From the NCBI GenBank assembly GCA_963697165.1, contig CAVOMX010000009.1, positions 32,001 to 96,000 of the forward strand: a stretch of DNA of 64,000 nt. The letters are read 5' to 3'. The notes under the pieces were generated by a model that saw nothing but the letters and a program-made list of their open reading frames with translations, was not told the origin of the DNA and made no database searches. How positions within the stretch are numbered: the stretch's first letter is position 1; every line of letters begins with the position of its first letter. The DNA comes from Candidatus Bathyarchaeota archaeon (GTDB lineage Archaea > Thermoproteota > Bathyarchaeia > Bathyarchaeales > Bathyarchaeaceae). The translations under genes were made by a program, and so were the position numbers. Shown here in pieces: positions 1 through 64,000 of the stretch.

Positions 1-862
1 ATTGTTTTCTTATTCTTCCTCCTGTTAGATTTATAGGGATAGCTAGTTCCACTTTTTGTTCTAGCTTTTGCTCTAACGCATTGAAGTTCGGAGGAACCGC
101 TAGTCCTTGGAGAGAATAAAAAGACCAATTTTCCATACTCCTTTTTTTTCGTTCATTTGTTTGGGATATTATGCGAATCGAAACTAAATGACGTTTAAGA
201 TTTTTATTGGTATCTTCTGTGTGACTAATTTTTTTGGAAACAGAAAAAAATTTTTCTCCCTTTTTATATGCCTCGATTTTTCTAACAGTTTTTAGGAAAA
301 AAATATCTTGATATACTTCCGAGAGGAGTTGCTCTTCAAATTTTTTTAGTTTCTTTAGATCAAATAGTTCTGCGTTTATCTTCTTGGAGATTTCAGTTTC
401 AGCCAAACGAAGAGGTAAATAAAAACGGGTAATTCTATTAAAAGGAACTAAACTTATGGATGGGACCTCGTTAATGTGAATTTCAAAATCCCAACCATTT
501 GAAATAATTCTTGGTTTATCAGTAATGTGAAATACAGACGTGAATCCTACACCAAAAGTTCCCGTTAATTCTTCTTCTGTTTTCCCTATTCCTATTTTAG
601 ATATCCGATAAAAATCGGAATCTTCTATTTGGTTGACTTCACTAGGCTTTGAAAAAGGATCTCCATCATTTTCTACTATAATTTTTTCATCGTCAATTCT
701 AAATGTAACTGTAGTTGCATTAGAATCATCGGCGTTTTGGATAAGTTCTCTTATAATAGGCATTTCTCCTGGGTATTCATCAATCCCTATTGCTCTAATC
801 GTGCCAAAAGTGTCAGGTTTATAAACAAAGTCTTTCAAATCATAATCTGGAACGTCAATCAA
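1..862 (-). CDS. Sacsin-like N-terminal GHKL/HATPase domain protein (runs off left edge; probable homopolymer frameshift near 145)
   Basis: Manual translation from TTG at 862 behind GGGGTGA: IRELIQNADD, ENDGDPF, TGTFGVGFTSVFHITDKPRIIS, the sacsin/Hsp90-like ATPase motifs. Confidence 0.8.
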   Translation of the reverse strand, partial: MIDVPDYDLKDFVYKPDTFGTIRAIGIDEYPGEMPIIRELIQNADDSNATTVTFRIDDEKIIVENDGDPFSKPSEVNQIEDSDFYRISKIGIGKTEEELTGTFGVGFTSVFHITDKPRIISNGWDFEIHINEVPSISLVPFNRITRFYLPLRLAETEISKKINAELFDLKKLKKFEEQLLSEVYQDIFFLKTVRKIEAYKKGEKFFSVSKKISHTEDTNKNLKRHLVSIRIISQTNERKKRSMENWSFYSLQGLAVPPNFNALEQKLEQKVELAIPINLTGGRIRKQ

Positions 863-987
863 AAAATCACCCCTATTGTCTCAAAACATAAATGTCAAGT
901 TACATAGTTATATTCGTTTTTCACCAATTGTAGAAAAGTAAAATATTCTGGAACATCTATTCGCTAATTCAAAAAATGATTGTAAAC

Positions 988-1120
988 TAAGGGGTAAATT
1001 TAGACCTATAGTTTTACCCCTTATGATTTCTTACTGTAAGGGGTAAAATTAAGTCTCGATTTTACCTCTTATGTTTCCTTACTGAATAGAGTGGTAAAAT
1101 AGTGTCTTGCTTCTGCCCCG
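988..1120. repeat. Tandem ~49-bp units of inverted TAAGGGGTAAA boxes
   Basis: TAAGGGGTAAA at 988 and 1037 (degenerate copy ~1087) paired with TTTACCCCTTA/TTTACCTCTTA at 1013 and 1061; linkers TGATTTCTTACTG and TGTTTCCTTACTG. Confidence 0.8.
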
Positions 1121-1214
1121 AGTCAATTGTGCTTTCAATTCACTTCATTTTGTGAACGTGACTTTCATATGCTGACGCTACCTCTTTTTTTATTTACAGC
1201 GTCAGCTAAAACAA

Positions 1215-1240
1215 GTTGGTTGGTTGGTTGGTTGGTTGGG
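1215..1240. repeat. (TTGG)n microsatellite
   Basis: About six tandem TTGG units seen directly. Confidence 0.85.
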
Positions 1241-1406
1241 TTAAATTTTAGCCCCCACACACAGATGTACGTGTTCGTGTTCGCGTTTACGTACGTGTAC
1301 GCGTGTGTTTACGCCCGCTCGCCTGCTCTCTCACTCACACGCCAAAAAAAGAGAATAAAAACAAGAACTGAAATGTTATTAGTGAATTATAAAACAAAAG
1401 GTATCT

Positions 1407-2291
1407 ATGAAGAGAGAGGACATATCTGGACAACATATCTTTTCGGCTAATATTTGGTCAAAAATGCTTTCCAATGGAAAAAAATTAGTTGAAAATGGAT
1501 ATTCGGAGAGTGCCAATAAACCTAATTTGTTCTATTCCAAAAAAGACTATGGAATATTTTTTGCAGACATGAGAGGAACTAAGCTAGCACCAATTTGGAA
1601 TGATCCTCGACCTCTTTTCTATTGGATATTCGATAATGACCAACCTTTATGGAAACATAGGAGACAAATAAAGGAGGAGTTATTGAATCTGGAAAAAAAT
1701 AATGTAGAGTATTCATTATGCTTAGTTGTTGAGAACCTACTGTTTGAACAGAGTAATGTGATTGGGGATGAAGTGAATCTTATTTTTCCATGGTTTGATG
1801 GATTTTGTGAATTCTGTGGAAAAGATTTTCAAAACGATGGACGATTTTGCTCGATAGAATGTGAAAAAAAGTGTATAGAAAAAATTGAAAACGAGCAAGA
1901 AGAACAACGGTTATGCTTGATTAAAGAAGGTCCATTAATCGAATGTTGTGTTTGTAAGAAAAACACGCAAGAGAATCCTGAAACTGTTTATCACAAGCAT
2001 CATGTATCATATTTTCCAGAAGAAATAGTGATAACTTGCTTAAGTTGTCACCAAGCGATCCACAATACAGAAGAATATCCGCATTTAAAACCGAAAAATA
2101 TTCGATTATTAGCTAAAGAAATAAGGAAACTGGAAAGAATAGCTAAAATTGAATTAACAAAAAAGAACGGTACTTTTTCTAAAAATTATTGTTCTCTATG
2201 TGAAAGAGAAATTAAAATTAACCAATCATACTCGTTTTATTGTGGAAAAAAAATTCACACAAAATGTTTTGATAATAAAACAGATTTATAA
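1407..2291 (+). CDS. Multi-zinc-finger HNH-like endonuclease
   Basis: CEFC..CSIEC zinc ribbon; CCVC..HKHHVSY..CLSCHQAIH HNH-like motif; C-terminal CSLC..HTKC. Confidence 0.6.
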   Translation: MKREDISGQHIFSANIWSKMLSNGKKLVENGYSESANKPNLFYSKKDYGIFFADMRGTKLAPIWNDPRPLFYWIFDNDQPLWKHRRQIKEELLNLEKNNVEYSLCLVVENLLFEQSNVIGDEVNLIFPWFDGFCEFCGKDFQNDGRFCSIECEKKCIEKIENEQEEQRLCLIKEGPLIECCVCKKNTQENPETVYHKHHVSYFPEEIVITCLSCHQAIHNTEEYPHLKPKNIRLLAKEIRKLERIAKIELTKKNGTFSKNYCSLCEREIKINQSYSFYCGKKIHTKCFDNKTDL

Positions 2292-2421
2292 AAATAATTC
2301 CGTTTTTACAAACTTTAGTCTTCAATCGGAGCGATGTGTCGTTTTTATCTTCCCTGCTTCCAGAATTCTATATAAACAAGAGAAAATGTTACTCGATAAC
2401 TTCGCAAAACCCAAAACAACA

Positions 2422-3384
2422 TCAGCAAATATACCCCTGATCCTCCCCTGACTGCTGCTGCGAAGAGTCTACCTGACCCAACCTCTCAGCCTCCTCCGGA
2501 ACCAACAAACGATTCAAAGTCTCAACGAGCCCACTAACACAAACAGTCAAACCAGCAACCTCACGCTGCACATCCTGAATCTGCAACTCAAGACGACCCA
2601 ACCGCAAAGGCATCAACAACCGCGCCTTCGCCAAATCACGCCCAACATACTCCTCATGAGGAACCCGCTCAGGAGGACTATTATCAATCGAACCAACATC
2701 TTCAACAATCGTGGTCCCCAACTTCACCAACTCCTGAGCCTCATCACTATAAAACCGTGTAATCGGTTCATGCAAAGGAACACCAGGCTCCTCCAACGCC
2801 AAATCAAAATGACACTCCAACACACCCTTCACCCGCTCAACAATCCGTCCAGAAAGCATCAACAACTCATCAACATCAAAACCCCGCAACTTACCCGGAT
2901 GCACAATAACACTCTTGCTAGTCCGCACAACCCGCACAGCCCCAATCTTAACACCCAACTTCTCCCAATTACGCGGACGCCCCAACTTCCGCCAATCCAA
3001 ACGATCAGCGCGTCCCCAATCCAAAACCCCAAACTTAACAGCATAATCCTCCAAACAACAAACCTCCTCCGGAACACCACTCTCACTCGTAGTGAGGATC
3101 TTCGAACCGTAAGGCGTCAAAGCATACTCATTGAACACATCCTTCACAACCAACCGCAAAGCACCAGCGCCAACAAACTTGTTTTTCCAATAATTCACAG
3201 TACTTTTACTGCAAGGAACAGCCTCTGCAACATCACGAGCACAGTTCCCAGCACCCAACAGCTTCAAAATCAACTGCGCCTTCGCACTCAACCCAAGAGC
3301 AAAACATCCCAACCCCATAAGAGTTCTAAAATCGTATCGAACTGTTCGAACTGGTCGAACCGCAACTTTTCTTTCGGGAGCCAA
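2422..3384 (-). CDS. N-terminal HTH protein of mobile element, possible replication initiator
   Basis: HTH ARDVAEAVPCSKSTVNYWK; GAGGTG RBS upstream; extreme G/T-rich coding strand; next to tRNA 3' end. Confidence 0.65.
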   Translation of the reverse strand: MAPERKVAVRPVRTVRYDFRTLMGLGCFALGLSAKAQLILKLLGAGNCARDVAEAVPCSKSTVNYWKNKFVGAGALRLVVKDVFNEYALTPYGSKILTTSESGVPEEVCCLEDYAVKFGVLDWGRADRLDWRKLGRPRNWEKLGVKIGAVRVVRTSKSVIVHPGKLRGFDVDELLMLSGRIVERVKGVLECHFDLALEEPGVPLHEPITRFYSDEAQELVKLGTTIVEDVGSIDNSPPERVPHEEYVGRDLAKARLLMPLRLGRLELQIQDVQREVAGLTVCVSGLVETLNRLLVPEEAERLGQVDSSQQQSGEDQGYIC

Positions 3385-3405
3385 ATAGAAGACACCTCTA
3401 GAAAA

Positions 3406-3528
3406 CTATTCCATTTTTTCCTCTATACACAAGGGACATTCAACAAGCCTAGCCACAATCTGATTACCAACACCCACAAAAGTCCATTTGCTGCCACAGC
3501 CTTCACAAGATATCTTCTGCTCACTCAT
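3406..3528 (-). CDS. 40-aa zinc-finger microprotein
   Basis: MSEQKISCEGCGSKWTFVGVGNQIVARLVECPLCIEEKME; two CxxC pairs; co-oriented directly upstream of the HTH gene. Confidence 0.6.
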   Translation of the reverse strand: MSEQKISCEGCGSKWTFVGVGNQIVARLVECPLCIEEKME

Positions 3529-3611
3529 AATTTAGTGCTCCAAAAATTCCATTAAACAAAAAAAGAGGGGAAGGTGAAAAAGTACAAAATAGTACGTATT
3601 CGTTTCTAAAG

Positions 3612-3688
3612 TGGTGCGGTCGCCGGGATTTGAACCCGAGTACCCGGCTTGGGAAGCCGGGGTCCTGACCAGGCTAGACTACGACCGC
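3612..3688 (-). tRNA. tRNA-Gly(CCC)
   Basis: GCGGTCG acceptor stem, CCGGC-TTCCCAA-GCCGG anticodon arm, GGTTCAAATC T-loop, encoded CCA. Confidence 0.96.
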
Positions 3689-3730
3689 CTCAATTGCCTA
3701 AACATAACTGCAACTTCAATCATTTTAGCC

Positions 3731-5326
3731 TTAGCCTTTGGTGACTCTCTCCAAGGCGTCAATCACATTTTCTCTTCCCATAGCTAACACGTAGGGACCT
3801 AGTCTAGGTCCTTGCGGTGCACCTAAAAGAATCATGTAAAGAGTTTTGAAGAATTTTCCCGGCTTAATGTTGTTATTTCTGGCGATGCTAAAGATGGCGC
3901 TCTGAATCTCCTCTTCTGTCGAATCGGTATGCAAGGCTTGGATAAGCTCTTCAAAAGCAGATTTTTCTTGTTCAGTTAGTTCTACGACTTGCTCGGTGAT
4001 TTCGCTGAAGTCTTTTGACCAGTTAACGGCGTAGCCGATTCGGCGTTTCAGGTCATCTGTTAAGCCTTCATTTCCGTACCCGTAACCCTGAAGTTTCTCC
4101 AGGATAAAATCTGCTTCAGAGCTTTCTGGAGCCATCTTAGCAAGAAATGTGAGAAGATTATAAGGCACATGATCACCAGCTTTAGAAGGAGTATCAAAGA
4201 GCATGCAATATTTATAGAGTCCAACCAGTTTTGCCTTCTCCTTCTTATCTGAAACCATCTTCTTTCCAAAGTAGACATCCTCTAGCTCGTTAAGCTCATT
4301 CATGTATTGTGGGATGTCAGTTACAGAGAGGCTTCTGGTTCCAACAAACCGCTTCAAAGTAAGCAATAATAGAGATTGTGGTGAGCCATACCTAAACCAA
4401 ACCTGAGGCGTGAAAACGTTTCCAGCAGATTTGCTTATCTTCTTTCCACTTTTGTCCAGATACATCTCGTATTTGGCGTGAAACGGAGGAGCCCAATTGA
4501 ATACTTCTCTGCATATCCTGTCGTTTACCCTAACCGAGTCTGAAATGTCCTTGCCGAAGGGCTCAAATCTGATGTCAAGGGCTTTCCATCTAGCCGCAAA
4601 CTCAACCTTCCACCCAAGCTTGCCCTCGCCCTTCCGGATGTTTGCTTCACCATTGTGCCCACAGCCTTCCAGCCAGTTTCCACGCACCTCAAGCCCTTCA
4701 CAAGTATACAGAACCTTACATTCATCTGAAAGAAACGTGTGAGCCTTAGTTGTGTAGATACGACCACAGTTAGCACAGATCGGAAAATATGGAAGAACGT
4801 CAACAAACTTTTCTTGTCCAACCTCATCCTTCACGATCTCTCCAACCTTCTGAGCATTCATGAGAATCGTCTTGACCTCCTCAGTGAAGAGCCCCTGTTC
4901 GTAAGCCTTTTTGGCGGACATGAAAGTGTATTTTATTCCGCTCTGGTCTAAAGAATCCAAAAGAAGACTGGTCATATGCTCCCCGAAGCTTCCATGACAA
5001 CCATAAAGGTCAGGAATCGACGTCACAGGATAACCCAAATATTTACTAAGCGACTCCGGAAGTCCAGCCGGAACCTTCCTCAAACCATCCAAGTCATCAG
5101 CAAAAGCAGTATACTCCGACTTGAAGCCCTGCTCTTGAAGAGCCAACGCCACAGCGTAAGACCGAGCACAATCCGCGAAACTGCCGATGTGTGGAAAACC
5201 AGAGGCTCCAAGACCACTCTCTGTCCTGATCAGGTCGAGGCTTCGACCTAGTTTTCGTTCCCGTTCTATGATTTTAGATGCGGTTTTGTCGTACCATGTT
5301 CCGTGTCCAATGATCTTTTCAGGCAT
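3731..5326 (-). CDS. lysS: Lysine--tRNA ligase, class I
   Basis: SGFPHIGS (HIGH-like), KISKSAGN (KMSKS-like), Zn motifs, QGPRLG C-terminus. Confidence 0.95.
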   Translation of the reverse strand: MPEKIIGHGTWYDKTASKIIERERKLGRSLDLIRTESGLGASGFPHIGSFADCARSYAVALALQEQGFKSEYTAFADDLDGLRKVPAGLPESLSKYLGYPVTSIPDLYGCHGSFGEHMTSLLLDSLDQSGIKYTFMSAKKAYEQGLFTEEVKTILMNAQKVGEIVKDEVGQEKFVDVLPYFPICANCGRIYTTKAHTFLSDECKVLYTCEGLEVRGNWLEGCGHNGEANIRKGEGKLGWKVEFAARWKALDIRFEPFGKDISDSVRVNDRICREVFNWAPPFHAKYEMYLDKSGKKISKSAGNVFTPQVWFRYGSPQSLLLLTLKRFVGTRSLSVTDIPQYMNELNELEDVYFGKKMVSDKKEKAKLVGLYKYCMLFDTPSKAGDHVPYNLLTFLAKMAPESSEADFILEKLQGYGYGNEGLTDDLKRRIGYAVNWSKDFSEITEQVVELTEQEKSAFEELIQALHTDSTEEEIQSAIFSIARNNNIKPGKFFKTLYMILLGAPQGPRLGPYVLAMGRENVIDALERVTKG

Positions 5327-5647
5327 GACTCAGGTTTCCTTTAATTATCTAAACAGTAATTGATTGTCAGATAAAAACATAAAGCGGTTTCGCATTCTGC
5401 TTTCTTGAAACAAGTGTTTCAAAAAGTGGAATGCAATTCAAAGACGATATCAAAGACTTTAGAGAAATTGGTCGAACTATACAAGAAATGGACAATGCCC
5501 AAAGACAAGAGATTGGACAATACAGAGTGCAAGATGGAAAAGGTGATACAGACGGTAATGGCGGCCACGGACAAGAAAACAACGGCAGCGGCAATGGATA
5601 AGGCAATGGAAACGGAAACAAATAGAAAAACTATCTCACCTTTTCTC

Positions 5648-6793
5648 TTATTTTTTAAGTTCCAGCCTATTTTCAAGCCCAATCTTTTTTATTGACACTA
5701 TATCCAATTTCTCCAACCGTTTAACCAACCTCCAAAGGCTGGTTCGCGGTATGTCAGGAAACTTTTCTCGTATCTCAGCCTCGAAAGCCTTTCCTTCATT
5801 CTCAACTAAGAACTGGATTACATCTTTTTCTTCTTGATTCAACTGAGGATTCATCTTGACTATTTTCTCGGTATTGGGTATTCTTTTTCTAAAAATAAGA
5901 AACAACACAAGAAGTATTACAGCCATAACAACTGCGACAGCAACCAAATATTCAATCGGAATTGAATCTGAGTGTGACCCGTTTGAAGGCGTCTCGCTAA
6001 CTGTGAACTGCCCTAATAGATCAGCTATTTCAATATTGTACATTCCCAGTGTCTGCTTTGTGACCTTGAATTCTGCGATGATTGACTCTTCTTTGTCAAG
6101 CGTCACTGTTCTGGTGTCCTCTACTGTTTGGTTAACTGTAAGGGGAAGAGTGTACGATCCAGCTTGTCCGCCCACGTTAGTGATTCTAACTGATACGGTG
6201 ACCTCTTCGCCTGCTTTGACCTCAGTTGGAGTGACCACTAGGTTGCCGATTTGGAATTCTGCGGATGGGTTAAAAGGAAAGATGTAACTTATCTCCCATT
6301 GGTTCGCAAACAAAGACAATGCTATTTTGCTGTCTTCTGTATCTATCGAGGCTGGCATTTCATTCAGGTAAACTATTGTTGATTCTTCAGGCAAAACAAC
6401 AGTCATATTATATGGAGCATCAACAATGAAAGTCCACACTTCAGCATTCTTCAGAGTCAAAGAATGCGTATCATACTGAACGGAAACACTCGTAGTTCCC
6501 AAAGTGAAAACAGTCAGATTAAACAGGTTTATTTCATAGTCCAAAACAGTCTGGTTCTCATCAAGCACAATAAAATTGTCAACTAAAGAGCCCAATAGAG
6601 GAAAAGTTACCACAGGAAGCGTCTCATTCACAGTCAACGTTTGTGTGACGCGAACCAGTCCGTCCCGATATATCTGGAGTTCTGTGGAATCAACCTGAAA
6701 CTCTGTCACGTTAGCTGAAGCTACATCGACAGTCAATAATAGGATAAACAGTAAGCAACCAACGATAACAGTTCGCCCAGCACCTAACTTCAT
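5648..6793 (-). CDS. Membrane-anchored protein with CARDB/Ig-like domain and C-terminal winged HTH
   Basis: Signal peptide, VTVSVRITNVGGQAG CARDB-like segment, TM helix, IPRTSLWRLVKRLEKLDIV wHTH. Confidence 0.75.
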   Translation of the reverse strand: MKLGAGRTVIVGCLLFILLLTVDVASANVTEFQVDSTELQIYRDGLVRVTQTLTVNETLPVVTFPLLGSLVDNFIVLDENQTVLDYEINLFNLTVFTLGTTSVSVQYDTHSLTLKNAEVWTFIVDAPYNMTVVLPEESTIVYLNEMPASIDTEDSKIALSLFANQWEISYIFPFNPSAEFQIGNLVVTPTEVKAGEEVTVSVRITNVGGQAGSYTLPLTVNQTVEDTRTVTLDKEESIIAEFKVTKQTLGMYNIEIADLLGQFTVSETPSNGSHSDSIPIEYLVAVAVVMAVILLVLFLIFRKRIPNTEKIVKMNPQLNQEEKDVIQFLVENEGKAFEAEIREKFPDIPRTSLWRLVKRLEKLDIVSIKKIGLENRLELKK

Positions 6794-6910
6794 AAGATGA
6801 ATCAAATTAAGAAGATGCAAACTAGTCTAATAAAAATTCTGAATCCCGCGTACATCAGGAATCTTATTAATATTAACCAATAATTATGATAGTAAGGTTA
6901 GTGGTTTAAG

Positions 6911-7399
6911 ATGGGGGACAATGACATCTGGCATTATATTCTTCCGTTTCCCTTTGAAAACGAAAAACGTAGGCTAATCTGGAGCGTCCTCCAGTCTAAA
7001 GTAGGTAAAACTCTTTTAATGAACATGAAGCTGGATGGACGAACCTACCAAAGAGACCTAATCAAAGGAACATCCTACTCAAACAAATCCATAATTGAAT
7101 ACTTGAAGCGGATGGTCTCAGCAGACATTCTTGAACAAGGAATGGAACAGGTCACAACAGGAAAAAGAAAAGTAAGAATCAAATGGTATGTTCCCACAAA
7201 ACTTGGAAGATGGTTTATTCTCTTCCTTAAACCCACCGAAGAAATCCCCCCTGACTTGGTACGAAAAACAATCGAAGAAATCTTTCAAGTCTACGCTTCT
7301 AGCATCGTTGAAGTTTGCGAAAACTTTGGAATAGACATCGACTTATTCCGCAAAATCCTAAACAAAGAATACAGCAACAAAACAATAACAGAAACATAA
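6911..7399 (+). CDS. Winged-helix transcriptional regulator
   Basis: YQRDLIKGTSYSNKSIIEYLKRMV HTH followed by wing WYVPTKLG. Confidence 0.7.
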   Translation: MGDNDIWHYILPFPFENEKRRLIWSVLQSKVGKTLLMNMKLDGRTYQRDLIKGTSYSNKSIIEYLKRMVSADILEQGMEQVTTGKRKVRIKWYVPTKLGRWFILFLKPTEEIPPDLVRKTIEEIFQVYASSIVEVCENFGIDIDLFRKILNKEYSNKTITET

Positions 7400-7414
7400 A
7401 AATGGTAAAGGGTT

Positions 7415-8488
7415 TTACTGCAACTTACTGCCGCAGCTACCACAGAACTTGTTAGTAGACAAATTCTCGGTCTTACACTTTGGGCACTCGACTTTCTCTG
7501 GCTTCATTGGAGAACCACAGTTACCACAGAACTTCATTCCTGCAGGCATCTCTGCTCCACACTTTGGACAATTAACCTTAGCCACAGGACCCAAACTTGT
7601 TCCACAGTTGCCACAGAATTTGGTTCCAGCAACGTTCTGAACACCACACTTCGGACACAATACCACCTGCTGCGGAGCACCTGCGCCTTGAGATGGTTGC
7701 ATAGCTTTTCCCAACGCAGTTCCCATTGCGATTCCAACGCCTGCTCCCACACCCGCTGCAGCGGCTCCACCGCCTCCCTCTGGAATTTCCGCGGTTGTTT
7801 CTTTCATATACTGCAGAGTCATGGCTTGCTGTCCCATGCTAGTGGCAAAGCGTCTTGCTTCCTCAGGGATTTTAACTCCTTCAAAGACTGCATCAATGAT
7901 TTTGAGACCTATCCTAGCAGCCTCGCCCGTTATTATCAATGCAACCTTGTCCGTGGTCTCGTCCACGTTCTTGACTACATTAAAGATGTCGTGATGAGCA
8001 AACTCGTCTATAACCCGCTCATTGATGAATCCGCGAATGTAGCTTTCAACGTCACCTGATGTACTTGCTCCCCGGTTGCCGAAAAACTCGACCACAAACA
8101 GCTTCGGATCCTCCACTTTGTAGAGAAGATAGCCATAGTAGCCGAGCTCCGCCTGATACTGTATATTCCCGCTGGGCGCAGAGTAGGCTTGCCCACCAAA
8201 TTTTCCCTTAAACTGGCTATTGCTAACAAAAACGACTTCACACTCAAAGATGTCGCCGATTATCCGCAGAGCCTTTAGAGCTCCAGTTAGAAGCGGAATA
8301 TTGTTGCTGGTGATGGTGTGTCTGCCAGGACCAAAAACGTCGTATGCTTTGCCGTCACGGAAGAAGACAGCCCACTGGTTCTCCTTGACAATAACTTGGC
8401 TTCCATACTTCAAGGAAAGGTTAGGAAACCTGTAAGCCATATCATCAGAACCAGCAAAATCCCATGAAACTTTCTCTATTATCGGCAT
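7415..8488 (-). CDS. SPFH domain protein with C-terminal zinc ribbons (YdjI-like)
   Basis: GSQVIVKENQWAVFFRDGK..FGPGRHT SPFH start; repeated CPKCG..KFCGNCG. Confidence 0.85.
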   Translation of the reverse strand: MPIIEKVSWDFAGSDDMAYRFPNLSLKYGSQVIVKENQWAVFFRDGKAYDVFGPGRHTITSNNIPLLTGALKALRIIGDIFECEVVFVSNSQFKGKFGGQAYSAPSGNIQYQAELGYYGYLLYKVEDPKLFVVEFFGNRGASTSGDVESYIRGFINERVIDEFAHHDIFNVVKNVDETTDKVALIITGEAARIGLKIIDAVFEGVKIPEEARRFATSMGQQAMTLQYMKETTAEIPEGGGGAAAAGVGAGVGIAMGTALGKAMQPSQGAGAPQQVVLCPKCGVQNVAGTKFCGNCGTSLGPVAKVNCPKCGAEMPAGMKFCGNCGSPMKPEKVECPKCKTENLSTNKFCGSCGSKLQ

Positions 8489-8501
8489 TTCATATCACAT
8501 C

Positions 8502-9059
8502 CTACATTTCTAAAGGTCTAAACTGCGTTTCTCGTTCATTCCATTTATCCTCGAAAGCAAGTAATAAACTCTTAACATTCTTAACTTCAGTGAATACAGC
8601 CGTCCAGTTCTCCGCTTCAACCTCATGCTTAGCCTTGCTCACAGCCTCATTCAAGCCGTCAAGATCACTGATAAATGCACGATCAAAATCGAAAACTCGA
8701 GCCAACTCCTCTTCGCGTATGTGCCCTTTTCGGTCCCAGAGACCAGCATATCCATAGTCGGCGTGCCGAACTTTTTCTGTGATACGGTCTAAAACTTGGA
8801 TAACCTGTTTGTAGTCTCGGCTCTGGGCAACACCTGCGTCTATAGCCGCCAAATACAGGTTCTCCCAAACGTGCCGCATGTCTCGGAGGTCAACGTAATA
8901 GAGGTCTCTGAGCTTTCGGTCTAATTCTCTCAAGTCTTCTTTTGTTCCATACCCTAAAGTGAAGAAGTTCTGAATCTTGGAAAAAATGCCCTGCTTCTCT
9001 TTTACCTTCTCGATTGTTTCCCGCTCAGACAAACAACAAACCCCAATTTTAACTACCAA
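8502..9059 (-). CDS. Helical hypothetical protein, operonic with SPFH-Zn ribbon gene
   Basis: Intact ORF 13 bp upstream of the SPFH gene; GYGTKEDLRELD and HADYGYAG motifs. Confidence 0.7.
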   Translation of the reverse strand: MVVKIGVCCLSERETIEKVKEKQGIFSKIQNFFTLGYGTKEDLRELDRKLRDLYYVDLRDMRHVWENLYLAAIDAGVAQSRDYKQVIQVLDRITEKVRHADYGYAGLWDRKGHIREEELARVFDFDRAFISDLDGLNEAVSKAKHEVEAENWTAVFTEVKNVKSLLLAFEDKWNERETQFRPLEM

Positions 9060-9169
9060 TCAATCTAATATAACTTATTGCCTTTGTTGAAGAGGAAAAC
9101 TTTTTTGTTGAGAAAGGTTTACGTGTGACAACGTTTCGTGAAATAATAAAATAGCAATGTAAACTTGAG

Positions 9170-10301
9170 GTGTCTTGGCTGTTCTTTCATTTGCTCTTAA
9201 CCACCAACTGCGACTTACAATGCAGATACTGCTACAAAAAATCATGTGAAGACATGGACGCCGACTTTGGGGACTTCACTATAGATTATGAAGTCCCAGA
9301 CGAAATCAATTATGACAACAAATTTTTAGAAAAGTTTATGGAAAAAGATCCTGAACCTGTCCTGATCTTTTATGGCGGCGAACCAATGCTCTGCAACGAC
9401 AAAATAAAACAGATCATGGACAATGTAAATGCTAAACAATTTAACATCCAAACCAACGGCTTACACCTAAAAAAGCTTCGAGAAGAAATACGTGAACAGG
9501 CTAACCACAATCTTTGTCTCCATAGATGGCACAGAAAAACTGACAGACTATTACAGAGGAAAAGGCGTCTACAAAAAAGTAATAGAGAACATTAAGACAG
9601 TCAGAAACAACGGATTTGAGGGTGAGATAATAGCCAGAATGACTCTCATGGAAGAAACAGACATCTACGAAAACATCAAATGGCTCCTAAACAACCCCGA
9701 CCACTCATTCAATTCAATTCATTGGCAACTTGACGCTGGATTCTGGAAAAACGACTTCCAAAAAAGACCAATCACAAAATGGATTGAAAACAACTACAAT
9801 CCAAAGATAAGAAAGCTTGTAGAGTTTTGGGTCGACTACATGGAAAAGGAAGGCAAAGTTTTGAGGCTTTATCCCCTTCTGGGCGTAATGCAATCGCTTC
9901 TTACCGAAGAAAAAAACCACCTAAGATGCGGTTCAGGATGGAGTAACTACAGCATACAAACTGATGGACATATAATACCGTGTCCCGCAATGAGCGGAAT
10001 GAAAGACTACTATCTAGGGCACATCAAAGACTCACATCCACTGACACCTAAAACAAGTCTATGTTGGACAGCCCTGCACCGACTGCGAAATCTTGCAAGA
10101 ATGTGGAGGAAGATGCCTGTACGCAAACATAACAAAACGATGGAGCAACGAAGCATACGATTTAGTGTGCAAAACAGTCAAGAACCTTGTTGAATCATTA
10201 AAGGAGTCTTTACCCCAAGTCAAAGATTAATTGATAAAGAAAGGATTAGTCTCTCAGATTTTGACCACCTAAAATACAACAGCTGCGAAATAATCCCCTA
10301 A
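9170..10301 (+). CDS. Radical SAM/SPASM protein, AF0577-like (frameshifted)
   Basis: CDLQCRYC, FYGGEP, QTNG, SPASM CGSG..PCP and CGGRC, ends SCEIIP; split over several frames. Confidence 0.8.
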
Positions 10302-10376
10302 AATCACAGGCATTCAGATAATGAAAAACTTTAACCGTCAAAACCCTTAAATCTAAAACACAGAGGCAAATAAAAA

Positions 10377-11323
10377 ATGAGTACAACAACCAATTGCATA
10401 TTCACGTTCCCCAGCGCCTTTCGTGTTCTTCATAATAATCTCTCTAGTATTTCTGGTCTTAGCCATTCTAAATTACCCCGATCCAATCGCAATATTATAT
10501 GGTCTCTTAGCCGCAATCTCCCTGTTCCCTATACCCGCAACATTGGCAATAAACAAAGAATGGGAAGAAGCAATAATACTGCGATTCGGCAAGTTCCAGC
10601 GGCTAGTTGGTCCAGGATTCTTCTTCAAATGGCCATACGCAGAAACCTTTCTGAAACAAGACAAAAGAATAATCAACTTGGACATTTCACGACAAGAAGT
10701 CATGACCAAAGACAACATCAGCGTAACAGTCGACGCCGTAGTCTTCGTTAAAATCGTTAACACAAAAAACAGCCTAGTTAACATCCGAGACGTCTGGGAC
10801 AGCGTAATGAAGATATGCACAAACAACAATGCGAGACGTAGTAGGAGACGTAGAACTAGACGAACTACTGGCACGCAGAGACGAAATCGCAGACAAAATT
10901 GCCAACATAGTAGACCGAGAAACAGCAGATTGGGGCGTAGACATCATCTCAGTGAAACTGCAAACCGTAGAATTACCAGAAGACATGAAACGGGTAATCG
11001 CCAGACAAGCTGAAGCAGAACGAGAGAAACGAGCAGTAATAATCAAGAGTGAAGGAGAGTTAACGGCAGCCGAAAACTTGGAGAGAGCAGTGAACAAGAT
11101 GAGCAACAGGGCAATGTATCTGCGAACGTTGTCAAGTTTAGAGGACATCAGCTTTGACCAGAGCAATACAATCGTTTTTGCTGTGCCCATGGACATTGTC
11201 AAAGGAGAAGTCATAGGACTAACCGCTTTTGCTGAAGCAAACAAGACAGTCAAGACTACACAAAAAGCAAAAACAAAGAAAAATAAAAAGAAAAAAGGGA
11301 ATGTTGAGGTCAACGAACTTTGA
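10377..11323 (+). CDS. Stomatin/SPFH (band 7) membrane protein (frameshifted)
   Basis: LRFGK..GPG, QEVMTKDNISVTVDAVV, RQAEAEREKRA motifs across frames. Confidence 0.85.
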
Positions 11324-11324
11324 C

Positions 11325-11681
11325 CTAAATAAGCGCTAGACCGATACCGATTCCAATGAGCCCAAGTATGAAAGCAATTACCACAAGAATAATTACCGCT
11401 AACACAGCGATAACAAAAGCCTTTATCCAATCAGTATCGAAGAAGTGCTTCACTAGACCAATCCAAAGTACAAACTGAATAATCAACGCAACAATACCAA
11501 TGATTTCAAAGTAGCTAAAGATTCCACCAATCAGGGTTCCAAGAATAACTATCCAAATTGCATCAACAAACTTTGCCTTCTCTTTTCCTACAAGTGCTCT
11601 TCCTGCAAGCCAAAAAGCGGGCGCCAAAACAATAATCTTTACAACAAGCTCAATAAGCAACGCATCAAGATTAACCGCCAC
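11325..11681 (-). CDS. Small four-TM membrane protein
   Basis: Hydrophobic ORF with GGAGG RBS. Confidence 0.7.
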   Translation of the reverse strand: MAVNLDALLIELVVKIIVLAPAFWLAGRALVGKEKAKFVDAIWIVILGTLIGGIFSYFEIIGIVALIIQFVLWIGLVKHFFDTDWIKAFVIAVLAVIILVVIAFILGLIGIGIGLALI

Positions 11682-11794
11682 ACATATCCCTCCTTCAAAT
11701 TAAACCATAAACAACAGGTTTAACACAATTTCTTATTATCTTTTGCTCATACAGAATAACGTCTAACACAAAAATTAGCTCAAAACTATCTTTT

Positions 11795-11856
11795 TCGCAA
11801 CAATAACCGAACATAGGCCAAATTATACGCGTTTTTCCGAAATTGCTCAGACATTG
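11795..11856 (-). other. 3' arm of 23S processing stem with bulge-helix-bulge
   Basis: Inverted repeat of 14950-15018; RNA CAAUGUCUG-AGCA-AUU-UCGGAA. Confidence 0.9.
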
Positions 11857-11868
11857 AAAAACTTTTTC

Positions 11869-14934
<3,066 letters not shown>

Positions 14935-14949
14935 TACTCGGTTACACTC

Positions 14950-15018
14950 CAATGTCTGTTTAGCATCGGAAAACACACGTATTTACCTATTTGGCCTATG
15001 TTCGGTTATCATTGCGAG
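14950..15018 (-). other. 5' arm of 23S processing stem with bulge-helix-bulge
   Basis: RNA UUCCGA-UGCU-AAA-CAGACAUUG pairs with the 3' arm as 3-nt bulge/4-bp helix/3-nt bulge. Confidence 0.9.
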
Positions 15019-15129
15019 CAGATAAAAGCTCACTCCACCCTTTGCTCCTAACCATGGTCAGGAGCTGCACGTTATTTTGTGGAGATCTATTCGATCATTT
15101 TTTGATCGCCAACTACCTAGAACCACAGT

Positions 15130-15195
15130 CGGAAAATATAAGCATTGCTGTAATGGGGTGTTTGGTTTAAAAAGAATCAAAATTTTTATCTCCAT
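15130..15195. promoter_or_regulatory. Divergent promoter region for 23S rRNA and RNase P RNA
   Basis: TTATAT on minus strand near 15136-15141; TTTTTAT near 15183-15189, about 30 bp before the rnpB start. Confidence 0.5.
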
Positions 15196-15217
15196 GACCA
15201 TGTAATATTGTTTTTAA

Positions 15218-15528
15218 GGGTTGGTGAGCTGGCGGACGGCTTCGGGTGTCATTGACATCTGAGGAAACTCCGCCCACCACGCTGAACTGTAGCGCTTGTA
15301 AGGGCGCGGGGTGAGAGCCTTGGTTCCTGAGCAGAAACGGAACGTCCAATCGTGGGATGAGGATGATGCGTGTTAAGTCGCTGAGGATGCGGTTGGATGC
15401 GGTGAAACGGCTGTCCTGCAGGGTGAAAGGGCGAATAGGCGTCTGTGATTTCTGCGGGAGACGCGGGTAGCCCGTTTAGCTGAATGCCGTCATGAACAAA
15501 AGGCGGGTTACGTCCAGCACACCAACCC
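15218..15528 (+). ncRNA. rnpB: RNase P RNA
   Basis: P1 GGGTTGGTG/CACCAACCC; CR-I GAGGAAACTCCGCCC; CR-V AACAAAAGGCGGGTTA. Confidence 0.95.
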
Positions 15529-15759
15529 AGAGGAATTGTAAAAGCTATTTGTCCAAAAGAAGGAACTCCAACAAGCAATTATCAACTAATGGATTTAGCT
15601 GAGAGTTTTTCATTCAGCTTTCAAGGATTCTCCTGTTTAATCATGATTTTCCGATTCAACGTCGACCATATGAACTTATAAGCAACTTCGTGGTTGGCAA
15701 TTTCTGAATTAGTGTTTTGGAGAAACTAGTTCTTTCAGAGAATTGGAGGTGCGAAATGA

Positions 15760-15912
15760 ATGTCTTATGGTGGACCAAGAGAGATGCACGATGCAGTCTG
15801 TGCTGAATGCGGACAAAAATGTCAAGTTCCGTTCAAACCAGATTCAAGCAGACCCATCTATTGCCGCGAATGTTACGCTAAACGAAGACCCCCGAGAAGA
15901 GATAGATATTAA
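15760..15912 (+). CDS. CxxC-x17-CxxC domain small protein (50 aa)
   Basis: MSYGGPREMHDAVCAECGQKCQVPFKPDSSRPIYCRECYAKRR; GGAGGTG RBS. Confidence 0.9.
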   Translation: MSYGGPREMHDAVCAECGQKCQVPFKPDSSRPIYCRECYAKRRPPRRDRY

Positions 15913-16220
15913 GCTACAAGCTAGCATCTATTCTCAACATGTGATCTTTTTTTATCACAATATTTTTTTTGTATTTTTATGTTACACAGTCATACGGATG
16001 TAAAAATAGAGTACCGACTAAACAACCAGTAATAAGAAACAGTCTTTTTCATTGTGGACTAGCTTCTAAAATTTCTGTATACATAGTATGCACACTAGAA
16101 TTCTACCAAGTTCAAAGGTCTTACAAACAGAATCAAATAATATACTAGTATCAAATGGAGTAAAGAAAGAGGTCAAAGACTAAAACCAAGAAGATTCAAA
16201 AAGAGTCTAATGGTAACTTA

Positions 16221-16238
16221 ATGAACAAAAGGCGGGTT
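16221..16238 (+). repeat. Direct copy 1 of rnpB 3' end (att-like)
   Basis: ATGAACAAAAGGCGGGTT identical to 15492-15509. Confidence 0.75.
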
Positions 16239-16480
16239 GAATTCTCTAGACCGGACAGAAAGGTCAAGAGTGGCTTTCGTGAACTTGGATTAAAGACCTT
16301 CTTCTTGAGTATTGTTGCAACAAAAGTGACCATCAAGAGTAGTTGTAGAATAAAAGACAATAGAATGAAGTAACAACAAAATAACCAGATATGAAAATAT
16401 TTCCAAAAATTATTTCATGTCCACTCAGTCAATTATATACTTAAAATATAAATATCAATAGCATAGCAGAATTATTTTCT

Positions 16481-17503
16481 GTGCCAAATAAAATCAGTAT
16501 AGTAAGGAATTTTTTGCATTCGCGGGTTCATACTCTCTTGGATGACAGGCCTGTTCATCCGCTGTTTCTTCACTTTGAGTGTACCGATAGGTGTAACATG
16601 AAATGTTCATTTTGTAATGTCTGGAGAAAAGACAGATCGAAGGATGAAGCAACTACCCGAGAGTTTAAGAACCGATTACTTGAATGCTGGGATTTGGGGT
16701 GTTTGTTTTTAGGTATTACAGGCGGAGAACCTCTGGTAAGAGAAGACATAGGGGAATTACTGAAGTTCTCCAGTAGAATTGGCTTAATTACTGGATTGGT
16801 CACAAACGGTATCTTATTGGACAAAAAAATTGATGAAATTTCAAAATACTGTGAGTTTTTTGCGGTGTCATTTGATGTAAATGATAAGCAAACATTCAAC
16901 AGGACTAGAGGCGTTGACGCCTTTGAAAAAGTCAAAAAGAACATACAACGCGCTACACGAATGGGTATCGAAATTAATCTGCTCTCGGTAATAACAAACG
17001 AAACATTTGAATTCATAGACAACACAATCGAGTTCGCAAAATCACTTGAACAACCCATCCATTTCTCCTCTGTTGACAACGTACCAAGAGAATTTGTCGA
17101 GGCATCAGAATCTGAAAATTTGAAGATTAATGAAAGAAACAAAATTTTAGAAAAACTAACTGAAGAAAAAAAGAAATACAAAAAAATCCACTTTGAAAGA
17201 GACTATTTCAATTTCCAATCTATGGGTGGATTTAACAGATTTATTAAATGTTCTTCTGCATCAACCTCAATTTCCCTAAAACCTGACGCGTCTGTTACTT
17301 TACCCTGTCCATTTTTCACCCTAATGTCAATCAAAAAAGAGGAGTCGCTAAAAGAAGGCATGAACTCAAAAAAAGCAAGAAAAATCATCAAAGAATGTGG
17401 CAACTTTGACTTCTGTAAGTATTGTTCAATCAACTGCATGTATGTCGTATCGCTAATCAACCATCCTAGTTTACTGGCCAGGTGGATAAGAGACAAAATC
17501 TAA
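16481..17503 (+). CDS. Radical SAM protein with C-terminal Cys cluster
   Basis: CTDRCNMKCSFC, TGGEP, VTNG; C-terminal PC and CKYCSINC. Confidence 0.9.
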   Translation: MPNKISIVRNFLHSRVHTLLDDRPVHPLFLHFECTDRCNMKCSFCNVWRKDRSKDEATTREFKNRLLECWDLGCLFLGITGGEPLVREDIGELLKFSSRIGLITGLVTNGILLDKKIDEISKYCEFFAVSFDVNDKQTFNRTRGVDAFEKVKKNIQRATRMGIEINLLSVITNETFEFIDNTIEFAKSLEQPIHFSSVDNVPREFVEASESENLKINERNKILEKLTEEKKKYKKIHFERDYFNFQSMGGFNRFIKCSSASTSISLKPDASVTLPCPFFTLMSIKKEESLKEGMNSKKARKIIKECGNFDFCKYCSINCMYVVSLINHPSLLARWIRDKI

Positions 17504-17545
17504 ACGTTCATGACTTGGCCCTGAAGGTACGCTTAACGAAAAATT

Positions 17546-19099
17546 TTACAACACTTGTTTTAAGACGTTGATCATTGTGCTATGAGTTGTTATGATTCTG
17601 GTTCTTACATTTTTTAATAAGTTAATGTCCTCTTGAGTAATATATCCCGTGTAACGAAGCAACAAAACATAGATAGCAACACCTATAGCTGTTCCAAAAA
17701 TTAGTAGAAAAATATTGGATTTAGGTATCAGGAAGAGAAAACCCGAAAAAATGGCGACCGAGAATAGGACTTTATGCAATCCCGAAAACACATCGACCAT
17801 TAATTGTTTTCTTAAGAAAATGGGGATAAGAACAAGAGACGTTATGCCTGTAAGCGTAAGAGAAATCGCAGCCCCATTTAAACCCAAAATTGGAACAAAA
17901 ACGAAGAGACATACGAGATATTGTATAGCACCGATAGCCATTAGCATACCAGATAACTTGGGTTTTCCAATACCTATTAGTATAGAAGTAAGATTGTATC
18001 CGAACATTAGAAGAAATGTTCCGATGATGAGAATTTGAAGAGGAAATATTGCTCCCTGGAATTCACGCCCGTAAATCCCAACAACAATCGGTTCTGCTAA
18101 AGTAAAAATTATTGCCGTCAAAGGTATTCCTAGGATTAGAGGATATTTAACAGAAATTTTCGTATATTTTTCTATCAGCGCATCGTCTTTTGTTGCCCAT
18201 GCTTCTGATATTGATGAAATAATCGGAATAGAGAAAGCAGTCATAGAAAAAAGTACGCTAGAGATTGCATCTGCTACACTATAGATTCCTACATTTGTTA
18301 AATCGAAGAACAGATTAAGTATTGGTATGTCCAAGTTCTTCATTACGATAAACGATATTTTGCCGATTGAAACAGAAAAACCAAAAATAAATATGTGTTT
18401 GAAATTCTTTAAATCCTCCACTAATGCATTTTTTAGGTTTTTAGTTTTGAAAAACTCTATGTTAAACAAAGCTAAATCTTTCAGGTATGTTCTTGTAAAG
18501 TACATGCAAAGCAGCAATTGAGATATGGGCGCAAAAACTATCAAAACGGGTAAAAGCTCAAACGGAAGATTCAGCAGTATAATAGCCATGCCCAATATTG
18601 ATACAACGTAAAAACCGATGGAATTTACTATTGAGAGCTGCTTACTCTTATGCAACGATCCAAGTACCGATGCAAGGGCATCTTTTGTGCCTGAAAACAA
18701 AAACGCGAAAGCAAGTGAAATACCTATTGTTTTTAGTATTGGATCTGACACCTGAAAAGACAGCAGCACTAGGATAAAGAATGCTACAAAGCTTATTGCA
18801 GTGAGATACCTTACATATTTTGAAAAGAATTTAGGAAGATTTGAATCTTCTTTTGTTAAATACCCGCAACCAAAATGAATCACTCCCTCAAATATTCCCC
18901 CAAAAATAAGTGCCCACATGAAATCAAACACTGATTGAGCGCTACTGAATAAACCGTAACCCGCGGGTCCGTATGCCCTGCTAATTTGAATTCCTAATAG
19001 AAGCCAGAAAGCACCACTTAAGATCATGAGGGCTAAAAACCAAGCGCCACCTGAAATTAATCTTCTTGGTCCTTTAATGCCAAGCCCTTCGTCCATCAT
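17546..19099 (-). CDS. MOP-family oligosaccharide flippase (Wzx-like)
   Basis: Many TM segments; GPAGYGLFS and VGIYSVA motifs. Confidence 0.85.
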   Translation of the reverse strand: MMDEGLGIKGPRRLISGGAWFLALMILSGAFWLLLGIQISRAYGPAGYGLFSSAQSVFDFMWALIFGGIFEGVIHFGCGYLTKEDSNLPKFFSKYVRYLTAISFVAFFILVLLSFQVSDPILKTIGISLAFAFLFSGTKDALASVLGSLHKSKQLSIVNSIGFYVVSILGMAIILLNLPFELLPVLIVFAPISQLLLCMYFTRTYLKDLALFNIEFFKTKNLKNALVEDLKNFKHIFIFGFSVSIGKISFIVMKNLDIPILNLFFDLTNVGIYSVADAISSVLFSMTAFSIPIISSISEAWATKDDALIEKYTKISVKYPLILGIPLTAIIFTLAEPIVVGIYGREFQGAIFPLQILIIGTFLLMFGYNLTSILIGIGKPKLSGMLMAIGAIQYLVCLFVFVPILGLNGAAISLTLTGITSLVLIPIFLRKQLMVDVFSGLHKVLFSVAIFSGFLFLIPKSNIFLLIFGTAIGVAIYVLLLRYTGYITQEDINLLKNVRTRIITTHSTMINVLKQVL

Positions 19100-19440
19100 T
19101 CAACATCCTTAAACTGTTTAGATATACTATGCTGGTCCAACGAATCTCCTATTTCCTGTTCTTTACTCTGATATAAAAGTTCAAGGCAAAACAATTGTGG
19201 TAACTGCAAGATCTTTTTGTGTTCGAGTTATATATTTTAATCCCAAATGTTCACGGTGGTTTGTTGGTTTTTTATTTGTTTTTCGTGGAAAACCCGGATA
19301 CCATTTATTCAGTAGAAGCTTTTTGGTTCTAGCTCTGATTGCTTTTCTAACCTCATTAAAATTTCTCTGCTCGTCTCAGATAATACAAAATAAAAGTTAT
19401 TAATTAATCAATATACAAAGGTTCGTTTTTAACTAAATAT

Positions 19441-19469
19441 AAGGTGGGTTACGATCAGAACACCAATCC
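19441..19469 (+). repeat. Degenerate direct copy 2 of rnpB 3' end
   Basis: 24/29 identical to 15500-15528. Confidence 0.7.
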
Positions 19470-19520
19470 ACTATAAATTATTAGTGTTTATGTGAGAAAA
19501 AAGTGATCAACGGTTTATTG

Positions 19521-19697
19521 TTAAGCTCTTATTAGGTAGATTGGTTCTTCTAATCCGCATTCTTTGCTTGAGGATTTCAGAAGTTTGTGATATTCTATTG
19601 CAACTTTAACTCTATCATTTCCTTTCAAGCTAAGAAGCTCCTTTTCCATCAATTCTATCCGTGATTTCAGGTCCTGTCTTCGTTTCTCGTTGGACAA
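19521..19697 (-). CDS. Small hypothetical protein (58 aa)
   Basis: TTG start behind GAGGGG; MSNEKRRQDLKSRIELMEKELL... Confidence 0.5.
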   Translation of the reverse strand: MSNEKRRQDLKSRIELMEKELLSLKGNDRVKVAIEYHKLLKSSSKECGLEEPIYLIRA

Positions 19698-19880
19698 TTC
19701 ATTTCCCCTCAGAAAATAATATCAAATATTAAGATACAATATATATTTGAAATCTAATAAACTTACCGCATTCCAATCCACGACCTCAACTGTACGACAA
19801 TCAATAATTGGAAAGAATACATACTTAGCCATTAGAAAGGTCATTTGATCATTTTCCTCAAAGTTTAGCTTATATATTAA

Positions 19881-20237
19881 ATGTATAGAACAGATAGAAT
19901 GGGCGTCAAAGAGAGGGTTCTTATGGATCAAGAAGAAGCGCTTCAGAGGTTGCAGAAGACCAGAAAAGATAATGAGGATGCATATTTGAAGGCTAAAGCT
20001 TTCTTGGATGGTTTTCGAGCAAGAGGGCAACTGAGCCAGAAGGACTCTGAGTTCCTGTTTCTGATGGAGTTTGTGATTAAGGGCTTCAAAAACCATGGAA
20101 ACGACATCATCACAGCATTCGAAAACCAAGTAAGATATACAGAAGCAGTCAACACATTACACCTCAAAGTTAATGATTTAGAACATGAAATACGCCAACT
20201 AAGAATGACCCTAGACAAAATGTACCAAGACAAATAA
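19881..20237 (+). CDS. Coiled-coil hypothetical protein
   Basis: Intact ORF with heptad C-terminus; true start may be 19899. Confidence 0.65.
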   Translation: MYRTDRMGVKERVLMDQEEALQRLQKTRKDNEDAYLKAKAFLDGFRARGQLSQKDSEFLFLMEFVIKGFKNHGNDIITAFENQVRYTEAVNTLHLKVNDLEHEIRQLRMTLDKMYQDK

Positions 20238-20334
20238 GCTCAGTTAAAACATCAACTCAGAAACAGCAGTTTTTTCAGGTTCGAGAACAGTTTTATCCTC
20301 TAATCGACGTCAGATTGTCTGTTGGTGGATTCGG

Positions 20335-21484
20335 ATGGATTTCGAACTAACCGAGAAGCATCGGAAACTAAAAGATTCTGTAAGAACATTCTGCGAAAAA
20401 GAGTTTGATTCAGACTATGCTTTGGAGCTGGACAGAAAAGAGGAGTTTCCAATAGAACTTTACAGGAAGGCTGCAAAACAGCGATTCTCTAGCTTATTCA
20501 TTCCAGAAAAGTATGGGGCGGAGGGAACAGGGGTATCTTGCGGTTTGTTTAGCCATGGAGGAAATGTGCAGGGCAGACTCGTCCTTTGGGTTGGCATGCA
20601 TGATTGGAACCTTCGGAAGTGACCTGCTTATTCTCAAAGGAACAGATGAACAGAAAAAATGTTACTTACCGCCACTTTGTCGTGGAGACAGCGTATCCTC
20701 CGCAGCATTTACGGAGCCAACTCGCGGAACAGACATATCAACAGTTGATACCAAGGCAGTTAAGCATGGAAACGAGTGGCAGATAAATGGAACAAAAACG
20801 CTCATAACAAACGCGCCCATAGCCGACTTCTTCATAGTTTTGTGTCAAACAGGAAGCAATGAGGCTCCACGCAGGAGCCAGTCATTATTCATTGTAGATA
20901 AAGAGGCAAAGGGATTAGCGGTTACGAAATTGTCGAATAAGATGGGAATAAGGTGTGTAACAACTGGGAAAGTTTCATTTAAAGACGTGAGAGTAAACGA
21001 AAACAGTCTCCTAGGCGAACAAGATAACGGTTTTAGCCACTCAATGGACTTCTTCACAATAAGCAGAACAGCCATCGCGGCTCAGGCTGTAGGAACGGCA
21101 CAGGGAGCACTTGAAATTGCCCTAAAGCATGCACAAAAAAGAGAATCTGCCGGTCAGCCCATAATACGGTTTCAACAGATAGGAGCCAAACTAGCCCAAG
21201 TGGCATCCGAAATCGAAGCGGCAAGACTGTTGACCTACAAGGCAGCATGGACCATCGACCAAAACAAAGTGGATTCTATGTTGACGTCTATGGCTAAGCT
21301 GGTTGCAAGCAACGTTGCGGTGAGGGCAACGGACGCTGCGATTCAGACTTTGGGTGGTTACGGGTATCTGGGCGATTACAAGGTTGAAAGAGCCTACAGG
21401 GACGCGAAAGTAACCGAAATTTATGAAGGAACATCCGAAATTCAGAGATTAGCCATCCTAAAGCAGCTAATCAAGACAGGTTGA
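20335..21484 (+). CDS. Acyl-CoA dehydrogenase (frameshift near 20515)
   Basis: AFTEP, NGTKTLITN, KMGIR, LGGYGY, EIYEGTSEIQR. Confidence 0.93.
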
Positions 21485-21516
21485 AATCTTAAATTCCTCA
21501 AACAACATCACCCTTC

Positions 21517-22308
21517 TTGGATCTCCTACCCATGTCCAAAGCTTACGGGACAATAAAGCTCAAGAAAAAACAGCATATAGCCTGGATAATCTTGGATAGA
21601 CCAGACAAGCTTAACGCCATAAACGCAGTCATGCTAGAGGAGCTGTCAGAGGCGATAGACAACATTGAGGAAGACGCGAACGTTAGATGTGTCGTAATCG
21701 AGGGAGAGGGAGAAAAGGCATTTAGCGCCGGAGCCGACCTCGCTGAACTTAAAAAACTCACGTCAGAGACTGCTACAGAATTCTCGGTTAAGGGACAACA
21801 GGTTTTCTGTAAGCTGGAAGGTCTATCTAAGCCTGTCATAGCAGCGATTCGCGGGTATGCTCTGGGTGGCGGACTTGAGCTAGCATTAGCTTGTGACTTC
21901 AGAATAGCATCAGACCGTGCAGAGTTGGGGTGTCCTGAAATAAAATTGGGGTTGATTCCGGCATGGGGAGGAACCGAGAGGCTACCGTTGGCTGTTGGGT
22001 TGTCTAATGCTAAACGGCTAATAATGCTTGGTGATAAAGTACAAGCCGATGAAGCGTACAAGATGGGTTTGGTGGATAAGGTCGTTCCCTCAAAGGAGTT
22101 GGAGGCTGAGGTGGAGGTGTTAGCTCAAAGACTATGTGAATGTGCTCGGGGAGCACTGAAATATACAAAGTGTGCCGTAAATTCTGGAACCCAACGTTCA
22201 CTTGATTCTGGATTAAAGAATGAAATCGAGTTTTTTGCTCTGCTGTTTTCTGTGAAAGAGACCAGAAAGAAGATAGAAGATTTTGGATCTCAGAGAAACA
22301 AAAAATAG
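21517..22308 (+). CDS. Enoyl-CoA hydratase/isomerase (crotonase)
   Basis: AFSAGADL, GYALGGGLELALACD, PEIKLGLIPAWGG. Confidence 0.93.
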   Translation: MDLLPMSKAYGTIKLKKKQHIAWIILDRPDKLNAINAVMLEELSEAIDNIEEDANVRCVVIEGEGEKAFSAGADLAELKKLTSETATEFSVKGQQVFCKLEGLSKPVIAAIRGYALGGGLELALACDFRIASDRAELGCPEIKLGLIPAWGGTERLPLAVGLSNAKRLIMLGDKVQADEAYKMGLVDKVVPSKELEAEVEVLAQRLCECARGALKYTKCAVNSGTQRSLDSGLKNEIEFFALLFSVKETRKKIEDFGSQRNKK

Positions 22309-22559
22309 GGAGCCTGCTAAGTCAGATTGACAAAGATTTGCGAAATTCTTTAGCTCATTGTCTGTTTATTTTAGAGGGTATCACATTAATTCACTATGAC
22401 AATTTGACTCTTCAAAACAAACATGAAATAATAGTTGAAGACCTATGGACAAAAGGAAGAAAACACAGTCTAATAGCTCAATGTCTTATTCATGTAATTG
22501 CTGATTGGTTTTCTGAAACTTAATATTATCAAATGAAATATCAACACAACAAGAAGTAG

Positions 22560-22594
22560 CCTCTTCGTGAAATGCTTCCAGAAACTATATTTTC
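22560..22594 (+). repeat. Cassette-boundary repeat copy A
   Basis: CCTCTTCGTGAAATGCTTCCAGAAACTATATTTTC. Confidence 0.85.
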
Positions 22595-22630
22595 TCTTGG
22601 GATAAATCTTAAGAAGGAGAAGGAAAAAAA

Positions 22631-23200
22631 TCAATAACGATAAAATCGGCGTCTTTCTTGTCGGATATATTCCCTAACTAACGGCAAAGATATTTCCTCA
22701 GTATCTCTAGCTTCTTGTTGTATTGAAGAACCTCGATAAATTCTCTGTTGAGATTTAATTTCAATGGCGTGCAATATTTCATGGAACAGAGTCTCAAGAT
22801 ACATTTCTCTGTCTCTTAATTGAGGCATTCTCAACATAATAAAATATTCAGTGTTTTCTAACTTGTCTAAAAACAACTTTTTTCTTTCTGCACCTTGCCA
22901 AAAATTGGCTATATTTATCAAATTATTTGTTGGAATATAATACCCCATAGCATCTTTGTAACTTGATATTTCACTTTCGCTTCCATGAGACTCATGAATT
23001 TCAACCGTTTCAGAAGATTCAAATAATCCTTCCTTAACCATTCTTTTCAATATGATTTTTCCTTTTTGTATAGACGTATAGAGAAGTTTCCATTCTCTTT
23101 CACTTGTTTCTAACACACACAATTCAAGTTCAGAAAATGGGTAATATTGTTTCAAAAAAGTAACATAACCATCAATTTCACCCTTTTCTAAAAACTTCAC
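22631..23200 (-). CDS. Hypothetical protein with HEXXH zincin motif
   Basis: ETLFHEILHAIE..E; GGGTGA RBS. Confidence 0.65.
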   Translation of the reverse strand: MKFLEKGEIDGYVTFLKQYYPFSELELCVLETSEREWKLLYTSIQKGKIILKRMVKEGLFESSETVEIHESHGSESEISSYKDAMGYYIPTNNLINIANFWQGAERKKLFLDKLENTEYFIMLRMPQLRDREMYLETLFHEILHAIEIKSQQRIYRGSSIQQEARDTEEISLPLVREYIRQERRRFYRY

Positions 23201-23282
23201 TCTTTCACCCTCTTAATTCGCTAAACTGGTTGATAATAAAAATTTTTGCTAACTGTAAAGAAGAGTCATGTTTGCAAATAAC

Positions 23283-23324
23283 AAGGCGGGTTACGACCCA
23301 GCAAGCCCGCCTCTTCGTGAAAAG
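23283..23324 (+). repeat. Degenerate copy 3 of rnpB 3' end adjoining left half of boundary repeat (copy B)
   Basis: AAGGCGGGTTACG..CCAGCA, then CCTCTTCGTGAAAAG at 23310. Confidence 0.7.
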
Positions 23325-23583
23325 TGAAGGACTGGTTTAGATTTTGTGTAAAGCAAGTGGTTTAAGTGTCGGGATATTGTCGTCCAATAAATTTTTATTC
23401 GGTATTGAATAGAGAAGAGCTTGAAGTGAAGTTGTATGGCTAAATGTGGAGTAGAACATAAAAAATGTTCATCGTCTATCCATGGGCACTGTTCATATGA
23501 GGAGCATGATAGCAATACCAAGCATTACTGTGGTAAGTGTTACACCGAATTCTAATGCACATGCACAGAAAAACCTTCTTTTT

Positions 23584-23674
23584 TTCCAGAAACTATATTT
23601 TCCTACGAAGATTCTTTTAGTTACTTCGTGAATTTTCTTTCTCATAATAAAAAGGTTTTAGGGTTCAATCTTTT
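23584..23674 (+). repeat. Boundary repeat copy C plus ~35-bp accessory motif shared with 35178-35213
   Basis: TTCCAGAAACTATATTTTCCTACGAAGA..CTTCGTGAA..TCTCATAATAAA. Confidence 0.75.
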
Positions 23675-23878
23675 GCAATCAATTAAGTTCATTGAAGCTG
23701 CAGTTTTTCTTTGCCCCTAATCCGTTAATACATATGCCTTAATTCGACTACACACCTCTTTTGTCCATATATATAATTTAATAAGACGTAGTTTGAGTCC
23801 AATGGTCGAGCGAAAAAGTGACGAGAACAACATTAACTATAGGAAATAACTGTTTGCTTTATTTCAGTTATATATAGT

Positions 23879-23947
23879 AATTTATACTTGTCAAAGAAAC
23901 CTCATTCTTGTTTACTGTTAACAGAAACTTTGTTTTCCAACAAAGAG
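23879..23947 (+). repeat. Boundary repeat copy D (long variant)
   Basis: 59/69 identical to 33487-33555. Confidence 0.85.
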
Positions 23948-24566
23948 TTTCCATGATCACATAAATAGACATAATGATTCTGTCAAAAAGAAGCGGATTC
24001 TGTGCGATTTGTCGAAGAGCTGGAGGAAAACATAAAAATGGGGTTGTATCCAGAAGAAGGGTTTGCTGAGGCTTTAGCACAGTTGTTGATGAGTAAGGTC
24101 ACATTCAATCTTTTTCAAGGGGGAAAGAATGTGTGCTCCTGTGCTTGCCTTTTCAGCCCCATTCTATTCTTTTTGGTAGTTCCAAAAAAGGGGGAAGATT
24201 TTTTTGTGTATTGTCTTGTTTGAATAAATTTACATCATTCCAAAGGATTAATCAAGTTTTTTTTTTTGTTCCAATCTGCTGTGAGTTGAATCGTGCTCAT
24301 TTTCTATTTCAGAGACTTCTTTTCTAATCGCAAGTTTTGTTTCTTTCTCTGGAAAGCCTTCTTCTGGTCCGCAATAGACAAGCTTAAAATCTGGTAACCC
24401 GATGATGCCAAACCCCACTCTTACGTTTTCGACGTCTCATTGACAACTCCCCCAAATAACCAAATCATACTCATTATTCTCCTTTCCACTTTAACCAATC
24501 AAACCTCCTTCAAATCTACAAATTTCTAACCGATTACTCCCACAAAAAAAGGGGAGGGAAATTGGT

Positions 24567-27185
24567 TTATTTTCGTTTCTTTAGTGCCCAGAAGCTGACT
24601 ACGCCAATTATGCTGGCAATTGCGACAGCTGCAATGATGGCTACTTCAGTGGTGATCAAAGGTGTTTCAGTGTGGCTCTGGTGAAGGTGACGGTTCAGGC
24701 AGGTTCGAAGGTGCTGGCGTTGGTGAAGGTTCTGGTGAAGGTGATGGGCTGGTGTAGGTGTTCTGGTGAGGTGATGGCTCAGGTGATGGTTCAGGTTCTA
24801 TTGTTCCACCTGCTGTTGCAGCTGGTGTTACGGCAAAGGATGTTGCTGCGCTTGAAGGCCAATAGGATTCAGATCCCGCAAACTTGGCGATAACTTTGTA
24901 AATTCCCTCGGTCGATGGGACATACATGTGCGCATAGTTGCCATCTGAATCAGATGTGACAGTAGTTATCCATTCTTCAGTGCCATCTGGTTTAACCACA
25001 AACAGATTCACTGGAACACCATCTGGGTTGGCGGATTGTTCAGCAGTGTTGCATTCTGCATATTAAGATAGTCCATCCACTCGCTCATGTCCTCATCAGA
25101 AACTGCTGGTAGTACCTGGCCTGAGCAGGAGATTGATCCAATAACATTGCCTTTTATCAGCACTGTATGCGCCACTTAGCGACGACATCATTCTGGTATT
25201 GTTACTGAAGTTGAGGTTTGGCCTTTGCCTAAGCAATAGAGGTTTCCATCGTAATCTCCGGTACCTATGACATAACCATTAGCAGCAGAAGAGGGGCGAA
25301 GTCCACCGTTTAAAGTAAATATAGTGTCTCCTGTAGTAGCGTCAATACATACGAGCATTCCAAACCTTGAAATAGGGTTGATTTTATACCCAGACGAATA
25401 GCCTGCGTAAACATAGATTTTACCATCTACCATGACCATGCCACTGAACGATAGGGCACTGCATTATTGGGGTACTCAGTTGAAGGAATAGGCTTACTCC
25501 GCCATACCTCATGTCCATCTGCCAAACTGTAAGCGCGCATTGTACCGTCCGGGAACATAAGCATACAAGTTATCGTTGTCATTGGTCTCAGCAAGTAAAC
25601 GGTCCATGTTGTAGCCCACGTAGAGTCGCAGAAGCTGTCACTTTCCCACAATTCAAAGCGCCAGTAAGCATGGAGTAGCATTTGAACGTTGATTCAGTTG
25701 GATCAAAGACAATAAAGTTGTCCACGCCATATAAACTGAATTGCTGGTTAGCTAGAGTCGGATAGTTCAGGGTAAGGTTCCATAGTGAGGTACCGTTTTC
25801 TGCGCTGTAACCCCAGATACTGGTTGGGTGCGGCTTTACCACAACCGTAGACGCATCTGTTGATATTCCGAAGAGAGATTGGGGACTGGCTACGCGATGT
25901 AGCTAGTTGATTCTGGCAGTGGGCGTTGTCCATTCAATTCCTGTCGGCCAATTATGACCACCAGTGCGTGTCCGTAAATGTTACAGTGACAACTTTCGAC
26001 ATGTTCCATGCTAAACAAGTTGTACGATCGTTGCTGTTCCATAGGCAAGATCGGTACCGTCAATAAGATTGAAGCACTTGCAGTAGCGTTAGCGATTGAC
26101 CGCACTAGTGTTCCAGTAAAGGGATCATAGTAATTCCACGTACTGCCAGAGGTTCCAAATAGGTACGGTGTATGGTATTGTCCATAGGAGCTCTCGAGAA
26201 CTACGTTCGAAGGATCAAAACATGCTTTGAGCATATGGGTTTCCAGGTAAGTGGATACCGCACAGTAATCGAGCCATCCACTGTGTACAATACTTCTCCA
26301 GTTGCTAAATCAATGCATTCAAACTGTGCCAGTATTCGCGAATATTTATCGAATACTTTGCCTTCCATGATTACAGCACTTGGATACTAGAACCTTGAGG
26401 ATCCATAGCTAAGGCTGCCATAATCTCCGCCTATAAGGCCTCCTGATCTAAGCGGTTGCTTCCAAACTATGTGGCCAGTGTTAGGTCCTGAACCATAGGG
26501 CTGCCAAATACGACAAGTAGGCACCGTTAACCGTAGCCGCCAGTTGACTGGCACTGCCAAGCCAGTCGCCTGAGATTTGGTTCCATTCTCTGTTGTTGCT
26601 GTTTATTGGGTAGCTCCAGAAAACGTTTGGGTTCGGCAGTGCTGACCACGGATAACCATTAAGCAAACCAGCCAGTACTCTTCAGTCTGAACTGTAAAGT
26701 AGGCATGTATTACTAGTGCATCCTATATATTGTACGGTTCCTGAACCGTCAGTTAAGTTCTGTGCAGGCATCGTGAACGATACACTCCAGTTACCCGCCA
26801 TGATTAGGCTCATAAAAGAAGTATATAGCGCCAAGTGACTGCGTTTGTCCTGGATCATAATTGACCTGTTCCGTCTACCGGCATGAACGTGTCTTTTGTT
26901 CCGTCAGGTCTTACGAACGTCACCGTTACTCCCCTATAGCCGTCATAAGTATGGCTGATAAGCATAGTTTGTAGGTATAGGATAGATGAATAGGTTTACA
27001 GTTGCTGTTTGGCCGACTCCGACAAGTCTTGGTGCAACGTCGATGTAACCTGTAGTTTTCTCTGGCTGAGGAACACCAATTTGAGCCTGCACTGGAATAT
27101 TTGCTAGCAACGAAAAAGCAGATGTTATTAAAATTGCCAAAATGATTGATGCTGTTAATTTTGTTTTGTTTATTGAAATTTGCAT
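24567..27185 (-). CDS. Large secreted PQQ-like beta-propeller surface protein with Pro/Ser linker and C-terminal TM (many frameshifts; pseudogene or assembly error)
   Basis: Signal peptide; Trp-containing blade ends (DGHEVW, ENGTSLW); FAGSESYWPSS; PEPSPSP repeats; TM plus KKRK tail. Confidence 0.75.
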
Positions 27186-27424
27186 TGTTTTTTCTCCTTT
27201 TTGAGTTTTTTCCATCTTTACATTTTATTGTTTTTGGGAAAAAGAATTAAACTAAAAAATACTTGATCTTCCCCCTAGAATGCTATTTTGTAACAAAGAA
27301 GTATTTAACATTAAGTGTCAGCCCATGACTGACAACTTCTGAATCATTAATACCTTCGAAATAAGATGGGAAAAAACAAATTGTCTCTGTGCTTAGGTTT
27401 CGACTAATGTTTAGCAAAGGTAAA

Positions 27425-27492
27425 CCTCTTCGTGAAAAGCTTCCAGAAACTTTATTTTCCAACGAGCAGTCCAAGGCATAACTTGAATAGAA
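27425..27492 (+). repeat. Boundary repeat copy E
   Basis: 27427-27492 is 59/66 identical to 31391-31456. Confidence 0.9.
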
Positions 27493-27500
27493 TTGGGTTT

Positions 27501-27774
27501 TTATGCACTTGCCCTGAAATACATTCGATTATTAACAACTTTTCTTGAAATTTTTCCTTTACTTACTAAATCCTGAAGAACCGAAACAAAATTTGCGACC
27601 ATGAACGTAGCCATTTTGGAAGTCCCTGGCACATCAAAATCTACATTAAAACTTGTCGACCCCATTATTTCATCGTCAGTAAAGGCTTTTTCCTTGACGC
27701 TTCTTCAAGAAAGAGATAATCTCATCTTCCAGCTTAATAGAGACCCTTACAAATTTCTCTTTGTCTATGGGCAT
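27501..27774 (-). CDS. Small winged-helix-like protein (~90 aa, one frameshift)
   Basis: GGAGTGA RBS; MPIDKEKF..EIISFLKK / KAFTDDEI..LQDLVSKGKISRKVVNNRMYF. Confidence 0.55.
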
Positions 27775-27972
27775 AGATATCACTCCATCATAAATCTATG
27801 AAACAAGAGCTTGAAATTGTTTATGTAACTCAAATCATAAGCATAACTAATAGTTTAAGCCAAACGTTTGTCGTAATTCGCTCGCATCCAGAAACTTGTA
27901 TCTATTATTCACAACTTGTTTATACATAATTGTCTGAATTACCTAATATCTTGAGGTTCAGGCGTTTATTCA

Positions 27973-30478
27973 ATGAGTAGTGACATATCAATTGAAGCTT
28001 TTATTCAACATCTTGAAGAATTAAAAAAATTAACCGAATTTGAGAGATTTCGCAAATTTCTAAGGCTATTTTTAATTGGATTCTTCATAGGTAGAGAAAA
28101 CAAAAAAAGAATAAAAGTATTAGCCTTAGAACTAAATAATATACTCCAACAAAAAAGTTGTGATTTGGAAAAACATGTATCAAATTCTTTAGGTATGAGC
28201 ACATATCTAATTTCATCAGAAAAAAAAGGATTGTTAGATTCAATAGGCGTTTTAATAAATGGGCTTAAACAATTTTCAAACTCTAAAGTTCCGAATGTCG
28301 AATATATTAAAGAAATTGAGGAAAAGCTGACAACACTAAAAGAGTCAGTACTTGACTACAATAGCTCCTTCATTAGGCAAAGAAAAAGGGATTACCGTTA
28401 TCTCTGGAGTAATGGGGAGTTTACTCTTGATGAGGAACAAATTACATCAATTGTAACTGACGATAAACATAATTTGGTGGTAGCTGCTGCAGGTTCAGGC
28501 AAAACAGAGTGGTACCAAATCACAAGAATTGCATACATAGTAAAAAGACAACCTGACTTTAGTCCACAAGAAAGAATTTTGGCAATTGCTTATCAAAACA
28601 AAGCTAGTGGTGAAATTGGAAGAAGACTAAAAGATAGATATGAAATTACGAACGTTAATGTAAGTACCTTTCACAAGTTAGGTAAAGGTATTTTAGAAGA
28701 AGCAAGAAGCAAATATCGCCACTCTGATATAATTGATAATAATAAAAAACGAAGAACCATAGATAACCTTTTTAGACAAAAAATTGAAACTAACCAAAAA
28801 TACTACAATTTGTTTCTAAGTTATGTTAAAACTCTCCATGATAAAGAAAAAAAGGAAACTGGAGAGGCAAACGGTATTTCTCTAGAATACGCTATAAAAC
28901 AAGCCTATGTATCCATAGATAGAACCCAGGTAAATAGCAGAGCTGAAAAAGAGATTATAGACTTCTTTCTGATTCACAAGCTCAATGGAAAAAAAATCAT
29001 AGTAGAATATGAACCTGATGTGGGTGGATTTAGACCTGATTTTTACTTGCCACAATATGATTTATACATTGAACATTGGGCTTTAAATAAAAATGGAGAA
29101 GTACCAGAATGGTTCAATCAATCCTCTGATGAATATAAGAAATCAATGGATATGAAAAGGACATGGTTTAAAGCTCACAATAAATTATTTGTGGAAACCT
29201 TTACACACGAGTATAAGAAGAATAAGTCTGACAATTTTATTGAATTATTGAAGAAAAGAGTCATAGATGCACTAGAAACTAGAAGCAATCAAGATTTTGA
29301 ATTTAGTCTTAAAAGTTATGATGAAATTGTTGAAATTGCCTGGAACTCTTATCTGTACTCCAGTAGATGATTTAATTAACTTCATAACATCTGCAAAAAC
29401 CTATGGTTTGTCTCCAATAAACGTAAAGGGAAGACTAGAGAAGAGAAAATGGAGTGCTAAACAGATAGCTTTTGGGAATCTTGTTTTGCCAATATTTACA
29501 GAATATGAAGAGTTATTGCACTTGGAAGATAAAATCGATTTTGAGGATATGATAAATAAAGCAACAGCTGAATTAGAGAACAATCAGAACTTGCGTGCTA
29601 ATGTGTATGACCATATTCTAATTGATGAATATCAAGATATTAGTGCGCAAAGATACAACCTAATCAAAGTCATGATGGAAAGAAATCCTAATTGTAAACT
29701 ATTTTGTGTTGGAGATGACTGGCAAAGTATCATGGGTTTTTCAGGCTCTAACATAAATTATTTTGTAAGGTTTGCAGAATATTTTGAAGACCCAGCAATA
29801 ACCATAATCTCAACTAACTATCGAAGTAACCGTACAATTGTTGATGCAGGTGCAGATTTGATAAAGGACAATACAAGTTGTCAGGTACAAAAACCAACTA
29901 AAGCAAATAACAGTCAAACTAAATCAATTAAAGTGCTTAGGTCTCCTCACAAGAAAGATTATGAATATAAATATCACCAGCAAATTGCTGAGGACTGTAT
30001 AAATCGCATAGTTGAATATCTTGAAAATGGTTATGCACCAACAGATATACTTGTGCTCACAAGATGCATGCGAACTAGGACCCGATTTGGATACAGATAC
30101 CTACCAACAATTCAGATAATCAAAGAATTGGCAGAAGTAAACAATTTAGATGTAATTCACCAAAATTGGGAGAGTCCAAGAGGCATTAGATTACTTACTG
30201 CACATAGCAGCAAGGGTTTAGAAGCAAAAGTAGTTTTTATTATTAATGGTACCAAGGATATTTTTGGTTTCCCATGTGAAATAGAAGATTCTAATATTTA
30301 TGAGCTAGCAAGAACAAACTATCCGCCTCAAGATAATCTAGAGGAAGAACGAAGGCTATTCTATGTAGCAATGACTCGTGCAAAGGATGAACTTTATATT
30401 TACACTTGGGAACCAGCAATGAGTAATTTTCTAACTGAAATTGAAGAGCATACTAAAGAAATCCGACTAAATTACTGA
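27973..30478 (+). CDS. UvrD/helicase IV-like SF1 helicase with inserted PD-(D/E)XK-like nuclease domain (frameshift near 29355)
   Basis: AAAGSGKT, ILIDEYQD, VGDDWQSI, NYRS, SKGLE, EERRLFYVAMTRAK; insert SRAE..RPDFYL..IEHW. Confidence 0.88.
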
Positions 30479-30773
30479 ATAATTATACCCGTGCAAAACC
30501 TTTTACGCCTCCAAATTAGATGGTTTTTTGTTAAATAGATAAACCCAAGTTTATATTCATCCTTTTTCAGTATCGCTTCTGAAGATAAAATTTCATCTAT
30601 TTTCTGCTTTACTTTGTCTTCTTGATTTATTCCGAATAAAGGACCCAAAACATTTCCCTTCTGTTCTTAAGACCAATTTAGCTATAACATTTCTCCTAAT
30701 TGATTGTTAGAGCGTGAATTTTCCGAAAAAAGTTAAAGCAACTTAACCGAAAAAAGGAACATGAGAGATAATC

Positions 30774-31373
30774 TTGACTTCTAATGATTTGGTCAGATAC
30801 AAAATATTGGAAATACTTTTCAACAAAGCCTCGTTGAGAGGAACAGACTGGAATGTTAAACGTAAGGAAATGATAGAATCATTACCATTTGAGGAGAAGC
30901 AAATTGACTTCAACTTTTTTTATCTTTTCGACAAAGGTCTAGCTAAAATGTTCAAACACACATCTAAAAACTGGGAAACCGCAACAATCACAAGCAAAGG
31001 CATAGACGTTATCGAGCATAAACAGAATTTTGTTGAAGAATTACCCTTTATTCAGGTTGCGATTCAAGAAATCAATGCACCTATATACGGTAATGCGATT
31101 CAAGCTGTCAATTCCACAATTACCTTTAATCAACAAGTGACGGATGCCTTCAAACAAACCTATCAAACACTTGAAACTAAGAAAGATTTGACACCCGAAC
31201 AGAAAACAGAGATAAAGAAAAACTTGATTATTCTAGAAGAGGAACTAAAAAGCAAAGACAAAGACGCGGGTAAAATCCAAAAGTTGTGGAAAAGAATCAA
31301 GAAAAATGCTAGTTGGATAGCTCCAATACTTGTTAATATTGTCCTAAAAGGATTGGAGATTTCAATAGAATAA
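30774..31373 (+). CDS. Hypothetical protein with wHTH-like N-terminus and helical C-terminus
   Basis: Intact ORF; YLFDKGL..ITSKGID wing-like pattern. Confidence 0.65.
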   Translation: MTSNDLVRYKILEILFNKASLRGTDWNVKRKEMIESLPFEEKQIDFNFFYLFDKGLAKMFKHTSKNWETATITSKGIDVIEHKQNFVEELPFIQVAIQEINAPIYGNAIQAVNSTITFNQQVTDAFKQTYQTLETKKDLTPEQKTEIKKNLIILEEELKSKDKDAGKIQKLWKRIKKNASWIAPILVNIVLKGLEISIE

Positions 31374-31390
31374 TCATGCAAACAGTAAAA

Positions 31391-31456
31391 TCTTCGTGAA
31401 ATGCTTCCAGAAACTTTATTTTCCTACGAGCAGTTCAAGGGACAATTTAAATAGAA
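31391..31456 (+). repeat. Boundary repeat copy F
   Basis: TCTTCGTGAAATGCTTCCAGAAACTTTATTTTCCTACGAGCAG... Confidence 0.9.
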
Positions 31457-31531
31457 ATAGCAAGAAACAAAAAGAACCATAAGCAGAAAAAATGATGAAG
31501 TTGGAAACCAAACGTTGATAATTACAGAAAC

Positions 31532-31561
31532 AAATCACATTCAAAGACTTCCTAACAGAAC
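31532..31561 (+). repeat. 30-bp direct repeat, left copy
   Basis: 28/30 identical to 32270-32299. Confidence 0.85.
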
Positions 31562-31720
31562 AGATTTGATGAACATAGAACCTACGTTTTTGATGATGTT
31601 TATTCTATAAAATTATTAATATTCACCACAAATGTTATCTAAAGGTATATTTGATAACGTAATCGGGGGAGAGATTACTTTCTGTAATTTTCCTTTCAAA
31701 AAAGATAGAATGGAGGTGAA

Positions 31721-32176
31721 GTGAATTTGAAGTCTCGTTCTGTGAATATTGCTTGGAAAATACTGATGATTCCTAACCTTGTTTTTGTAGTCTTTGGTCT
31801 TGCATTTGTGTTAATTCCAGATGCCATTTTGGGTAGTGGCTTTGAATTGTATACTGGTCAAACTTGGAGCAATCTTGTTTCCACAAGTCCTGAAATCACT
31901 GATTTCATTTTGTTAACTGCAGGCAGAATGTTTGGTGTTCATATTCTTGTTCTCACAACTCTAGCCATCGCTATAACCCTTAAAGGTTTTAGAAATGGAG
32001 AAAGCTGGTCATGGTATGCCTTTATTGCAATCAGTTTTGGTATGATTTTTGACACAGTTGCGGTATTTATCATGGGGGAAATACCTGTTGTAGTGATAGA
32101 CATAATCATGCTATTGCTCATGTACATAGCACTAGGAATTTCTGCAAAGGATATGCTCAGTAAAAAATCCACCTGA
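31721..32176 (+). CDS. Four-TM membrane protein
   Basis: GGAGGTGA RBS; hydrophobic; GESWSWY motif. Confidence 0.75.
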   Translation: MNLKSRSVNIAWKILMIPNLVFVVFGLAFVLIPDAILGSGFELYTGQTWSNLVSTSPEITDFILLTAGRMFGVHILVLTTLAIAITLKGFRNGESWSWYAFIAISFGMIFDTVAVFIMGEIPVVVIDIIMLLLMYIALGISAKDMLSKKST

Positions 32177-32269
32177 GCATGCTACCTTCTCTAAAACCCA
32201 AACTCCTCTTTTTTTCTTAATGAAACCCAATAACATTAGGTTATTATGTGTACAAAGTTGGATGATGCA

Positions 32270-32299
32270 AAATCATATTCAAAGACTTCCCAACAGAAC
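32270..32299 (+). repeat. 30-bp direct repeat, right copy
   Basis: AAATCATATTCAAAGACTTCCCAACAGAAC. Confidence 0.85.
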
Positions 32300-32872
32300 G
32301 TAATTAATAATCACAAAGCTTTAATGTATATTCCAGCGTATTATAATTGCTGAGCCATCAAGGGGACAAATCAAAACATACCTCTAGCTCAAGCGTTTTT
32401 GAACATAAAATTTCATTATTTTGTAAGATAGATATGGATTGTTTTTTAGTAAAGTTTATTTTCTTATATTTCATTTATGATGAAGAGTAGTATCCCAATC
32501 TGAACTGGTTCTATCTCCCCCTGATGACTCAGTTTCATTATGATTGGGATACTGCTTTCCTTCTCAACATTACATCTTTGTTGATAATAGAACATTCTTT
32601 TATAACATTTCTAAACCTTAACCACAAATATTATTACGGTAAATACCTGATAAAACAATTGGGGGAGTCCACAAATCCAATTCTGGGTTAGTCATTGTAA
32701 CGGTTAATTATCTGTTAGAAACACTACATTCTGAAGTCTGTCACTAACTTTGGTGGCACACAACCACTTTTCAACTCAAACGAAACAAAACTCAGTTCTC
32801 TGCTTCAGAGACCAGAAGCAAACGGAGACACTCTCTAATCAGAGTTAATAAAGGAAGAAGGGAGGTGAAAGA

Positions 32873-33361
32873 ATGAATATGAAAATTTTAGGTGTTTTCG
32901 TTAGTTTGTTTACTTTAGCTTTGTTAACGATTCCAGTAATGGCTGCACCAGCAACAAAAATTGAAGGGGTTACATTGACTAGAGTCACTACACCACCCGT
33001 TCAGGATCCTGGCTTTCCACGGTTGGTAAGTCATGATACCATATCACATGGAAGAGGCACAACTACAGGTACAGCTACTCTAACCATAGGACAAGACATT
33101 CATGATGGAGATTGGGATAGTGAATGGATTTCCGTGGTTAATTTGAAAAAAGATCCAGTTGAGATGGTAATTAGCGCTACGGTCAAATTGACTTTCACAG
33201 GAGGCACGTTTGAGGGTACGAGCCATAGAAAGATAATAGGGTACCCACCTGGACCTAGTTCAATTATCGAAACCCATATGGTACTTCAGGGTACTGGAGA
33301 TTTTAGGGGACAAACACTAAAACATTCAGGTGGTACTTACTATCTAATAATGCCCAAATAA
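32873..33361 (+). CDS. Secreted beta-rich hypothetical protein
   Basis: GGAGGTGA RBS; signal peptide ending IPVMA; LQGTGDF motif. Confidence 0.75.
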   Translation: MNMKILGVFVSLFTLALLTIPVMAAPATKIEGVTLTRVTTPPVQDPGFPRLVSHDTISHGRGTTTGTATLTIGQDIHDGDWDSEWISVVNLKKDPVEMVISATVKLTFTGGTFEGTSHRKIIGYPPGPSSIIETHMVLQGTGDFRGQTLKHSGGTYYLIMPK

Positions 33362-33486
33362 CCAAAATAAAGAACCGTAACACCACATTTCCTCTTTTTT
33401 CTATCCAGAAACAGTAACATCAGATTTTATTGGTTTGTGGGTAAATCGAATTTTCTAAACAGTGCATTTTTGCAGTTAACTAAGTC

Positions 33487-33584
33487 AATGTATACTTATC
33501 AAAGAAATCTCCTTCTGGTATACTATTAACAGAAACTTTATTTTCCCACGAAGAGCCTCAGGCAACCTCTTCGTGAAAAGCTTC
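33487..33584 (+). repeat. Boundary repeat copy G (long variant followed by a left half)
   Basis: ..CTATTAACAGAAACTTTATTTTCCCACGAAGAG-10 bp-CCTCTTCGTGAAAAGCTTC. Confidence 0.9.
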
Positions 33585-33646
33585 TTTCTTCTGAAGGCAG
33601 ATTTTATATAGAAAAAACAAGAAATCCTATTCAAGGAAAGAGTCTC

Positions 33647-34927
33647 GTGAACAAAGAATTTCTCGAAGACTATCAAAAAAAAGAATTAGAAGAATACAGA
33701 TCGTATTGCAATAAAATTGATCTTGAAAGTTTCTCATTTAAAAAATTTCCATATCCACCAGATGAACGTTTCGTTAAAATTAAAAAACCAGTAACAATTG
33801 CAAGTAATGAATCATTAAAAGGGGATGCAATTTGGGCACAATTACCTTTTACTGGTTCTTTAATTTTTCCAATATTTGATATTCCAAAAAGAAGATTTGA
33901 AGAAATCTTTTTCCAAACGAAAGAAATCCCAAAATTAATTGATTATGTTAAGGAAACAGGAAAGTTACAATTTGTTTTAATCGGGGATCTCAAAAGATTT
34001 GAAAAATATGATTATTTGGAACCAATATTTACAGAATTGAAACCTCCAATGCTTTTTGGAATTAGTACCCACGATTTAGGTAATAAAAAAGATATAATTG
34101 AGGCTGGAATGAAGTTTGAAACCCTTGCTAATGTAAATTATTCACGTTTCGTCTGGGAAGAATCACAACAAAAGGGCAGCTTTGCTTATAAACCAATAAT
34201 GGATAGCTGTTCATCAACATATGTAAAGTTAAAAATGCTTCATTTTGACGCAATTATGGAATCTCTTGAGAACTACATGATTGTCGATCCATACAAAGCA
34301 TTCTTTATGTTTGATTTATGTAGTAAGTATATTGTTAGTCCATTAACCACACTTAGACATGAAGGAATTAATTCAACAACTGAAGAAATTCAAAAACTAA
34401 AAAATCTAATTCCAGATCATAAACTTGAGGAAACCATATTTCCAGTTGAAATTGGAAAGTTCCTCTTGAATAAACTAACTCGCGCCCCCAAAGGGCAATA
34501 TGCTTGTAATGAATTAATTAGCCATTATGAAGATTACGATTTAAGAAAAATTGTTCTCGCTTTAAACACCGCTATTGTTGAAAATCAATTTTATGACATA
34601 GAGCAAAATATTGAAACACTGTCGGAAATTCTTGAAAACGTATGGTCTGACCCCCTAATTAAGACAAGGATTGAACTCCAAAAATATGCTGTTCTAATAA
34701 TATTTGCAGCAATTGGGATTAAAATTGCACAATTAGAGGGGGGCGTGGGAGGATTTCTTACAGGAATTGGGATTACTGTTACTGTTTTAAACAAATATAT
34801 TGATAAAGAAGGTGACAAGATTTTTGAAAAAATAGCCAAGTTGCGTTGTCGAGGACATCAGGTTAACATTTTTGATTTTCAAAAAACATACAAAAATATA
34901 ATCCCTCAAAATAACACAAAGAGTTGA
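33647..34927 (+). CDS. AT-rich hypothetical protein with C-terminal hydrophobic hairpin
   Basis: 426-aa intact ORF, no recognised family. Confidence 0.75.
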   Translation: MNKEFLEDYQKKELEEYRSYCNKIDLESFSFKKFPYPPDERFVKIKKPVTIASNESLKGDAIWAQLPFTGSLIFPIFDIPKRRFEEIFFQTKEIPKLIDYVKETGKLQFVLIGDLKRFEKYDYLEPIFTELKPPMLFGISTHDLGNKKDIIEAGMKFETLANVNYSRFVWEESQQKGSFAYKPIMDSCSSTYVKLKMLHFDAIMESLENYMIVDPYKAFFMFDLCSKYIVSPLTTLRHEGINSTTEEIQKLKNLIPDHKLEETIFPVEIGKFLLNKLTRAPKGQYACNELISHYEDYDLRKIVLALNTAIVENQFYDIEQNIETLSEILENVWSDPLIKTRIELQKYAVLIIFAAIGIKIAQLEGGVGGFLTGIGITVTVLNKYIDKEGDKIFEKIAKLRCRGHQVNIFDFQKTYKNIIPQNNTKS

Positions 34928-35086
34928 TAATGCATTTTATGTTACCTTTTAACACGGGGTGATAGAGATTCTTAGTCAAATAGCAGTAAGTTAGTTAAAT
35001 AAAACGTTACCTTTTTTATGCTATTTCAATATGAAAAACCAATGTTTACTTATTGTTTTGATAGTATGTTTTCCCTCACATAAAGT

Positions 35087-35250
35087 GGGTTTCTATTAAC
35101 ACATCTCAGCGAAAAGCTTCCAGAAAATTTATTTTCCAACAACGAGCCTATATGCAGTTTGTAGCTGAAAAGAAAAGTCTCATAATAAAGAAGGCTTTTT
35201 AGGGTAATCTTTTCTCCCTACTTGCATGGTTTGGCATTCTATTAACAGAA
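35087..35250 (+). repeat. Boundary repeat copies H and I plus accessory motif
   Basis: GGGTTTCTATTAACA..GAAAAGCTTCCAGAAAATTTATTTTCCAAC; TCTCATAATAAA at 35178; TTCTATTAACAGAA at 35237. Confidence 0.8.
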
Positions 35251-35315
35251 GTGCTATTTACTTACTAAAAAAAGTTAGTTATGTCAGAATAGCAGTAGTT
35301 TGGCAGGGATGAAAT

Positions 35316-36482
35316 ACGAATAAGGTAGCAATTATTGGGGTGGGTCACAGCAGATTTGGAGACCGCTCAGACGTTAACCTTTCCGAGTTATCGTTTGAGG
35401 CAATTCAGCCATCCCTTGAAAGTTCAGGATTATTTGCCAAAGATGTTCCCTACATGGCTCTTGGGTCGATGGGTGTCTGGTCAGAGGAGCCTTTACCCGC
35501 CGTTGTAATAGCAGAATACTGTGGATTAACAGGAGCAGGATTGGTTAGATGCGAGGCAGCCTGTGCTTCAGGAAGCGCCGCCGCATTCAATGCCTATTCT
35601 GCAGTCAGGAGCGGTCAGATGGACACAGCATTAGTTGTTGGTGTGGAGAAGATGAGGCAGATAGACATGCCAACCGTGTTGGAGATTATTGGCAGAGCAG
35701 GATATTACATGTGGGAGTTCGAAAATTTTGGCATGACATTTCCAGCATATTATGCTGTTCATGCAGTTCAGCATATGGAAAAGTATGGCACCACAGAGGA
35801 TGACCTTGCTAATGTTGCCGTGAAAAGCCATAAGTATGGTGCCATGAATCCGATGGCTCATCTACGACATGAGATAACTGTGGAGAAGGCGCTAGGTTCA
35901 AGCGTGATTGCGTGGCCATTGAAGCTCTATGATTGTTGTCCAATAACGGATGGCTCGGCAGCAGTTGTTTTAGCGTCTGAAGCGAAGGTAAAGGAGCTGG
36001 GAATCGAAGATCCTGTGTGGATAGAAGCTATGGGTGTTGCTTCGGATACTGCTAACATTTCCAAGAGAGAAAGTTATGTGGGTTTGGATGCTTCTGTAAG
36101 GGCGTCAAGAATGGCGTATAGGATGGCGGGAATATCGTCAAAAGATGTGGATGTTGCAAATGTTCATGATTGTTTTACCATCGCAGAAATCATGGCTTAT
36201 GAAGACTTGGGCTTTTGTGAGAAGGGCGAAGGAGCAACTATGGTCAGGGAAGGCGAGACAGAGGTGGGTGGCAGAATTCCAGTTAATGTTGATGGGGGAT
36301 TGAAGTCTAAGGGGCATCCAATTGGAACCACAGGTGTTTCCATGCTTGTGGAACTGACAAAACAGTTACGTGAAGAGGTTAGACCGAATAGTAGACAGGC
36401 TGCCATGAAGAATTACATTGCCTTGGCTCATAACACTGGGGGAACAGGTCACTATGGCTACGTGACGATACTTCGGAGATGA
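35316..36482 (+). CDS. Archaeal (SCP-x type) thiolase / acetyl-CoA acetyltransferase
   Basis: NKVAIIGVG N-terminus, EAACASG, HDCF, KGHPIGTTG, HNTGG; start codon uncertain. Confidence 0.92.
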   Translation, partial: TNKVAIIGVGHSRFGDRSDVNLSELSFEAIQPSLESSGLFAKDVPYMALGSMGVWSEEPLPAVVIAEYCGLTGAGLVRCEAACASGSAAAFNAYSAVRSGQMDTALVVGVEKMRQIDMPTVLEIIGRAGYYMWEFENFGMTFPAYYAVHAVQHMEKYGTTEDDLANVAVKSHKYGAMNPMAHLRHEITVEKALGSSVIAWPLKLYDCCPITDGSAAVVLASEAKVKELGIEDPVWIEAMGVASDTANISKRESYVGLDASVRASRMAYRMAGISSKDVDVANVHDCFTIAEIMAYEDLGFCEKGEGATMVREGETEVGGRIPVNVDGGLKSKGHPIGTTGVSMLVELTKQLREEVRPNSRQAAMKNYIALAHNTGGTGHYGYVTILRR

Positions 36483-36919
36483 AAAAATTGGATAAGCCGT
36501 TATTATTGAAAAGTGCCAGAACATTAAGGATAACATATAGTCTGCCGATAAGCAGAACCTCAAAGTTCTGGGAGGGACTTAAAGAGGGAAAAGTTTACGC
36601 TACAACATGTAAAAAGTGTGGAAAACTGCATTTTCCTCCTGTGGCGGATTGTGGAGCATGCGGTTCATCTGAGGTAGAGTGGATTGAGTTGAATGGGGAG
36701 GGCGAGGTTGTGACTTTTACTCAGGTTTTTGTTAAGCCAGCTAGCTTCTCAGAGGAACCCGCATACATTGTTGCGATTGCTCGGCTCAAGGAGGGCGTTA
36801 AGGCGTTGGCTTGGCTGACTGGCGTTGAAAGAGAAGATGTGAAGGTGGGAATGAAGGTCAAGCTTGCAGCAAAGGTTTTCTCTGACAAAAGAGTTGCCTA
36901 CGAGTTTGTTCCAGTCTAG
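36479..36919 (+). CDS. DUF35 Zn-ribbon OB-fold thiolase partner
   Basis: FWEGLKEGK..CKKCG..FPP..CGACG; overlaps the thiolase stop. Confidence 0.9.
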   Translation: MKKLDKPLLLKSARTLRITYSLPISRTSKFWEGLKEGKVYATTCKKCGKLHFPPVADCGACGSSEVEWIELNGEGEVVTFTQVFVKPASFSEEPAYIVAIARLKEGVKALAWLTGVEREDVKVGMKVKLAAKVFSDKRVAYEFVPV

Positions 36920-36927
36920 AAGAAAGG

Positions 36928-38133
36928 GTGATGGAAACGACAGATAATGAGATTCAACGGGTAGCAGTTATTGGAACTGGATTGATGGGACATGGAATAG
37001 CGCAGGTTTTTGCAGTTAAGGGCTATGATGTCTATCTTTTGAGCCGAAGCAGGGACAGTTTGGATATGGCAGTTCAGGAGATTAAGTGGAGTCTTTGTAA
37101 GTTCGTCGAAAAAGGCGCTATTAGCAGCGGTGAAGCGGAGGCGGCTTCGTCAAGAATCAGGACAACCACTTTGTATGATGAAGCAGTAGCTGATGTTGAT
37201 TTGGTTTTGGAGTCTGTCTCGGAAAACATGAAGTTGAAGAGGCATGTCTTCTCGAAGATTGATGGAATAGCTCCTTCCCATGCGATAATAGCGACTAACA
37301 CGTCCACATTGAGCGTAACAGAGATGGGAAAGGCAACAAAAAGACCAGAGATGACTGTTGGAATGCACTGGTTTATTCCGCCACAGTTGACGCAGCTTAT
37401 TGAGGTAATTAGGGGCGAAGAAACCAGCAGCGATACTCTAAACGCCATAATGAATGTTAGCAGAAAGCTTGGAAAGACGCCGATACTATGCAAGAAGGAT
37501 AACCGCGGATTTATTGTCAGCAGGATTCTTGTTGCAATGTTTAACGAGGCATTCTGGACGTATAGTCGCAAAGAAGCTTCTATGCAAGAGATAGACTCAT
37601 CTGTAAGATATGGTGGCGGTTTTCCGATGGGCTGGTTTGAGCTTGTTGATTTTGTTGGGGTAGACGTAGAATATGATGTTAGCAAGATACTGCATGAAGC
37701 CCACGGCGAAAGGTATCGTCCATATCTAGAACTCACTGAGCCTTTGGTCAAAGCAAAGAAGCTTGGTCGAAAGACGGGATTGGGATTTTATGACTGGAGC
37801 AGAGGCAGACCAGCTATACCCTCAGAGTTTAAGGGAAGGTATGATGTGGAGCGTTCTTGGGCTGTTGCCTCAAATGAGGCGGCATGGATGGTTCTTGAGG
37901 ATGTTGCCGAGCCTGAGAGCATAGACTTGGGGATGAAGCTAGGGACTGGATGGCCTTCTGGTCCCTGCGAGTATGCCGACAAAAAAGGATTAGATATGAT
38001 TCTGGAGAAACTGGAGGCAGCCTACAGCAGACACCCAATCGAATTGTATAAGCCGTGTCCTCTGCTCAAAGATTATGTGAAGAAGGGTTGGACAGGAAAA
38101 AAAGCAAGAAAAGGATTCTACAAATACACCTAG
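36928..38133 (+). CDS. 3-hydroxyacyl-CoA dehydrogenase with duplicated C-terminal domain
   Basis: GTGLMGHGIA, ATNTSTL, GMHWF, two GxKxxxGFY motifs. Confidence 0.92.
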   Translation: MMETTDNEIQRVAVIGTGLMGHGIAQVFAVKGYDVYLLSRSRDSLDMAVQEIKWSLCKFVEKGAISSGEAEAASSRIRTTTLYDEAVADVDLVLESVSENMKLKRHVFSKIDGIAPSHAIIATNTSTLSVTEMGKATKRPEMTVGMHWFIPPQLTQLIEVIRGEETSSDTLNAIMNVSRKLGKTPILCKKDNRGFIVSRILVAMFNEAFWTYSRKEASMQEIDSSVRYGGGFPMGWFELVDFVGVDVEYDVSKILHEAHGERYRPYLELTEPLVKAKKLGRKTGLGFYDWSRGRPAIPSEFKGRYDVERSWAVASNEAAWMVLEDVAEPESIDLGMKLGTGWPSGPCEYADKKGLDMILEKLEAAYSRHPIELYKPCPLLKDYVKKGWTGKKARKGFYKYT

Positions 38134-38228
38134 AAAGCTTGGGATTTAAAAAATACCAACACAAGGTTTAGGCAGTTAGCTGCAAGAAAACTTAAACACT
38201 ACGGGATATACAAATGAGACGAACATAG

Positions 38229-39230
38229 TTGAATGCTCCAAAAGCAACAAAAAATGCGTTAGAAAACGTTCTTGAAGCCAGCAGTAACGAAAAAATACTC
38301 ATAATCTGCGATGAAGAAAAAACAAAAATTGGAGAAGCCTTCGCAACAGGCGCATTAGCCCTAGACTTGTGGACAAGACTTGTAATTCTCCAAAAACAAA
38401 AAGAACTAAGAACAGAGATACCAGAACAGCTCAAAAAGATTTTAGCCCAAAAAGTGGACATTTACATTAATTTGTTAAGTGGAAACCGCGAAGAGACGCC
38501 ATTCAGAATAAAACTAATAAAAACAGAAACATGCGACCACAAATCGCGTCTGGGACACTGCCCAGGAGTAACATTAGACATGCTAACTGAAGGAGCCTTA
38601 GCCCTAAATCCAGAAGAACATCAAAGAATGCAAAATCAAGCAGAGAAGCTCATGTTTGCTCTAGAAGATACAGTAACGTTGGAGATTTGTAATCCGTCGG
38701 GAACCAATTTGACTTTGCGCACAAATAATCGAAAATTCTTTACAGACACGAAACTGGACTGGGAAAAAATGAAGTGGATGAATCTTCCCACAGGCGAAGT
38801 TATCGTTGCGCCAGTTGAGGATTCGTTAAATGGAAAACTTGTTTGCGACATGGCAGTTGGCGGAATCGGCAAATTAAGAAAACCTGTAGAAGTGACAGTC
38901 AAGAACGGAAGAGCAGAAAAAGTGTTTTCGCAGGACAAAGAGCAGCTACGCAGAATCAAAGAAACTTTTCAGACAGACAACTGGGCAGACATTGTTGGAG
39001 AGTTTGCTTTTGGAATCAACCCTAAGGCAAGGTTTGTAGACGAGTTTCTTGAAGCAGAAAAAATTTTGGGGACAATTCATGTTGCTTTTGGGTCAAACAT
39101 GGACATGCCCGGAGGCAAAAACCCGTCAAAGAATCACATTGACATGCTAATCTCTGAGCCCACAGTAAAGGCTACCAAACAGAATGGAGAAACAGTCACG
39201 ATACTAAAGAAGGGCACCTTCCAAATCTGA
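38229..39230 (+). CDS. M29-like (thermophilic metallo) aminopeptidase
   Basis: NLPTGEV..AP, GEFAFGINP, EAEKILGTIHVAFG, HID. Confidence 0.85.
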   Translation: MNAPKATKNALENVLEASSNEKILIICDEEKTKIGEAFATGALALDLWTRLVILQKQKELRTEIPEQLKKILAQKVDIYINLLSGNREETPFRIKLIKTETCDHKSRLGHCPGVTLDMLTEGALALNPEEHQRMQNQAEKLMFALEDTVTLEICNPSGTNLTLRTNNRKFFTDTKLDWEKMKWMNLPTGEVIVAPVEDSLNGKLVCDMAVGGIGKLRKPVEVTVKNGRAEKVFSQDKEQLRRIKETFQTDNWADIVGEFAFGINPKARFVDEFLEAEKILGTIHVAFGSNMDMPGGKNPSKNHIDMLISEPTVKATKQNGETVTILKKGTFQI

Positions 39231-39718
39231 ATTACAGAGAAGTAACATAGATTCTATGAGGTGAAAACTGTTTCCTTGTTTTCGTTGAAGGATTCTTGAA
39301 GCAGTTTTCCCAACGTTTTACACGAGTCTTGCTCAATCATCTTGTTACGTGCTAAATCCTGAAGCATCATATAGAAGTTGTCTTTGTTCATTACTCCCGT
39401 TTGCATCAACTCGTTTAGTGTTTCCACCTCTTTATGCGTATAGTATCCTGCTTTCTTGCAAGGTAAAGCACAATAACTACAAGAACGATCACCAGAGAGG
39501 CTAGAGGCAGAATCAGGAAAAGAAATTCTGTAGGATCATACCAACACGAAGGCAACAACAAATAAACCAGTTATGAATTCCAACTAACATGGGTAGGTTA
39601 ATGCCTTTAACTCCAGAAAAAAACATATGGAAACGAAAAAGAGATACAGTAAAACACCATAAACAAGTATAATCGAACAAAACATAGAAGCAACATGCAA
39701 AGGACAGTGTGATAAACA

Positions 39719-40944
39719 ATGAAGTATTTAATTATTGTTGGAGACGGAATGGCAGATTATCACGTGTTCCGAATTAGATGACAAGACTCCTCTCCAGGCA
39801 GCAAACAAGCCAAATATGGACATGGTCGCCACAAAGGACGAAATGGACTCCTCAAAACAGTGCCAAACGGTTTGACTCCCGGCTCAGGCACCGCAATTCT
39901 TTCAGTTCTCGGCTACGACCCCACAAGATATTATACGGGAAGAGGACCGTTCGAAGCCGCTGCAAGAAAAATCAAACTAGGCAAAAACGACGTAGTATAC
40001 AGATGCAATACCATCACTGAAAAGGATGGAAAAATAGTCGATTATTCTGCAGGTCACATAACAAGCAGTGAATCTGCGCAGTTAATTGAAGACGTTGAAA
40101 ATGAAACTGGAAAAACCAGACAATGTTGAGTTCTTTGCTGGTTTAGGTTATAGACATTTCTTGATATTGAGAGATTATTTGAACGAGGAAATTGTCGAGT
40201 TTACGCCACCACACGATGCCGATAGGAAAAGAAATTTTTGAGATTTTACCAAGAGCCAAAACAGCAGAGGCACAAAGCACCGCGGACTTGTTGAGTAGAG
40301 ATGATTCTTGAATCTAAAGAGGTTCTGGAAAGATCATCCAGTTAACGTTGCTAGAAGAAGATTCGGGCAAAAGATCTGGAAACTTGATTTGGCCTTGGGG
40401 CGGGGGCAAAACACCGGTTATGCCGTCATTCAGGGAAAAGTATGGTGTGTCGTCTGCGGTTATTTCTGCTGTTGACTTGGTTAAAGGAATTGGTGTTTAC
40501 GCAAAAATGAAGATTGTCGAAGTTCCGGGTGCTACTGGTTTGTATGATACAAACTATGAGGGCAAAGCAGATTATGCGTTAGAGGCTCTTGAAAATTATG
40601 ATATGGTGTTTGTTCACGTTGAGGCACCAGATGAGGCAGGGCACTCTAAAGATTACGAGCTTAAGGTGAGGACAATAGAGGACTTGGACAAGACGGTTGA
40701 CTTGGAAGGTTACTGGATGGACTAAAAGAAGAGTGTGTTGTTGCGGTTTTGCCTGATCATCCGACGCCAATCAGGATTGGCACTCATACGAGAGACCCTG
40801 TGCCATTCGCAGTTTACTCTCCAAGTGTTAAAGGTGATTCAGGTGAAACGGTTTGATGAGGACTCTGCCAAGAAGGGAGAGGTTGGGTTGATAGAGGGTG
40901 AAGCATTTATGTCGCTTGTTCTGGGAAAAGAATCTGTCAAGTAA
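39719..40944 (+). CDS. apgM: Cofactor-independent phosphoglycerate mutase family protein (multiple frameshifts)
   Basis: [49 protein letters not shown]. Confidence 0.85.
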
Positions 40945-40993
40945 CCACTTAACTATGAAATATAGAGCAGTTAACAGAACTTGTCTGTCCTGT

Positions 40994-41218
40994 TTATTCG
41001 ATGTACTTTGTCAGCACCTTAGAGATGGACTTCACAGTTGCCTGTAGCCCCTTAACGACGATTATCATCTCGTTTTTTGTTTTTGCTGACACCTGTTTCT
41101 GTTTCAGCAAATCCACTATTTTGGCTGTTTCCACAAAAATTTGATATTGATGATGATCTATTTGCTCAGCCCAGTGTTTGAAGGCGTCCCTGAATTCCAT
41201 GTCTTCTGAATCACTCAT
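40994..41218 (-). CDS. Small helical hypothetical protein
   Basis: Intact 74-aa ORF filling an intergenic gap. Confidence 0.6.
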   Translation of the reverse strand: MSDSEDMEFRDAFKHWAEQIDHHQYQIFVETAKIVDLLKQKQVSAKTKNEMIIVVKGLQATVKSISKVLTKYIE

Positions 41219-41420
41219 TGTTTTAGCACCGTTCTGAACGTAGAGAATACACAGATTAATTAGACAATCGTAACAAAAAGGTGTTTTCTGCCATTTCGTG
41301 AACTAAAGAACAAAAAAATAACTTAACACTTTCTTGAACGTGATTAGTTATTTATAAAACGTAACCGTAATAGAGAAGATTCAACATACAACATTAAACA
41401 TACCCTAAGAGTGAACAAAA

Positions 41421-42445
41421 ATGAGGATAATCTTGGTGGGATGGGGAGTAGTCGGACAAAGCTTCGCCCAAATCATTGCACACAGAAAAAAGGAGCTGGC
41501 CAAAAAATACGGCTTTCGCCCCCGAATCGTAGCAATAGTCGACAAAAAGGGAGCAGCCATAAACCCAAAAGGACTAGACCTAGAACAAATGCTGTCCCTC
41601 AAAAAAGAGAAAGGAACAGTATCAGCAAGCATCCAACATGGACACCCCAACATGACAGCACTAGAAGCCATAGAATCCGTTGAGGCAGAGGCCATAGTCG
41701 AAGTGACACCCACTAACATCGAAACCGCAGAACCAGGATTATCCTACATCAAAACAGCATTCAAAACAGGAAAACATGTAGTCACAACAAACAAGGGACC
41801 ACTAGCCTTGGCATTGCCAGCCCTAACAGAGTTGGCAGACTACAACAAAGTTTACTTGAGATTCAGTGGAACCGTGGGCGCAGGAACCCCGTTTCTTGAA
41901 TTCGCCAAAAATTGCCTCCAAGGCGATAGAATAGTTTCCATTAGCGGCATACTGAATGGAACCACAAACTACATTCTCTCAGAGATGGACGAAAAACACA
42001 TCACATTCGATGAAGCTCTAAAAGCAGCCCAAAAACTTGGATACGCCGAGGCAGACCCAACAATGGACGTTGACGGCTATGACGCAGCCGCCAAACTGGT
42101 CATCATGGCAAACTGGATAATGGACAAGAAAGTCACTATCAAAGACGTAAAAGTCAAGGGCATCCGCGACGTATCAGCCCAAAACATAGAGGACGCCGCA
42201 AAAAAGGGCGTACAATAAAACTCATAGGCTCCATCGGAGAAACTCTAAAAGTGGAACCAACACAAATATCCAAACATGATCCCCTAGCAGTAGACGGAGC
42301 ACTCAACGCCGTAACCTTCGTCTCAGAATCCGCGGGCGAACAAACCATTATTGGACGGGGAGCAGGCGGAATGGAAACCGCCAGCGCAGTATTAAGGGAT
42401 CTACTAGACATAAAACAGAACCTAGCAAACAAGATGATAAAATAA
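41421..42445 (+). CDS. hom: Homoserine dehydrogenase (frameshift near 42210)
   Basis: GWGVVG, VVTTNKGP, GILNGTTNYIL, GYAEADP, GRGAGGMETASAV. Confidence 0.93.
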
Positions 42446-42460
42446 AACGAGGAAAACGAC

Positions 42461-43871
42461 TTGAAGAATATTGTGATGAAATTCGGAGGCACATCCGTAT
42501 CAAACGGCAAAAACATCCGCCACGTAGCCAAACTAATAGCAGACAACCGAAGCAACGACTGCAGAGTTGTTGCCGTAGTTTCAGCCTTAGAAGGCGTCAC
42601 AAACCAGCTTATCCAAGCGGCAGAAGAAGCAAAAAAGGGAAACCGTGAATACATCCACAAATTCAAGCAGGAAATACTTGAAAGACACTTAACTACCGCA
42701 AAAGAAGCCATCAAAAATAAACAGTTAGAAGATGCTGCTGAGCATGTTGTTAAAGCAAGGATCTGTGAGCTTGAGCAGGTTTTAACAGGAATCGTTTTTG
42801 TCGGCGAACTTACACCAAAATCAAGAGACACAGTCATCTCTTTCGGAGAAAAATTGTCTGCACCCATCGTCAGCGGAGCACTCAAAGACATTGGACTCGA
42901 GTCTGAGCATCTTACAGGAGGAGAAGCAGGAATAGTAACCGACAACAATTTTGGGGAAGCAGGGCTCCTCCTGAACTTTACCAAATATCAACTCAAAAAG
43001 AACCTGGAACCAATGCTGAAGAAAGAGAACCGTTCCAGTATTGACGGGTTTTATAGCGGCAACGCAAGACGGAGAAACCACAACGTTAGGCAGGGGAGGC
43101 TCAGACTACACCGCCACAATTGTGGGAGCTGCATTAGAAGCTGACGAGGTTTGGATATGGACCGACGTGGACGGACTTATGACTTCTGACCCTAAAATTG
43201 TTCCAGAAGCGAAAATAATTCCTGAAATGTCATTCCAAGAAGCCACAGAACTAACAATATTCGGAGCCAAAGCAATGCACCCCAGAGCTTTGGAACCAGC
43301 CCGAAAAGATGGAATACCTGTCAGAATCAGAAACGTGTTTAACCCAGACAATCCCGGAACCCTCATATTACAAGACGAGCAAATCAAAACAAAAGACGGA
43401 GTAAAAGCAGTAACCATAGTCAAGAACGTTGCCGTAATAACAGTCAGCGGAGCAGGCATGGTCGGCGCGCCCGGAACAGCCGCAAAAGTATTTGAAGTTC
43501 TTGGAAAAGAAAACATCAACATCCTAATGATATCTCAGAGCGTCTCAGAAGCAAACATTTCATTAGTTATTCAACGAAACCTGCTGGAACGAGCAGTTAA
43601 CACCCTAGAGATAGCCCTGCTAGGCAGAGACTTTATCCGCGAAGTAATGTCCGAAGACGACGTTTGCGTAGTCGCGGTTTTGGGTGCAGGCATGAAAGGA
43701 ATACCTGGAGTAGCTTCAAGAATATTTTCAGCTGTTTCACAGAAAGGAATAAACGTTCGCATGATAGCACAGGGCTCATCTGAACTTAACGTTTCGTTTG
43801 TAGTTAAAGAAAAAGATGGAACAGAAACCGTTCGGGCAATCCACAAAGAGTTCAAGTTGAGCACAAAATAA
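42461..43871 (+). CDS. lysC: Aspartate kinase with two ACT domains (frameshift near 43030)
   Basis: MKFGGTSV, TLGRGGSDYTA, WTDVDG, QGSSE. Confidence 0.93.
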
Positions 43872-43959
43872 TCCCAAAAAATTCCCTACGTTTCTACTTG
43901 TCGTTACGCATGAGGACTAAAGGATAAGATTTTAAACGGTCAAGATAGACTATATATTA

Positions 43960-44016
43960 TGTGATGAGGGACACCATTCTGAGCTCTCGTGATGATGAGA
44001 TGGAGCGACTCTGAAG
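43960..44016 (+). ncRNA. Box C/D guide sRNA
   Basis: C GTGATGA 43961, D' CTGA 43979, C' ATGATGA 43992, D CTGA 44011, with 11-12 nt guides; TTTAAA ~25 bp upstream. Confidence 0.8.
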
Positions 44017-44224
44017 CAGCTTTACAGTTCTTGCCCAAAAATGGGTCAAGGACTACTGGACGCTTGATGTGACGTAACCGTTACAGGACCAGAAAAGCGG
44101 ATGAAAGCAAAAGCAAAACTCCAGCCGAAGCATGTGAAATAATGTTTAATAGTGGCTAGTTGGTTGGTAAACATAAAACTTTAAGAATAACACTTTGAAC
44201 TAACATGGAAGGAAAACGATCACC

Positions 44225-44320
44225 ATGACCAGACATCACGGCATGACAAAAAAGACTGCTAAAAAGAAACAGAAGAGAACAAAGAAGAAGAGACAGAGAC
44301 GGAGAAGTAAATCCAAGTAA
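44225..44320 (+). CDS. 31-aa highly basic microprotein
   Basis: MTRHHGMTKKTAKKKQKRTKKKRQRRRSKSK; purine-rich RBS-like site, TTTAA upstream, T-run downstream. Confidence 0.55.
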   Translation: MTRHHGMTKKTAKKKQKRTKKKRQRRRSKSK

Positions 44321-44440
44321 TTCAGCCAACTGATAAATATATCAGCTTTTTTAATTAACGTTTAATCACTGAAAAACAAAACGCGTTTTTAGAACAACAA
44401 TCACTGTTCTAAAGCGCCAAAACAATTTCTGTAAAAAGAT

Positions 44441-45040
44441 TTACTCGAGGGTGGCGTGAAGTTTCATCATTTCATCTTCAGTTTTTCCAAGACGATGCAT
44501 AAGCTCAACAACCATGCTGTCAAGGAATACCATGCAGTTGTTCTCGAAGATGGACCCTAAAGGAGACAAAGTTTCGCTTTCACCCAGAATCTGCCTAACC
44601 AGATAATCCTCCTCTTTGGGCCAACCAAGCTTTGTTCTACCGCCAATAGGCATAACAAGATCAGCAAGACCTCCCAGCGGAGATTCAGCATATGAGGTGA
44701 CGGCGACAACCTGTGCACCGATCTCTTTGGCTGTTGAGCTGGCAGTCAACGTTATTTTGGTTGTTCCTGAACCAGAAATTGCTATAATCAGGTCGTCTTT
44801 TCCAGCGGCGGGCGTGATTGTTTCGCCTAGAAAGTAGACGGTTATTCCCATGTTCATAAGCCTTAGGGCAAAGGCGCGTCCAACAAAGCCACTTCGTCCT
44901 TGACCGACAACAAAGATTTTCTTGTTTCGTGAATCCAAGATTGTTTGGATGAATTTTTCTGCCTTTTCCAGATCAAGCTCAGTCATTGCCTTTCTGGCGC
45001 CAGACAAAATCTCTTCAGATGCAGCCATCAACCATTTCAA
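44441..45040 (-). CDS. hxlB: 6-phospho-3-hexuloisomerase (SIS domain)
   Basis: GQGRSG, GETITP, ISGSGTT, PLGSIFE, HATLE. Confidence 0.92.
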   Translation of the reverse strand: MKWLMAASEEILSGARKAMTELDLEKAEKFIQTILDSRNKKIFVVGQGRSGFVGRAFALRLMNMGITVYFLGETITPAAGKDDLIIAISGSGTTKITLTASSTAKEIGAQVVAVTSYAESPLGGLADLVMPIGGRTKLGWPKEEDYLVRQILGESETLSPLGSIFENNCMVFLDSMVVELMHRLGKTEDEMMKLHATLE

Positions 45041-45141
45041 GGGTGTTCACAATGGAGGGGAAACTAGCTCGTATGTTAAAAGTCTTTTCTAACAGTTCAT
45101 GAAATCGACAAAAACAAACAGTGCCCGATTACAAAAGAGGC

Positions 45142-45954
45142 TCAGAGGGAAAGCAACGCCGTCAACGAGGGGATAGGAATATACAGCCAGACATAAACTG
45201 CAAGAAGTAGCATCAGAACAGAAACGAGGACAAGCATGTAGTCTGCTTTCTTTAGTTTGAGTTCATAGAGGTTTGTGCGTTTTTTGTTGGCACCCCAAGC
45301 TCGGGACTCCATTGACTCGGCTAACTCCAAACTTCTTCGGATGGCATTAACGATCAGAGGAATGAGAATGGGAATGTAGTTTTTGACTCGTTTAAACAGG
45401 TTTCCGCGCTCCAGTTCCAATCCTCTTGCCTTCTGCGCATCCATGATTGTCTGTGCCTCGTCAGCCAACACAGGCACAAAACGAACTGCAGTTGTGAATG
45501 CGAAACAAAACTCGTAGGGGATGTGGCTCTGCTGTAGCGCCAAGCCTAGATGGTCAGGTGATGTTGTGAGAAAGAACACTGAGAATGATGATATTAGAAC
45601 AACGAAACGTAGAGTCATTGCTGCTGAGCGCTCTAAAAGCACCAAGATGAGATTATCAGCGGGTGTTCCTTCCTGAATTGCTGTTGGAAAAAAGTATCCG
45701 AAGATAAAGTTGGTTGCAAAGATGAAGATTGCTAAAAATGCGGCGCCTCTTAAGGAACGTAACCATTGTCGGTTAACTTTTGCAATAAAAACGAAGGGTA
45801 AAGGTATGAAGAACAGTATAGTAAGTGCTATCAGCTTGGTGAATAGGATCGCCATCACGAACAGGACTGACACAAAGAAAAACTTGATTCTTGGGTCTAA
45901 ATCATGGACTACAGAAGAGACTTTCCTGAATTTGAAGCCTTCAAAGACGCTCAT
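45142..45954 (-). CDS. ecfT: ECF transporter T component
   Basis: LDPRIK, AQKARG, AESMESRA. Confidence 0.92.
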   Translation of the reverse strand: MSVFEGFKFRKVSSVVHDLDPRIKFFFVSVLFVMAILFTKLIALTILFFIPLPFVFIAKVNRQWLRSLRGAAFLAIFIFATNFIFGYFFPTAIQEGTPADNLILVLLERSAAMTLRFVVLISSFSVFFLTTSPDHLGLALQQSHIPYEFCFAFTTAVRFVPVLADEAQTIMDAQKARGLELERGNLFKRVKNYIPILIPLIVNAIRRSLELAESMESRAWGANKKRTNLYELKLKKADYMLVLVSVLMLLLAVYVWLYIPIPSLTALLSL

Positions 45955-46772
45955 GATTTTTTCCTCAGCCGATTTAACAGAATCTTAGTGGCTTCATGAA
46001 CATCAATAACGTCCGTTGGCAACCCAAAATCAGCCAGTTCCAGAAAAATCTGAGTTATCTGAGGAGGCACAATCGAAGCCTGCGCCAACAACTTGGGGTT
46101 AGTCAAAATCTTTTCCGCTTTGCCATCAACCAAAATTTTTCCTTGGCTCATCAATATAACACGGGGATTACATTCAGCCACAAACTCAACATCATGAGTG
46201 ACAACAACAACAGTCTTCTTTTGTGCATTTAATTGCAGGATAAACTGCTGCAGTTTCTCTTTTTGCTGATGATCCTGACCAATAGTTGGTTCGTCTAAAA
46301 CGATTATCTTAGGGTCCCAAGCAAGTATCGAAGCTAAAGCAACACGTTTTCGTTCTCCGCCGCTTAGCATAAAGGGCGATGTCTTTCGATACTGAAGAAT
46401 ATCCAACAAATTCAGAGCCCAGTCAATCTGTTTCTCTATAACAGCAGGTTCGAAACCAAAGTTTTTGAGGGCAAATGCAATCTCGTCCTCCACGGTCTCG
46501 CTGAACAATTGATGATCGGGATTCTGAAACACGAAACCAACGTTTCGAGCCAGCTGGGCAACACTTACATCGCGGGTGCTTACGCCGTCAACTAGGACCT
46601 CGCCTTTGGTTGGCTTCAAGAGCCCGTTGAAGTGTTTCACTAGAGTAGTTTTTCCTGCTCCGTTTTGTCCCATGATAGCCAAGAATTCGCCGTCATTGAT
46701 GGTGAGGTTGATTCCCCTCAGGGCTTCAAGACCAGTAGAGTATGTGTAGTAGAGATCTTTGACTTCAAGCAC
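45951..46772 (-). CDS. ecfA2: ECF transporter ATPase
   Basis: GQNGAGKTT, FQNPDHQ, LSGGE, DEPT. Confidence 0.92.
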   Translation of the reverse strand: MLEVKDLYYTYSTGLEALRGINLTINDGEFLAIMGQNGAGKTTLVKHFNGLLKPTKGEVLVDGVSTRDVSVAQLARNVGFVFQNPDHQLFSETVEDEIAFALKNFGFEPAVIEKQIDWALNLLDILQYRKTSPFMLSGGERKRVALASILAWDPKIIVLDEPTIGQDHQQKEKLQQFILQLNAQKKTVVVVTHDVEFVAECNPRVILMSQGKILVDGKAEKILTNPKLLAQASIVPPQITQIFLELADFGLPTDVIDVHEATKILLNRLRKKS

Positions 46773-47613
46773 ACTTCAGGACCTCCCGTAGAAGATTCAC
46801 TATTTCCTCTGGAGTAACTGGAACAGATTTCAGGTCTACACCATTTTTCTTGAGATTCTGATACAGTTTTGTTGCTTTCGGGATGCCAACGCCAATCAGA
46901 TGAGCAGTTTCAGAAGTGAATATTTCTCTTGGATTACCAGTTAAGGCGACTTTGCCGTTATTCATGACAATAACGTGATTGGCGTATTTTGCAGCAAGGT
47001 CAAGCCGATGCTCAACCAGAATAATTGTGATGCCAAATTTTTGGTTTAATTCGTTGATGACCTCAAAAATTTTTTCAGCTCCCAGCGGATCAAGAAAAGA
47101 TGTTGGTTCATCTAGTATCATGACGTCAGGCTGCATAGCAAGCACAGAGGCTATTGCTACCCGCTGCTGTTGTCCACCTGAAAGCTCATGGGGTGGTCTT
47201 TCAGCAAGTTCGCTTATTCCCGCCATTTGAAGTGCCCAATCGACACGTTTTCTCATTTCGTCACGGGGCACGGCAAGGTTTTCTAGACCAAACGCTACGT
47301 CCTTTTCGACAGATAGGGCGAACAGCTGGTTTTCGGGGTTCTGGAAAACAAGTCCTACGTGACGGGCGAGTTGGTGAATCTGATGTTCAGCTACATTGAG
47401 ACCAGCGACTTCGATTTTTCCTTCTAGGGTTCCGTTGTAGAAATGAGGTATAAGACCGTTGAAGCATCTACAAAGGGTTGTTTTTCCGCAGCCGCTTGGA
47501 CCAGTTAAGATAACAAAGTCGCCTTTATTTATTGTCATGGATACCTCTTCGATGGAAGGTTTTGTTGCACCCGGATAAGTGTATGTTAGGTCTTTTGTCT
47601 CGATTACAGCCAA
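46765..47613 (-). CDS. ecfA1: ECF transporter ATPase
   Basis: GPSGCGKTT, FQNPENQ, LSGGQQQR. Confidence 0.92.
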   Translation of the reverse strand: MAVIETKDLTYTYPGATKPSIEEVSMTINKGDFVILTGPSGCGKTTLCRCFNGLIPHFYNGTLEGKIEVAGLNVAEHQIHQLARHVGLVFQNPENQLFALSVEKDVAFGLENLAVPRDEMRKRVDWALQMAGISELAERPPHELSGGQQQRVAIASVLAMQPDVMILDEPTSFLDPLGAEKIFEVINELNQKFGITIILVEHRLDLAAKYANHVIVMNNGKVALTGNPREIFTSETAHLIGVGIPKATKLYQNLKKNGVDLKSVPVTPEEIVNLLREVLKCA

Positions 47614-47674
47614 GTTTGGTCCGCCAGCTTATTGCAATTTTTAGTTCATTTAAGAGTAGCTACCCAAAAAAGGG

Positions 47675-48658
47675 TTATTTTAACCTCTTTTTTATTAGTT
47701 TCGCACAAAAATTGAGACAAGCATTTACATCTCCGTCACCGTTTGCACCAGCAGAAACAGAGTGCCCCCCGCCCATGCCTCCCAAAAATTCGCCCACAGG
47801 AGTTGCCAAATCGCGACCCATGTGAAGGTCAGTCTCTTTGTAGAATTCGCTAGAAGCTCTAAAACTAACCTGAATTTTATCCCCCTTTTTGCCAGCGACA
47901 ACCGCAACATGAGCACCCAACGCGATGAGTCCCCGAGCCGCTGAGGCTTGATATGCGCTAACGTGAGAAAGAGCAATCAGCCAAAAGTTAATTTTTAGAA
48001 GCTTTATTCGGGTACTAGCTTTCAGTCGTGCCATGCGCTCTGAGTGTGCCATGGGCAACGAGAGAACTGGAAGCGTTTCTTGCGCGTTTACTCCGGCGTC
48101 TACAAGTTCAGCCACAACTTTTAGGGTTTCAGAAGTGGCTATGACAAAATGTCGGGAGTCGAAGGCTAATCCAAGAAAGAGCGCTTTTGCCTCGTCTGCG
48201 GATGGCAATATTTTTGCCTCTTTGAAGAGACGATAAACAACCTCACAGGTGGATGAGGCAGTTTCGTCTGACACAAAAACGGTTGCCATGTGTTCGGTTT
48301 CGGGGTGGCTTGCATGATGGTCAATTACGACTAGGGGGCGATCAGGAGTGATTAGTTCGCTCCATTCATCCAGCTGTTGAATAGTGTTTGTGTCCAGTAA
48401 AACAATCAGGTCAGCCGTTTCGATTCGAGGCTCAGATGTAAGTTCTATGGGAAGAACAGTCATCACAGATTTAGAAAGCCTGCTGGGTCCAGAAGCCGCC
48501 GCAATCTCAGTTTCCATGTTTGGTCTTAGGCACTTTAGTAGTCCTTTGAAGGCGAAGGCGGAGCCTATGGCATCTGGATCAGCGTTGTGGTGACATAAAA
48601 GAACGGCTAGCTTGGCATCAAGCTTGTCTATTAGGGCTACTATTTCTTGGATTTGCAC
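47675..48658 (-). CDS. DHH family phosphoesterase
   Basis: HHNADPD, IDHH, GGGH. Confidence 0.9.
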   Translation of the reverse strand: MQIQEIVALIDKLDAKLAVLLCHHNADPDAIGSAFAFKGLLKCLRPNMETEIAAASGPSRLSKSVMTVLPIELTSEPRIETADLIVLLDTNTIQQLDEWSELITPDRPLVVIDHHASHPETEHMATVFVSDETASSTCEVVYRLFKEAKILPSADEAKALFLGLAFDSRHFVIATSETLKVVAELVDAGVNAQETLPVLSLPMAHSERMARLKASTRIKLLKINFWLIALSHVSAYQASAARGLIALGAHVAVVAGKKGDKIQVSFRASSEFYKETDLHMGRDLATPVGEFLGGMGGGHSVSAGANGDGDVNACLNFCAKLIKKRLK

Positions 48659-48942
48659 TTGAGTTCCCTCAAGTATTCTTCAATGTGGGCAAAGGCTCGT
48701 TTTGTTGCTTCTTTTGTTAATGATTCGACATCGAAGTCTTTCATTAGGGGGGATAAAACAACGTTTACGTCAACGTTTACAGTTATGGGTTTTGTTCCTT
48801 CGGCGTCCACTGCAACGTCGAGGGTGACTATTCTGCTAGTTGATACTTTGTATAGGACGTATTCTCTGGCAGCCTGTTCTGCGCCCTCACATAACTCTGC
48901 GACTTGTTCAAGATTTAGTTCGGGAATTCCATTCTCTGCCAA
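48640..48942 (-). CDS. DUF3194-like protein
   Basis: Size, sequence pattern and position downstream of prefoldin beta. Confidence 0.7.
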   Translation of the reverse strand: MAENGIPELNLEQVAELCEGAEQAAREYVLYKVSTSRIVTLDVAVDAEGTKPITVNVDVNVVLSPLMKDFDVESLTKEATKRAFAHIEEYLRELKCKSKK

Positions 48943-48954
48943 GAGGTCTTCATC

Positions 48955-49323
48955 CTAAGCAGAACCTGATACTGGACGCAAGTCCTGCTGTAGCTTCTCC
49001 TGCAGGTCCTTCACTTGGGTTCGAAGGCGCTCCTCCTGTTTTGCTAGGACGTCAACTCTCATCTTCACAAGCTCTTTACGTTCAGTTAATTCTGTTGTAA
49101 CCTTGTCCTTTTCTGCTTTAACAAGAAGTGCACCGATGGACTTGTAGACTACCGCAGTTTCATTTAGCTTCTCTAGCTCGCTTACTGCCTGCTCAACCTC
49201 TGTGAGTTGCAGTTCAAGCTGCTGTTTCTGGCTCATTACTCCCTGTAGAGTTTGTTGCAACTGTTGAAGCCTAAGCAACCGTTGCTGAATTTGGGGTGGA
49301 AGTCTCGAAATATCTTCGCTCAT
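48955..49323 (-). CDS. pfdB: Prefoldin beta subunit
   Basis: LPPQIQ, VYKSIGALLV, coiled coils. Confidence 0.93.
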   Translation of the reverse strand: MSEDISRLPPQIQQRLLRLQQLQQTLQGVMSQKQQLELQLTEVEQAVSELEKLNETAVVYKSIGALLVKAEKDKVTTELTERKELVKMRVDVLAKQEERLRTQVKDLQEKLQQDLRPVSGSA

Positions 49324-49473
49324 CTTATACTCCTCAAACCTTTGTCTCTGAATTCCTTCAGCTTAAATAACTTGGCGTATATTAAGCGTTTTCACTAAAG
49401 AAACCACATGACCAATAACGGTTATGCCATCAATCATAACCCACAGAGTTACTACAACAAAAAAAGTGTTTTA

Positions 49474-49722
49474 TTACAGGTCCGTTAATTTTTGGAGGTT
49501 CATTGCCACGCCAATCAACCGCAAATACGAGTTCATGGACGCCCTCAATGCCGAAGTGTCTTTTGCCTTGAAATCTAAAATCAAACTTTGACCCTCGGTA
49601 GTCATGTGAACTTTTGAGCGGCTAGTAGATGATGTCTCGGTTTCGGGCTTCAGCGCCTGCAAAACTACATGCAACTGTTTTTCTGAAGAAAAGTTTAGGC
49701 GGACAACAGCCTGAGCCTTCAT
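49474..49722 (-). CDS. pcc1: KEOPS complex subunit Pcc1
   Basis: ALKPE, DTSALRASMNSYLR. Confidence 0.9.
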   Translation of the reverse strand: MKAQAVVRLNFSSEKQLHVVLQALKPETETSSTSRSKVHMTTEGQSLILDFKAKDTSALRASMNSYLRLIGVAMNLQKLTDL

Positions 49723-50270
49723 GATGGAACTTCCCAAATCAGCCTTGACACCGTGAGTCTAGGTCCTACTTCAAGCATTCTACTAAGAAGCATAAACGTG
49801 ACTTGAAGTCGCCGTGAAGAGTCAAACGACAAATGCATTGAAGCATGATGATTCTCACATGCATCATCTAAAGACAGAACAGGCAAACCAAAATACTGCG
49901 ACAGCCGCCCAGCTGTTCGTTCTATCTCACGAGAAGATTTAGGCTCCAATGTAATCACAGACGAGCGGACACGGCTTGTGCATTCTTTTAGCTCTCTTCG
50001 CAAACGTATCCCAGACATCAACATCAACGGAGAAACAGGCTTTAATCCAGTTGAGGATAACAAAAAAAGACTGACTTTTCCTGGTCCACCGTGCCATCGA
50101 TCAACAATAATTATGCGGTCGGCGTCAAGCTCAATCGCCTTCTCGGCTACGCCATCCTGACTCATCTTTCCACGATTAACGCGAACAACATCAGGAATAG
50201 AGCAGGCTAAATCGCGACAAAACGTTCGTATCCTTCCAGTTGGTCTCCGAGAGGTAGTCAACAAAATCAA
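49719..50270 (-). CDS. Brix-domain ribosome biogenesis protein
   Basis: MILLTTSRRP..RTF..NRGK. Confidence 0.9.
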   Translation of the reverse strand: MILLTTSRRPTGRIRTFCRDLACSIPDVVRVNRGKMSQDGVAEKAIELDADRIIIVDRWHGGPGKVSLFLLSSTGLKPVSPLMLMSGIRLRRELKECTSRVRSSVITLEPKSSREIERTAGRLSQYFGLPVLSLDDACENHHASMHLSFDSSRRLQVTFMLLSRMLEVGPRLTVSRLIWEVPS

Positions 50271-50329
50271 CTTTAATACACCTCACCAAAAAAAGGTGAC
50301 CAAGAAGGCTTTCGCCTTATTGGCTTTTC

Positions 50330-50608
50330 TTAGTCTTCTGAAGAAGAGGACAGGCTCTTCACTTGACGCTTCGCCACAACCCCAAGCTTCGTAACTGGGG
50401 TATAGGCGCCGCCAGCAAAGGTTACACTGCATTTCTTGCAGTTCCAGACGCCAACACTCACTCTTGAGACCGCCTCAGCGCCACATTGTGGGCACTTGTG
50501 GGTCCGCCTGAGTTCTGTGAGTACCTTCACGTAACGTTTTCTGAGTGAAGCGCCGTAGCGAGTACCAAGCCCTCTAGTCATAGCAACTTTTTTTGTATTT
50601 CTTCCCAT
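50330..50608 (-). CDS. rpl37ae: 50S ribosomal protein L37Ae (eL43)
   Basis: GTRYGASLRK, CPQC, GVWNCKKC, GGAY. Confidence 0.95.
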   Translation of the reverse strand: MGRNTKKVAMTRGLGTRYGASLRKRYVKVLTELRRTHKCPQCGAEAVSRVSVGVWNCKKCSVTFAGGAYTPVTKLGVVAKRQVKSLSSSSED

Positions 50609-51408
50609 CAGTTTTTAACCACGATTTTTCTTAATTCTGCAGTCTTTTCTATGGCAATCTTGGTGGCTTCCGATATCTCATCTCGGGTAAAGTAGCCAGA
50701 ACCGCCACCCTTCTGTATGGCACAGATGTTTCCGTCTTTGTTCAGGGTCATCGTCAATCGTGCATCCATAACCTGCTCCTCATCAAGTCCAGTGTCCAAT
50801 ATGAGCTTATCGCCTATCTTAGCGAAAGTAACTGCTATTGGATAGTCAACCATCGGAAGTGGATTATAGCCAGGTTTCTTCACGATTGCGCAGTCTTCCA
50901 CAGTATACTTGAACATCTTCGTGTTGATTAGAGCCGCCAAGGCTGCCATAGCCGAAGCATCAATGAGGTTTCCGTCATGGTTGAGAACATAAACATCCAC
51001 GAAAACCACGAACACCATTTTACCAGACTCGACACAAAGCTTCTCCAAGTCAATAGCCTTCGATTCACGTATACCCCTATCCACAACTCGAGCCAACTCC
51101 ACAGCCATCTCGCCGGGTGGACCAGGCTCAAAATCTGGAGACGCAAGGGGCACAAGTTCAGCATTAACAGTTAGAACACCCTTGTCAGGCACATCTGCAA
51201 ATGGAGTCCCAGTTCCGACTTTAACGCCTACTAGAACTTCAGTTTTGCCTAAACGCACCCGAGCAGAACCTTCGGCACGTTCGATTACTCCCGATTCTAT
51301 TTGAATTTCTCGGTAGTCTGTTAATCCTCGTCCGTCGGTTCTTTTTCCGCTCGCGAGAAGTTCAGTGATTCGTTTTTTATTAATATTCACAACAATTGAT
51401 TTGGTCAT
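50608..51408 (-). CDS. rrp42: Exosome complex component Rrp42
   Basis: [29 protein letters not shown]. Confidence 0.95.
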
Positions 51409-52145
51409 TCTTCTTTAGCCTCCTTAGCTGAAACATACTTTGATTTTAACGCTTCCTTCTGAAGTGCATACAGTTTCTTGCAGCCTTCAAGAGCCATATC
51501 CACGGCAGTATCAAACTCGTCAACAGACAGATTTCCATCCATCTGCAGCAAGGTTATGGCTTTCAGATTAGGCATATATGCTACGGGCACATCAGCTTCG
51601 CCGACCTTATCTTCGGTATCCATAAGATCAAGAGCAATTTTTCCGTCAGCTTTACCAGCTGCGCAAGCCACAACTAAGTCGCGCATGGGAATTCCGGCGT
51701 CCGCCAATGCAAGAGCAGCCGCAGTGATGCCTGCACATCTTGTTCCTCCGTCTGCTTGTAAGATTTCGATATATACTTGAATTGATGTTCGGGGATAGTA
51801 TTCGAGAAAAATTGCGGGCTCTAAAGCTTCTCGAATAACCTTGGAAAGTTCAACGTCTCTTCTTGAAGGTGCAGGAGACTTTCTTTCGTCAACCGAAAAG
51901 GGAGCCATGTGATAACGACATTGAATGACAGCGCGATCCTGTTGTGCAATGTGTCGTGGATGAGCCTCTTTAGGTCCATAGACTCCTACGAGAATCTTGT
52001 TTCTTCCCTGTTCCAGATATGCAGAACCATCAGCGTTAGGGATAACTCCGACCTCCATCTTCACGGGTCGTAACTCATCCAATTTGCGGCCATCTAAACG
52101 GATACCTTTCTTATCAATCAATTTTTCAGATTTTTTAGGTGTCAT
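51405..52145 (-). CDS. rrp41: Exosome complex exonuclease Rrp41
   Basis: RLDGR, VYGP, YHMAPFS, QADGGTR. Confidence 0.95.
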
Positions 52146-52173
52146 CGTTTCTCTCTCTCCTTTAGTTTTCTTT

Positions 52174-52875
52174 TTATTTGCTTTCAACTGCTTTTCTTTC
52201 CTTTCTAATCATCTCAGTTACTTTGTCAGTTAACCCACTCGTGTGAGATTCTTTTTCAATTTTGCGAAGAGCCATAACAGCAATCCGCTCATCATCATAA
52301 GACCGGCCAGTAAGAAGAACCAAACCATTCTGACCAATAGTCAACTGACAACCGGTTTCCCTCTTTATCATACCCACCATGGAGCCTTGTCTACCGATAA
52401 TCCGCGGAATCTTTGTGGGAGTAACCTCAACCAACTGACCCCGCATAATCTTTCCTAGACCTGGTTCACGGACGCTCAACTGTGGGTCGCGGGTTCGATC
52501 ATATTCAACTACATTGGCGATAATCAGATCGCCCACATCAAAGATGGAAGGCAAATCTGTTGTTTCCGGTTTAAAGGAGCGCTCAACAACTTCGGATGCT
52601 CTAAGCCTAGCAAGATGCGGAGCTTTGATGTCTATAACCCAACCACCAGGCGTTGTTTCAACGACTTTTCCGATAACTGTGTCTCCGGGAACTGGAATGT
52701 AAAATGCTTTAAGGGCAACGACTTGAACTCTTTTACCGTCATAATCAACAAGTCCAAGGCGGCAAGCATAGATTTTTGTATTCTCTTTATATGTACTGTC
52801 TCCGGATACATAATCACCTTCGGCGAGAAGGTCACCAGGCGTAACAAGCTGTTTTTTTTCATAGAAAAGTGGCAT
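52174..52875 (-). CDS. rrp4: Exosome RNA-binding protein Rrp4
   Basis: VTPGD, S1 and KH domains, HTSGLTD. Confidence 0.95.
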
Positions 52876-52898
52876 ATTTAAAACCTCAAGAATTTATT

Positions 52899-53589
52899 TC
52901 ATTTTACCAATTTTGCTTCAATGTTTCCTCGGGTCATTTTCCCCAATTTGTCCAAGAGAGGCCCGTAAAGGCCAGCAGACATTTCCACGGTAGCAGACCA
53001 AGACCCGTCAGTCTGCCACTGGTCCCTCTTTAGCGTTCCATAGCCTTTAACGGTTCCGTAAACTTTGCTTGCGTGTTCTGGAGGTGACATGAATGTCAAC
53101 TGTGATTTTCTCCATTTTCAGGGGAATAATTGGACGTAGGAGCTTTATTATGTCTTTTGATTGTTCTTCTGTGGTTTTGTGAGGATCAATAGAAAAGTGA
53201 ATCTCTTTCATTGCCTGTTCAATTCGTATGGGAGGGTGAGGAAGGTTCGTTTTCGGATCAATACATTCACGTGATATGAAGGAAATGATTTGTTTCCGTT
53301 TGTCTTCAACAAGCTGTTTCCTTTGATCAGTAGTTAACTGAAGATCACCTTTCTTAAGAATAATCTCAGCTATTTTGAGTGAATCAGTTGTTTTGAAGAC
53401 TTGCTGCAACTTCTCTTCTGACGCTTTTGAGCCTTTTCCAGCGTCAGTGAAGATTGTTTCTGTGACTAAAATTTGAGAAATAGGGATGGTTTTTCCGAGC
53501 TTGTATTCGAGAGCAGGCTCAGGCTTAGTTAAGATTTCGAAGTGTTCGCCATCTTGAGTGATGCGCGCGATTGTGTAGCGTTCGCTCAT
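52899..53589 (-). CDS. Ribosome maturation protein SBDS/SDO1 (frameshift near 53090)
   Basis: FEIL, LQLTTDQRK, IDPKTNLPHPPIRIE. Confidence 0.93.
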
Positions 53590-54323
53590 TAAGTTCCACT
53601 GCCCTCAAGCCCTCTTTGGATAGCCTCAACTTTCTCGTCGTCCAGTGCTTGGAACTTTTTTGTATCTGCGGGAATAATGCTTATTTTGATTCGTTTTGGC
53701 TCGCCTCTGGCTTCAAGGGATTTAGTTAAACATTTAGCAGCAAGTTTTATGGCGTCATCTAAGCTGAGGTCCGCACGATAATCCTCCTTAAGGATACCTT
53801 CAACTATTTCACGACCAATACCCACAGACACCGCCTTGTAGCCCCTGTAAGAGCCGCTTGGATCGGTTGTAAATACTCTGCATCCTGTTTTGTCGACTCC
53901 ACCAAAGATGATTGAAACACCAAAGGGCCTTACTCCTGCGTGCTGAGTGTAAAGCTGCTTCACGTCTCCGACACGTTTTGTCATAATTTCAACATCTATG
54001 GGTTCATCATATGTTAGCCGATTACTTTGGGCATATATTCTAGCTTGGTCAATTAGTATACGAGCGTCAGATCCCAAACCAACAACTGCTGCTCCAAGAT
54101 GATCATCTACGCCATAAATTTTCCAAGTGAAGTCAGTATCTTGAAGGGGAGTTTCAATTTTTTCTTCTGCGCCTAAGACAACTCCTTTTGAGCAGACAAT
54201 CCCAATTATTGTTGCGCCGCGGTTTACCGTTTCTAGGGCATATTCAACCTGAAATAGACGGCCATCTGGAGAAAACACGGTAATGGCACGATCATAAGCT
54301 CCGGGTGCAGCAAATACAGACAA
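53589..54323 (-). CDS. psmA: Proteasome alpha subunit
   Basis: YDRAITVFSPDGRLFQVEYA; TTG start behind GAGGTGA. Confidence 0.96.
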   Translation of the reverse strand: MSVFAAPGAYDRAITVFSPDGRLFQVEYALETVNRGATIIGIVCSKGVVLGAEEKIETPLQDTDFTWKIYGVDDHLGAAVVGLGSDARILIDQARIYAQSNRLTYDEPIDVEIMTKRVGDVKQLYTQHAGVRPFGVSIIFGGVDKTGCRVFTTDPSGSYRGYKAVSVGIGREIVEGILKEDYRADLSLDDAIKLAAKCLTKSLEARGEPKRIKISIIPADTKKFQALDDEKVEAIQRGLEGSGT

Positions 54324-54547
54324 ACCATTCACCTCATACATTAACTACGTTTTGTCTCTGATGTAATAGGACGGAACTAAAAACCTTTTCGTATTTACCG
54401 CAGATTTTATGTTAAAGTCCACTTTAGGCTTCTGTAAATAATGTTGCAGGAGCGCCAGAAAACAAAAGGTGCATTCATATTAGGAGACTAATAACAGCTG
54501 ATTGTTGAAAACAGCCTTTTTTCAGGAAAACATATCTACAACAAATC

Positions 54548-55249
54548 TCAGTTGGTCATTTTCTGGGCAACCACCATGACATGTGCCTTGTCAAACGGTT
54601 CAAGACCAACAACTTGACTGACACAAAATCCTCTAGACTCCAAAATCGCAATCTCCTTCTGGAAAACCACAGACGGCTCTTTTGTCACATCTATACTTTG
54701 AGCCTTAATTGTCAAGATAACCCAGCCGTCATCAGCAAGAAACATGTCAGCATTATCTGCCAAAATCCGAGCCTGCTCAGGCTGCGCAACATCACAGTAA
54801 ACGCTATTCACCCGCTCCACCATCCGCGAATAGGATTCCGGCAAGCGTGCATCCGCCAAAATAGGCGACATGTTATAACGAAAAGCAGCAACGCTGTTGA
54901 CCAGTTCACGTAGGGAACGCGAAGCAAACTCGACACAGTACACATGTCCTTCTTCACCAACAATGTCAGAAACGTGGCTTGCAGTTGTTCCTGAAGCAGC
55001 GCCCAGATACAATACCTTCTGGTTGGGGTATATGGGAACAGAGTCTAAGCCCTTTAGTATGCCAGCCGCAAGCTTGCTTCGGTAAGGGTCCCAGAGCCTG
55101 TATTCGCTGCCTTTAAAATTGACGAGCCGTTCCCCATAAACGGCTTTTTCCGGAACCAAGTTCTTGGTGCCTAACTTCCGTGAGCCATCCTCTAGAGTAA
55201 CCCAGTAAATCTCTGGAAAAAATGGATGTGACTTAACGTTTATTGCCAC
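54548..55249 (-). CDS. flpA: Fibrillarin-like rRNA/tRNA 2'-O-methyltransferase
   Basis: WDPYRSKLAA, LYLGAASGTT, DVAQP. Confidence 0.96.
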   Translation of the reverse strand: MAINVKSHPFFPEIYWVTLEDGSRKLGTKNLVPEKAVYGERLVNFKGSEYRLWDPYRSKLAAGILKGLDSVPIYPNQKVLYLGAASGTTASHVSDIVGEEGHVYCVEFASRSLRELVNSVAAFRYNMSPILADARLPESYSRMVERVNSVYCDVAQPEQARILADNADMFLADDGWVILTIKAQSIDVTKEPSVVFQKEIAILESRGFCVSQVVGLEPFDKAHVMVVAQKMTN

Positions 55250-56495
55250 GTTTCTTTCTCCACTGCTGCTTTCTTTCTGGCGGCTTTCTATATGGAGTCC
55301 TCTTTGTTGGCGGGAGAGGCGGCGGAGGATTCGGGTATCTCTTCTGTATCTCTTCGACTCTCTTATCGAGGTCGGCTTTCAATTCATCTCCAGCATATTT
55401 GCCGCTGAAGGCATCAACCCGCGCTGCTATACTCAATTTTCCAGCCAAGGCACGTGCAATTTTTCCCCGTTGCCAACGCTTTGCATCATGAATAAGCGGA
55501 TGCTGAAAGATTATCCCATGCTTAGGCGGACGCGCCTTCGTCTTCAATGACCTGAAAAGAGCCTTCTCTGCTCCCAAAATCTGCATTGTACTTGCCGGTA
55601 ACTTAGCCAAGTTCATCAGCCCACCAGTCATAGCAATCAAACGAGCACCCAAAAGTGAACCGCCTATCGCTTTTATGTTTGGAGCCACTTCATCCATAAC
55701 CGATTCCACGTAATTCTCTAACGATTGCCGCACACTATACAATTCAAGGACGTTTCTGCACATTGCTTGAATCTGAGCTAAGTCATCATCGCCTAAATCG
55801 GCACCCATAGAAGCCATAGCAACCTCTGCCATCGTTTGGGACTTAGCTTTAGGCAATCCCTCTTCTTCTAGGTTCTCGACAGTGAAGTTTTCTCTAGTTC
55901 CTAAATTAACAACGAGACGTGCATAAGTTTCGTGCTTTTCAAGTATCCGATCTAATTCGGGATAGTGAAGCCCGAACCACTCCCGTATCCTACCCATGAA
56001 AAGATTCAAGGATTTATCCAAGTCGTCAACGGTTAGAACCGCCTGAGCCGCCAGCAAGTCTCGCCTTTCAACAGTCTTCTTCACATTCATCTTGGCAAGT
56101 TCGATAGAAACTTTGTGAACCTGCACACGAAGCTGCTCCGGCTTCTCCACAAACCCTAACTCCAAGGCAAACTTTTCCAAGTTTTCGCGAAATAGTCTAC
56201 CCGCCTCTGAAGACTGCTCAACAGTCACTTCGACATTCAGGTTTTCACTGGCGCCTATAGCCATCTTTTGATTCTCAAAAACAAAGTGTGTGTAGCCTTT
56301 AGCCCGCAGCTTATCAACCAGACTCGAAATCTCCTCGAGCAACTTTCCCTCTTCTATCTTTCTTAGCCTTTCCGCCGTTTCAAGCGAATCTTTGGGAAAG
56401 AACACTTTCTCAACAAGAACATTGTCTTCGCCAAAACCAAAGACACCCATTATCGATTCTACTATTGTAACTTTCACAAGTTTCCCATCCATCAT
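55233..56495 (-). CDS. nop5: C/D box RNP protein Nop5 (Nop56/58)
   Basis: REWFGLHYPEL, QILGAEKALF, PKHGIIFQ. Confidence 0.95.
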   Translation of the reverse strand: MMDGKLVKVTIVESIMGVFGFGEDNVLVEKVFFPKDSLETAERLRKIEEGKLLEEISSLVDKLRAKGYTHFVFENQKMAIGASENLNVEVTVEQSSEAGRLFRENLEKFALELGFVEKPEQLRVQVHKVSIELAKMNVKKTVERRDLLAAQAVLTVDDLDKSLNLFMGRIREWFGLHYPELDRILEKHETYARLVVNLGTRENFTVENLEEEGLPKAKSQTMAEVAMASMGADLGDDDLAQIQAMCRNVLELYSVRQSLENYVESVMDEVAPNIKAIGGSLLGARLIAMTGGLMNLAKLPASTMQILGAEKALFRSLKTKARPPKHGIIFQHPLIHDAKRWQRGKIARALAGKLSIAARVDAFSGKYAGDELKADLDKRVEEIQKRYPNPPPPLPPTKRTPYRKPPERKQQWRKKRGNKR

Positions 56496-56562
56496 TGCAT
56501 AATATTAGAGTACGCTTCCTAACCTTTATCTTGGCAGTGGATAACTTTTACTGCAAAGAGGA

Positions 56563-57483
56563 GTGCAAATGAAGAACAGAATCGCCACAGAGATAGCTGG
56601 ACTAAAACTGGGTAACCCCACAATGCTCGCCGCGGGAATCCTAGGATACACAGGATTATCTATGAAGCGCGTAATAGACGCGGGAGCCGGAGCCGTTGTA
56701 ACAAAATCGATGGGACTAGAACCGCGAACAGGCTACCCCAACCCAACCGTCGTTCAGACTGATTGTGGCTTGCTCAACGCCATGGGCTTACCAAATCCCG
56801 GAATCAGCCACTTTAAAGAAGAAATGAAAGAACTACAAAAAAACGAAGTGCCAACCATTTTCAGCATTTACGGATTTTCGGCTGAGGACTTTACCAAAGT
56901 CGCCACATCAGCAGTTGAAATTGGAGCAGATGCCATAGAATTGAACGTGTCCTGTCCGAACGTTAAAAAAGCTGGAGCCCAAATCGGGTCTGATTCTTCG
57001 TTGCTGATTGAAATTGTGAAGAAAGTAAAGAAGCAGGTTAACAAACCAGTATTTGTGAAGTTAACGCCCAACGTTACAGACATAACCGAAATTGCTAAAG
57101 CCGCAGAAAAATCTGGGGCAGACGCCATAACAGCCATAAACACGGTTAAGGGTATGGCAATCGATATCGAAACAGGGAGACCCATCCTAGCTAATAAGTT
57201 CGGTGGACTGTCGGGACCAGCCATAAAGCCAATTGCCGTCAGATGTGTATATGATGTTTACAGTTCAGTTGATGTTCCAGTCCTCGGCTGCGGTGGAATA
57301 ACATGCTGGCAAGACGCGGTTGAGTTCATGTTAGCAGGGGCATCTGCAGTTCAGATAGGAACAGCCATCGCATTCAAAGACCTAGACGTGTTCAGTTCTG
57401 TCACTAAAGGCATCGAAGCATATCTTGAACACAAAGGCTTCAAGAACATAAAAGAAATTGTTGGACTAGCCCACAAAATCTAA
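56563..57483 (+). CDS. pyrD: Dihydroorotate dehydrogenase 1B catalytic subunit
   Basis: NAMGLPNPG, NVSCPN, KLTPN, GGLSGPAIKP. Confidence 0.95.
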   Translation: MQMKNRIATEIAGLKLGNPTMLAAGILGYTGLSMKRVIDAGAGAVVTKSMGLEPRTGYPNPTVVQTDCGLLNAMGLPNPGISHFKEEMKELQKNEVPTIFSIYGFSAEDFTKVATSAVEIGADAIELNVSCPNVKKAGAQIGSDSSLLIEIVKKVKKQVNKPVFVKLTPNVTDITEIAKAAEKSGADAITAINTVKGMAIDIETGRPILANKFGGLSGPAIKPIAVRCVYDVYSSVDVPVLGCGGITCWQDAVEFMLAGASAVQIGTAIAFKDLDVFSSVTKGIEAYLEHKGFKNIKEIVGLAHKI

Positions 57484-57617
57484 AAAAATGTAGTTCATGT
57501 TCACTGATCAGTCCGAAAGCATAATGCACCACAGATTTTGATGGATGTGCCGTCACATATTTAATATGCTTCAACTCTCTAGGAGAACATACACCAAAAA
57601 GGAAGGAAAGAACAAAA

Positions 57618-58475
57618 TTGCAGTTCCATTCACGAAAAAGTTCCACAGTTCCGGGATCTTTCGATTCGATTAATCGAATGAGAACCGTAGAAGTGATTGA
57701 GACTAAAGAAGAAAACTGTAGTGTTAAAACATTCACTTTTAGTGATGAAATATGTGGAAAGGCTGAGCCGGGCCAGTTTGTGATGGTTTGGATACCTGGA
57801 GTTGACGAGATTCCAATAAGCCTTTCAGGAATAAACTCTGATGGGCTCACGTCGATAACCGTTAATGAGGTTGGAGAAGCCAGCAGTGCTCTTAACCAAA
57901 AAGAAAAAGGAGACATTATCGGAGTAAGGGGACCATTTGGTAAGGGTTTCGTTCCAACAAAAGGAAACGTGATGATAGTTGGCGGTGGAACCGGATTGGG
58001 ACCAATGATGCCTCTGACTGAAAAACTTGTGAAAATCGCCGATAAAATAACGGTGATGAGCGGAGTTAAGAGCAAATTTAACCTCCTGTTTTTGGACCGA
58101 ATAACCAAACTTCTTTCAGACATAGACTCAGAAACCGTGTTCACAACAGAGGATGGAAGCTACGGAATTGAATGCTTAGTTACTGAACAGGTAGAACAGA
58201 AGCTAATTAAAGAAAAGTATGACATGATTTATACCTGTGGTCCAGAACAAATGATGTACAGAACGTTCATTCTGGCAGAACAATACAAGGTTCCTGTTCA
58301 GGCAAGTCTTGAACGGATAATGCGTTGCGGCATCGGCTTGTGCGGCAGCTGTGCAATAGGAACAATTAGAGTCTGCAAAGACGGGCCAGTTCTAACTTCT
58401 ACACAACTAAGAAGCATCAGAGAGGAGTTCGGAAAATTCCAGCTAGACTTTACTGGAAAAAAACGTAAACTATAA
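57618..58475 (+). CDS. pyrK: Dihydroorotate dehydrogenase electron transfer subunit (true start may be downstream, e.g. 57678)
   Basis: PGQFVMVW, RGPFG, GGGTG, CGPE, CGIGLCGSC..CKDGPV. Confidence 0.93.
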   Translation: MQFHSRKSSTVPGSFDSINRMRTVEVIETKEENCSVKTFTFSDEICGKAEPGQFVMVWIPGVDEIPISLSGINSDGLTSITVNEVGEASSALNQKEKGDIIGVRGPFGKGFVPTKGNVMIVGGGTGLGPMMPLTEKLVKIADKITVMSGVKSKFNLLFLDRITKLLSDIDSETVFTTEDGSYGIECLVTEQVEQKLIKEKYDMIYTCGPEQMMYRTFILAEQYKVPVQASLERIMRCGIGLCGSCAIGTIRVCKDGPVLTSTQLRSIREEFGKFQLDFTGKKRKL

Positions 58476-58504
58476 TCAAATCATTTACCCAAGGAAACCT
58501 GCGG

Positions 58505-59113
58505 ATGGTTTACCCAAAAAAAGCATACTTCAAAAACTACGTTTTCGTGGTTGATGAGCACGTTTACGAGCCAGCCGAAGACACATTTTTGATAGCCGAA
58601 AAAATGTCTGTCACAGAGAATGATGTTGTTTTGGATATGGGAACTGGCTGCGGAATTCTAGCGGTGTTGGCGGCAAAAAAAGCTAAAAATGTTGTGGCTG
58701 TTGACGTGAATCCTCACGCTATCGAATGGGCCAGCAGAAACGCGGAAACTAACGGAGTTAAAGAGAGGATAGAGTTTCGGCATGGAGACCTCTTTGAGCC
58801 CATAAAAAAGGATGAATGTTTCAGCCTGATACTCTTCAATTCTCCGTATCTGCCTTCTGAACCAGATGAAGAACAAAACTGGATTGGTAAGGCGTGGGCG
58901 GGAGGTCCAAACGGAAGACAGATTATTGACCGCTTCATAACTGATGCGCCCCACTGGTTAACCGATAAAGGCAGGATACTGCTTGTTCAGTCTTCGCTTT
59001 CTGACGTAAACAGAACCCTCGAAATGTTCAATGAAATAAACTTGCGGGCGATGGTTATTGCTCAGGTTAAGGTTCCATTCGAGAGCATTGTTTTGGTTGA
59101 AGCAAAACTCTAG
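58505..59113 (+). CDS. HemK2/MTQ2-family protein methyltransferase
   Basis: VYEPAEDTF, LDMGTGCG, FNSPYLP. Confidence 0.9.
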   Translation: MVYPKKAYFKNYVFVVDEHVYEPAEDTFLIAEKMSVTENDVVLDMGTGCGILAVLAAKKAKNVVAVDVNPHAIEWASRNAETNGVKERIEFRHGDLFEPIKKDECFSLILFNSPYLPSEPDEEQNWIGKAWAGGPNGRQIIDRFITDAPHWLTDKGRILLVQSSLSDVNRTLEMFNEINLRAMVIAQVKVPFESIVLVEAKL

Positions 59114-59487
59114 ATGTTTTGACTGAAAATTAAATCTAAAAGTCATTTCTTTTAACTAGAGACGAAAGGGCAACAAATCCTGAAAACCAAACAATAAACG
59201 TTGAGTACCACACTGGAAAAGCCGTTTCGTAATTACAGATTATACAGTGATAGACTGAAACAAGAAACAGCGATAGCCAGCAACCGGCAGTCCAAAAGAG
59301 CGTCATGTGCTTCATGGTCTGTACACAGTTTTGTTTATGTAAAAGACTTCGGAACTGCAAATAATGTTCAAGAATACTGATTAGACATTAAGCTTCTGAC
59401 AATCAAAATAAAGGAAACGGGCTCGGGAATAAATGCACATTTTAGGTAATCACAAAATATATTTGGTTTTGTTGACGCTTTATTATT

Positions 59488-59679
59488 GTGGGAAAGTTTA
59501 TGGCTGAATGCTGTGATTGTGGCGGAAAAATGAAGGAATATTCTGCTAATGTAAGGGTTTGCCAGAAGTGCAAAAAAATCCCTAGTCTCGACACGCTACT
59601 TGATTTGCTCAGGGAAATGGGTGCAAAAGAGGAAACCCTTGAGAACCTAAAACAGGACGTAAATTATATTCCTGTCTAG
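59488..59679 (+). CDS. Small zinc-ribbon protein
   Basis: CCDCGG..CQKCK. Confidence 0.55.
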   Translation: MGKFMAECCDCGGKMKEYSANVRVCQKCKKIPSLDTLLDLLREMGAKEETLENLKQDVNYIPV

Positions 59680-59754
59680 CTCCGACAAAAACATGGATGA
59701 CCCGCAGAAGTTTCTGAAAGGTTAGCTCTATTCAAAACTGGGGAACCTTGCAAA

Positions 59755-60213
59755 CTATTTTTCGGGCGCTTGCTTTCTTTCAAAGAGCCATGTTCGGAAA
59801 TGGAACATTATCATGTCTTTGGTGCAGGGGTTAGATTCAAGAAATTCTTTGAAGGACAATCCTCTTTCTAAAAGAAACTCTCGAAAAAGCGAGTTATCAT
59901 CAACTTCAGAAAAACTGTCTTTAATTCTGTAGTGCACTCTGAAACTCTGTTGACCAGTAGGTTTTGTCTCCACCAATTCCACCTTGAATGTTTTGTTTAT
60001 TGTTTCTAGCTCATAGATGAAGTCTTCAAAGTAGTCTCTTACCCCACAACTTATACAGAATGATCCCTCAAAGTCGATGATGAAGTCGTCTTTCTCTACT
60101 GAAATAAGCTTCGCTGTCGTTTCTGGGCTTCGATACCTGTTGTAAATGTCTATAGTTCTTAAAACCAGATTCTTCAAATGATCGGATTCGATTTCCGTCA
60201 TCAGGGTCGCCAT
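59755..60213 (-). CDS. Hypothetical protein with CxxC motif
   Basis: YNRYRSPE..GSFCISCGVRDYFEDF; start uncertain. Confidence 0.7.
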   Translation of the reverse strand: MATLMTEIESDHLKNLVLRTIDIYNRYRSPETTAKLISVEKDDFIIDFEGSFCISCGVRDYFEDFIYELETINKTFKVELVETKPTGQQSFRVHYRIKDSFSEVDDNSLFREFLLERGLSFKEFLESNPCTKDMIMFHFRTWLFERKQAPEK

Positions 60214-60309
60214 TAATAACCAGAACTTTTCGGATATTTCAAGTTTTCCAGTTGGTCTATGTTCATTATACTGTTGCAAAACAAAAATTGAAGTTTTATT
60301 TTATTGCTT

Positions 60310-60545
60310 CATTTTACTCTTTTTTCGGTTTCAATTCGTTTAGCTAATCAAATGCATTCAAATGGGCACAGCCGCATGTGAACATATGCTCTCGCATATC
60401 CTAGCTTTTTGTCTATTTCTTTTGGGGTTGCGGGTTCTTCACAAAATTAAAGGGTTAGGTAAATCTGTTTCAGTGTATCATTGAGTTTAACTGCGGTCTC
60501 CAAAGCCGTTCTAGACAGGTTCTCAGCATCTATATTAAACGTCAT
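60310..60545 (-). pseudogene. Decayed HTH regulator fragment
   Basis: LKQIYLTL*FCEEPATPKEIDKKLGYARAYVHMRL with in-frame stops. Confidence 0.4.
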
Positions 60546-60832
60546 TTTGAATCGATAATATTATTTTTGTAGTCACTATCTTTGCTGCTTTTGTTCTGTC
60601 CTTTTTTATTTTTCCTGGTCACTTCGTCTTCGGATAAACTATTGGAGTTAAGATTACAAGAAGTTCCATGTGAGTCATGTTGACTGTAAAATATTCATGT
60701 TGTTACATACTCTAGGAATGCGGCTGAAAAATGACGGGGGTAACCAAATATATTGTGACTTATCTTTTGGTATATGCAATTTTTTTAAGTTAGAACAAAC
60801 AGGTTTGTTTGTTAGCTCCTGAGGGATTACTT

Positions 60833-61114
60833 ATGCATTACTATGTCTACATTCTTCGCTGTAAGGACGGTAGCTACTATACTGGACACGCAAAAGACGT
60901 GGAAAAACGATTCGAAATGCATAAGAATGGACGAGGAGCTAGATACACCCGAATGCATGAACCTGAGAAACTGGTTTATGTCGAAGATTTTGAGAGTCGT
61001 AGCGAGGCTATGAGAAGAGAACGGAAAATCAAAACATTAAGCCATACCAAAAAGCAGCAACTAATAATGGAAAATAACGGATCAGGCTACCTGTTAACAA
61101 AAAAGGCATCGTGA
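60833..61114 (+). CDS. GIY-YIG nuclease family protein
   Basis: YYVYILRCKDGSYYTG..RF..H..GARYT..E..IK. Confidence 0.92.
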   Translation: MHYYVYILRCKDGSYYTGHAKDVEKRFEMHKNGRGARYTRMHEPEKLVYVEDFESRSEAMRRERKIKTLSHTKKQQLIMENNGSGYLLTKKAS

Positions 61115-61168
61115 AAGAAACTTTGGCATATTAGTGATTCGTGGGAAAAGATAAAAGATTGAGATGCT

Positions 61169-61933
61169 GTGAGGGCTAAGAGAACCATGGTCCTATATGT
61201 TGTATATAGAGCTCCCATAGAATCCAAGGGCAGAAGCAGTATTCCCAACCGTTTAAAGACGCTTGGCTGTCAGCAGGTGCATAGAGCATTTTGGAAAATC
61301 AACGAAAAGAATGTACATCAAGTGCTAAAGGTGCTTGAAAATAATCAGCCAATACTTTTGAAGCGGTTAAGGGAAATTAAGAATCCAAAACTTGCTAAAA
61401 AGAAGGAATTCGTTGGGCTTGGAAGCTTGATAGTAGTGACTTTTGCGCTTCCAAAAGGAGCAAACAGAGAGAAAGTGAGAAATTTTATTAGAAAGGCACC
61501 ATGCATACGCTTACGTCGTTCTGTTTACGCTTTCTCACAGAAACATTCCATTTACGAAAAAGAACCAAAACTTGTTGATGCTTTAAAGCTCGTTAACTTC
61601 ATCAGAGAAAATCAAGGAAATGTGAAAATTATTTCGCGAGTAGTAATCGTAAATACGACATCTGTTGAAAGACTTCTTCAAGAAACTAGAGAACGCGTTG
61701 AAAAAAACGCCGTTGATATTGTTAGTTCCTGCAAAGAAATCTACATAAAAGCCCGCACCGGAAACGATTATGGGGTACTACGTGAAAGTTTTTCTAGAAT
61801 CAAAAGACGATTCTTAATTCTAAAAAAGGTAGCCGAAGTTTATGAGGAGTGGCTGAAAATAGACTTTTCGAAAAGCCTGATGAGAGCATATCATGCTCTA
61901 AGAAAAGTTAACTTCGTCATTAAACCTGAATGA
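61169..61933 (+). CDS. Hypothetical protein with two PaaX/Cas2-like segments
   Basis: LKTLGCQQVHRAFW and KAPCIRLRRSVYAF resemble the PaaX central-domain signature. Confidence 0.5.
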   Translation: MRAKRTMVLYVVYRAPIESKGRSSIPNRLKTLGCQQVHRAFWKINEKNVHQVLKVLENNQPILLKRLREIKNPKLAKKKEFVGLGSLIVVTFALPKGANREKVRNFIRKAPCIRLRRSVYAFSQKHSIYEKEPKLVDALKLVNFIRENQGNVKIISRVVIVNTTSVERLLQETRERVEKNAVDIVSSCKEIYIKARTGNDYGVLRESFSRIKRRFLILKKVAEVYEEWLKIDFSKSLMRAYHALRKVNFVIKPE

Positions 61934-62081
61934 AACAATAAAAAAAACACTTGGCGCCTGAACATTTTGGATAAGGGTTTAAATGCAGTTATGAAAATAT
62001 ATTACGTAGAATCGTTAAAGACTTCGGGAATTCTACACCTTTTAGCTTCCCGCGGAATCGGTCGCAGGCGTCAGGATAAAA

Positions 62082-62609
62082 ATGGAGAAATCAAAACTTT
62101 CAAACAAAATTAGAGTGGTCTCAAATCCTAAAAAAGCTGAGAATTGCCCAGAAAAACGGCTGCAGTTTTACACCGATTATGCGTCGGCGGTTTCTGAGAC
62201 TTTGAGAAAACCTCTGTTCCAGAAGTTTCTGCGCTGGATAATTAAACGCGAAAAAATTGAGAAAATGGCTGTTACGGATATTCAGGTTAGAGTTTTCCCG
62301 TTTCAAAAAGAAAATGGAAATTCCCTTGCTGGAAGATGCAACATCGATGATGGCGTAATCCTCATTTTTCCAAAAAAACGGAGCTTCCTTCAGAAGAAAC
62401 TGAAAAATCATAAGAAAGAGAAGCTTCGTTTTTATCTCAAAAGCAGAGCCATGGCAGCCTTGATACATGAGCTTCTTCACATGAAATATGAGGGCAATGA
62501 AAACAAGGTGCGGCAGCTTACAAAGAAGTATTTTGGTATCTTTATCCGACATCAAAACCCTGATGCTCAGAACGTGCATCATGCCCAGAAGATGTTATTC
62601 GCGTTTTAG
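62082..62609 (+). CDS. Basic HEXXH zincin-like protein
   Basis: LAGRC..ALIHELLH..E. Confidence 0.65.
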   Translation: MEKSKLSNKIRVVSNPKKAENCPEKRLQFYTDYASAVSETLRKPLFQKFLRWIIKREKIEKMAVTDIQVRVFPFQKENGNSLAGRCNIDDGVILIFPKKRSFLQKKLKNHKKEKLRFYLKSRAMAALIHELLHMKYEGNENKVRQLTKKYFGIFIRHQNPDAQNVHHAQKMLFAF

Positions 62610-62921
62610 GTCGTATTCGAGTCCGCTTTGGCTTGGCACATATTTTTAAGCGGCTGATAATGGTCAATTGTCTTTTTTCTCCTAAATTCACAAGTAATTC
62701 GGTCAATAAACCCAAAATGGCTCCATATAGACAAATAAATGATTAAATAAGCCTTAATTTGCTTTAACATTTTGAATAACTGTTTTTTGAAGATACTAAC
62801 CTGATTTCAACGTCTATACACTAAACTAAACCTTTTTTTTCCACATTTTCAGATACGAAAATCTTATTTGATTTTTCGCAGAGTCGCTCTCAAGGGACAT
62901 TCAACAGGGAGGTGAAAGATA

Positions 62922-62987
62922 ATGGTGTTTGAAGAAAACGAGTGGGAAGATTGGGAAGAAGACAGCGAAGAGGAAGAAGACTGGTAA
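62922..62987 (+). CDS. 21-aa acidic, Trp-containing microprotein
   Basis: GGAGGTGA RBS; MVFEENEWEDWEEDSEEEEDW. Confidence 0.5.
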   Translation: MVFEENEWEDWEEDSEEEEDW

Positions 62988-63176
62988 GTACTTCAGCGAA
63001 CTGCTCAATCCTGAGGGGCAAGTGAGCTATAATCCCAAATAAGGAAAAAGAACCATAAAACTGACATGCCCATGCATAAACTGAATTTTTTATTAATCAT
63101 TTTTTATATATAAAACGCCATCCTGCAAAACAGATGGTCAGCAAAAGAAGAGGAAAAGACAACTATGAGAAACAGG

Positions 63177-63614
63177 TTATTGTCTTTTGTATATTCCCTT
63201 GATTACCGCTTTTTCGATAGTGTGTTTTTCAACTTTGTCTAGGAAGTTGCGTTTGTTGACTCCTTCTAAATGTTCAACGTCAAGCGCGTAGATGGTGAAG
63301 AAGTATCTGTGAGTTCCTGAAGGCGGGCAAGGTCCACCATACGGTTTTTTTCCGAAATCGTTTTCAGCCTCTTTTGCTCCCGCAGGCAAACTGTTCTTTT
63401 CAATTTTTCTCAACGCCTTGGCTATGTCGTACACTAGCCAGTGAATCCACAGTCCTCCAGGAGCATCAGGGTCAGTTGCACTCAATGCAAAGCTTTTTGT
63501 CTCATCAGGAATGTCTTCCCATGAAAGCTGCGGAGAGACATTTTTTCCGTCACACGTAAATTCTGATGGGATACTGCAGTTATCTACAAAATCTTTACTC
63601 AACAATTTCATCAA
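63177..63614 (-). CDS. YbhB/YbcL (PEBP) family protein
   Basis: DPDAP..HW, YGGPCPPSGTHRY. Confidence 0.93.
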   Translation of the reverse strand: MMKLLSKDFVDNCSIPSEFTCDGKNVSPQLSWEDIPDETKSFALSATDPDAPGGLWIHWLVYDIAKALRKIEKNSLPAGAKEAENDFGKKPYGGPCPPSGTHRYFFTIYALDVEHLEGVNKRNFLDKVEKHTIEKAVIKGIYKRQ

Positions 63615-63748
63615 ATAATTCCCAAAAGTAACTGGGCAGAGCCTAAAATAAAAAACTTGTTAGCACACATATTTCAACCGTGCAAGTGTGACAAATTATA
63701 TCTAGGCAAATCGTGCTTTAGTATTAAATGAAGATAGGGGGGAATGTT

Positions 63749-64000
63749 TTGGGGGAGAAACTTCTAGAAGTTGGAAGAGTGGCACATTTCTTTGTGCATA
63801 TCAATGTGGCGGTTATAGATGTAACTGACACCCTTTCGGTCGGGGACAAAATAGCAATCAAGGGACCTACTACAGACATTGAACAGACCGTGGATTCCAT
63901 GGAGATAGAACACGCGAAGGTTAAGCAGGCAACAGCGGGTCAAAGCATCGGAATGAAAGTAAAAGCTCGCGTAAGAGAGAACGACACAGTCTACAAGACA
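63749..64000 (+). CDS. Translation elongation factor-like small beta-barrel protein (runs to right edge)
   Basis: EVGRVAHFF..VAVI..VGDKI.IKG.TTD.EQ.V.SMEI..A..GQSIG.KV..RVRE.D.VYK. Confidence 0.8.
   Translation, partial: MGEKLLEVGRVAHFFVHINVAVIDVTDTLSVGDKIAIKGPTTDIEQTVDSMEIEHAKVKQATAGQSIGMKVKARVRENDTVYKT

Follow-up and report, generated by a model that had tools for sequence, protein, structure and literature searches.

Several described systems resemble the locus that we present here, and we compare it with them as far as the cited portions of the papers go. Islander islands are placed at the 3' ends of tRNA and tmRNA genes by tyrosine integrases (PMC4383910). As in these islands, the target is rebuilt by element sequence, a displaced fragment marks the far end and tandem arrays occur. 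Unlike in them, the target is the single-copy gene of RNase P RNA (rnpB), the shared block ends at helix P1 and the units in the window carry no integrase. The 'suicidal' integrases of the SSV family, from Sulfolobales and Thermococcales, have the attachment site inside their reading frame, so that integration splits the gene, and relatives translate this site in different frames (PMC7253208, PMC8371274); in the integrases beside rnpB, too, the site lies inside the frame and is read in different frames, and integration would likewise split the gene. In the cited portions of these two papers, the inventoried SSV-family targets are tRNA genes, and other integrases use intergenic and protein-coding sites, whereas here the target is rnpB and the N-terminal piece has only 8-20 codons. 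Like CIMEs and site-specific accretion (PMC5704250), the locus keeps attL and attR in units that lack an integrase and are stacked with related elements at one gene end. Unlike in CIMEs, the right arm of the sites that we name class II cannot restore the target, single-gene arrays occur at places other than rnpB, and there is no known conjugative helper. Finally, as in archaeal integrons and CALINs (PMC9668308), same-strand sites separate unrelated accessory genes with no integrase nearby, but there is no folded attC-like structure, none of the recombinases tested reaches the IntI cut-off, and the sites are hybrids of an att-like, double-stranded kind whose core comes from rnpB. Island finders search tRNA and tmRNA genes, so that they miss an RNase P RNA target used across an order.

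The end of rnpB and its copies

The window is the whole stretch of DNA that was analysed, 64,000 nucleotides of one contig of a Bathyarchaeia genome. Its rnpB gene and the block shared with downstream copies are as follows.

15218..15528, + strand: rnpB, RNase P RNA (Rfam RF00373 at 15224-15522, 207.7 bits)
15500..15528, + strand: attachment region, 29 bases common to rnpB and its displaced copies, with a common core at about 15500-15509

Positions 15218-15232 are complementary to 15514-15528 and form helix P1, exactly at which the shared block ends. Its edges are sharp: when 21 short copies from 18 rnpB loci are each compared with their own rnpB, identity per position is 12-21 of 21 within 15500-15528 and mostly 2-8 of 21 outside. 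The target matches RF00373 and is neither a tRNA nor a tmRNA, the only tRNA in the window lying 12 kb off. The gene is intact and a displaced 3' fragment follows it in direct orientation, the signature of islands in structural RNA genes.

An earlier note on this DNA had described three copies of the rnpB 3' region, and both their coordinates and their match lengths hold. Copy 1 matches the rnpB tail at 18 of 18 bases (16221-16238); copy 2 (19441-19469) matches at 24 of 29, its last base being the end of P1; copy 3 (23283-23295) has a 13-bp exact match followed by CCAGCA, shifted one base out of register. All lie on the + strand in non-coding DNA. Matches to the tail are not common in this genome: in an ungapped scan with the 46-nt tail over both strands (3,983,016 positions), the copies rank first, second and equal third among non-self matches (scores 18, 15 and 13), and one further match of score 13 lies on contig C10. 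These ranks rule out chance resemblance, as does the probability of 0.002 for one such match in a given 8 kb of one strand. The note had overlooked a fourth, strongly decayed copy at about 35082-35105 (composite-site HMM, E 2.6e-14), and related sites on contigs C12 and C16. The copies are scars of insertions of small elements, and the island at rnpB itself includes just two of the three.

An integration site across the order

The pattern of the rnpB tail is matched in 178 of 301 genomes of the order, more than once in 41 of these 178, while the reversed-pattern control is matched in none of the 301. Among 11 unselected genus relatives, displaced copies are found in five and none in six, and a PF00589 gene starts just behind rnpB in three. 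The content downstream of rnpB varies among relatives, some of which have integrases there, and there is an empty allele. In G056 and G014 the copies form true stacks, each rnpB copy being followed by an integrase. The proposal that rnpB is a repeatedly used integration site is thus supported by the order-wide matches, the displaced copies and the integrases of relatives. On these genome comparisons, the rnpB tail is a real integration site across this order of sediment archaea, and its last 29 bases are probably the attB of a family of tyrosine integrases. The tail would then mark, with precision, the small mobile elements of an archaeal group that ranks among the most abundant. No RNase P gene is named as an integration target in the portions of the literature examined, in line with the remark that such a target was not known to be documented for archaea.

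In six cases the frames of the integrases are open from inside the core for 304-317 codons (as a background, 78 of 255 frames are open over 30 codons). The first start codon of the G014 integrase comes only at residue 183, and three integrases own an ATG at residue 23-24. At the arms of the sites that we name class I, an upstream ATG stands in one fixed frame in 19 of 27 cases, at a varying distance, and gives a conserved KLL-x-x-KAGY start. The start piece shares its frame with the catalytic piece in G056, G128 and G282, but the two differ in frame in G014, G041, G292 and L160; the cited part of PMC7253208 describes frame mismatches of this kind in hybrid elements. Eight of nine rnpB-linked integrases cluster (90/90, not starred) in a tree built without SSV or pTN3 sequences, and two elements encode a Rep_1-like protein. 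Two patterns of the rnpB site retrieved no viral contig, the site was seen at none of 30 viral loci of related integrases and no free circle with a joined site was found.

Class I elements would carry the rnpB 3' end inside the integrase reading frame. Integration would rebuild the RNase P RNA, split the integrase from its start codon and push the old end downstream. Comparison of genomes shows this scheme, and we infer the reaction itself; the four elements whose pieces differ in frame, the three integrases with an ATG at residue 23-24 and the failure to find a free circle or viral contig speak against it. It offers a testable case of the tail of an essential ribozyme doubling as protein-coding DNA on an element, and the conserved single-copy site with its integrase family might become a genetic tool for cultured Bathyarchaeia.

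The island at rnpB

15529..16220: accessory block A, 35% GC, with the CxxC gene inside
15760-15912, + strand: CxxC-x17-CxxC gene (PF23477, TIGR04272)
16221..16268, + strand: copy 1, read as left junction; 8 rnpB bases upstream of the core plus the core (16221-16238), then class II right arm R2 (16239-16268)
16481..17503, + strand: radical SAM protein, cargo of cassette B (PF04055)
17546..19099, - strand: polysaccharide flippase-like membrane protein, cargo of cassette B (PF13440)
19430..19469, + strand: copy 2, read as displaced original rnpB end (outer attR, 24/29) with a decayed class II left arm

A contig that joins 15526 to 19497 provides the empty allele of this island. A homologue of the CxxC gene adjoins rnpB in one of the 11 genus relatives (G018, 85.6% DNA identity), and the genome of the window has four more elsewhere. 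The radical SAM gene is absent beside rnpB in all 11, and no close homologue of the flippase adjoins rnpB in them. The radical SAM protein scores 59 of 180 bits, under the NCBIfam viperin cut-off; our search for a defence role of the cargo gave only generic radical SAM and UvrD matches. Neither an integrase nor a relic of one was detected on contig C9, which contains the window, with PF00589, with an HMM of six rnpB-linked integrases or with nhmmer.

Copy 1 lacks the rnpB 3' part and has a conserved foreign right arm instead. Upstream of the core it shares 8 bases with rnpB, against 20-25 of 25 in four long duplicates elsewhere. The 32 bases after its core rank second of 3752 GGGTT sites when scored against three right arms of G019, the first being another class II site, and copy 1 has 13 identical bases in succession with the L111 site. 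The HMM of arm R2 alone scores it at E 13 only, and by eye R2 matches no tRNA tail among 40 ARAGORN calls. Because the rnpB 3' part is replaced by a different conserved arm, copy 1, to judge from its sequence, opens the radical SAM/flippase block and does not close the CxxC block.

Copies of G013 and G019 stand, like copy 2, at this position ahead of the core genes. Taken alone, the class II left arm is a weak signal (copy 2 ranks 225 and copy 3 ranks 281 of 3749). The cassette at 16239-19440 keeps attL, a reading with moderate support, and attR, without integrase or transfer genes, as CIMEs do. Since copy 1 joins rnpB sequence to an arm unable to rebuild the RNA, the radical SAM and flippase genes have the look of a cassette without integrase that inserted into a displaced rnpB copy.

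The window would hold integrase-less leftovers, with copy 2 as the displaced original end. Copies 1 and 2 would be the left and right junctions of a class II unit that carries the radical SAM and flippase genes and that landed in a displaced rnpB-end copy behind the CxxC block, as insertion in rnpB itself would presumably break the gene. Class II units are most likely served in trans by the same family of integrases, a supposition about as apt to fail as to hold. Taken together, the rnpB tail as attB, the split integrases and a class II cassette between copies 1 and 2 probably make the best explanation of this locus.

Class II sites

A class II unit has its own left arm, the same core and a right arm unable to rebuild P1, and may represent a new class of sites. 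On contig C22 of G019, three class II sites follow one another at a spacing of 870 bp, and each interval contains one gene. Arm R2 stands at the first two, and the last is rnpB-like on its right side, an order that repeated insertion into a single site would be expected to produce; within an array all sites face one way. The class is known from few genomes (G000, G019, G013 and some metagenome contigs), all of them kin. With 3 mismatches allowed, arm R2 is matched in 16 of 201 genomes outside G000 and G019, about as often as the reversed control, so that a wider range is not shown. Such sites hint at a way in which cassettes without an integrase can make use of an essential target and leave it unbroken. 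One might speculate on a two-tier system in which autonomous elements of the rolling-circle kind, equipped with split integrases, seed copies of the rnpB tail, and undescribed integrase-less cassettes, whose site is unable to repair the RNA, use these copies and their own junctions as safe landing pads. Arrays resembling those of integrons, yet with neither attC nor IntI, could grow in this way at any place in the chromosome; we regard this as a tentative idea.

We saw no recombinase gene in any class II unit, and one may ask if these sites are dif-like and worked by a Xer-type recombinase of the host instead of the rnpB integrases, all else being as above. They can be read as 11-6-11, the layout of dif sites (cited part of PMC2958812), with 2-6 of 11 palindromic pairs; rnpB itself scores 6. 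Yet the best recombinase tested reaches 100.6 of 220 bits, under the archaeal XerA cut-off (three of the genome's 10 PF00589 matches were tested), and the most Xer-like one is found, with one query, in only two of 25 genus genomes, G019 not among them. The uniform orientation of the array sites also speaks against such a role. Score and distribution lend no support to a host XerA, and we consider this reading improbable.

A core operon and a separate insert

19521..22308: core genes, not cargo, 43% GC; 58-aa ORF (- strand), 118-aa ORF, acyl-CoA dehydrogenase and enoyl-CoA hydratase (crotonase), from Pfam and synteny
22313..35297: separate 13-kb insert in the spacer between crotonase and thiolase, bounded by a 6-base direct repeat, 36% GC
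22560..35156, + strand: second repeat family, about 44 bp, imperfect inverted ends, one strand, at seven places within the insert (22560-22599, 23584-23620, 23921-23949, 27426-27473, 31391-31434, 33529-33584, 35045-35156)
22631-23200, - strand: 189-aa metallopeptidase-like gene adjoining copy 3 (protein look-alikes, 0.92 by features)
23245..23325, + strand: copy 3, class II composite site of arm, core and second-repeat start (HMM E 6.2e-8; alignment)
35340..38133, + strand: thiolase and 3-hydroxyacyl-CoA dehydrogenase, remainder of the core operon (NCBIfam)

Acyl-CoA dehydrogenase, here spread over two frames, and crotonase form a conserved operon adjoining rnpB in most genus members; thiolase and 3-hydroxyacyl-CoA dehydrogenase are both near rnpB in nine of the 11 relatives. 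Crotonase abuts thiolase in all eight relatives that have both. A contig of run X4 joins 22312 to 35298, the empty allele of the insert, and loose ends in X1 and X7 agree (in the four runs, parts of the insert without contig cover were taken as uninformative). As the acyl-CoA dehydrogenase and crotonase genes are a conserved core operon, copy 3 closes no rnpB island and sits inside the separate crotonase-thiolase insert. Copy 3 and the fourth, decayed copy would then be sites of class II; the 13-kb insert that contains them is unrelated and lies in the adjacent fatty-acid operon.

These results bear on the tandem accretion put forward in the earlier note. Its repeated integration site stands; the three stacked islands, each closed by its own displaced 3' end, do not: synteny and the two empty alleles largely refute them, and we find them very unlikely. 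The copies do lie downstream on one strand, blocks A and B are low in GC, and G056 and G014 show that such stacks occur. But copy 1, with its foreign arm, opens cassette B, core genes part copy 2 from copy 3, the latter is inside a separate insert and the empty allele resumes after copy 2, not copy 3. We also considered the copies as seams of tandem duplication or microhomology rearrangement beside rnpB, with no site-specific enzyme. The contig lacks an integrase, and of the 25 copies downstream of rnpB in relatives, four are long duplicates that reach further into the gene. The ends of the shared block, fixed in 21 copies, the conserved foreign arms on both sides and the integrases fused to the site in several families make this highly improbable. 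An integron (CALIN) with the repeats as attC sites is scarcely credible, for even though, in G019 as in the 13-kb insert, same-strand repeats stand between unrelated genes, the four full composite sites do not surpass shuffled sequences in folding (z -0.57 to +0.29) and the best of seven recombinases tested, three of them among this genome's 10, scores 62.1 of 265 bits, under the IntI cut-off TIGR02249.

The second repeat is found in three of 60 genomes of the family. It is fused to a rnpB-like core in G019, on contig C16, at two of 10 metagenome loci and on contigs of X1 and X7, and in the window its occurrence at 35045-35156 carries the fourth, decayed rnpB core. The sole place that folds well is 33520-33590 (z -3.9).

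Copies of the rnpB end

The rnpB gene and its closing helix lie as follows.

15224-15522, archaeal RNase P RNA
15218-15232, paired with 15514-15528, helix P1 of rnpB

All three copies of the rnpB 3' end that the earlier note had placed downstream of the gene are present. Copy 1 (16221-16238) is identical to rnpB at 18/18 bases, copy 2 (19441-19469) at 24/29, and copy 3 has 13 exact bases from 23283. Among the non-self matches over 3,983,016 scanned positions, they take first, second and equal third place. These copies are a genuine feature. Copy 3 and the sequence directly after it form a short inverted repeat (23283-23315, 8-bp stem, z -1.5). In the stretch 11868-15224, a 23S rRNA gene diverges from rnpB in a window without a 16S gene, where Rfam finds LSU, rnpB and one tRNA only.

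The rnpB tail as an integration site

The tail site is in use across the archaeal order, taken to be Bathyarchaeia. With 3 mismatches allowed, hits to a 25-base pattern of the rnpB tail turned up in 178 of 301 genomes, and by manual count 41 of the 178 had more than one. A few of the multiple matches may be second rnpB genes in mixed bins (genome G282 has two). The reversed pattern, used as a control, gave 0 matches in the same 301 genomes. Among 11 genus relatives, fetched unselected, displaced copies lie downstream of rnpB in five, and a PF00589 gene stands directly behind rnpB, in the same direction, in three. The claim that rnpB is a repeated integration site is thus borne out. Among 40 further loci, nearly all chosen for multiple copies, those of G041, G056, G282 and G292 have an integrase behind rnpB, and in G056 and G128 integrases follow displaced copies.

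In 21 short copies from 18 rnpB loci (4 long duplicates were left out of this comparison), identity to the own gene spans the equivalents of 15500-15528 and is at background level on either side. The right edge of this shared block is the end of P1, and we infer from the tRNA-island rule, as given in the accessible part of PMC4383910, that it would be exactly what an element must supply to rebuild the RNA. The long duplicates reach at least 25 bases further into rnpB (L049:2258, L070:5001, L072:5034, L078:4790; 91 bases in G020), and perhaps reflect crossover at a second point or the action of a different integrase. Most displaced copies have a conserved left arm before the rnpB-like core (about 15500-15509), and we call these class I. 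A related class I site occurs at 23 loci of the GTDB collection (Bathyarchaeia 22, Thermoproteota 1).

The island at rnpB and its empty allele

The conserved neighbours of rnpB are a 58-aa ORF, a 118-aa ORF, acyl-CoA dehydrogenase, crotonase, thiolase and hydroxyacyl-CoA dehydrogenase. The last two are near rnpB in nine of the 11 genus relatives, and crotonase abuts thiolase in all eight with both genes, as in G019. Copy 2 stands directly before these neighbours, in the same place as the outer copies of G013 and G019, and a contig of sequencing run X4 joins 15526 to 19497, an empty allele (one contig, with a short side of 28 bases at a likeness threshold of 88). The syntenic position and the empty allele identify copy 2 as the displaced original rnpB end, which makes 15529-19469 the rnpB island. 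Since contigs of all four runs hold the radical SAM/flippase block and X4 also the empty allele, filled and empty states both occur in nature. Acyl-CoA dehydrogenase and crotonase had been counted as an island block; they are conserved rnpB neighbours in relatives, and the empty allele resumes after copy 2, which argues against this. No integrase or relic of one was found on contig C9, which carries the window.

The CxxC block behind rnpB is shared with G018. Contigs C9, C13, C14, C18 and C24 of the source genome carry five homologues of its 50-aa CxxC-x17-CxxC gene, with at most 95% identity. The acyl-CoA dehydrogenase gene (20335-21484) is in two frames; relatives have a single 382-aa ORF, and run X1 contigs have indels at 20516 and 20525. 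The split is a frameshift or an assembly error.

Copy 1 and the class II sites

Sites of a second class share the core and have a distinct left arm of 38 bases (9 copies in G019) and a right arm, R2. The identity of copy 1 to rnpB ends after the core, and the following sequence resembles R2 at class II sites of G019, contig C16 and locus L111. Against three G019 arms this right side ranks second of 3752 GGGTT sites, and 13 of its bases in a row are identical to L111, although an HMM built from R2 by itself scores copy 1 at only E 13. Lacking an rnpB match after the core and bearing an R2-like arm instead, copy 1 does not appear to close the CxxC block, as had been proposed, but on its sequence to be a left junction. 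A weak point of this reading is that copy 1 retains only 8 bases of rnpB from before the core.

Contig C22 of G019 has three class II sites 870 bp apart, with one gene per interval; the right sides of the first two are R2 and that of the last is an rnpB-like stretch. A circle with arm, core and R2, inserted repeatedly at one site, would produce this order. A single insertion of such a circle into a copy of the rnpB end would leave two junctions: the left side of rnpB with core and R2, as in copy 1, and the arm with core and the 3' part of rnpB, as in copy 2. The class II unit would then have landed in the displaced copy left behind the CxxC block, and its survival only in a displaced copy is expected because R2 cannot rebuild P1. 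The copy 2 arm ranks only 225 of 3749, which counts against this two-junction reading, although a stricter pattern has 3 matches in the whole genome and the proximal part of this arm is among them. On contig C16 of the source genome (L122:1501-1650), a class II site with R2 is followed, at most 60 bases on, by an apparent displaced tRNA 3' half.

No recombinase gene was found in the class II units inspected. The source genome has 10 PF00589 matches, and several of these fall in the rnpB integrase family. None of the three recombinases tested there is XerA or IntI by the NCBIfam cut-off, and the most Xer-like is found in 2 of 25 genus genomes. Because the core is common to both classes, our best guess is that class II is worked in trans by the rnpB integrase family.

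A separate insert with copy 3

A run X4 contig joins 22312 to 35298, and loose ends in runs X1 and X7 agree. The crotonase-thiolase spacer thus carries a 12,985-bp insert (36% GC), bounded by a 6-base direct repeat, whose empty site is without an rnpB-like core. Copy 3 lies in this separate insert and does not close an rnpB island. The feature described in the earlier note stands as real, and its interpretation is corrected: the rnpB island is 15529-19469 and copy 3 is placed elsewhere. A second repeat of about 44 bp occupies seven places within the insert, on one strand. Both copy 3 and a fourth, decayed core near 35082 lead directly into this repeat. The same composite of arm, core and second repeat is seen on contig C16 and at two places in G019, as well as in 2 of 10 metagenome loci and some contigs of X1 and X7, and we read these composites as junctions of related cassettes. 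By its folding, the second repeat is not attC-like.

At one orthologous spot before an epimerase gene (L059:5900-6040; L105; L108), the second repeat follows a class II arm in G019 and a class I arm in L108, and has no arm of either class in front of it in L105; the spot is a secondary site used by both classes. A gene for a large secreted or surface protein (45% GC) lies in many pieces at 24500-27215 (minus strand), and genes like it stand next to class II sites of contig C16 (L093) and of G019 (L060, L153). A UvrD-like helicase in two overlapping frames (27973-30478) is inside the insert, its only matches being generic ones of the GajB type.

Integrases linked to rnpB

Six rnpB-linked integrase frames are open from within the core (304-317 codons), one has 153 codons and two are broken; as background, 78 of 255 frames stay open for 30 codons. 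In the G014 integrase the first possible start codon is not before residue 183. Of 27 class I arm sites, 19 have an upstream ATG in one and the same frame, 4 have it in other or mixed frames and 4 lack it; these counts are not additive with those of the individually named loci, some probably being the same DNA. The accessible part of PMC7253208 describes the same layout for SSV-family suicidal integrases, and from their sequences the rnpB-linked integrases look split. The start piece shares its frame with the catalytic piece in G056, G128 and G282, and is out of frame with it in G014, G041, G292 and locus L160. This disagreement in four elements, together with an ATG at residue 23-24 in three rnpB-linked integrases, weakens the split reading.

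A tree places eight of the nine rnpB-linked integrases together (support 90/90, not starred), next to zinc-ribbon relatives that include one adjoining a tRNA gene. Two of the elements have a gene for a Rep_1-like protein (Atlas 0.96; the family is present on 17-64% of members), which suggests small replicons of the rolling-circle type. Neither a free nor a viral form of an rnpB-site element was found among viral contigs and viral loci of related integrases.

By title and abstract, the non-subscription literature pairing RNase P or rnpB with integration gave no report of rnpB as a target. The term 'RNase P' is absent (0 occurrences) from the main text of PMC8371274, PMC6563490 (and its 4 supplements), PMC7253208, PMC4383910, PMC10541130, PMC5704250 and PMC13626063. 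In the accessible text of the last, ncRNAs are 13.5% of RNA targets and individually unnamed; its supplements may list rnpB. The accessible part of PMC2705793 is unrelated. Integration of this kind is a known mechanism, and rnpB as its target was not found in the papers checked.

Integrase remnants of only the last 25-70 codons lie close behind the site in G001, G014, G024 and G292 (L037:19239, L037:13992, L045:10442, L050:15967, L068:2999); the internal deletion is thus recurrent and leaves the C-terminal tail in place. On a viral contig (L179:1-1017), a related integrase (34%) has a frame open through the end of a tRNA gene, and is the same family at a tRNA target.

Follow-up and report, generated by a model that had tools for sequence, protein, structure and literature searches.

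In the literature searched, integrons are the only archaeal cassette-capture system that we found described, as presented in the main text of the relevant paper (PMC9668308). Archaeal CALINs, as set out there, are integron cassette arrays without an integrase (bioRxiv 10.1101/2022.02.06.479319, the same paper as PMC9668308), and the word 'Bathy' is absent from its main text. In the xrs/pdif modules of Acinetobacter (PMC11705084) and in Xer/dif systems (PMC2958812, PMC8371274), the recombinase is described as working in trans, and the dif sites of Thermococcales are described as also carrying outer inverted repeats (PMC2958812, PMC8371274).

The 64,000 nt stretch of Bathyarchaeota DNA analysed here (the window) contains an array that resembles CALINs, as the main text of PMC9668308 describes them, in having same-orientation sites between short, variable, tandem cargo, no adjoining integrase and defence-type cargo. 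Unlike those CALINs, it lacks attC ends, a folded single-strand structure and IntI; its cargo consists of genes of either orientation that have promoters of their own, its 44 bp sites are near-constant, and such arrays occupy many core-gene junctions. The attC ends RYYYAAC...GTTRRRY bracket none of 42 site records (background 0.95%), which agrees with an earlier, sequence-only reading of the window. The array is also like the xrs/pdif modules as presented in PMC11705084, where variable modules are flanked by short sites in double-stranded DNA, one arm of which is well kept and starts TTAT. However, xrs cassettes mostly have inverted flanking sites in that account, whereas all copies here are direct, chromosomal and multi-copy. 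When the sites were set out in the dif layout (11-6-11), arm symmetry averaged 2.1/11 and none of 34 sites reached 8/11. With Tn916/CTnDOT-type elements that have coupling sequences, as described in PMC5812530, they share an arm beside differing short cores (foreign in 3/34 sites here) and many AT-rich insertion loci, but these arrays contain no int/xis or conjugation genes and the core is identical in 27/34 sites.

The inserted island and its cargo

The array lies in an inserted island of 12,962 bp (22321..35282), found between the genes for enoyl-CoA hydratase (21517..22308, + strand) and thiolase (35340..36482, + strand). The GC content of the island is 0.36, compared with 0.39 and 0.44 in its flanks. 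A 6 bp direct repeat, GTCAGA, is present at the left (22321..22326, + strand) and right (35283..35288, + strand) and is single in the empty site. Of 20 relatives, 19 lack the island, and the empty site was also found in contigs of two runs. As the left border precedes the first site by 240 bp, the idea that the repeats bound the island is not supported, and neither border is at a full site.

Genes on both strands lie between the sites, as the sequence-only reading had it. On the - strand, a 189 aa protein (22631..23200) is zincin-like by its HExxH motif only and has no Pfam or NCBIfam match. It is followed by a PQQ-type beta-propeller/Ig paralog (24560..27215), which is in frameshifted pieces in this assembly; the pieces match Pfam weakly, whereas intact paralogs match PQQ_2. 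The remaining cargo is on the + strand. A UvrD-type helicase with a nuclease-like insert (27973..30478) was recognized correctly, though it is split over two frameshifted ORFs, and it has GajB-like profile matches. The 199 aa protein (30774..31373) and the 151 aa hydrophobic protein (31721..32176) that follow have no family match. Next is a module made up of a conserved non-coding leader, which matches C9:102051-101491 at 82%, and a gene for a 162 aa secreted-type protein (32270..33361). The last gene (33647..34927) encodes a 426 aa protein of an unnamed family that has 21 relatives at 29–44% identity, one of them named from a Bathyarchaeota archaeon. The wHTH gene that had been proposed was not confirmed: the segment 27501-27878, which matches a second locus of the genome at 91% identity, contains no intact ORF of 80 aa.

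When viral contigs were searched with three patterns, none carried the site, and two matches to the 18 bp left-arm pattern fall within coding sequence and were attributed to chance. A virus or plasmid origin was rejected, as there was no phage match and plasmids returned one 30 bp chance match.

Copies and anatomy of the site

The 44 bp site consists of an 18 bp left arm, an 8 bp core and an 18 bp right arm, and each copy was scored by how many of its 44 positions agree with a natural copy close to the consensus. All ten places originally listed have the motif, but the ten are not equivalent: four are full 44 bp sites, three have a diverged left arm, two lack the core and one is decayed. All are on the + strand and between genes, as had been claimed. 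The full sites are at 27426..27469 (41/44), 31390..31433 (38/44), 35103..35146 (36/44), which is preceded by a decayed copy of the left-flank family LF1, and 22561..22604 (34/44), where the left arm, core and inner right arm are intact and the outer right arm is lost. The site at 23569..23612 (27/44) has a T-rich (C-type) left side followed by the core and right arm. Two B-type sites are at 23855..23947, with an AT-rich left extension of approximately 70 bp, the core at 23922 and a right arm (44 bp unit at 23904, 30/44), and at 33463..33555, with the core at 33530, an intact right arm and a diverged left arm (44 bp unit at 33512, 31/44). Only the left arm is retained at 23311..23354 (23/44), where the core is replaced and the right arm decayed, and at 33567..33624 (22/44), which begins 11 bp past the preceding site and runs into a TATA-like tail (D) and then the next gene.

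The decayed B-type site at 35228..35271 (21/44) ends 11 bp short of the right junction of the island. Its right part scores 17/26, a level that a few other island positions also attain, but its left 16 nt match the copy at 33512 at 13/16. It is homologous to the end of a 600 bp insertion that G012 has at this point. At 23228..23299 (+ strand), LF1 is a junction that carries the 3' end of the RNase P RNA gene and comes from a separate integrase system.

A 17 bp core sequence matched the window seven times on the + strand and never on the - strand (≤2 mismatches), against a mean chance expectation of 0.05 (60 dinucleotide shuffles). The matches are confined to 22.5–35.3 kb, bearing out the statements that the copies share one orientation and that the core regions hold no strong copy.

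Information peaks in the 8 bp core and inner right arm, which form the conserved part of the site. The imperfect hairpin described previously exists only in the consensus. For the two best copies in the window, folding is no stronger than in shuffled sequences (z −0.08 to 0.62), and when the strands of three full sites were folded, the six z values ranged from −0.83 to 0.62. An alignment of 17 full sites revealed compensatory change at 0/6 pairs. In 19 sites the outer 9 bp arms are complementary at a median of 6/9 positions, never at 9/9. The inner arms at spacer 8 have a mean symmetry of 4.0/11. Good folding was seen only at the right-arm/left-arm junction at 33530-33590 (z −3.06). A hairpin or RNA function was rejected, given no Rfam family in the island and no covariation.

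The core resembles an archaeal BRE-TATA pair, and mechanical ORF calls place a same-sense ORF start to the right of 21 of 31 sites, as might be expected if the site served accessory genes as a promoter or as the binding element of a regulator. However, the same calls have 10/31 sites facing the 3' end of a gene, and distances range from 28 to 677 bp. As the neighbours are functionally unrelated and a promoter would leave the exchange of flanks unexplained, we consider this explanation highly improbable.

Flank exchange and spread in the genus

Among 35 sites, 25 pairs (which are not independent) have one flank in common, 11 the left only and 14 the right only, and no pair has both. The loci L012 and L015 are 99.97% identical over 3,211 bp and diverge exactly where the left arm begins, at its first base. 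Thirteen contigs of run X3 match rightwards from position 27425 and have unlike sequences to the left, though run contigs were matched at 85% likeness, a level at which joints can stem from other organisms. Across genomes, the site at one and the same core locus is found with different left cargo (epimerase, tRNA-Gln and creatininase, three each). In a few cases a foreign 8-mer occupies the position of the core beside the right arm (2/34 wholly different and one with two changes; one more in G001), as expected if exchange occurs at both core edges. The left-only copies resemble core deletions and the B- and C-type left sides resemble diverged arms, so that neither demonstrates reciprocal exchange products. 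No circular form of a module was seen, and comparison of near-identical strains revealed no precise gain or loss of one cassette. We conclude that the sites are real, polar and intergenic, that they lie in strain-variable DNA, and that they are the points at which their left and right neighbouring DNA is exchanged.

The site was found in 7/24 relatives, within this genus only, and 17/24 had no match. A single-copy dif was rejected for this reason and because a genome has several loci. About 14 core-gene junctions have the site. A second same-strand array, L011, includes at least nine full or half sites with one to three genes between them. Copies are all direct in the window, L011, L015, L131 and C9:100-102 kb, and orientation is never mixed within a locus. 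Among the cargo of the arrays are genes of defence type (NgoPII-type restriction enzyme, HNH, UvrD). L131 is labelled Chloroflexia, but it has archaeal genes and 70–85% matches to G000, and is probably a mis-binned contig; cross-domain transfer was therefore rejected. Weak model matches in coding DNA, such as G005:C1:521070, were discarded, as were three isolated matches to the core in G000 (C11, C12 and C17). Other dispersed intergenic families exist in the genome, and two of them, F1 and F2, have short words in common with the site yet are separate.

The extended flanks LF1, B, D and RF4 travel with the site and are conserved across unrelated loci. LF1, a frequent left flank, derives from a different integrase system that targets RNase P RNA. 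Together with the other dispersed families, these companions would suit a process with no dedicated enzyme, in which the site rides on duplicated promoter or terminator segments and modules are reshuffled when 44–120 bp copies recombine through homology or microhomology. We think this unlikely, as it leaves unexplained both the sharp edges of homology at the core and the 17 bp non-coding core, which hardly varies between genomes with about 77–87% identity in the genes that they share.

Candidate enzymes and routes of movement

MITE-bounded mobile units of the IMU/TIME type have passenger genes within short inverted arms and are moved in trans. Short inverted arms enclose passenger genes here too, but there is no target duplication at single sites and no matching transposase, and the interior is better kept than the ends. 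The arms could nonetheless be subterminal inverted repeats of non-autonomous transposons, namely a 44–48 bp MITE and longer forms with cargo (left arm, promoter, gene, terminator, right arm), with an unseen transposase and arrays formed by nested insertions. Indeed, several units run from left arm to right arm (23311-23612 in the window, C9:102536-100701 and three in L011), and in two arrays 11 bp separate a right arm from the next left arm. The right junction of the island, with its 6 bp duplication, is also 11 bp past a decayed right arm, and TA is found 2 bp beyond the arm at 12/27 left and 16/35 right ends. However, whichever edge was tried, a duplication of ≥4 bp was seen at no more than 1/20 single sites, and only 5/20 had one dinucleotide on both sides. 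The conserved flanks, the unmixed orientation and, in G000, no IS630, IS110, IS200 or DDE_Tnp_1 transposase also argue against transposition. Nested MITEs, which the sequence-only reading had offered as its alternative, are weakened, and we regard them as rather unlikely. Random orientation or target duplications, named there as signs against gene capture, were looked for: orientation is not random, and target duplications of ≥4 bp are present at 1/20 single sites at most.

Eight enzyme families were searched. G000, which is 81% complete, contains 10–12 matches to tyrosine recombinases, the only abundant candidates, and none to resolvase, IS110, Y1, DDE_Tnp_1, DDE_3, large serine recombinase or Cas1 families. 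An autonomous transposon partner was not found in five site-bearing genomes among the families searched. No IS110/IS1111 DEDD transposase was by a site in four genus genomes, and REP/IS200-IS605 (HUH) elements fit poorly, with no Y1 transposase in five genomes and no stable hairpin at the site. Fragments of Cas1, as a casposon would have, were present in 3/5 genomes, none in G000 and none with an adjoining site. Six of the recombinase ORFs in G000 score ≤62 bits for IntI against a cut-off of 265, and none of 25 genus genomes exceeds the NF040815 cut-off for XerA, though a divergent Xer may be present. No recombinase is within or adjoining any array, and around 56 recombinase loci no site is closer than about 1.5 kb. 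In an island of G019, a recombinase-like ORF, P0001, is 9 kb from a site, a pairing unmatched elsewhere. It was rejected as the cognate enzyme, as its relatives in 7/24 genomes are never beside a site, and it has no viral relative.

Considering the empty site, flank exchange, second array, information peak at the core and abundant tyrosine recombinases, we give roughly even credence to the repeats being oriented sites for site-specific recombination, worked in trans, at which modules are exchanged in one Bathyarchaeia-type genus. A tyrosine recombinase encoded elsewhere would bind the arms as double-stranded DNA and exchange strands at the edges of the 8 bp core, and modules between direct copies would exit and enter as circles. 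The site and its right-hand tail, planted beside a core gene, may serve as a landing platform with modules piling up on the left, and the outcome would be integron-like arrays without attC, attI or IntI. The poor symmetry of the inner arms, which is unusual for a single tyrosine recombinase, counts against such recombination sites. The gene capture in trans proposed from the sequence fits the strain-variable insertion, the change of flanks at the site, the unmixed orientation and the lack of an adjacent recombinase, but its hairpin substrate and ten equal copies are not supported.

The literature searched, with most subscription papers and supplements outside its scope, describes no such site in Bathyarchaeia. 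Somewhat more tentatively, the genus may have an undescribed archaeal cassette system with oriented 44 bp sites, a trans-acting tyrosine recombinase, platforms beside many core genes and self-expressing modules, in parallel to the tRNA- and RNase P RNA-anchored arrays of the same genome. The proposal is directly testable, with a short site, a small number of candidate enzymes, and public runs that contain both empty and filled alleles. If it is true, this would be a second, attC-independent capture system in archaea, invisible to IntegronFinder, with a new recombinase-site pair, and it would explain part of the turnover of accessory genes (defence, membrane and secreted) in an abundant sediment lineage.

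The 44-bp site and the island that contains it

Exact-seed repeat finding in the window recovered the repeat, a 44-bp site made up of an 18-bp left arm, an 8-bp core and an 18-bp right arm. The single orientation of its copies claimed in the sequence-only reading was confirmed: a 17-bp core word occurs seven times on the forward strand and never on the reverse, always within 22579–35121; shuffled sequences (n=60) averaged 0.05 occurrences. When scored against a natural near-consensus copy, four of the ten copies listed in that reading stood as full sites (34–41/44). The other six did not, being three cores and right arms with a diverged left side, two left arms only and one decayed copy. The imperfect hairpin ascribed to the unit was not borne out, as folding of the sites gave no special hairpin. 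Per-position information peaks in the core and the inner part of the right arm, partly through bias because the search patterns spanned these parts. Across 34 sites, the core was identical in 27, had one change in four and two in one, and was wholly foreign in two, both of which retain an intact right arm.

Outside the window, which spans C9:32001–96000 of the genome (G000), a left-only site and a right site flank a 1.8 kb module (C9:102536–100701) and contig C16 carries one full site. A weak right-arm/left-arm half-site pair (C9:21300–21345) lies beside a provirus remnant with portal and capsid matches (C9:14000–21400).

The thiolase locus was found in 20 of 24 relatives, and in 19 of these 20 a hydratase or dehydrogenase gene directly adjoins the thiolase gene. 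In runs X1 and X2, contigs pass directly from 22320 to 35283, with 6 bases in common. From the empty site in relatives and these joints, we conclude that the island (22321–35282) is a 12,962 bp insertion with a 6 bp direct repeat. The related genome G012 has a 600 bp insertion at the same point, the right end of which is homologous to that of the island. The left border lies 240 bp ahead of the first site, and the right border 11 bp beyond the decayed copy.

An Rfam scan found archaeal 23S rRNA and RNase P RNA genes in the window, and one island cargo protein has a relative named from a Bathyarchaeota archaeon; on this basis the host is taken to be probably of Bathyarchaeia type. Many genes, core genes included, contain frameshifts that are probably assembly indels, so broken cargo ORFs are not necessarily pseudogenes.

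Distribution and breakpoints

The strict site pattern matched 2/60 relatives and 2/400 genomes of the class, both within the same genus as G000. A profile search was positive in 7/24 genomes of the genus and in 0/35 from other genera of the family. Further sites were found in eleven metagenome loci and one genome contig. Sites are located at approximately 14 different core-gene junctions, including thiolase, epimerase, ProRS, tRNA-Gln, tRNA-Pro, creatininase, phosphoesterase, phosphomannomutase and NifU/HDAC. At these, the right arm faces conserved DNA and the left side is variable DNA. At eight compared junctions that bear sites in other sequences, G000 has none. That the site is a promoter element is very improbable, as 10/31 sites face the 3′ end of a gene. 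A second array, L011, has at least nine full or half sites on the same strand within 6 kb, alternating with small genes (HNH, NgoPII-type restriction, MscS-type, DUF1801 and others).

Loci L012 and L015 are 99.97% identical over 3211 bp and diverge exactly where the left arm begins. Flank families recur across unrelated loci. Among 35 right-arm-bearing sites, 25/595 pairs, which are not independent, have exactly one flank in common (score ≥36 versus ≤22; pairs with <60 nt of flank skipped) and none has both. In run X3, matches of 13 contigs begin at 27425 with unlike left-hand sequence, and several joints connect the left flank of one site to the right flank of another; as these contigs matched at 85% likeness, other organisms contribute to the joints. 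The sites are real, polar, intergenic and within variable DNA, and flanks have been exchanged at them. Passive recombination among duplicated intergenic segments is a quite unlikely account.

Locus L131 (G430:C5), filed under Chloroflexia, has archaeal genes close to those of G000 and is likely mis-binned; two sites surround three ORFs together with the remnant of an IS-like transposase. PQQ-type propeller genes (window 24560–27215 and many contigs) form a large expansion with a promoter in common, and there are six loci (window 27426, C9:102536, C16, L048, L081 and L131) where their upstream region adjoins a site.

Candidate enzymes and mechanism

G000 yielded 10 PF00589 and 12 NF040815 matches. 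The XerA cut-off (NF040815) was exceeded in none of 25 genomes of the genus, and the six G000 recombinase ORFs tested fell far below the IntI cut-off. The 1.99 Mb G000 assembly (81% complete) had no resolvase, IS110, Y1, DDE_Tnp_1, DDE_3, large serine recombinase or Cas1 matches. No site lay within approximately 1.5 kb of 56 recombinase loci. In G019, an island on the 5′ side of tRNA-Gln carries, at the end 9 kb away from a site, a recombinase-like ORF, P0001 (L048:1396–2499). This ORF was rejected as the site enzyme, as its relatives are not adjacent to sites; its first catalytic arginine appears replaced.

We give an even chance, as a whole, to a proposal in which a tyrosine recombinase acting in trans would carry out strand exchange at the borders of the 8-bp core, with modules moving in circular form and sites next to core genes acting as platforms. 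The poorly symmetric inner arms and the island borders, which are not located at full sites, count against this proposal. A non-autonomous transposon with subterminal arms is unlikely: units ordered left arm–gene–right arm, a recurring 11 bp gap and partial TA flanks fit it, but target duplications are lacking at single sites, and no transposase of the families searched was found.

Tyrosine recombinases that combine an IS1-type zinc ribbon at the N-terminus with a basic C-terminus (L022, L023 and others) form a family that reaches 23 matches in a single genome. Three genomes of the genus carry solo Cas1 fragments (L196–L199), possibly remnants of casposons.

Intermingled and comparable systems

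One common left flank of sites is the RNase P RNA gene 3′ end with an added arm; it comes from a separate integrase system, and the two systems intermingle. The RNase P RNA gene 3′ end (window 15224–15522) is repeated at 19420–19460, delimiting a 4 kb island, and in G014, G024 and G006 a 307–324 aa tyrosine recombinase match adjoins such copies. The 23S rRNA gene lies between a 29 bp inverted pair (93%; window 11795–11823 and 14989–15017), the expected processing stem, and the Rfam scan of the window found no 16S gene beside it. At C10:2327–25837, about 14 same-strand copies of a tRNA-3′-end-derived junction lie between cargo genes over 24 kb, adjoining a tRNA and a fragment of a tyrosine recombinase; they make up a cassette array anchored at the tRNA, and approximately 40 related pieces occur across G000. 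A dispersed 57 bp intergenic family (approximately 40 places, e.g. C9:86475 and C25:138791) is probably the promoter region of a gene family that has expanded.

In array workings, the site family resembles integron cassette arrays without an integrase (CALIN), described in 10.1101/2022.02.06.479319, but it has no attC ends and no hairpin, and there is no IntI among the recombinase ORFs tested. It likewise resembles the xrs module arrays of PMC11705084, but without the 11-6-11 structure, XerA and inverted pairs. PMC2958812 and PMC8371274 served for comparison with Xer/dif, and PMC5812530 for Tn916/CTnDOT-type tyrosine-recombinase elements. No description of the 44-bp site was found in the literature searched, and the family is apparently undescribed so far. 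The repeat is real, beyond chance and linked to module exchange, with a putative recombination mechanism.
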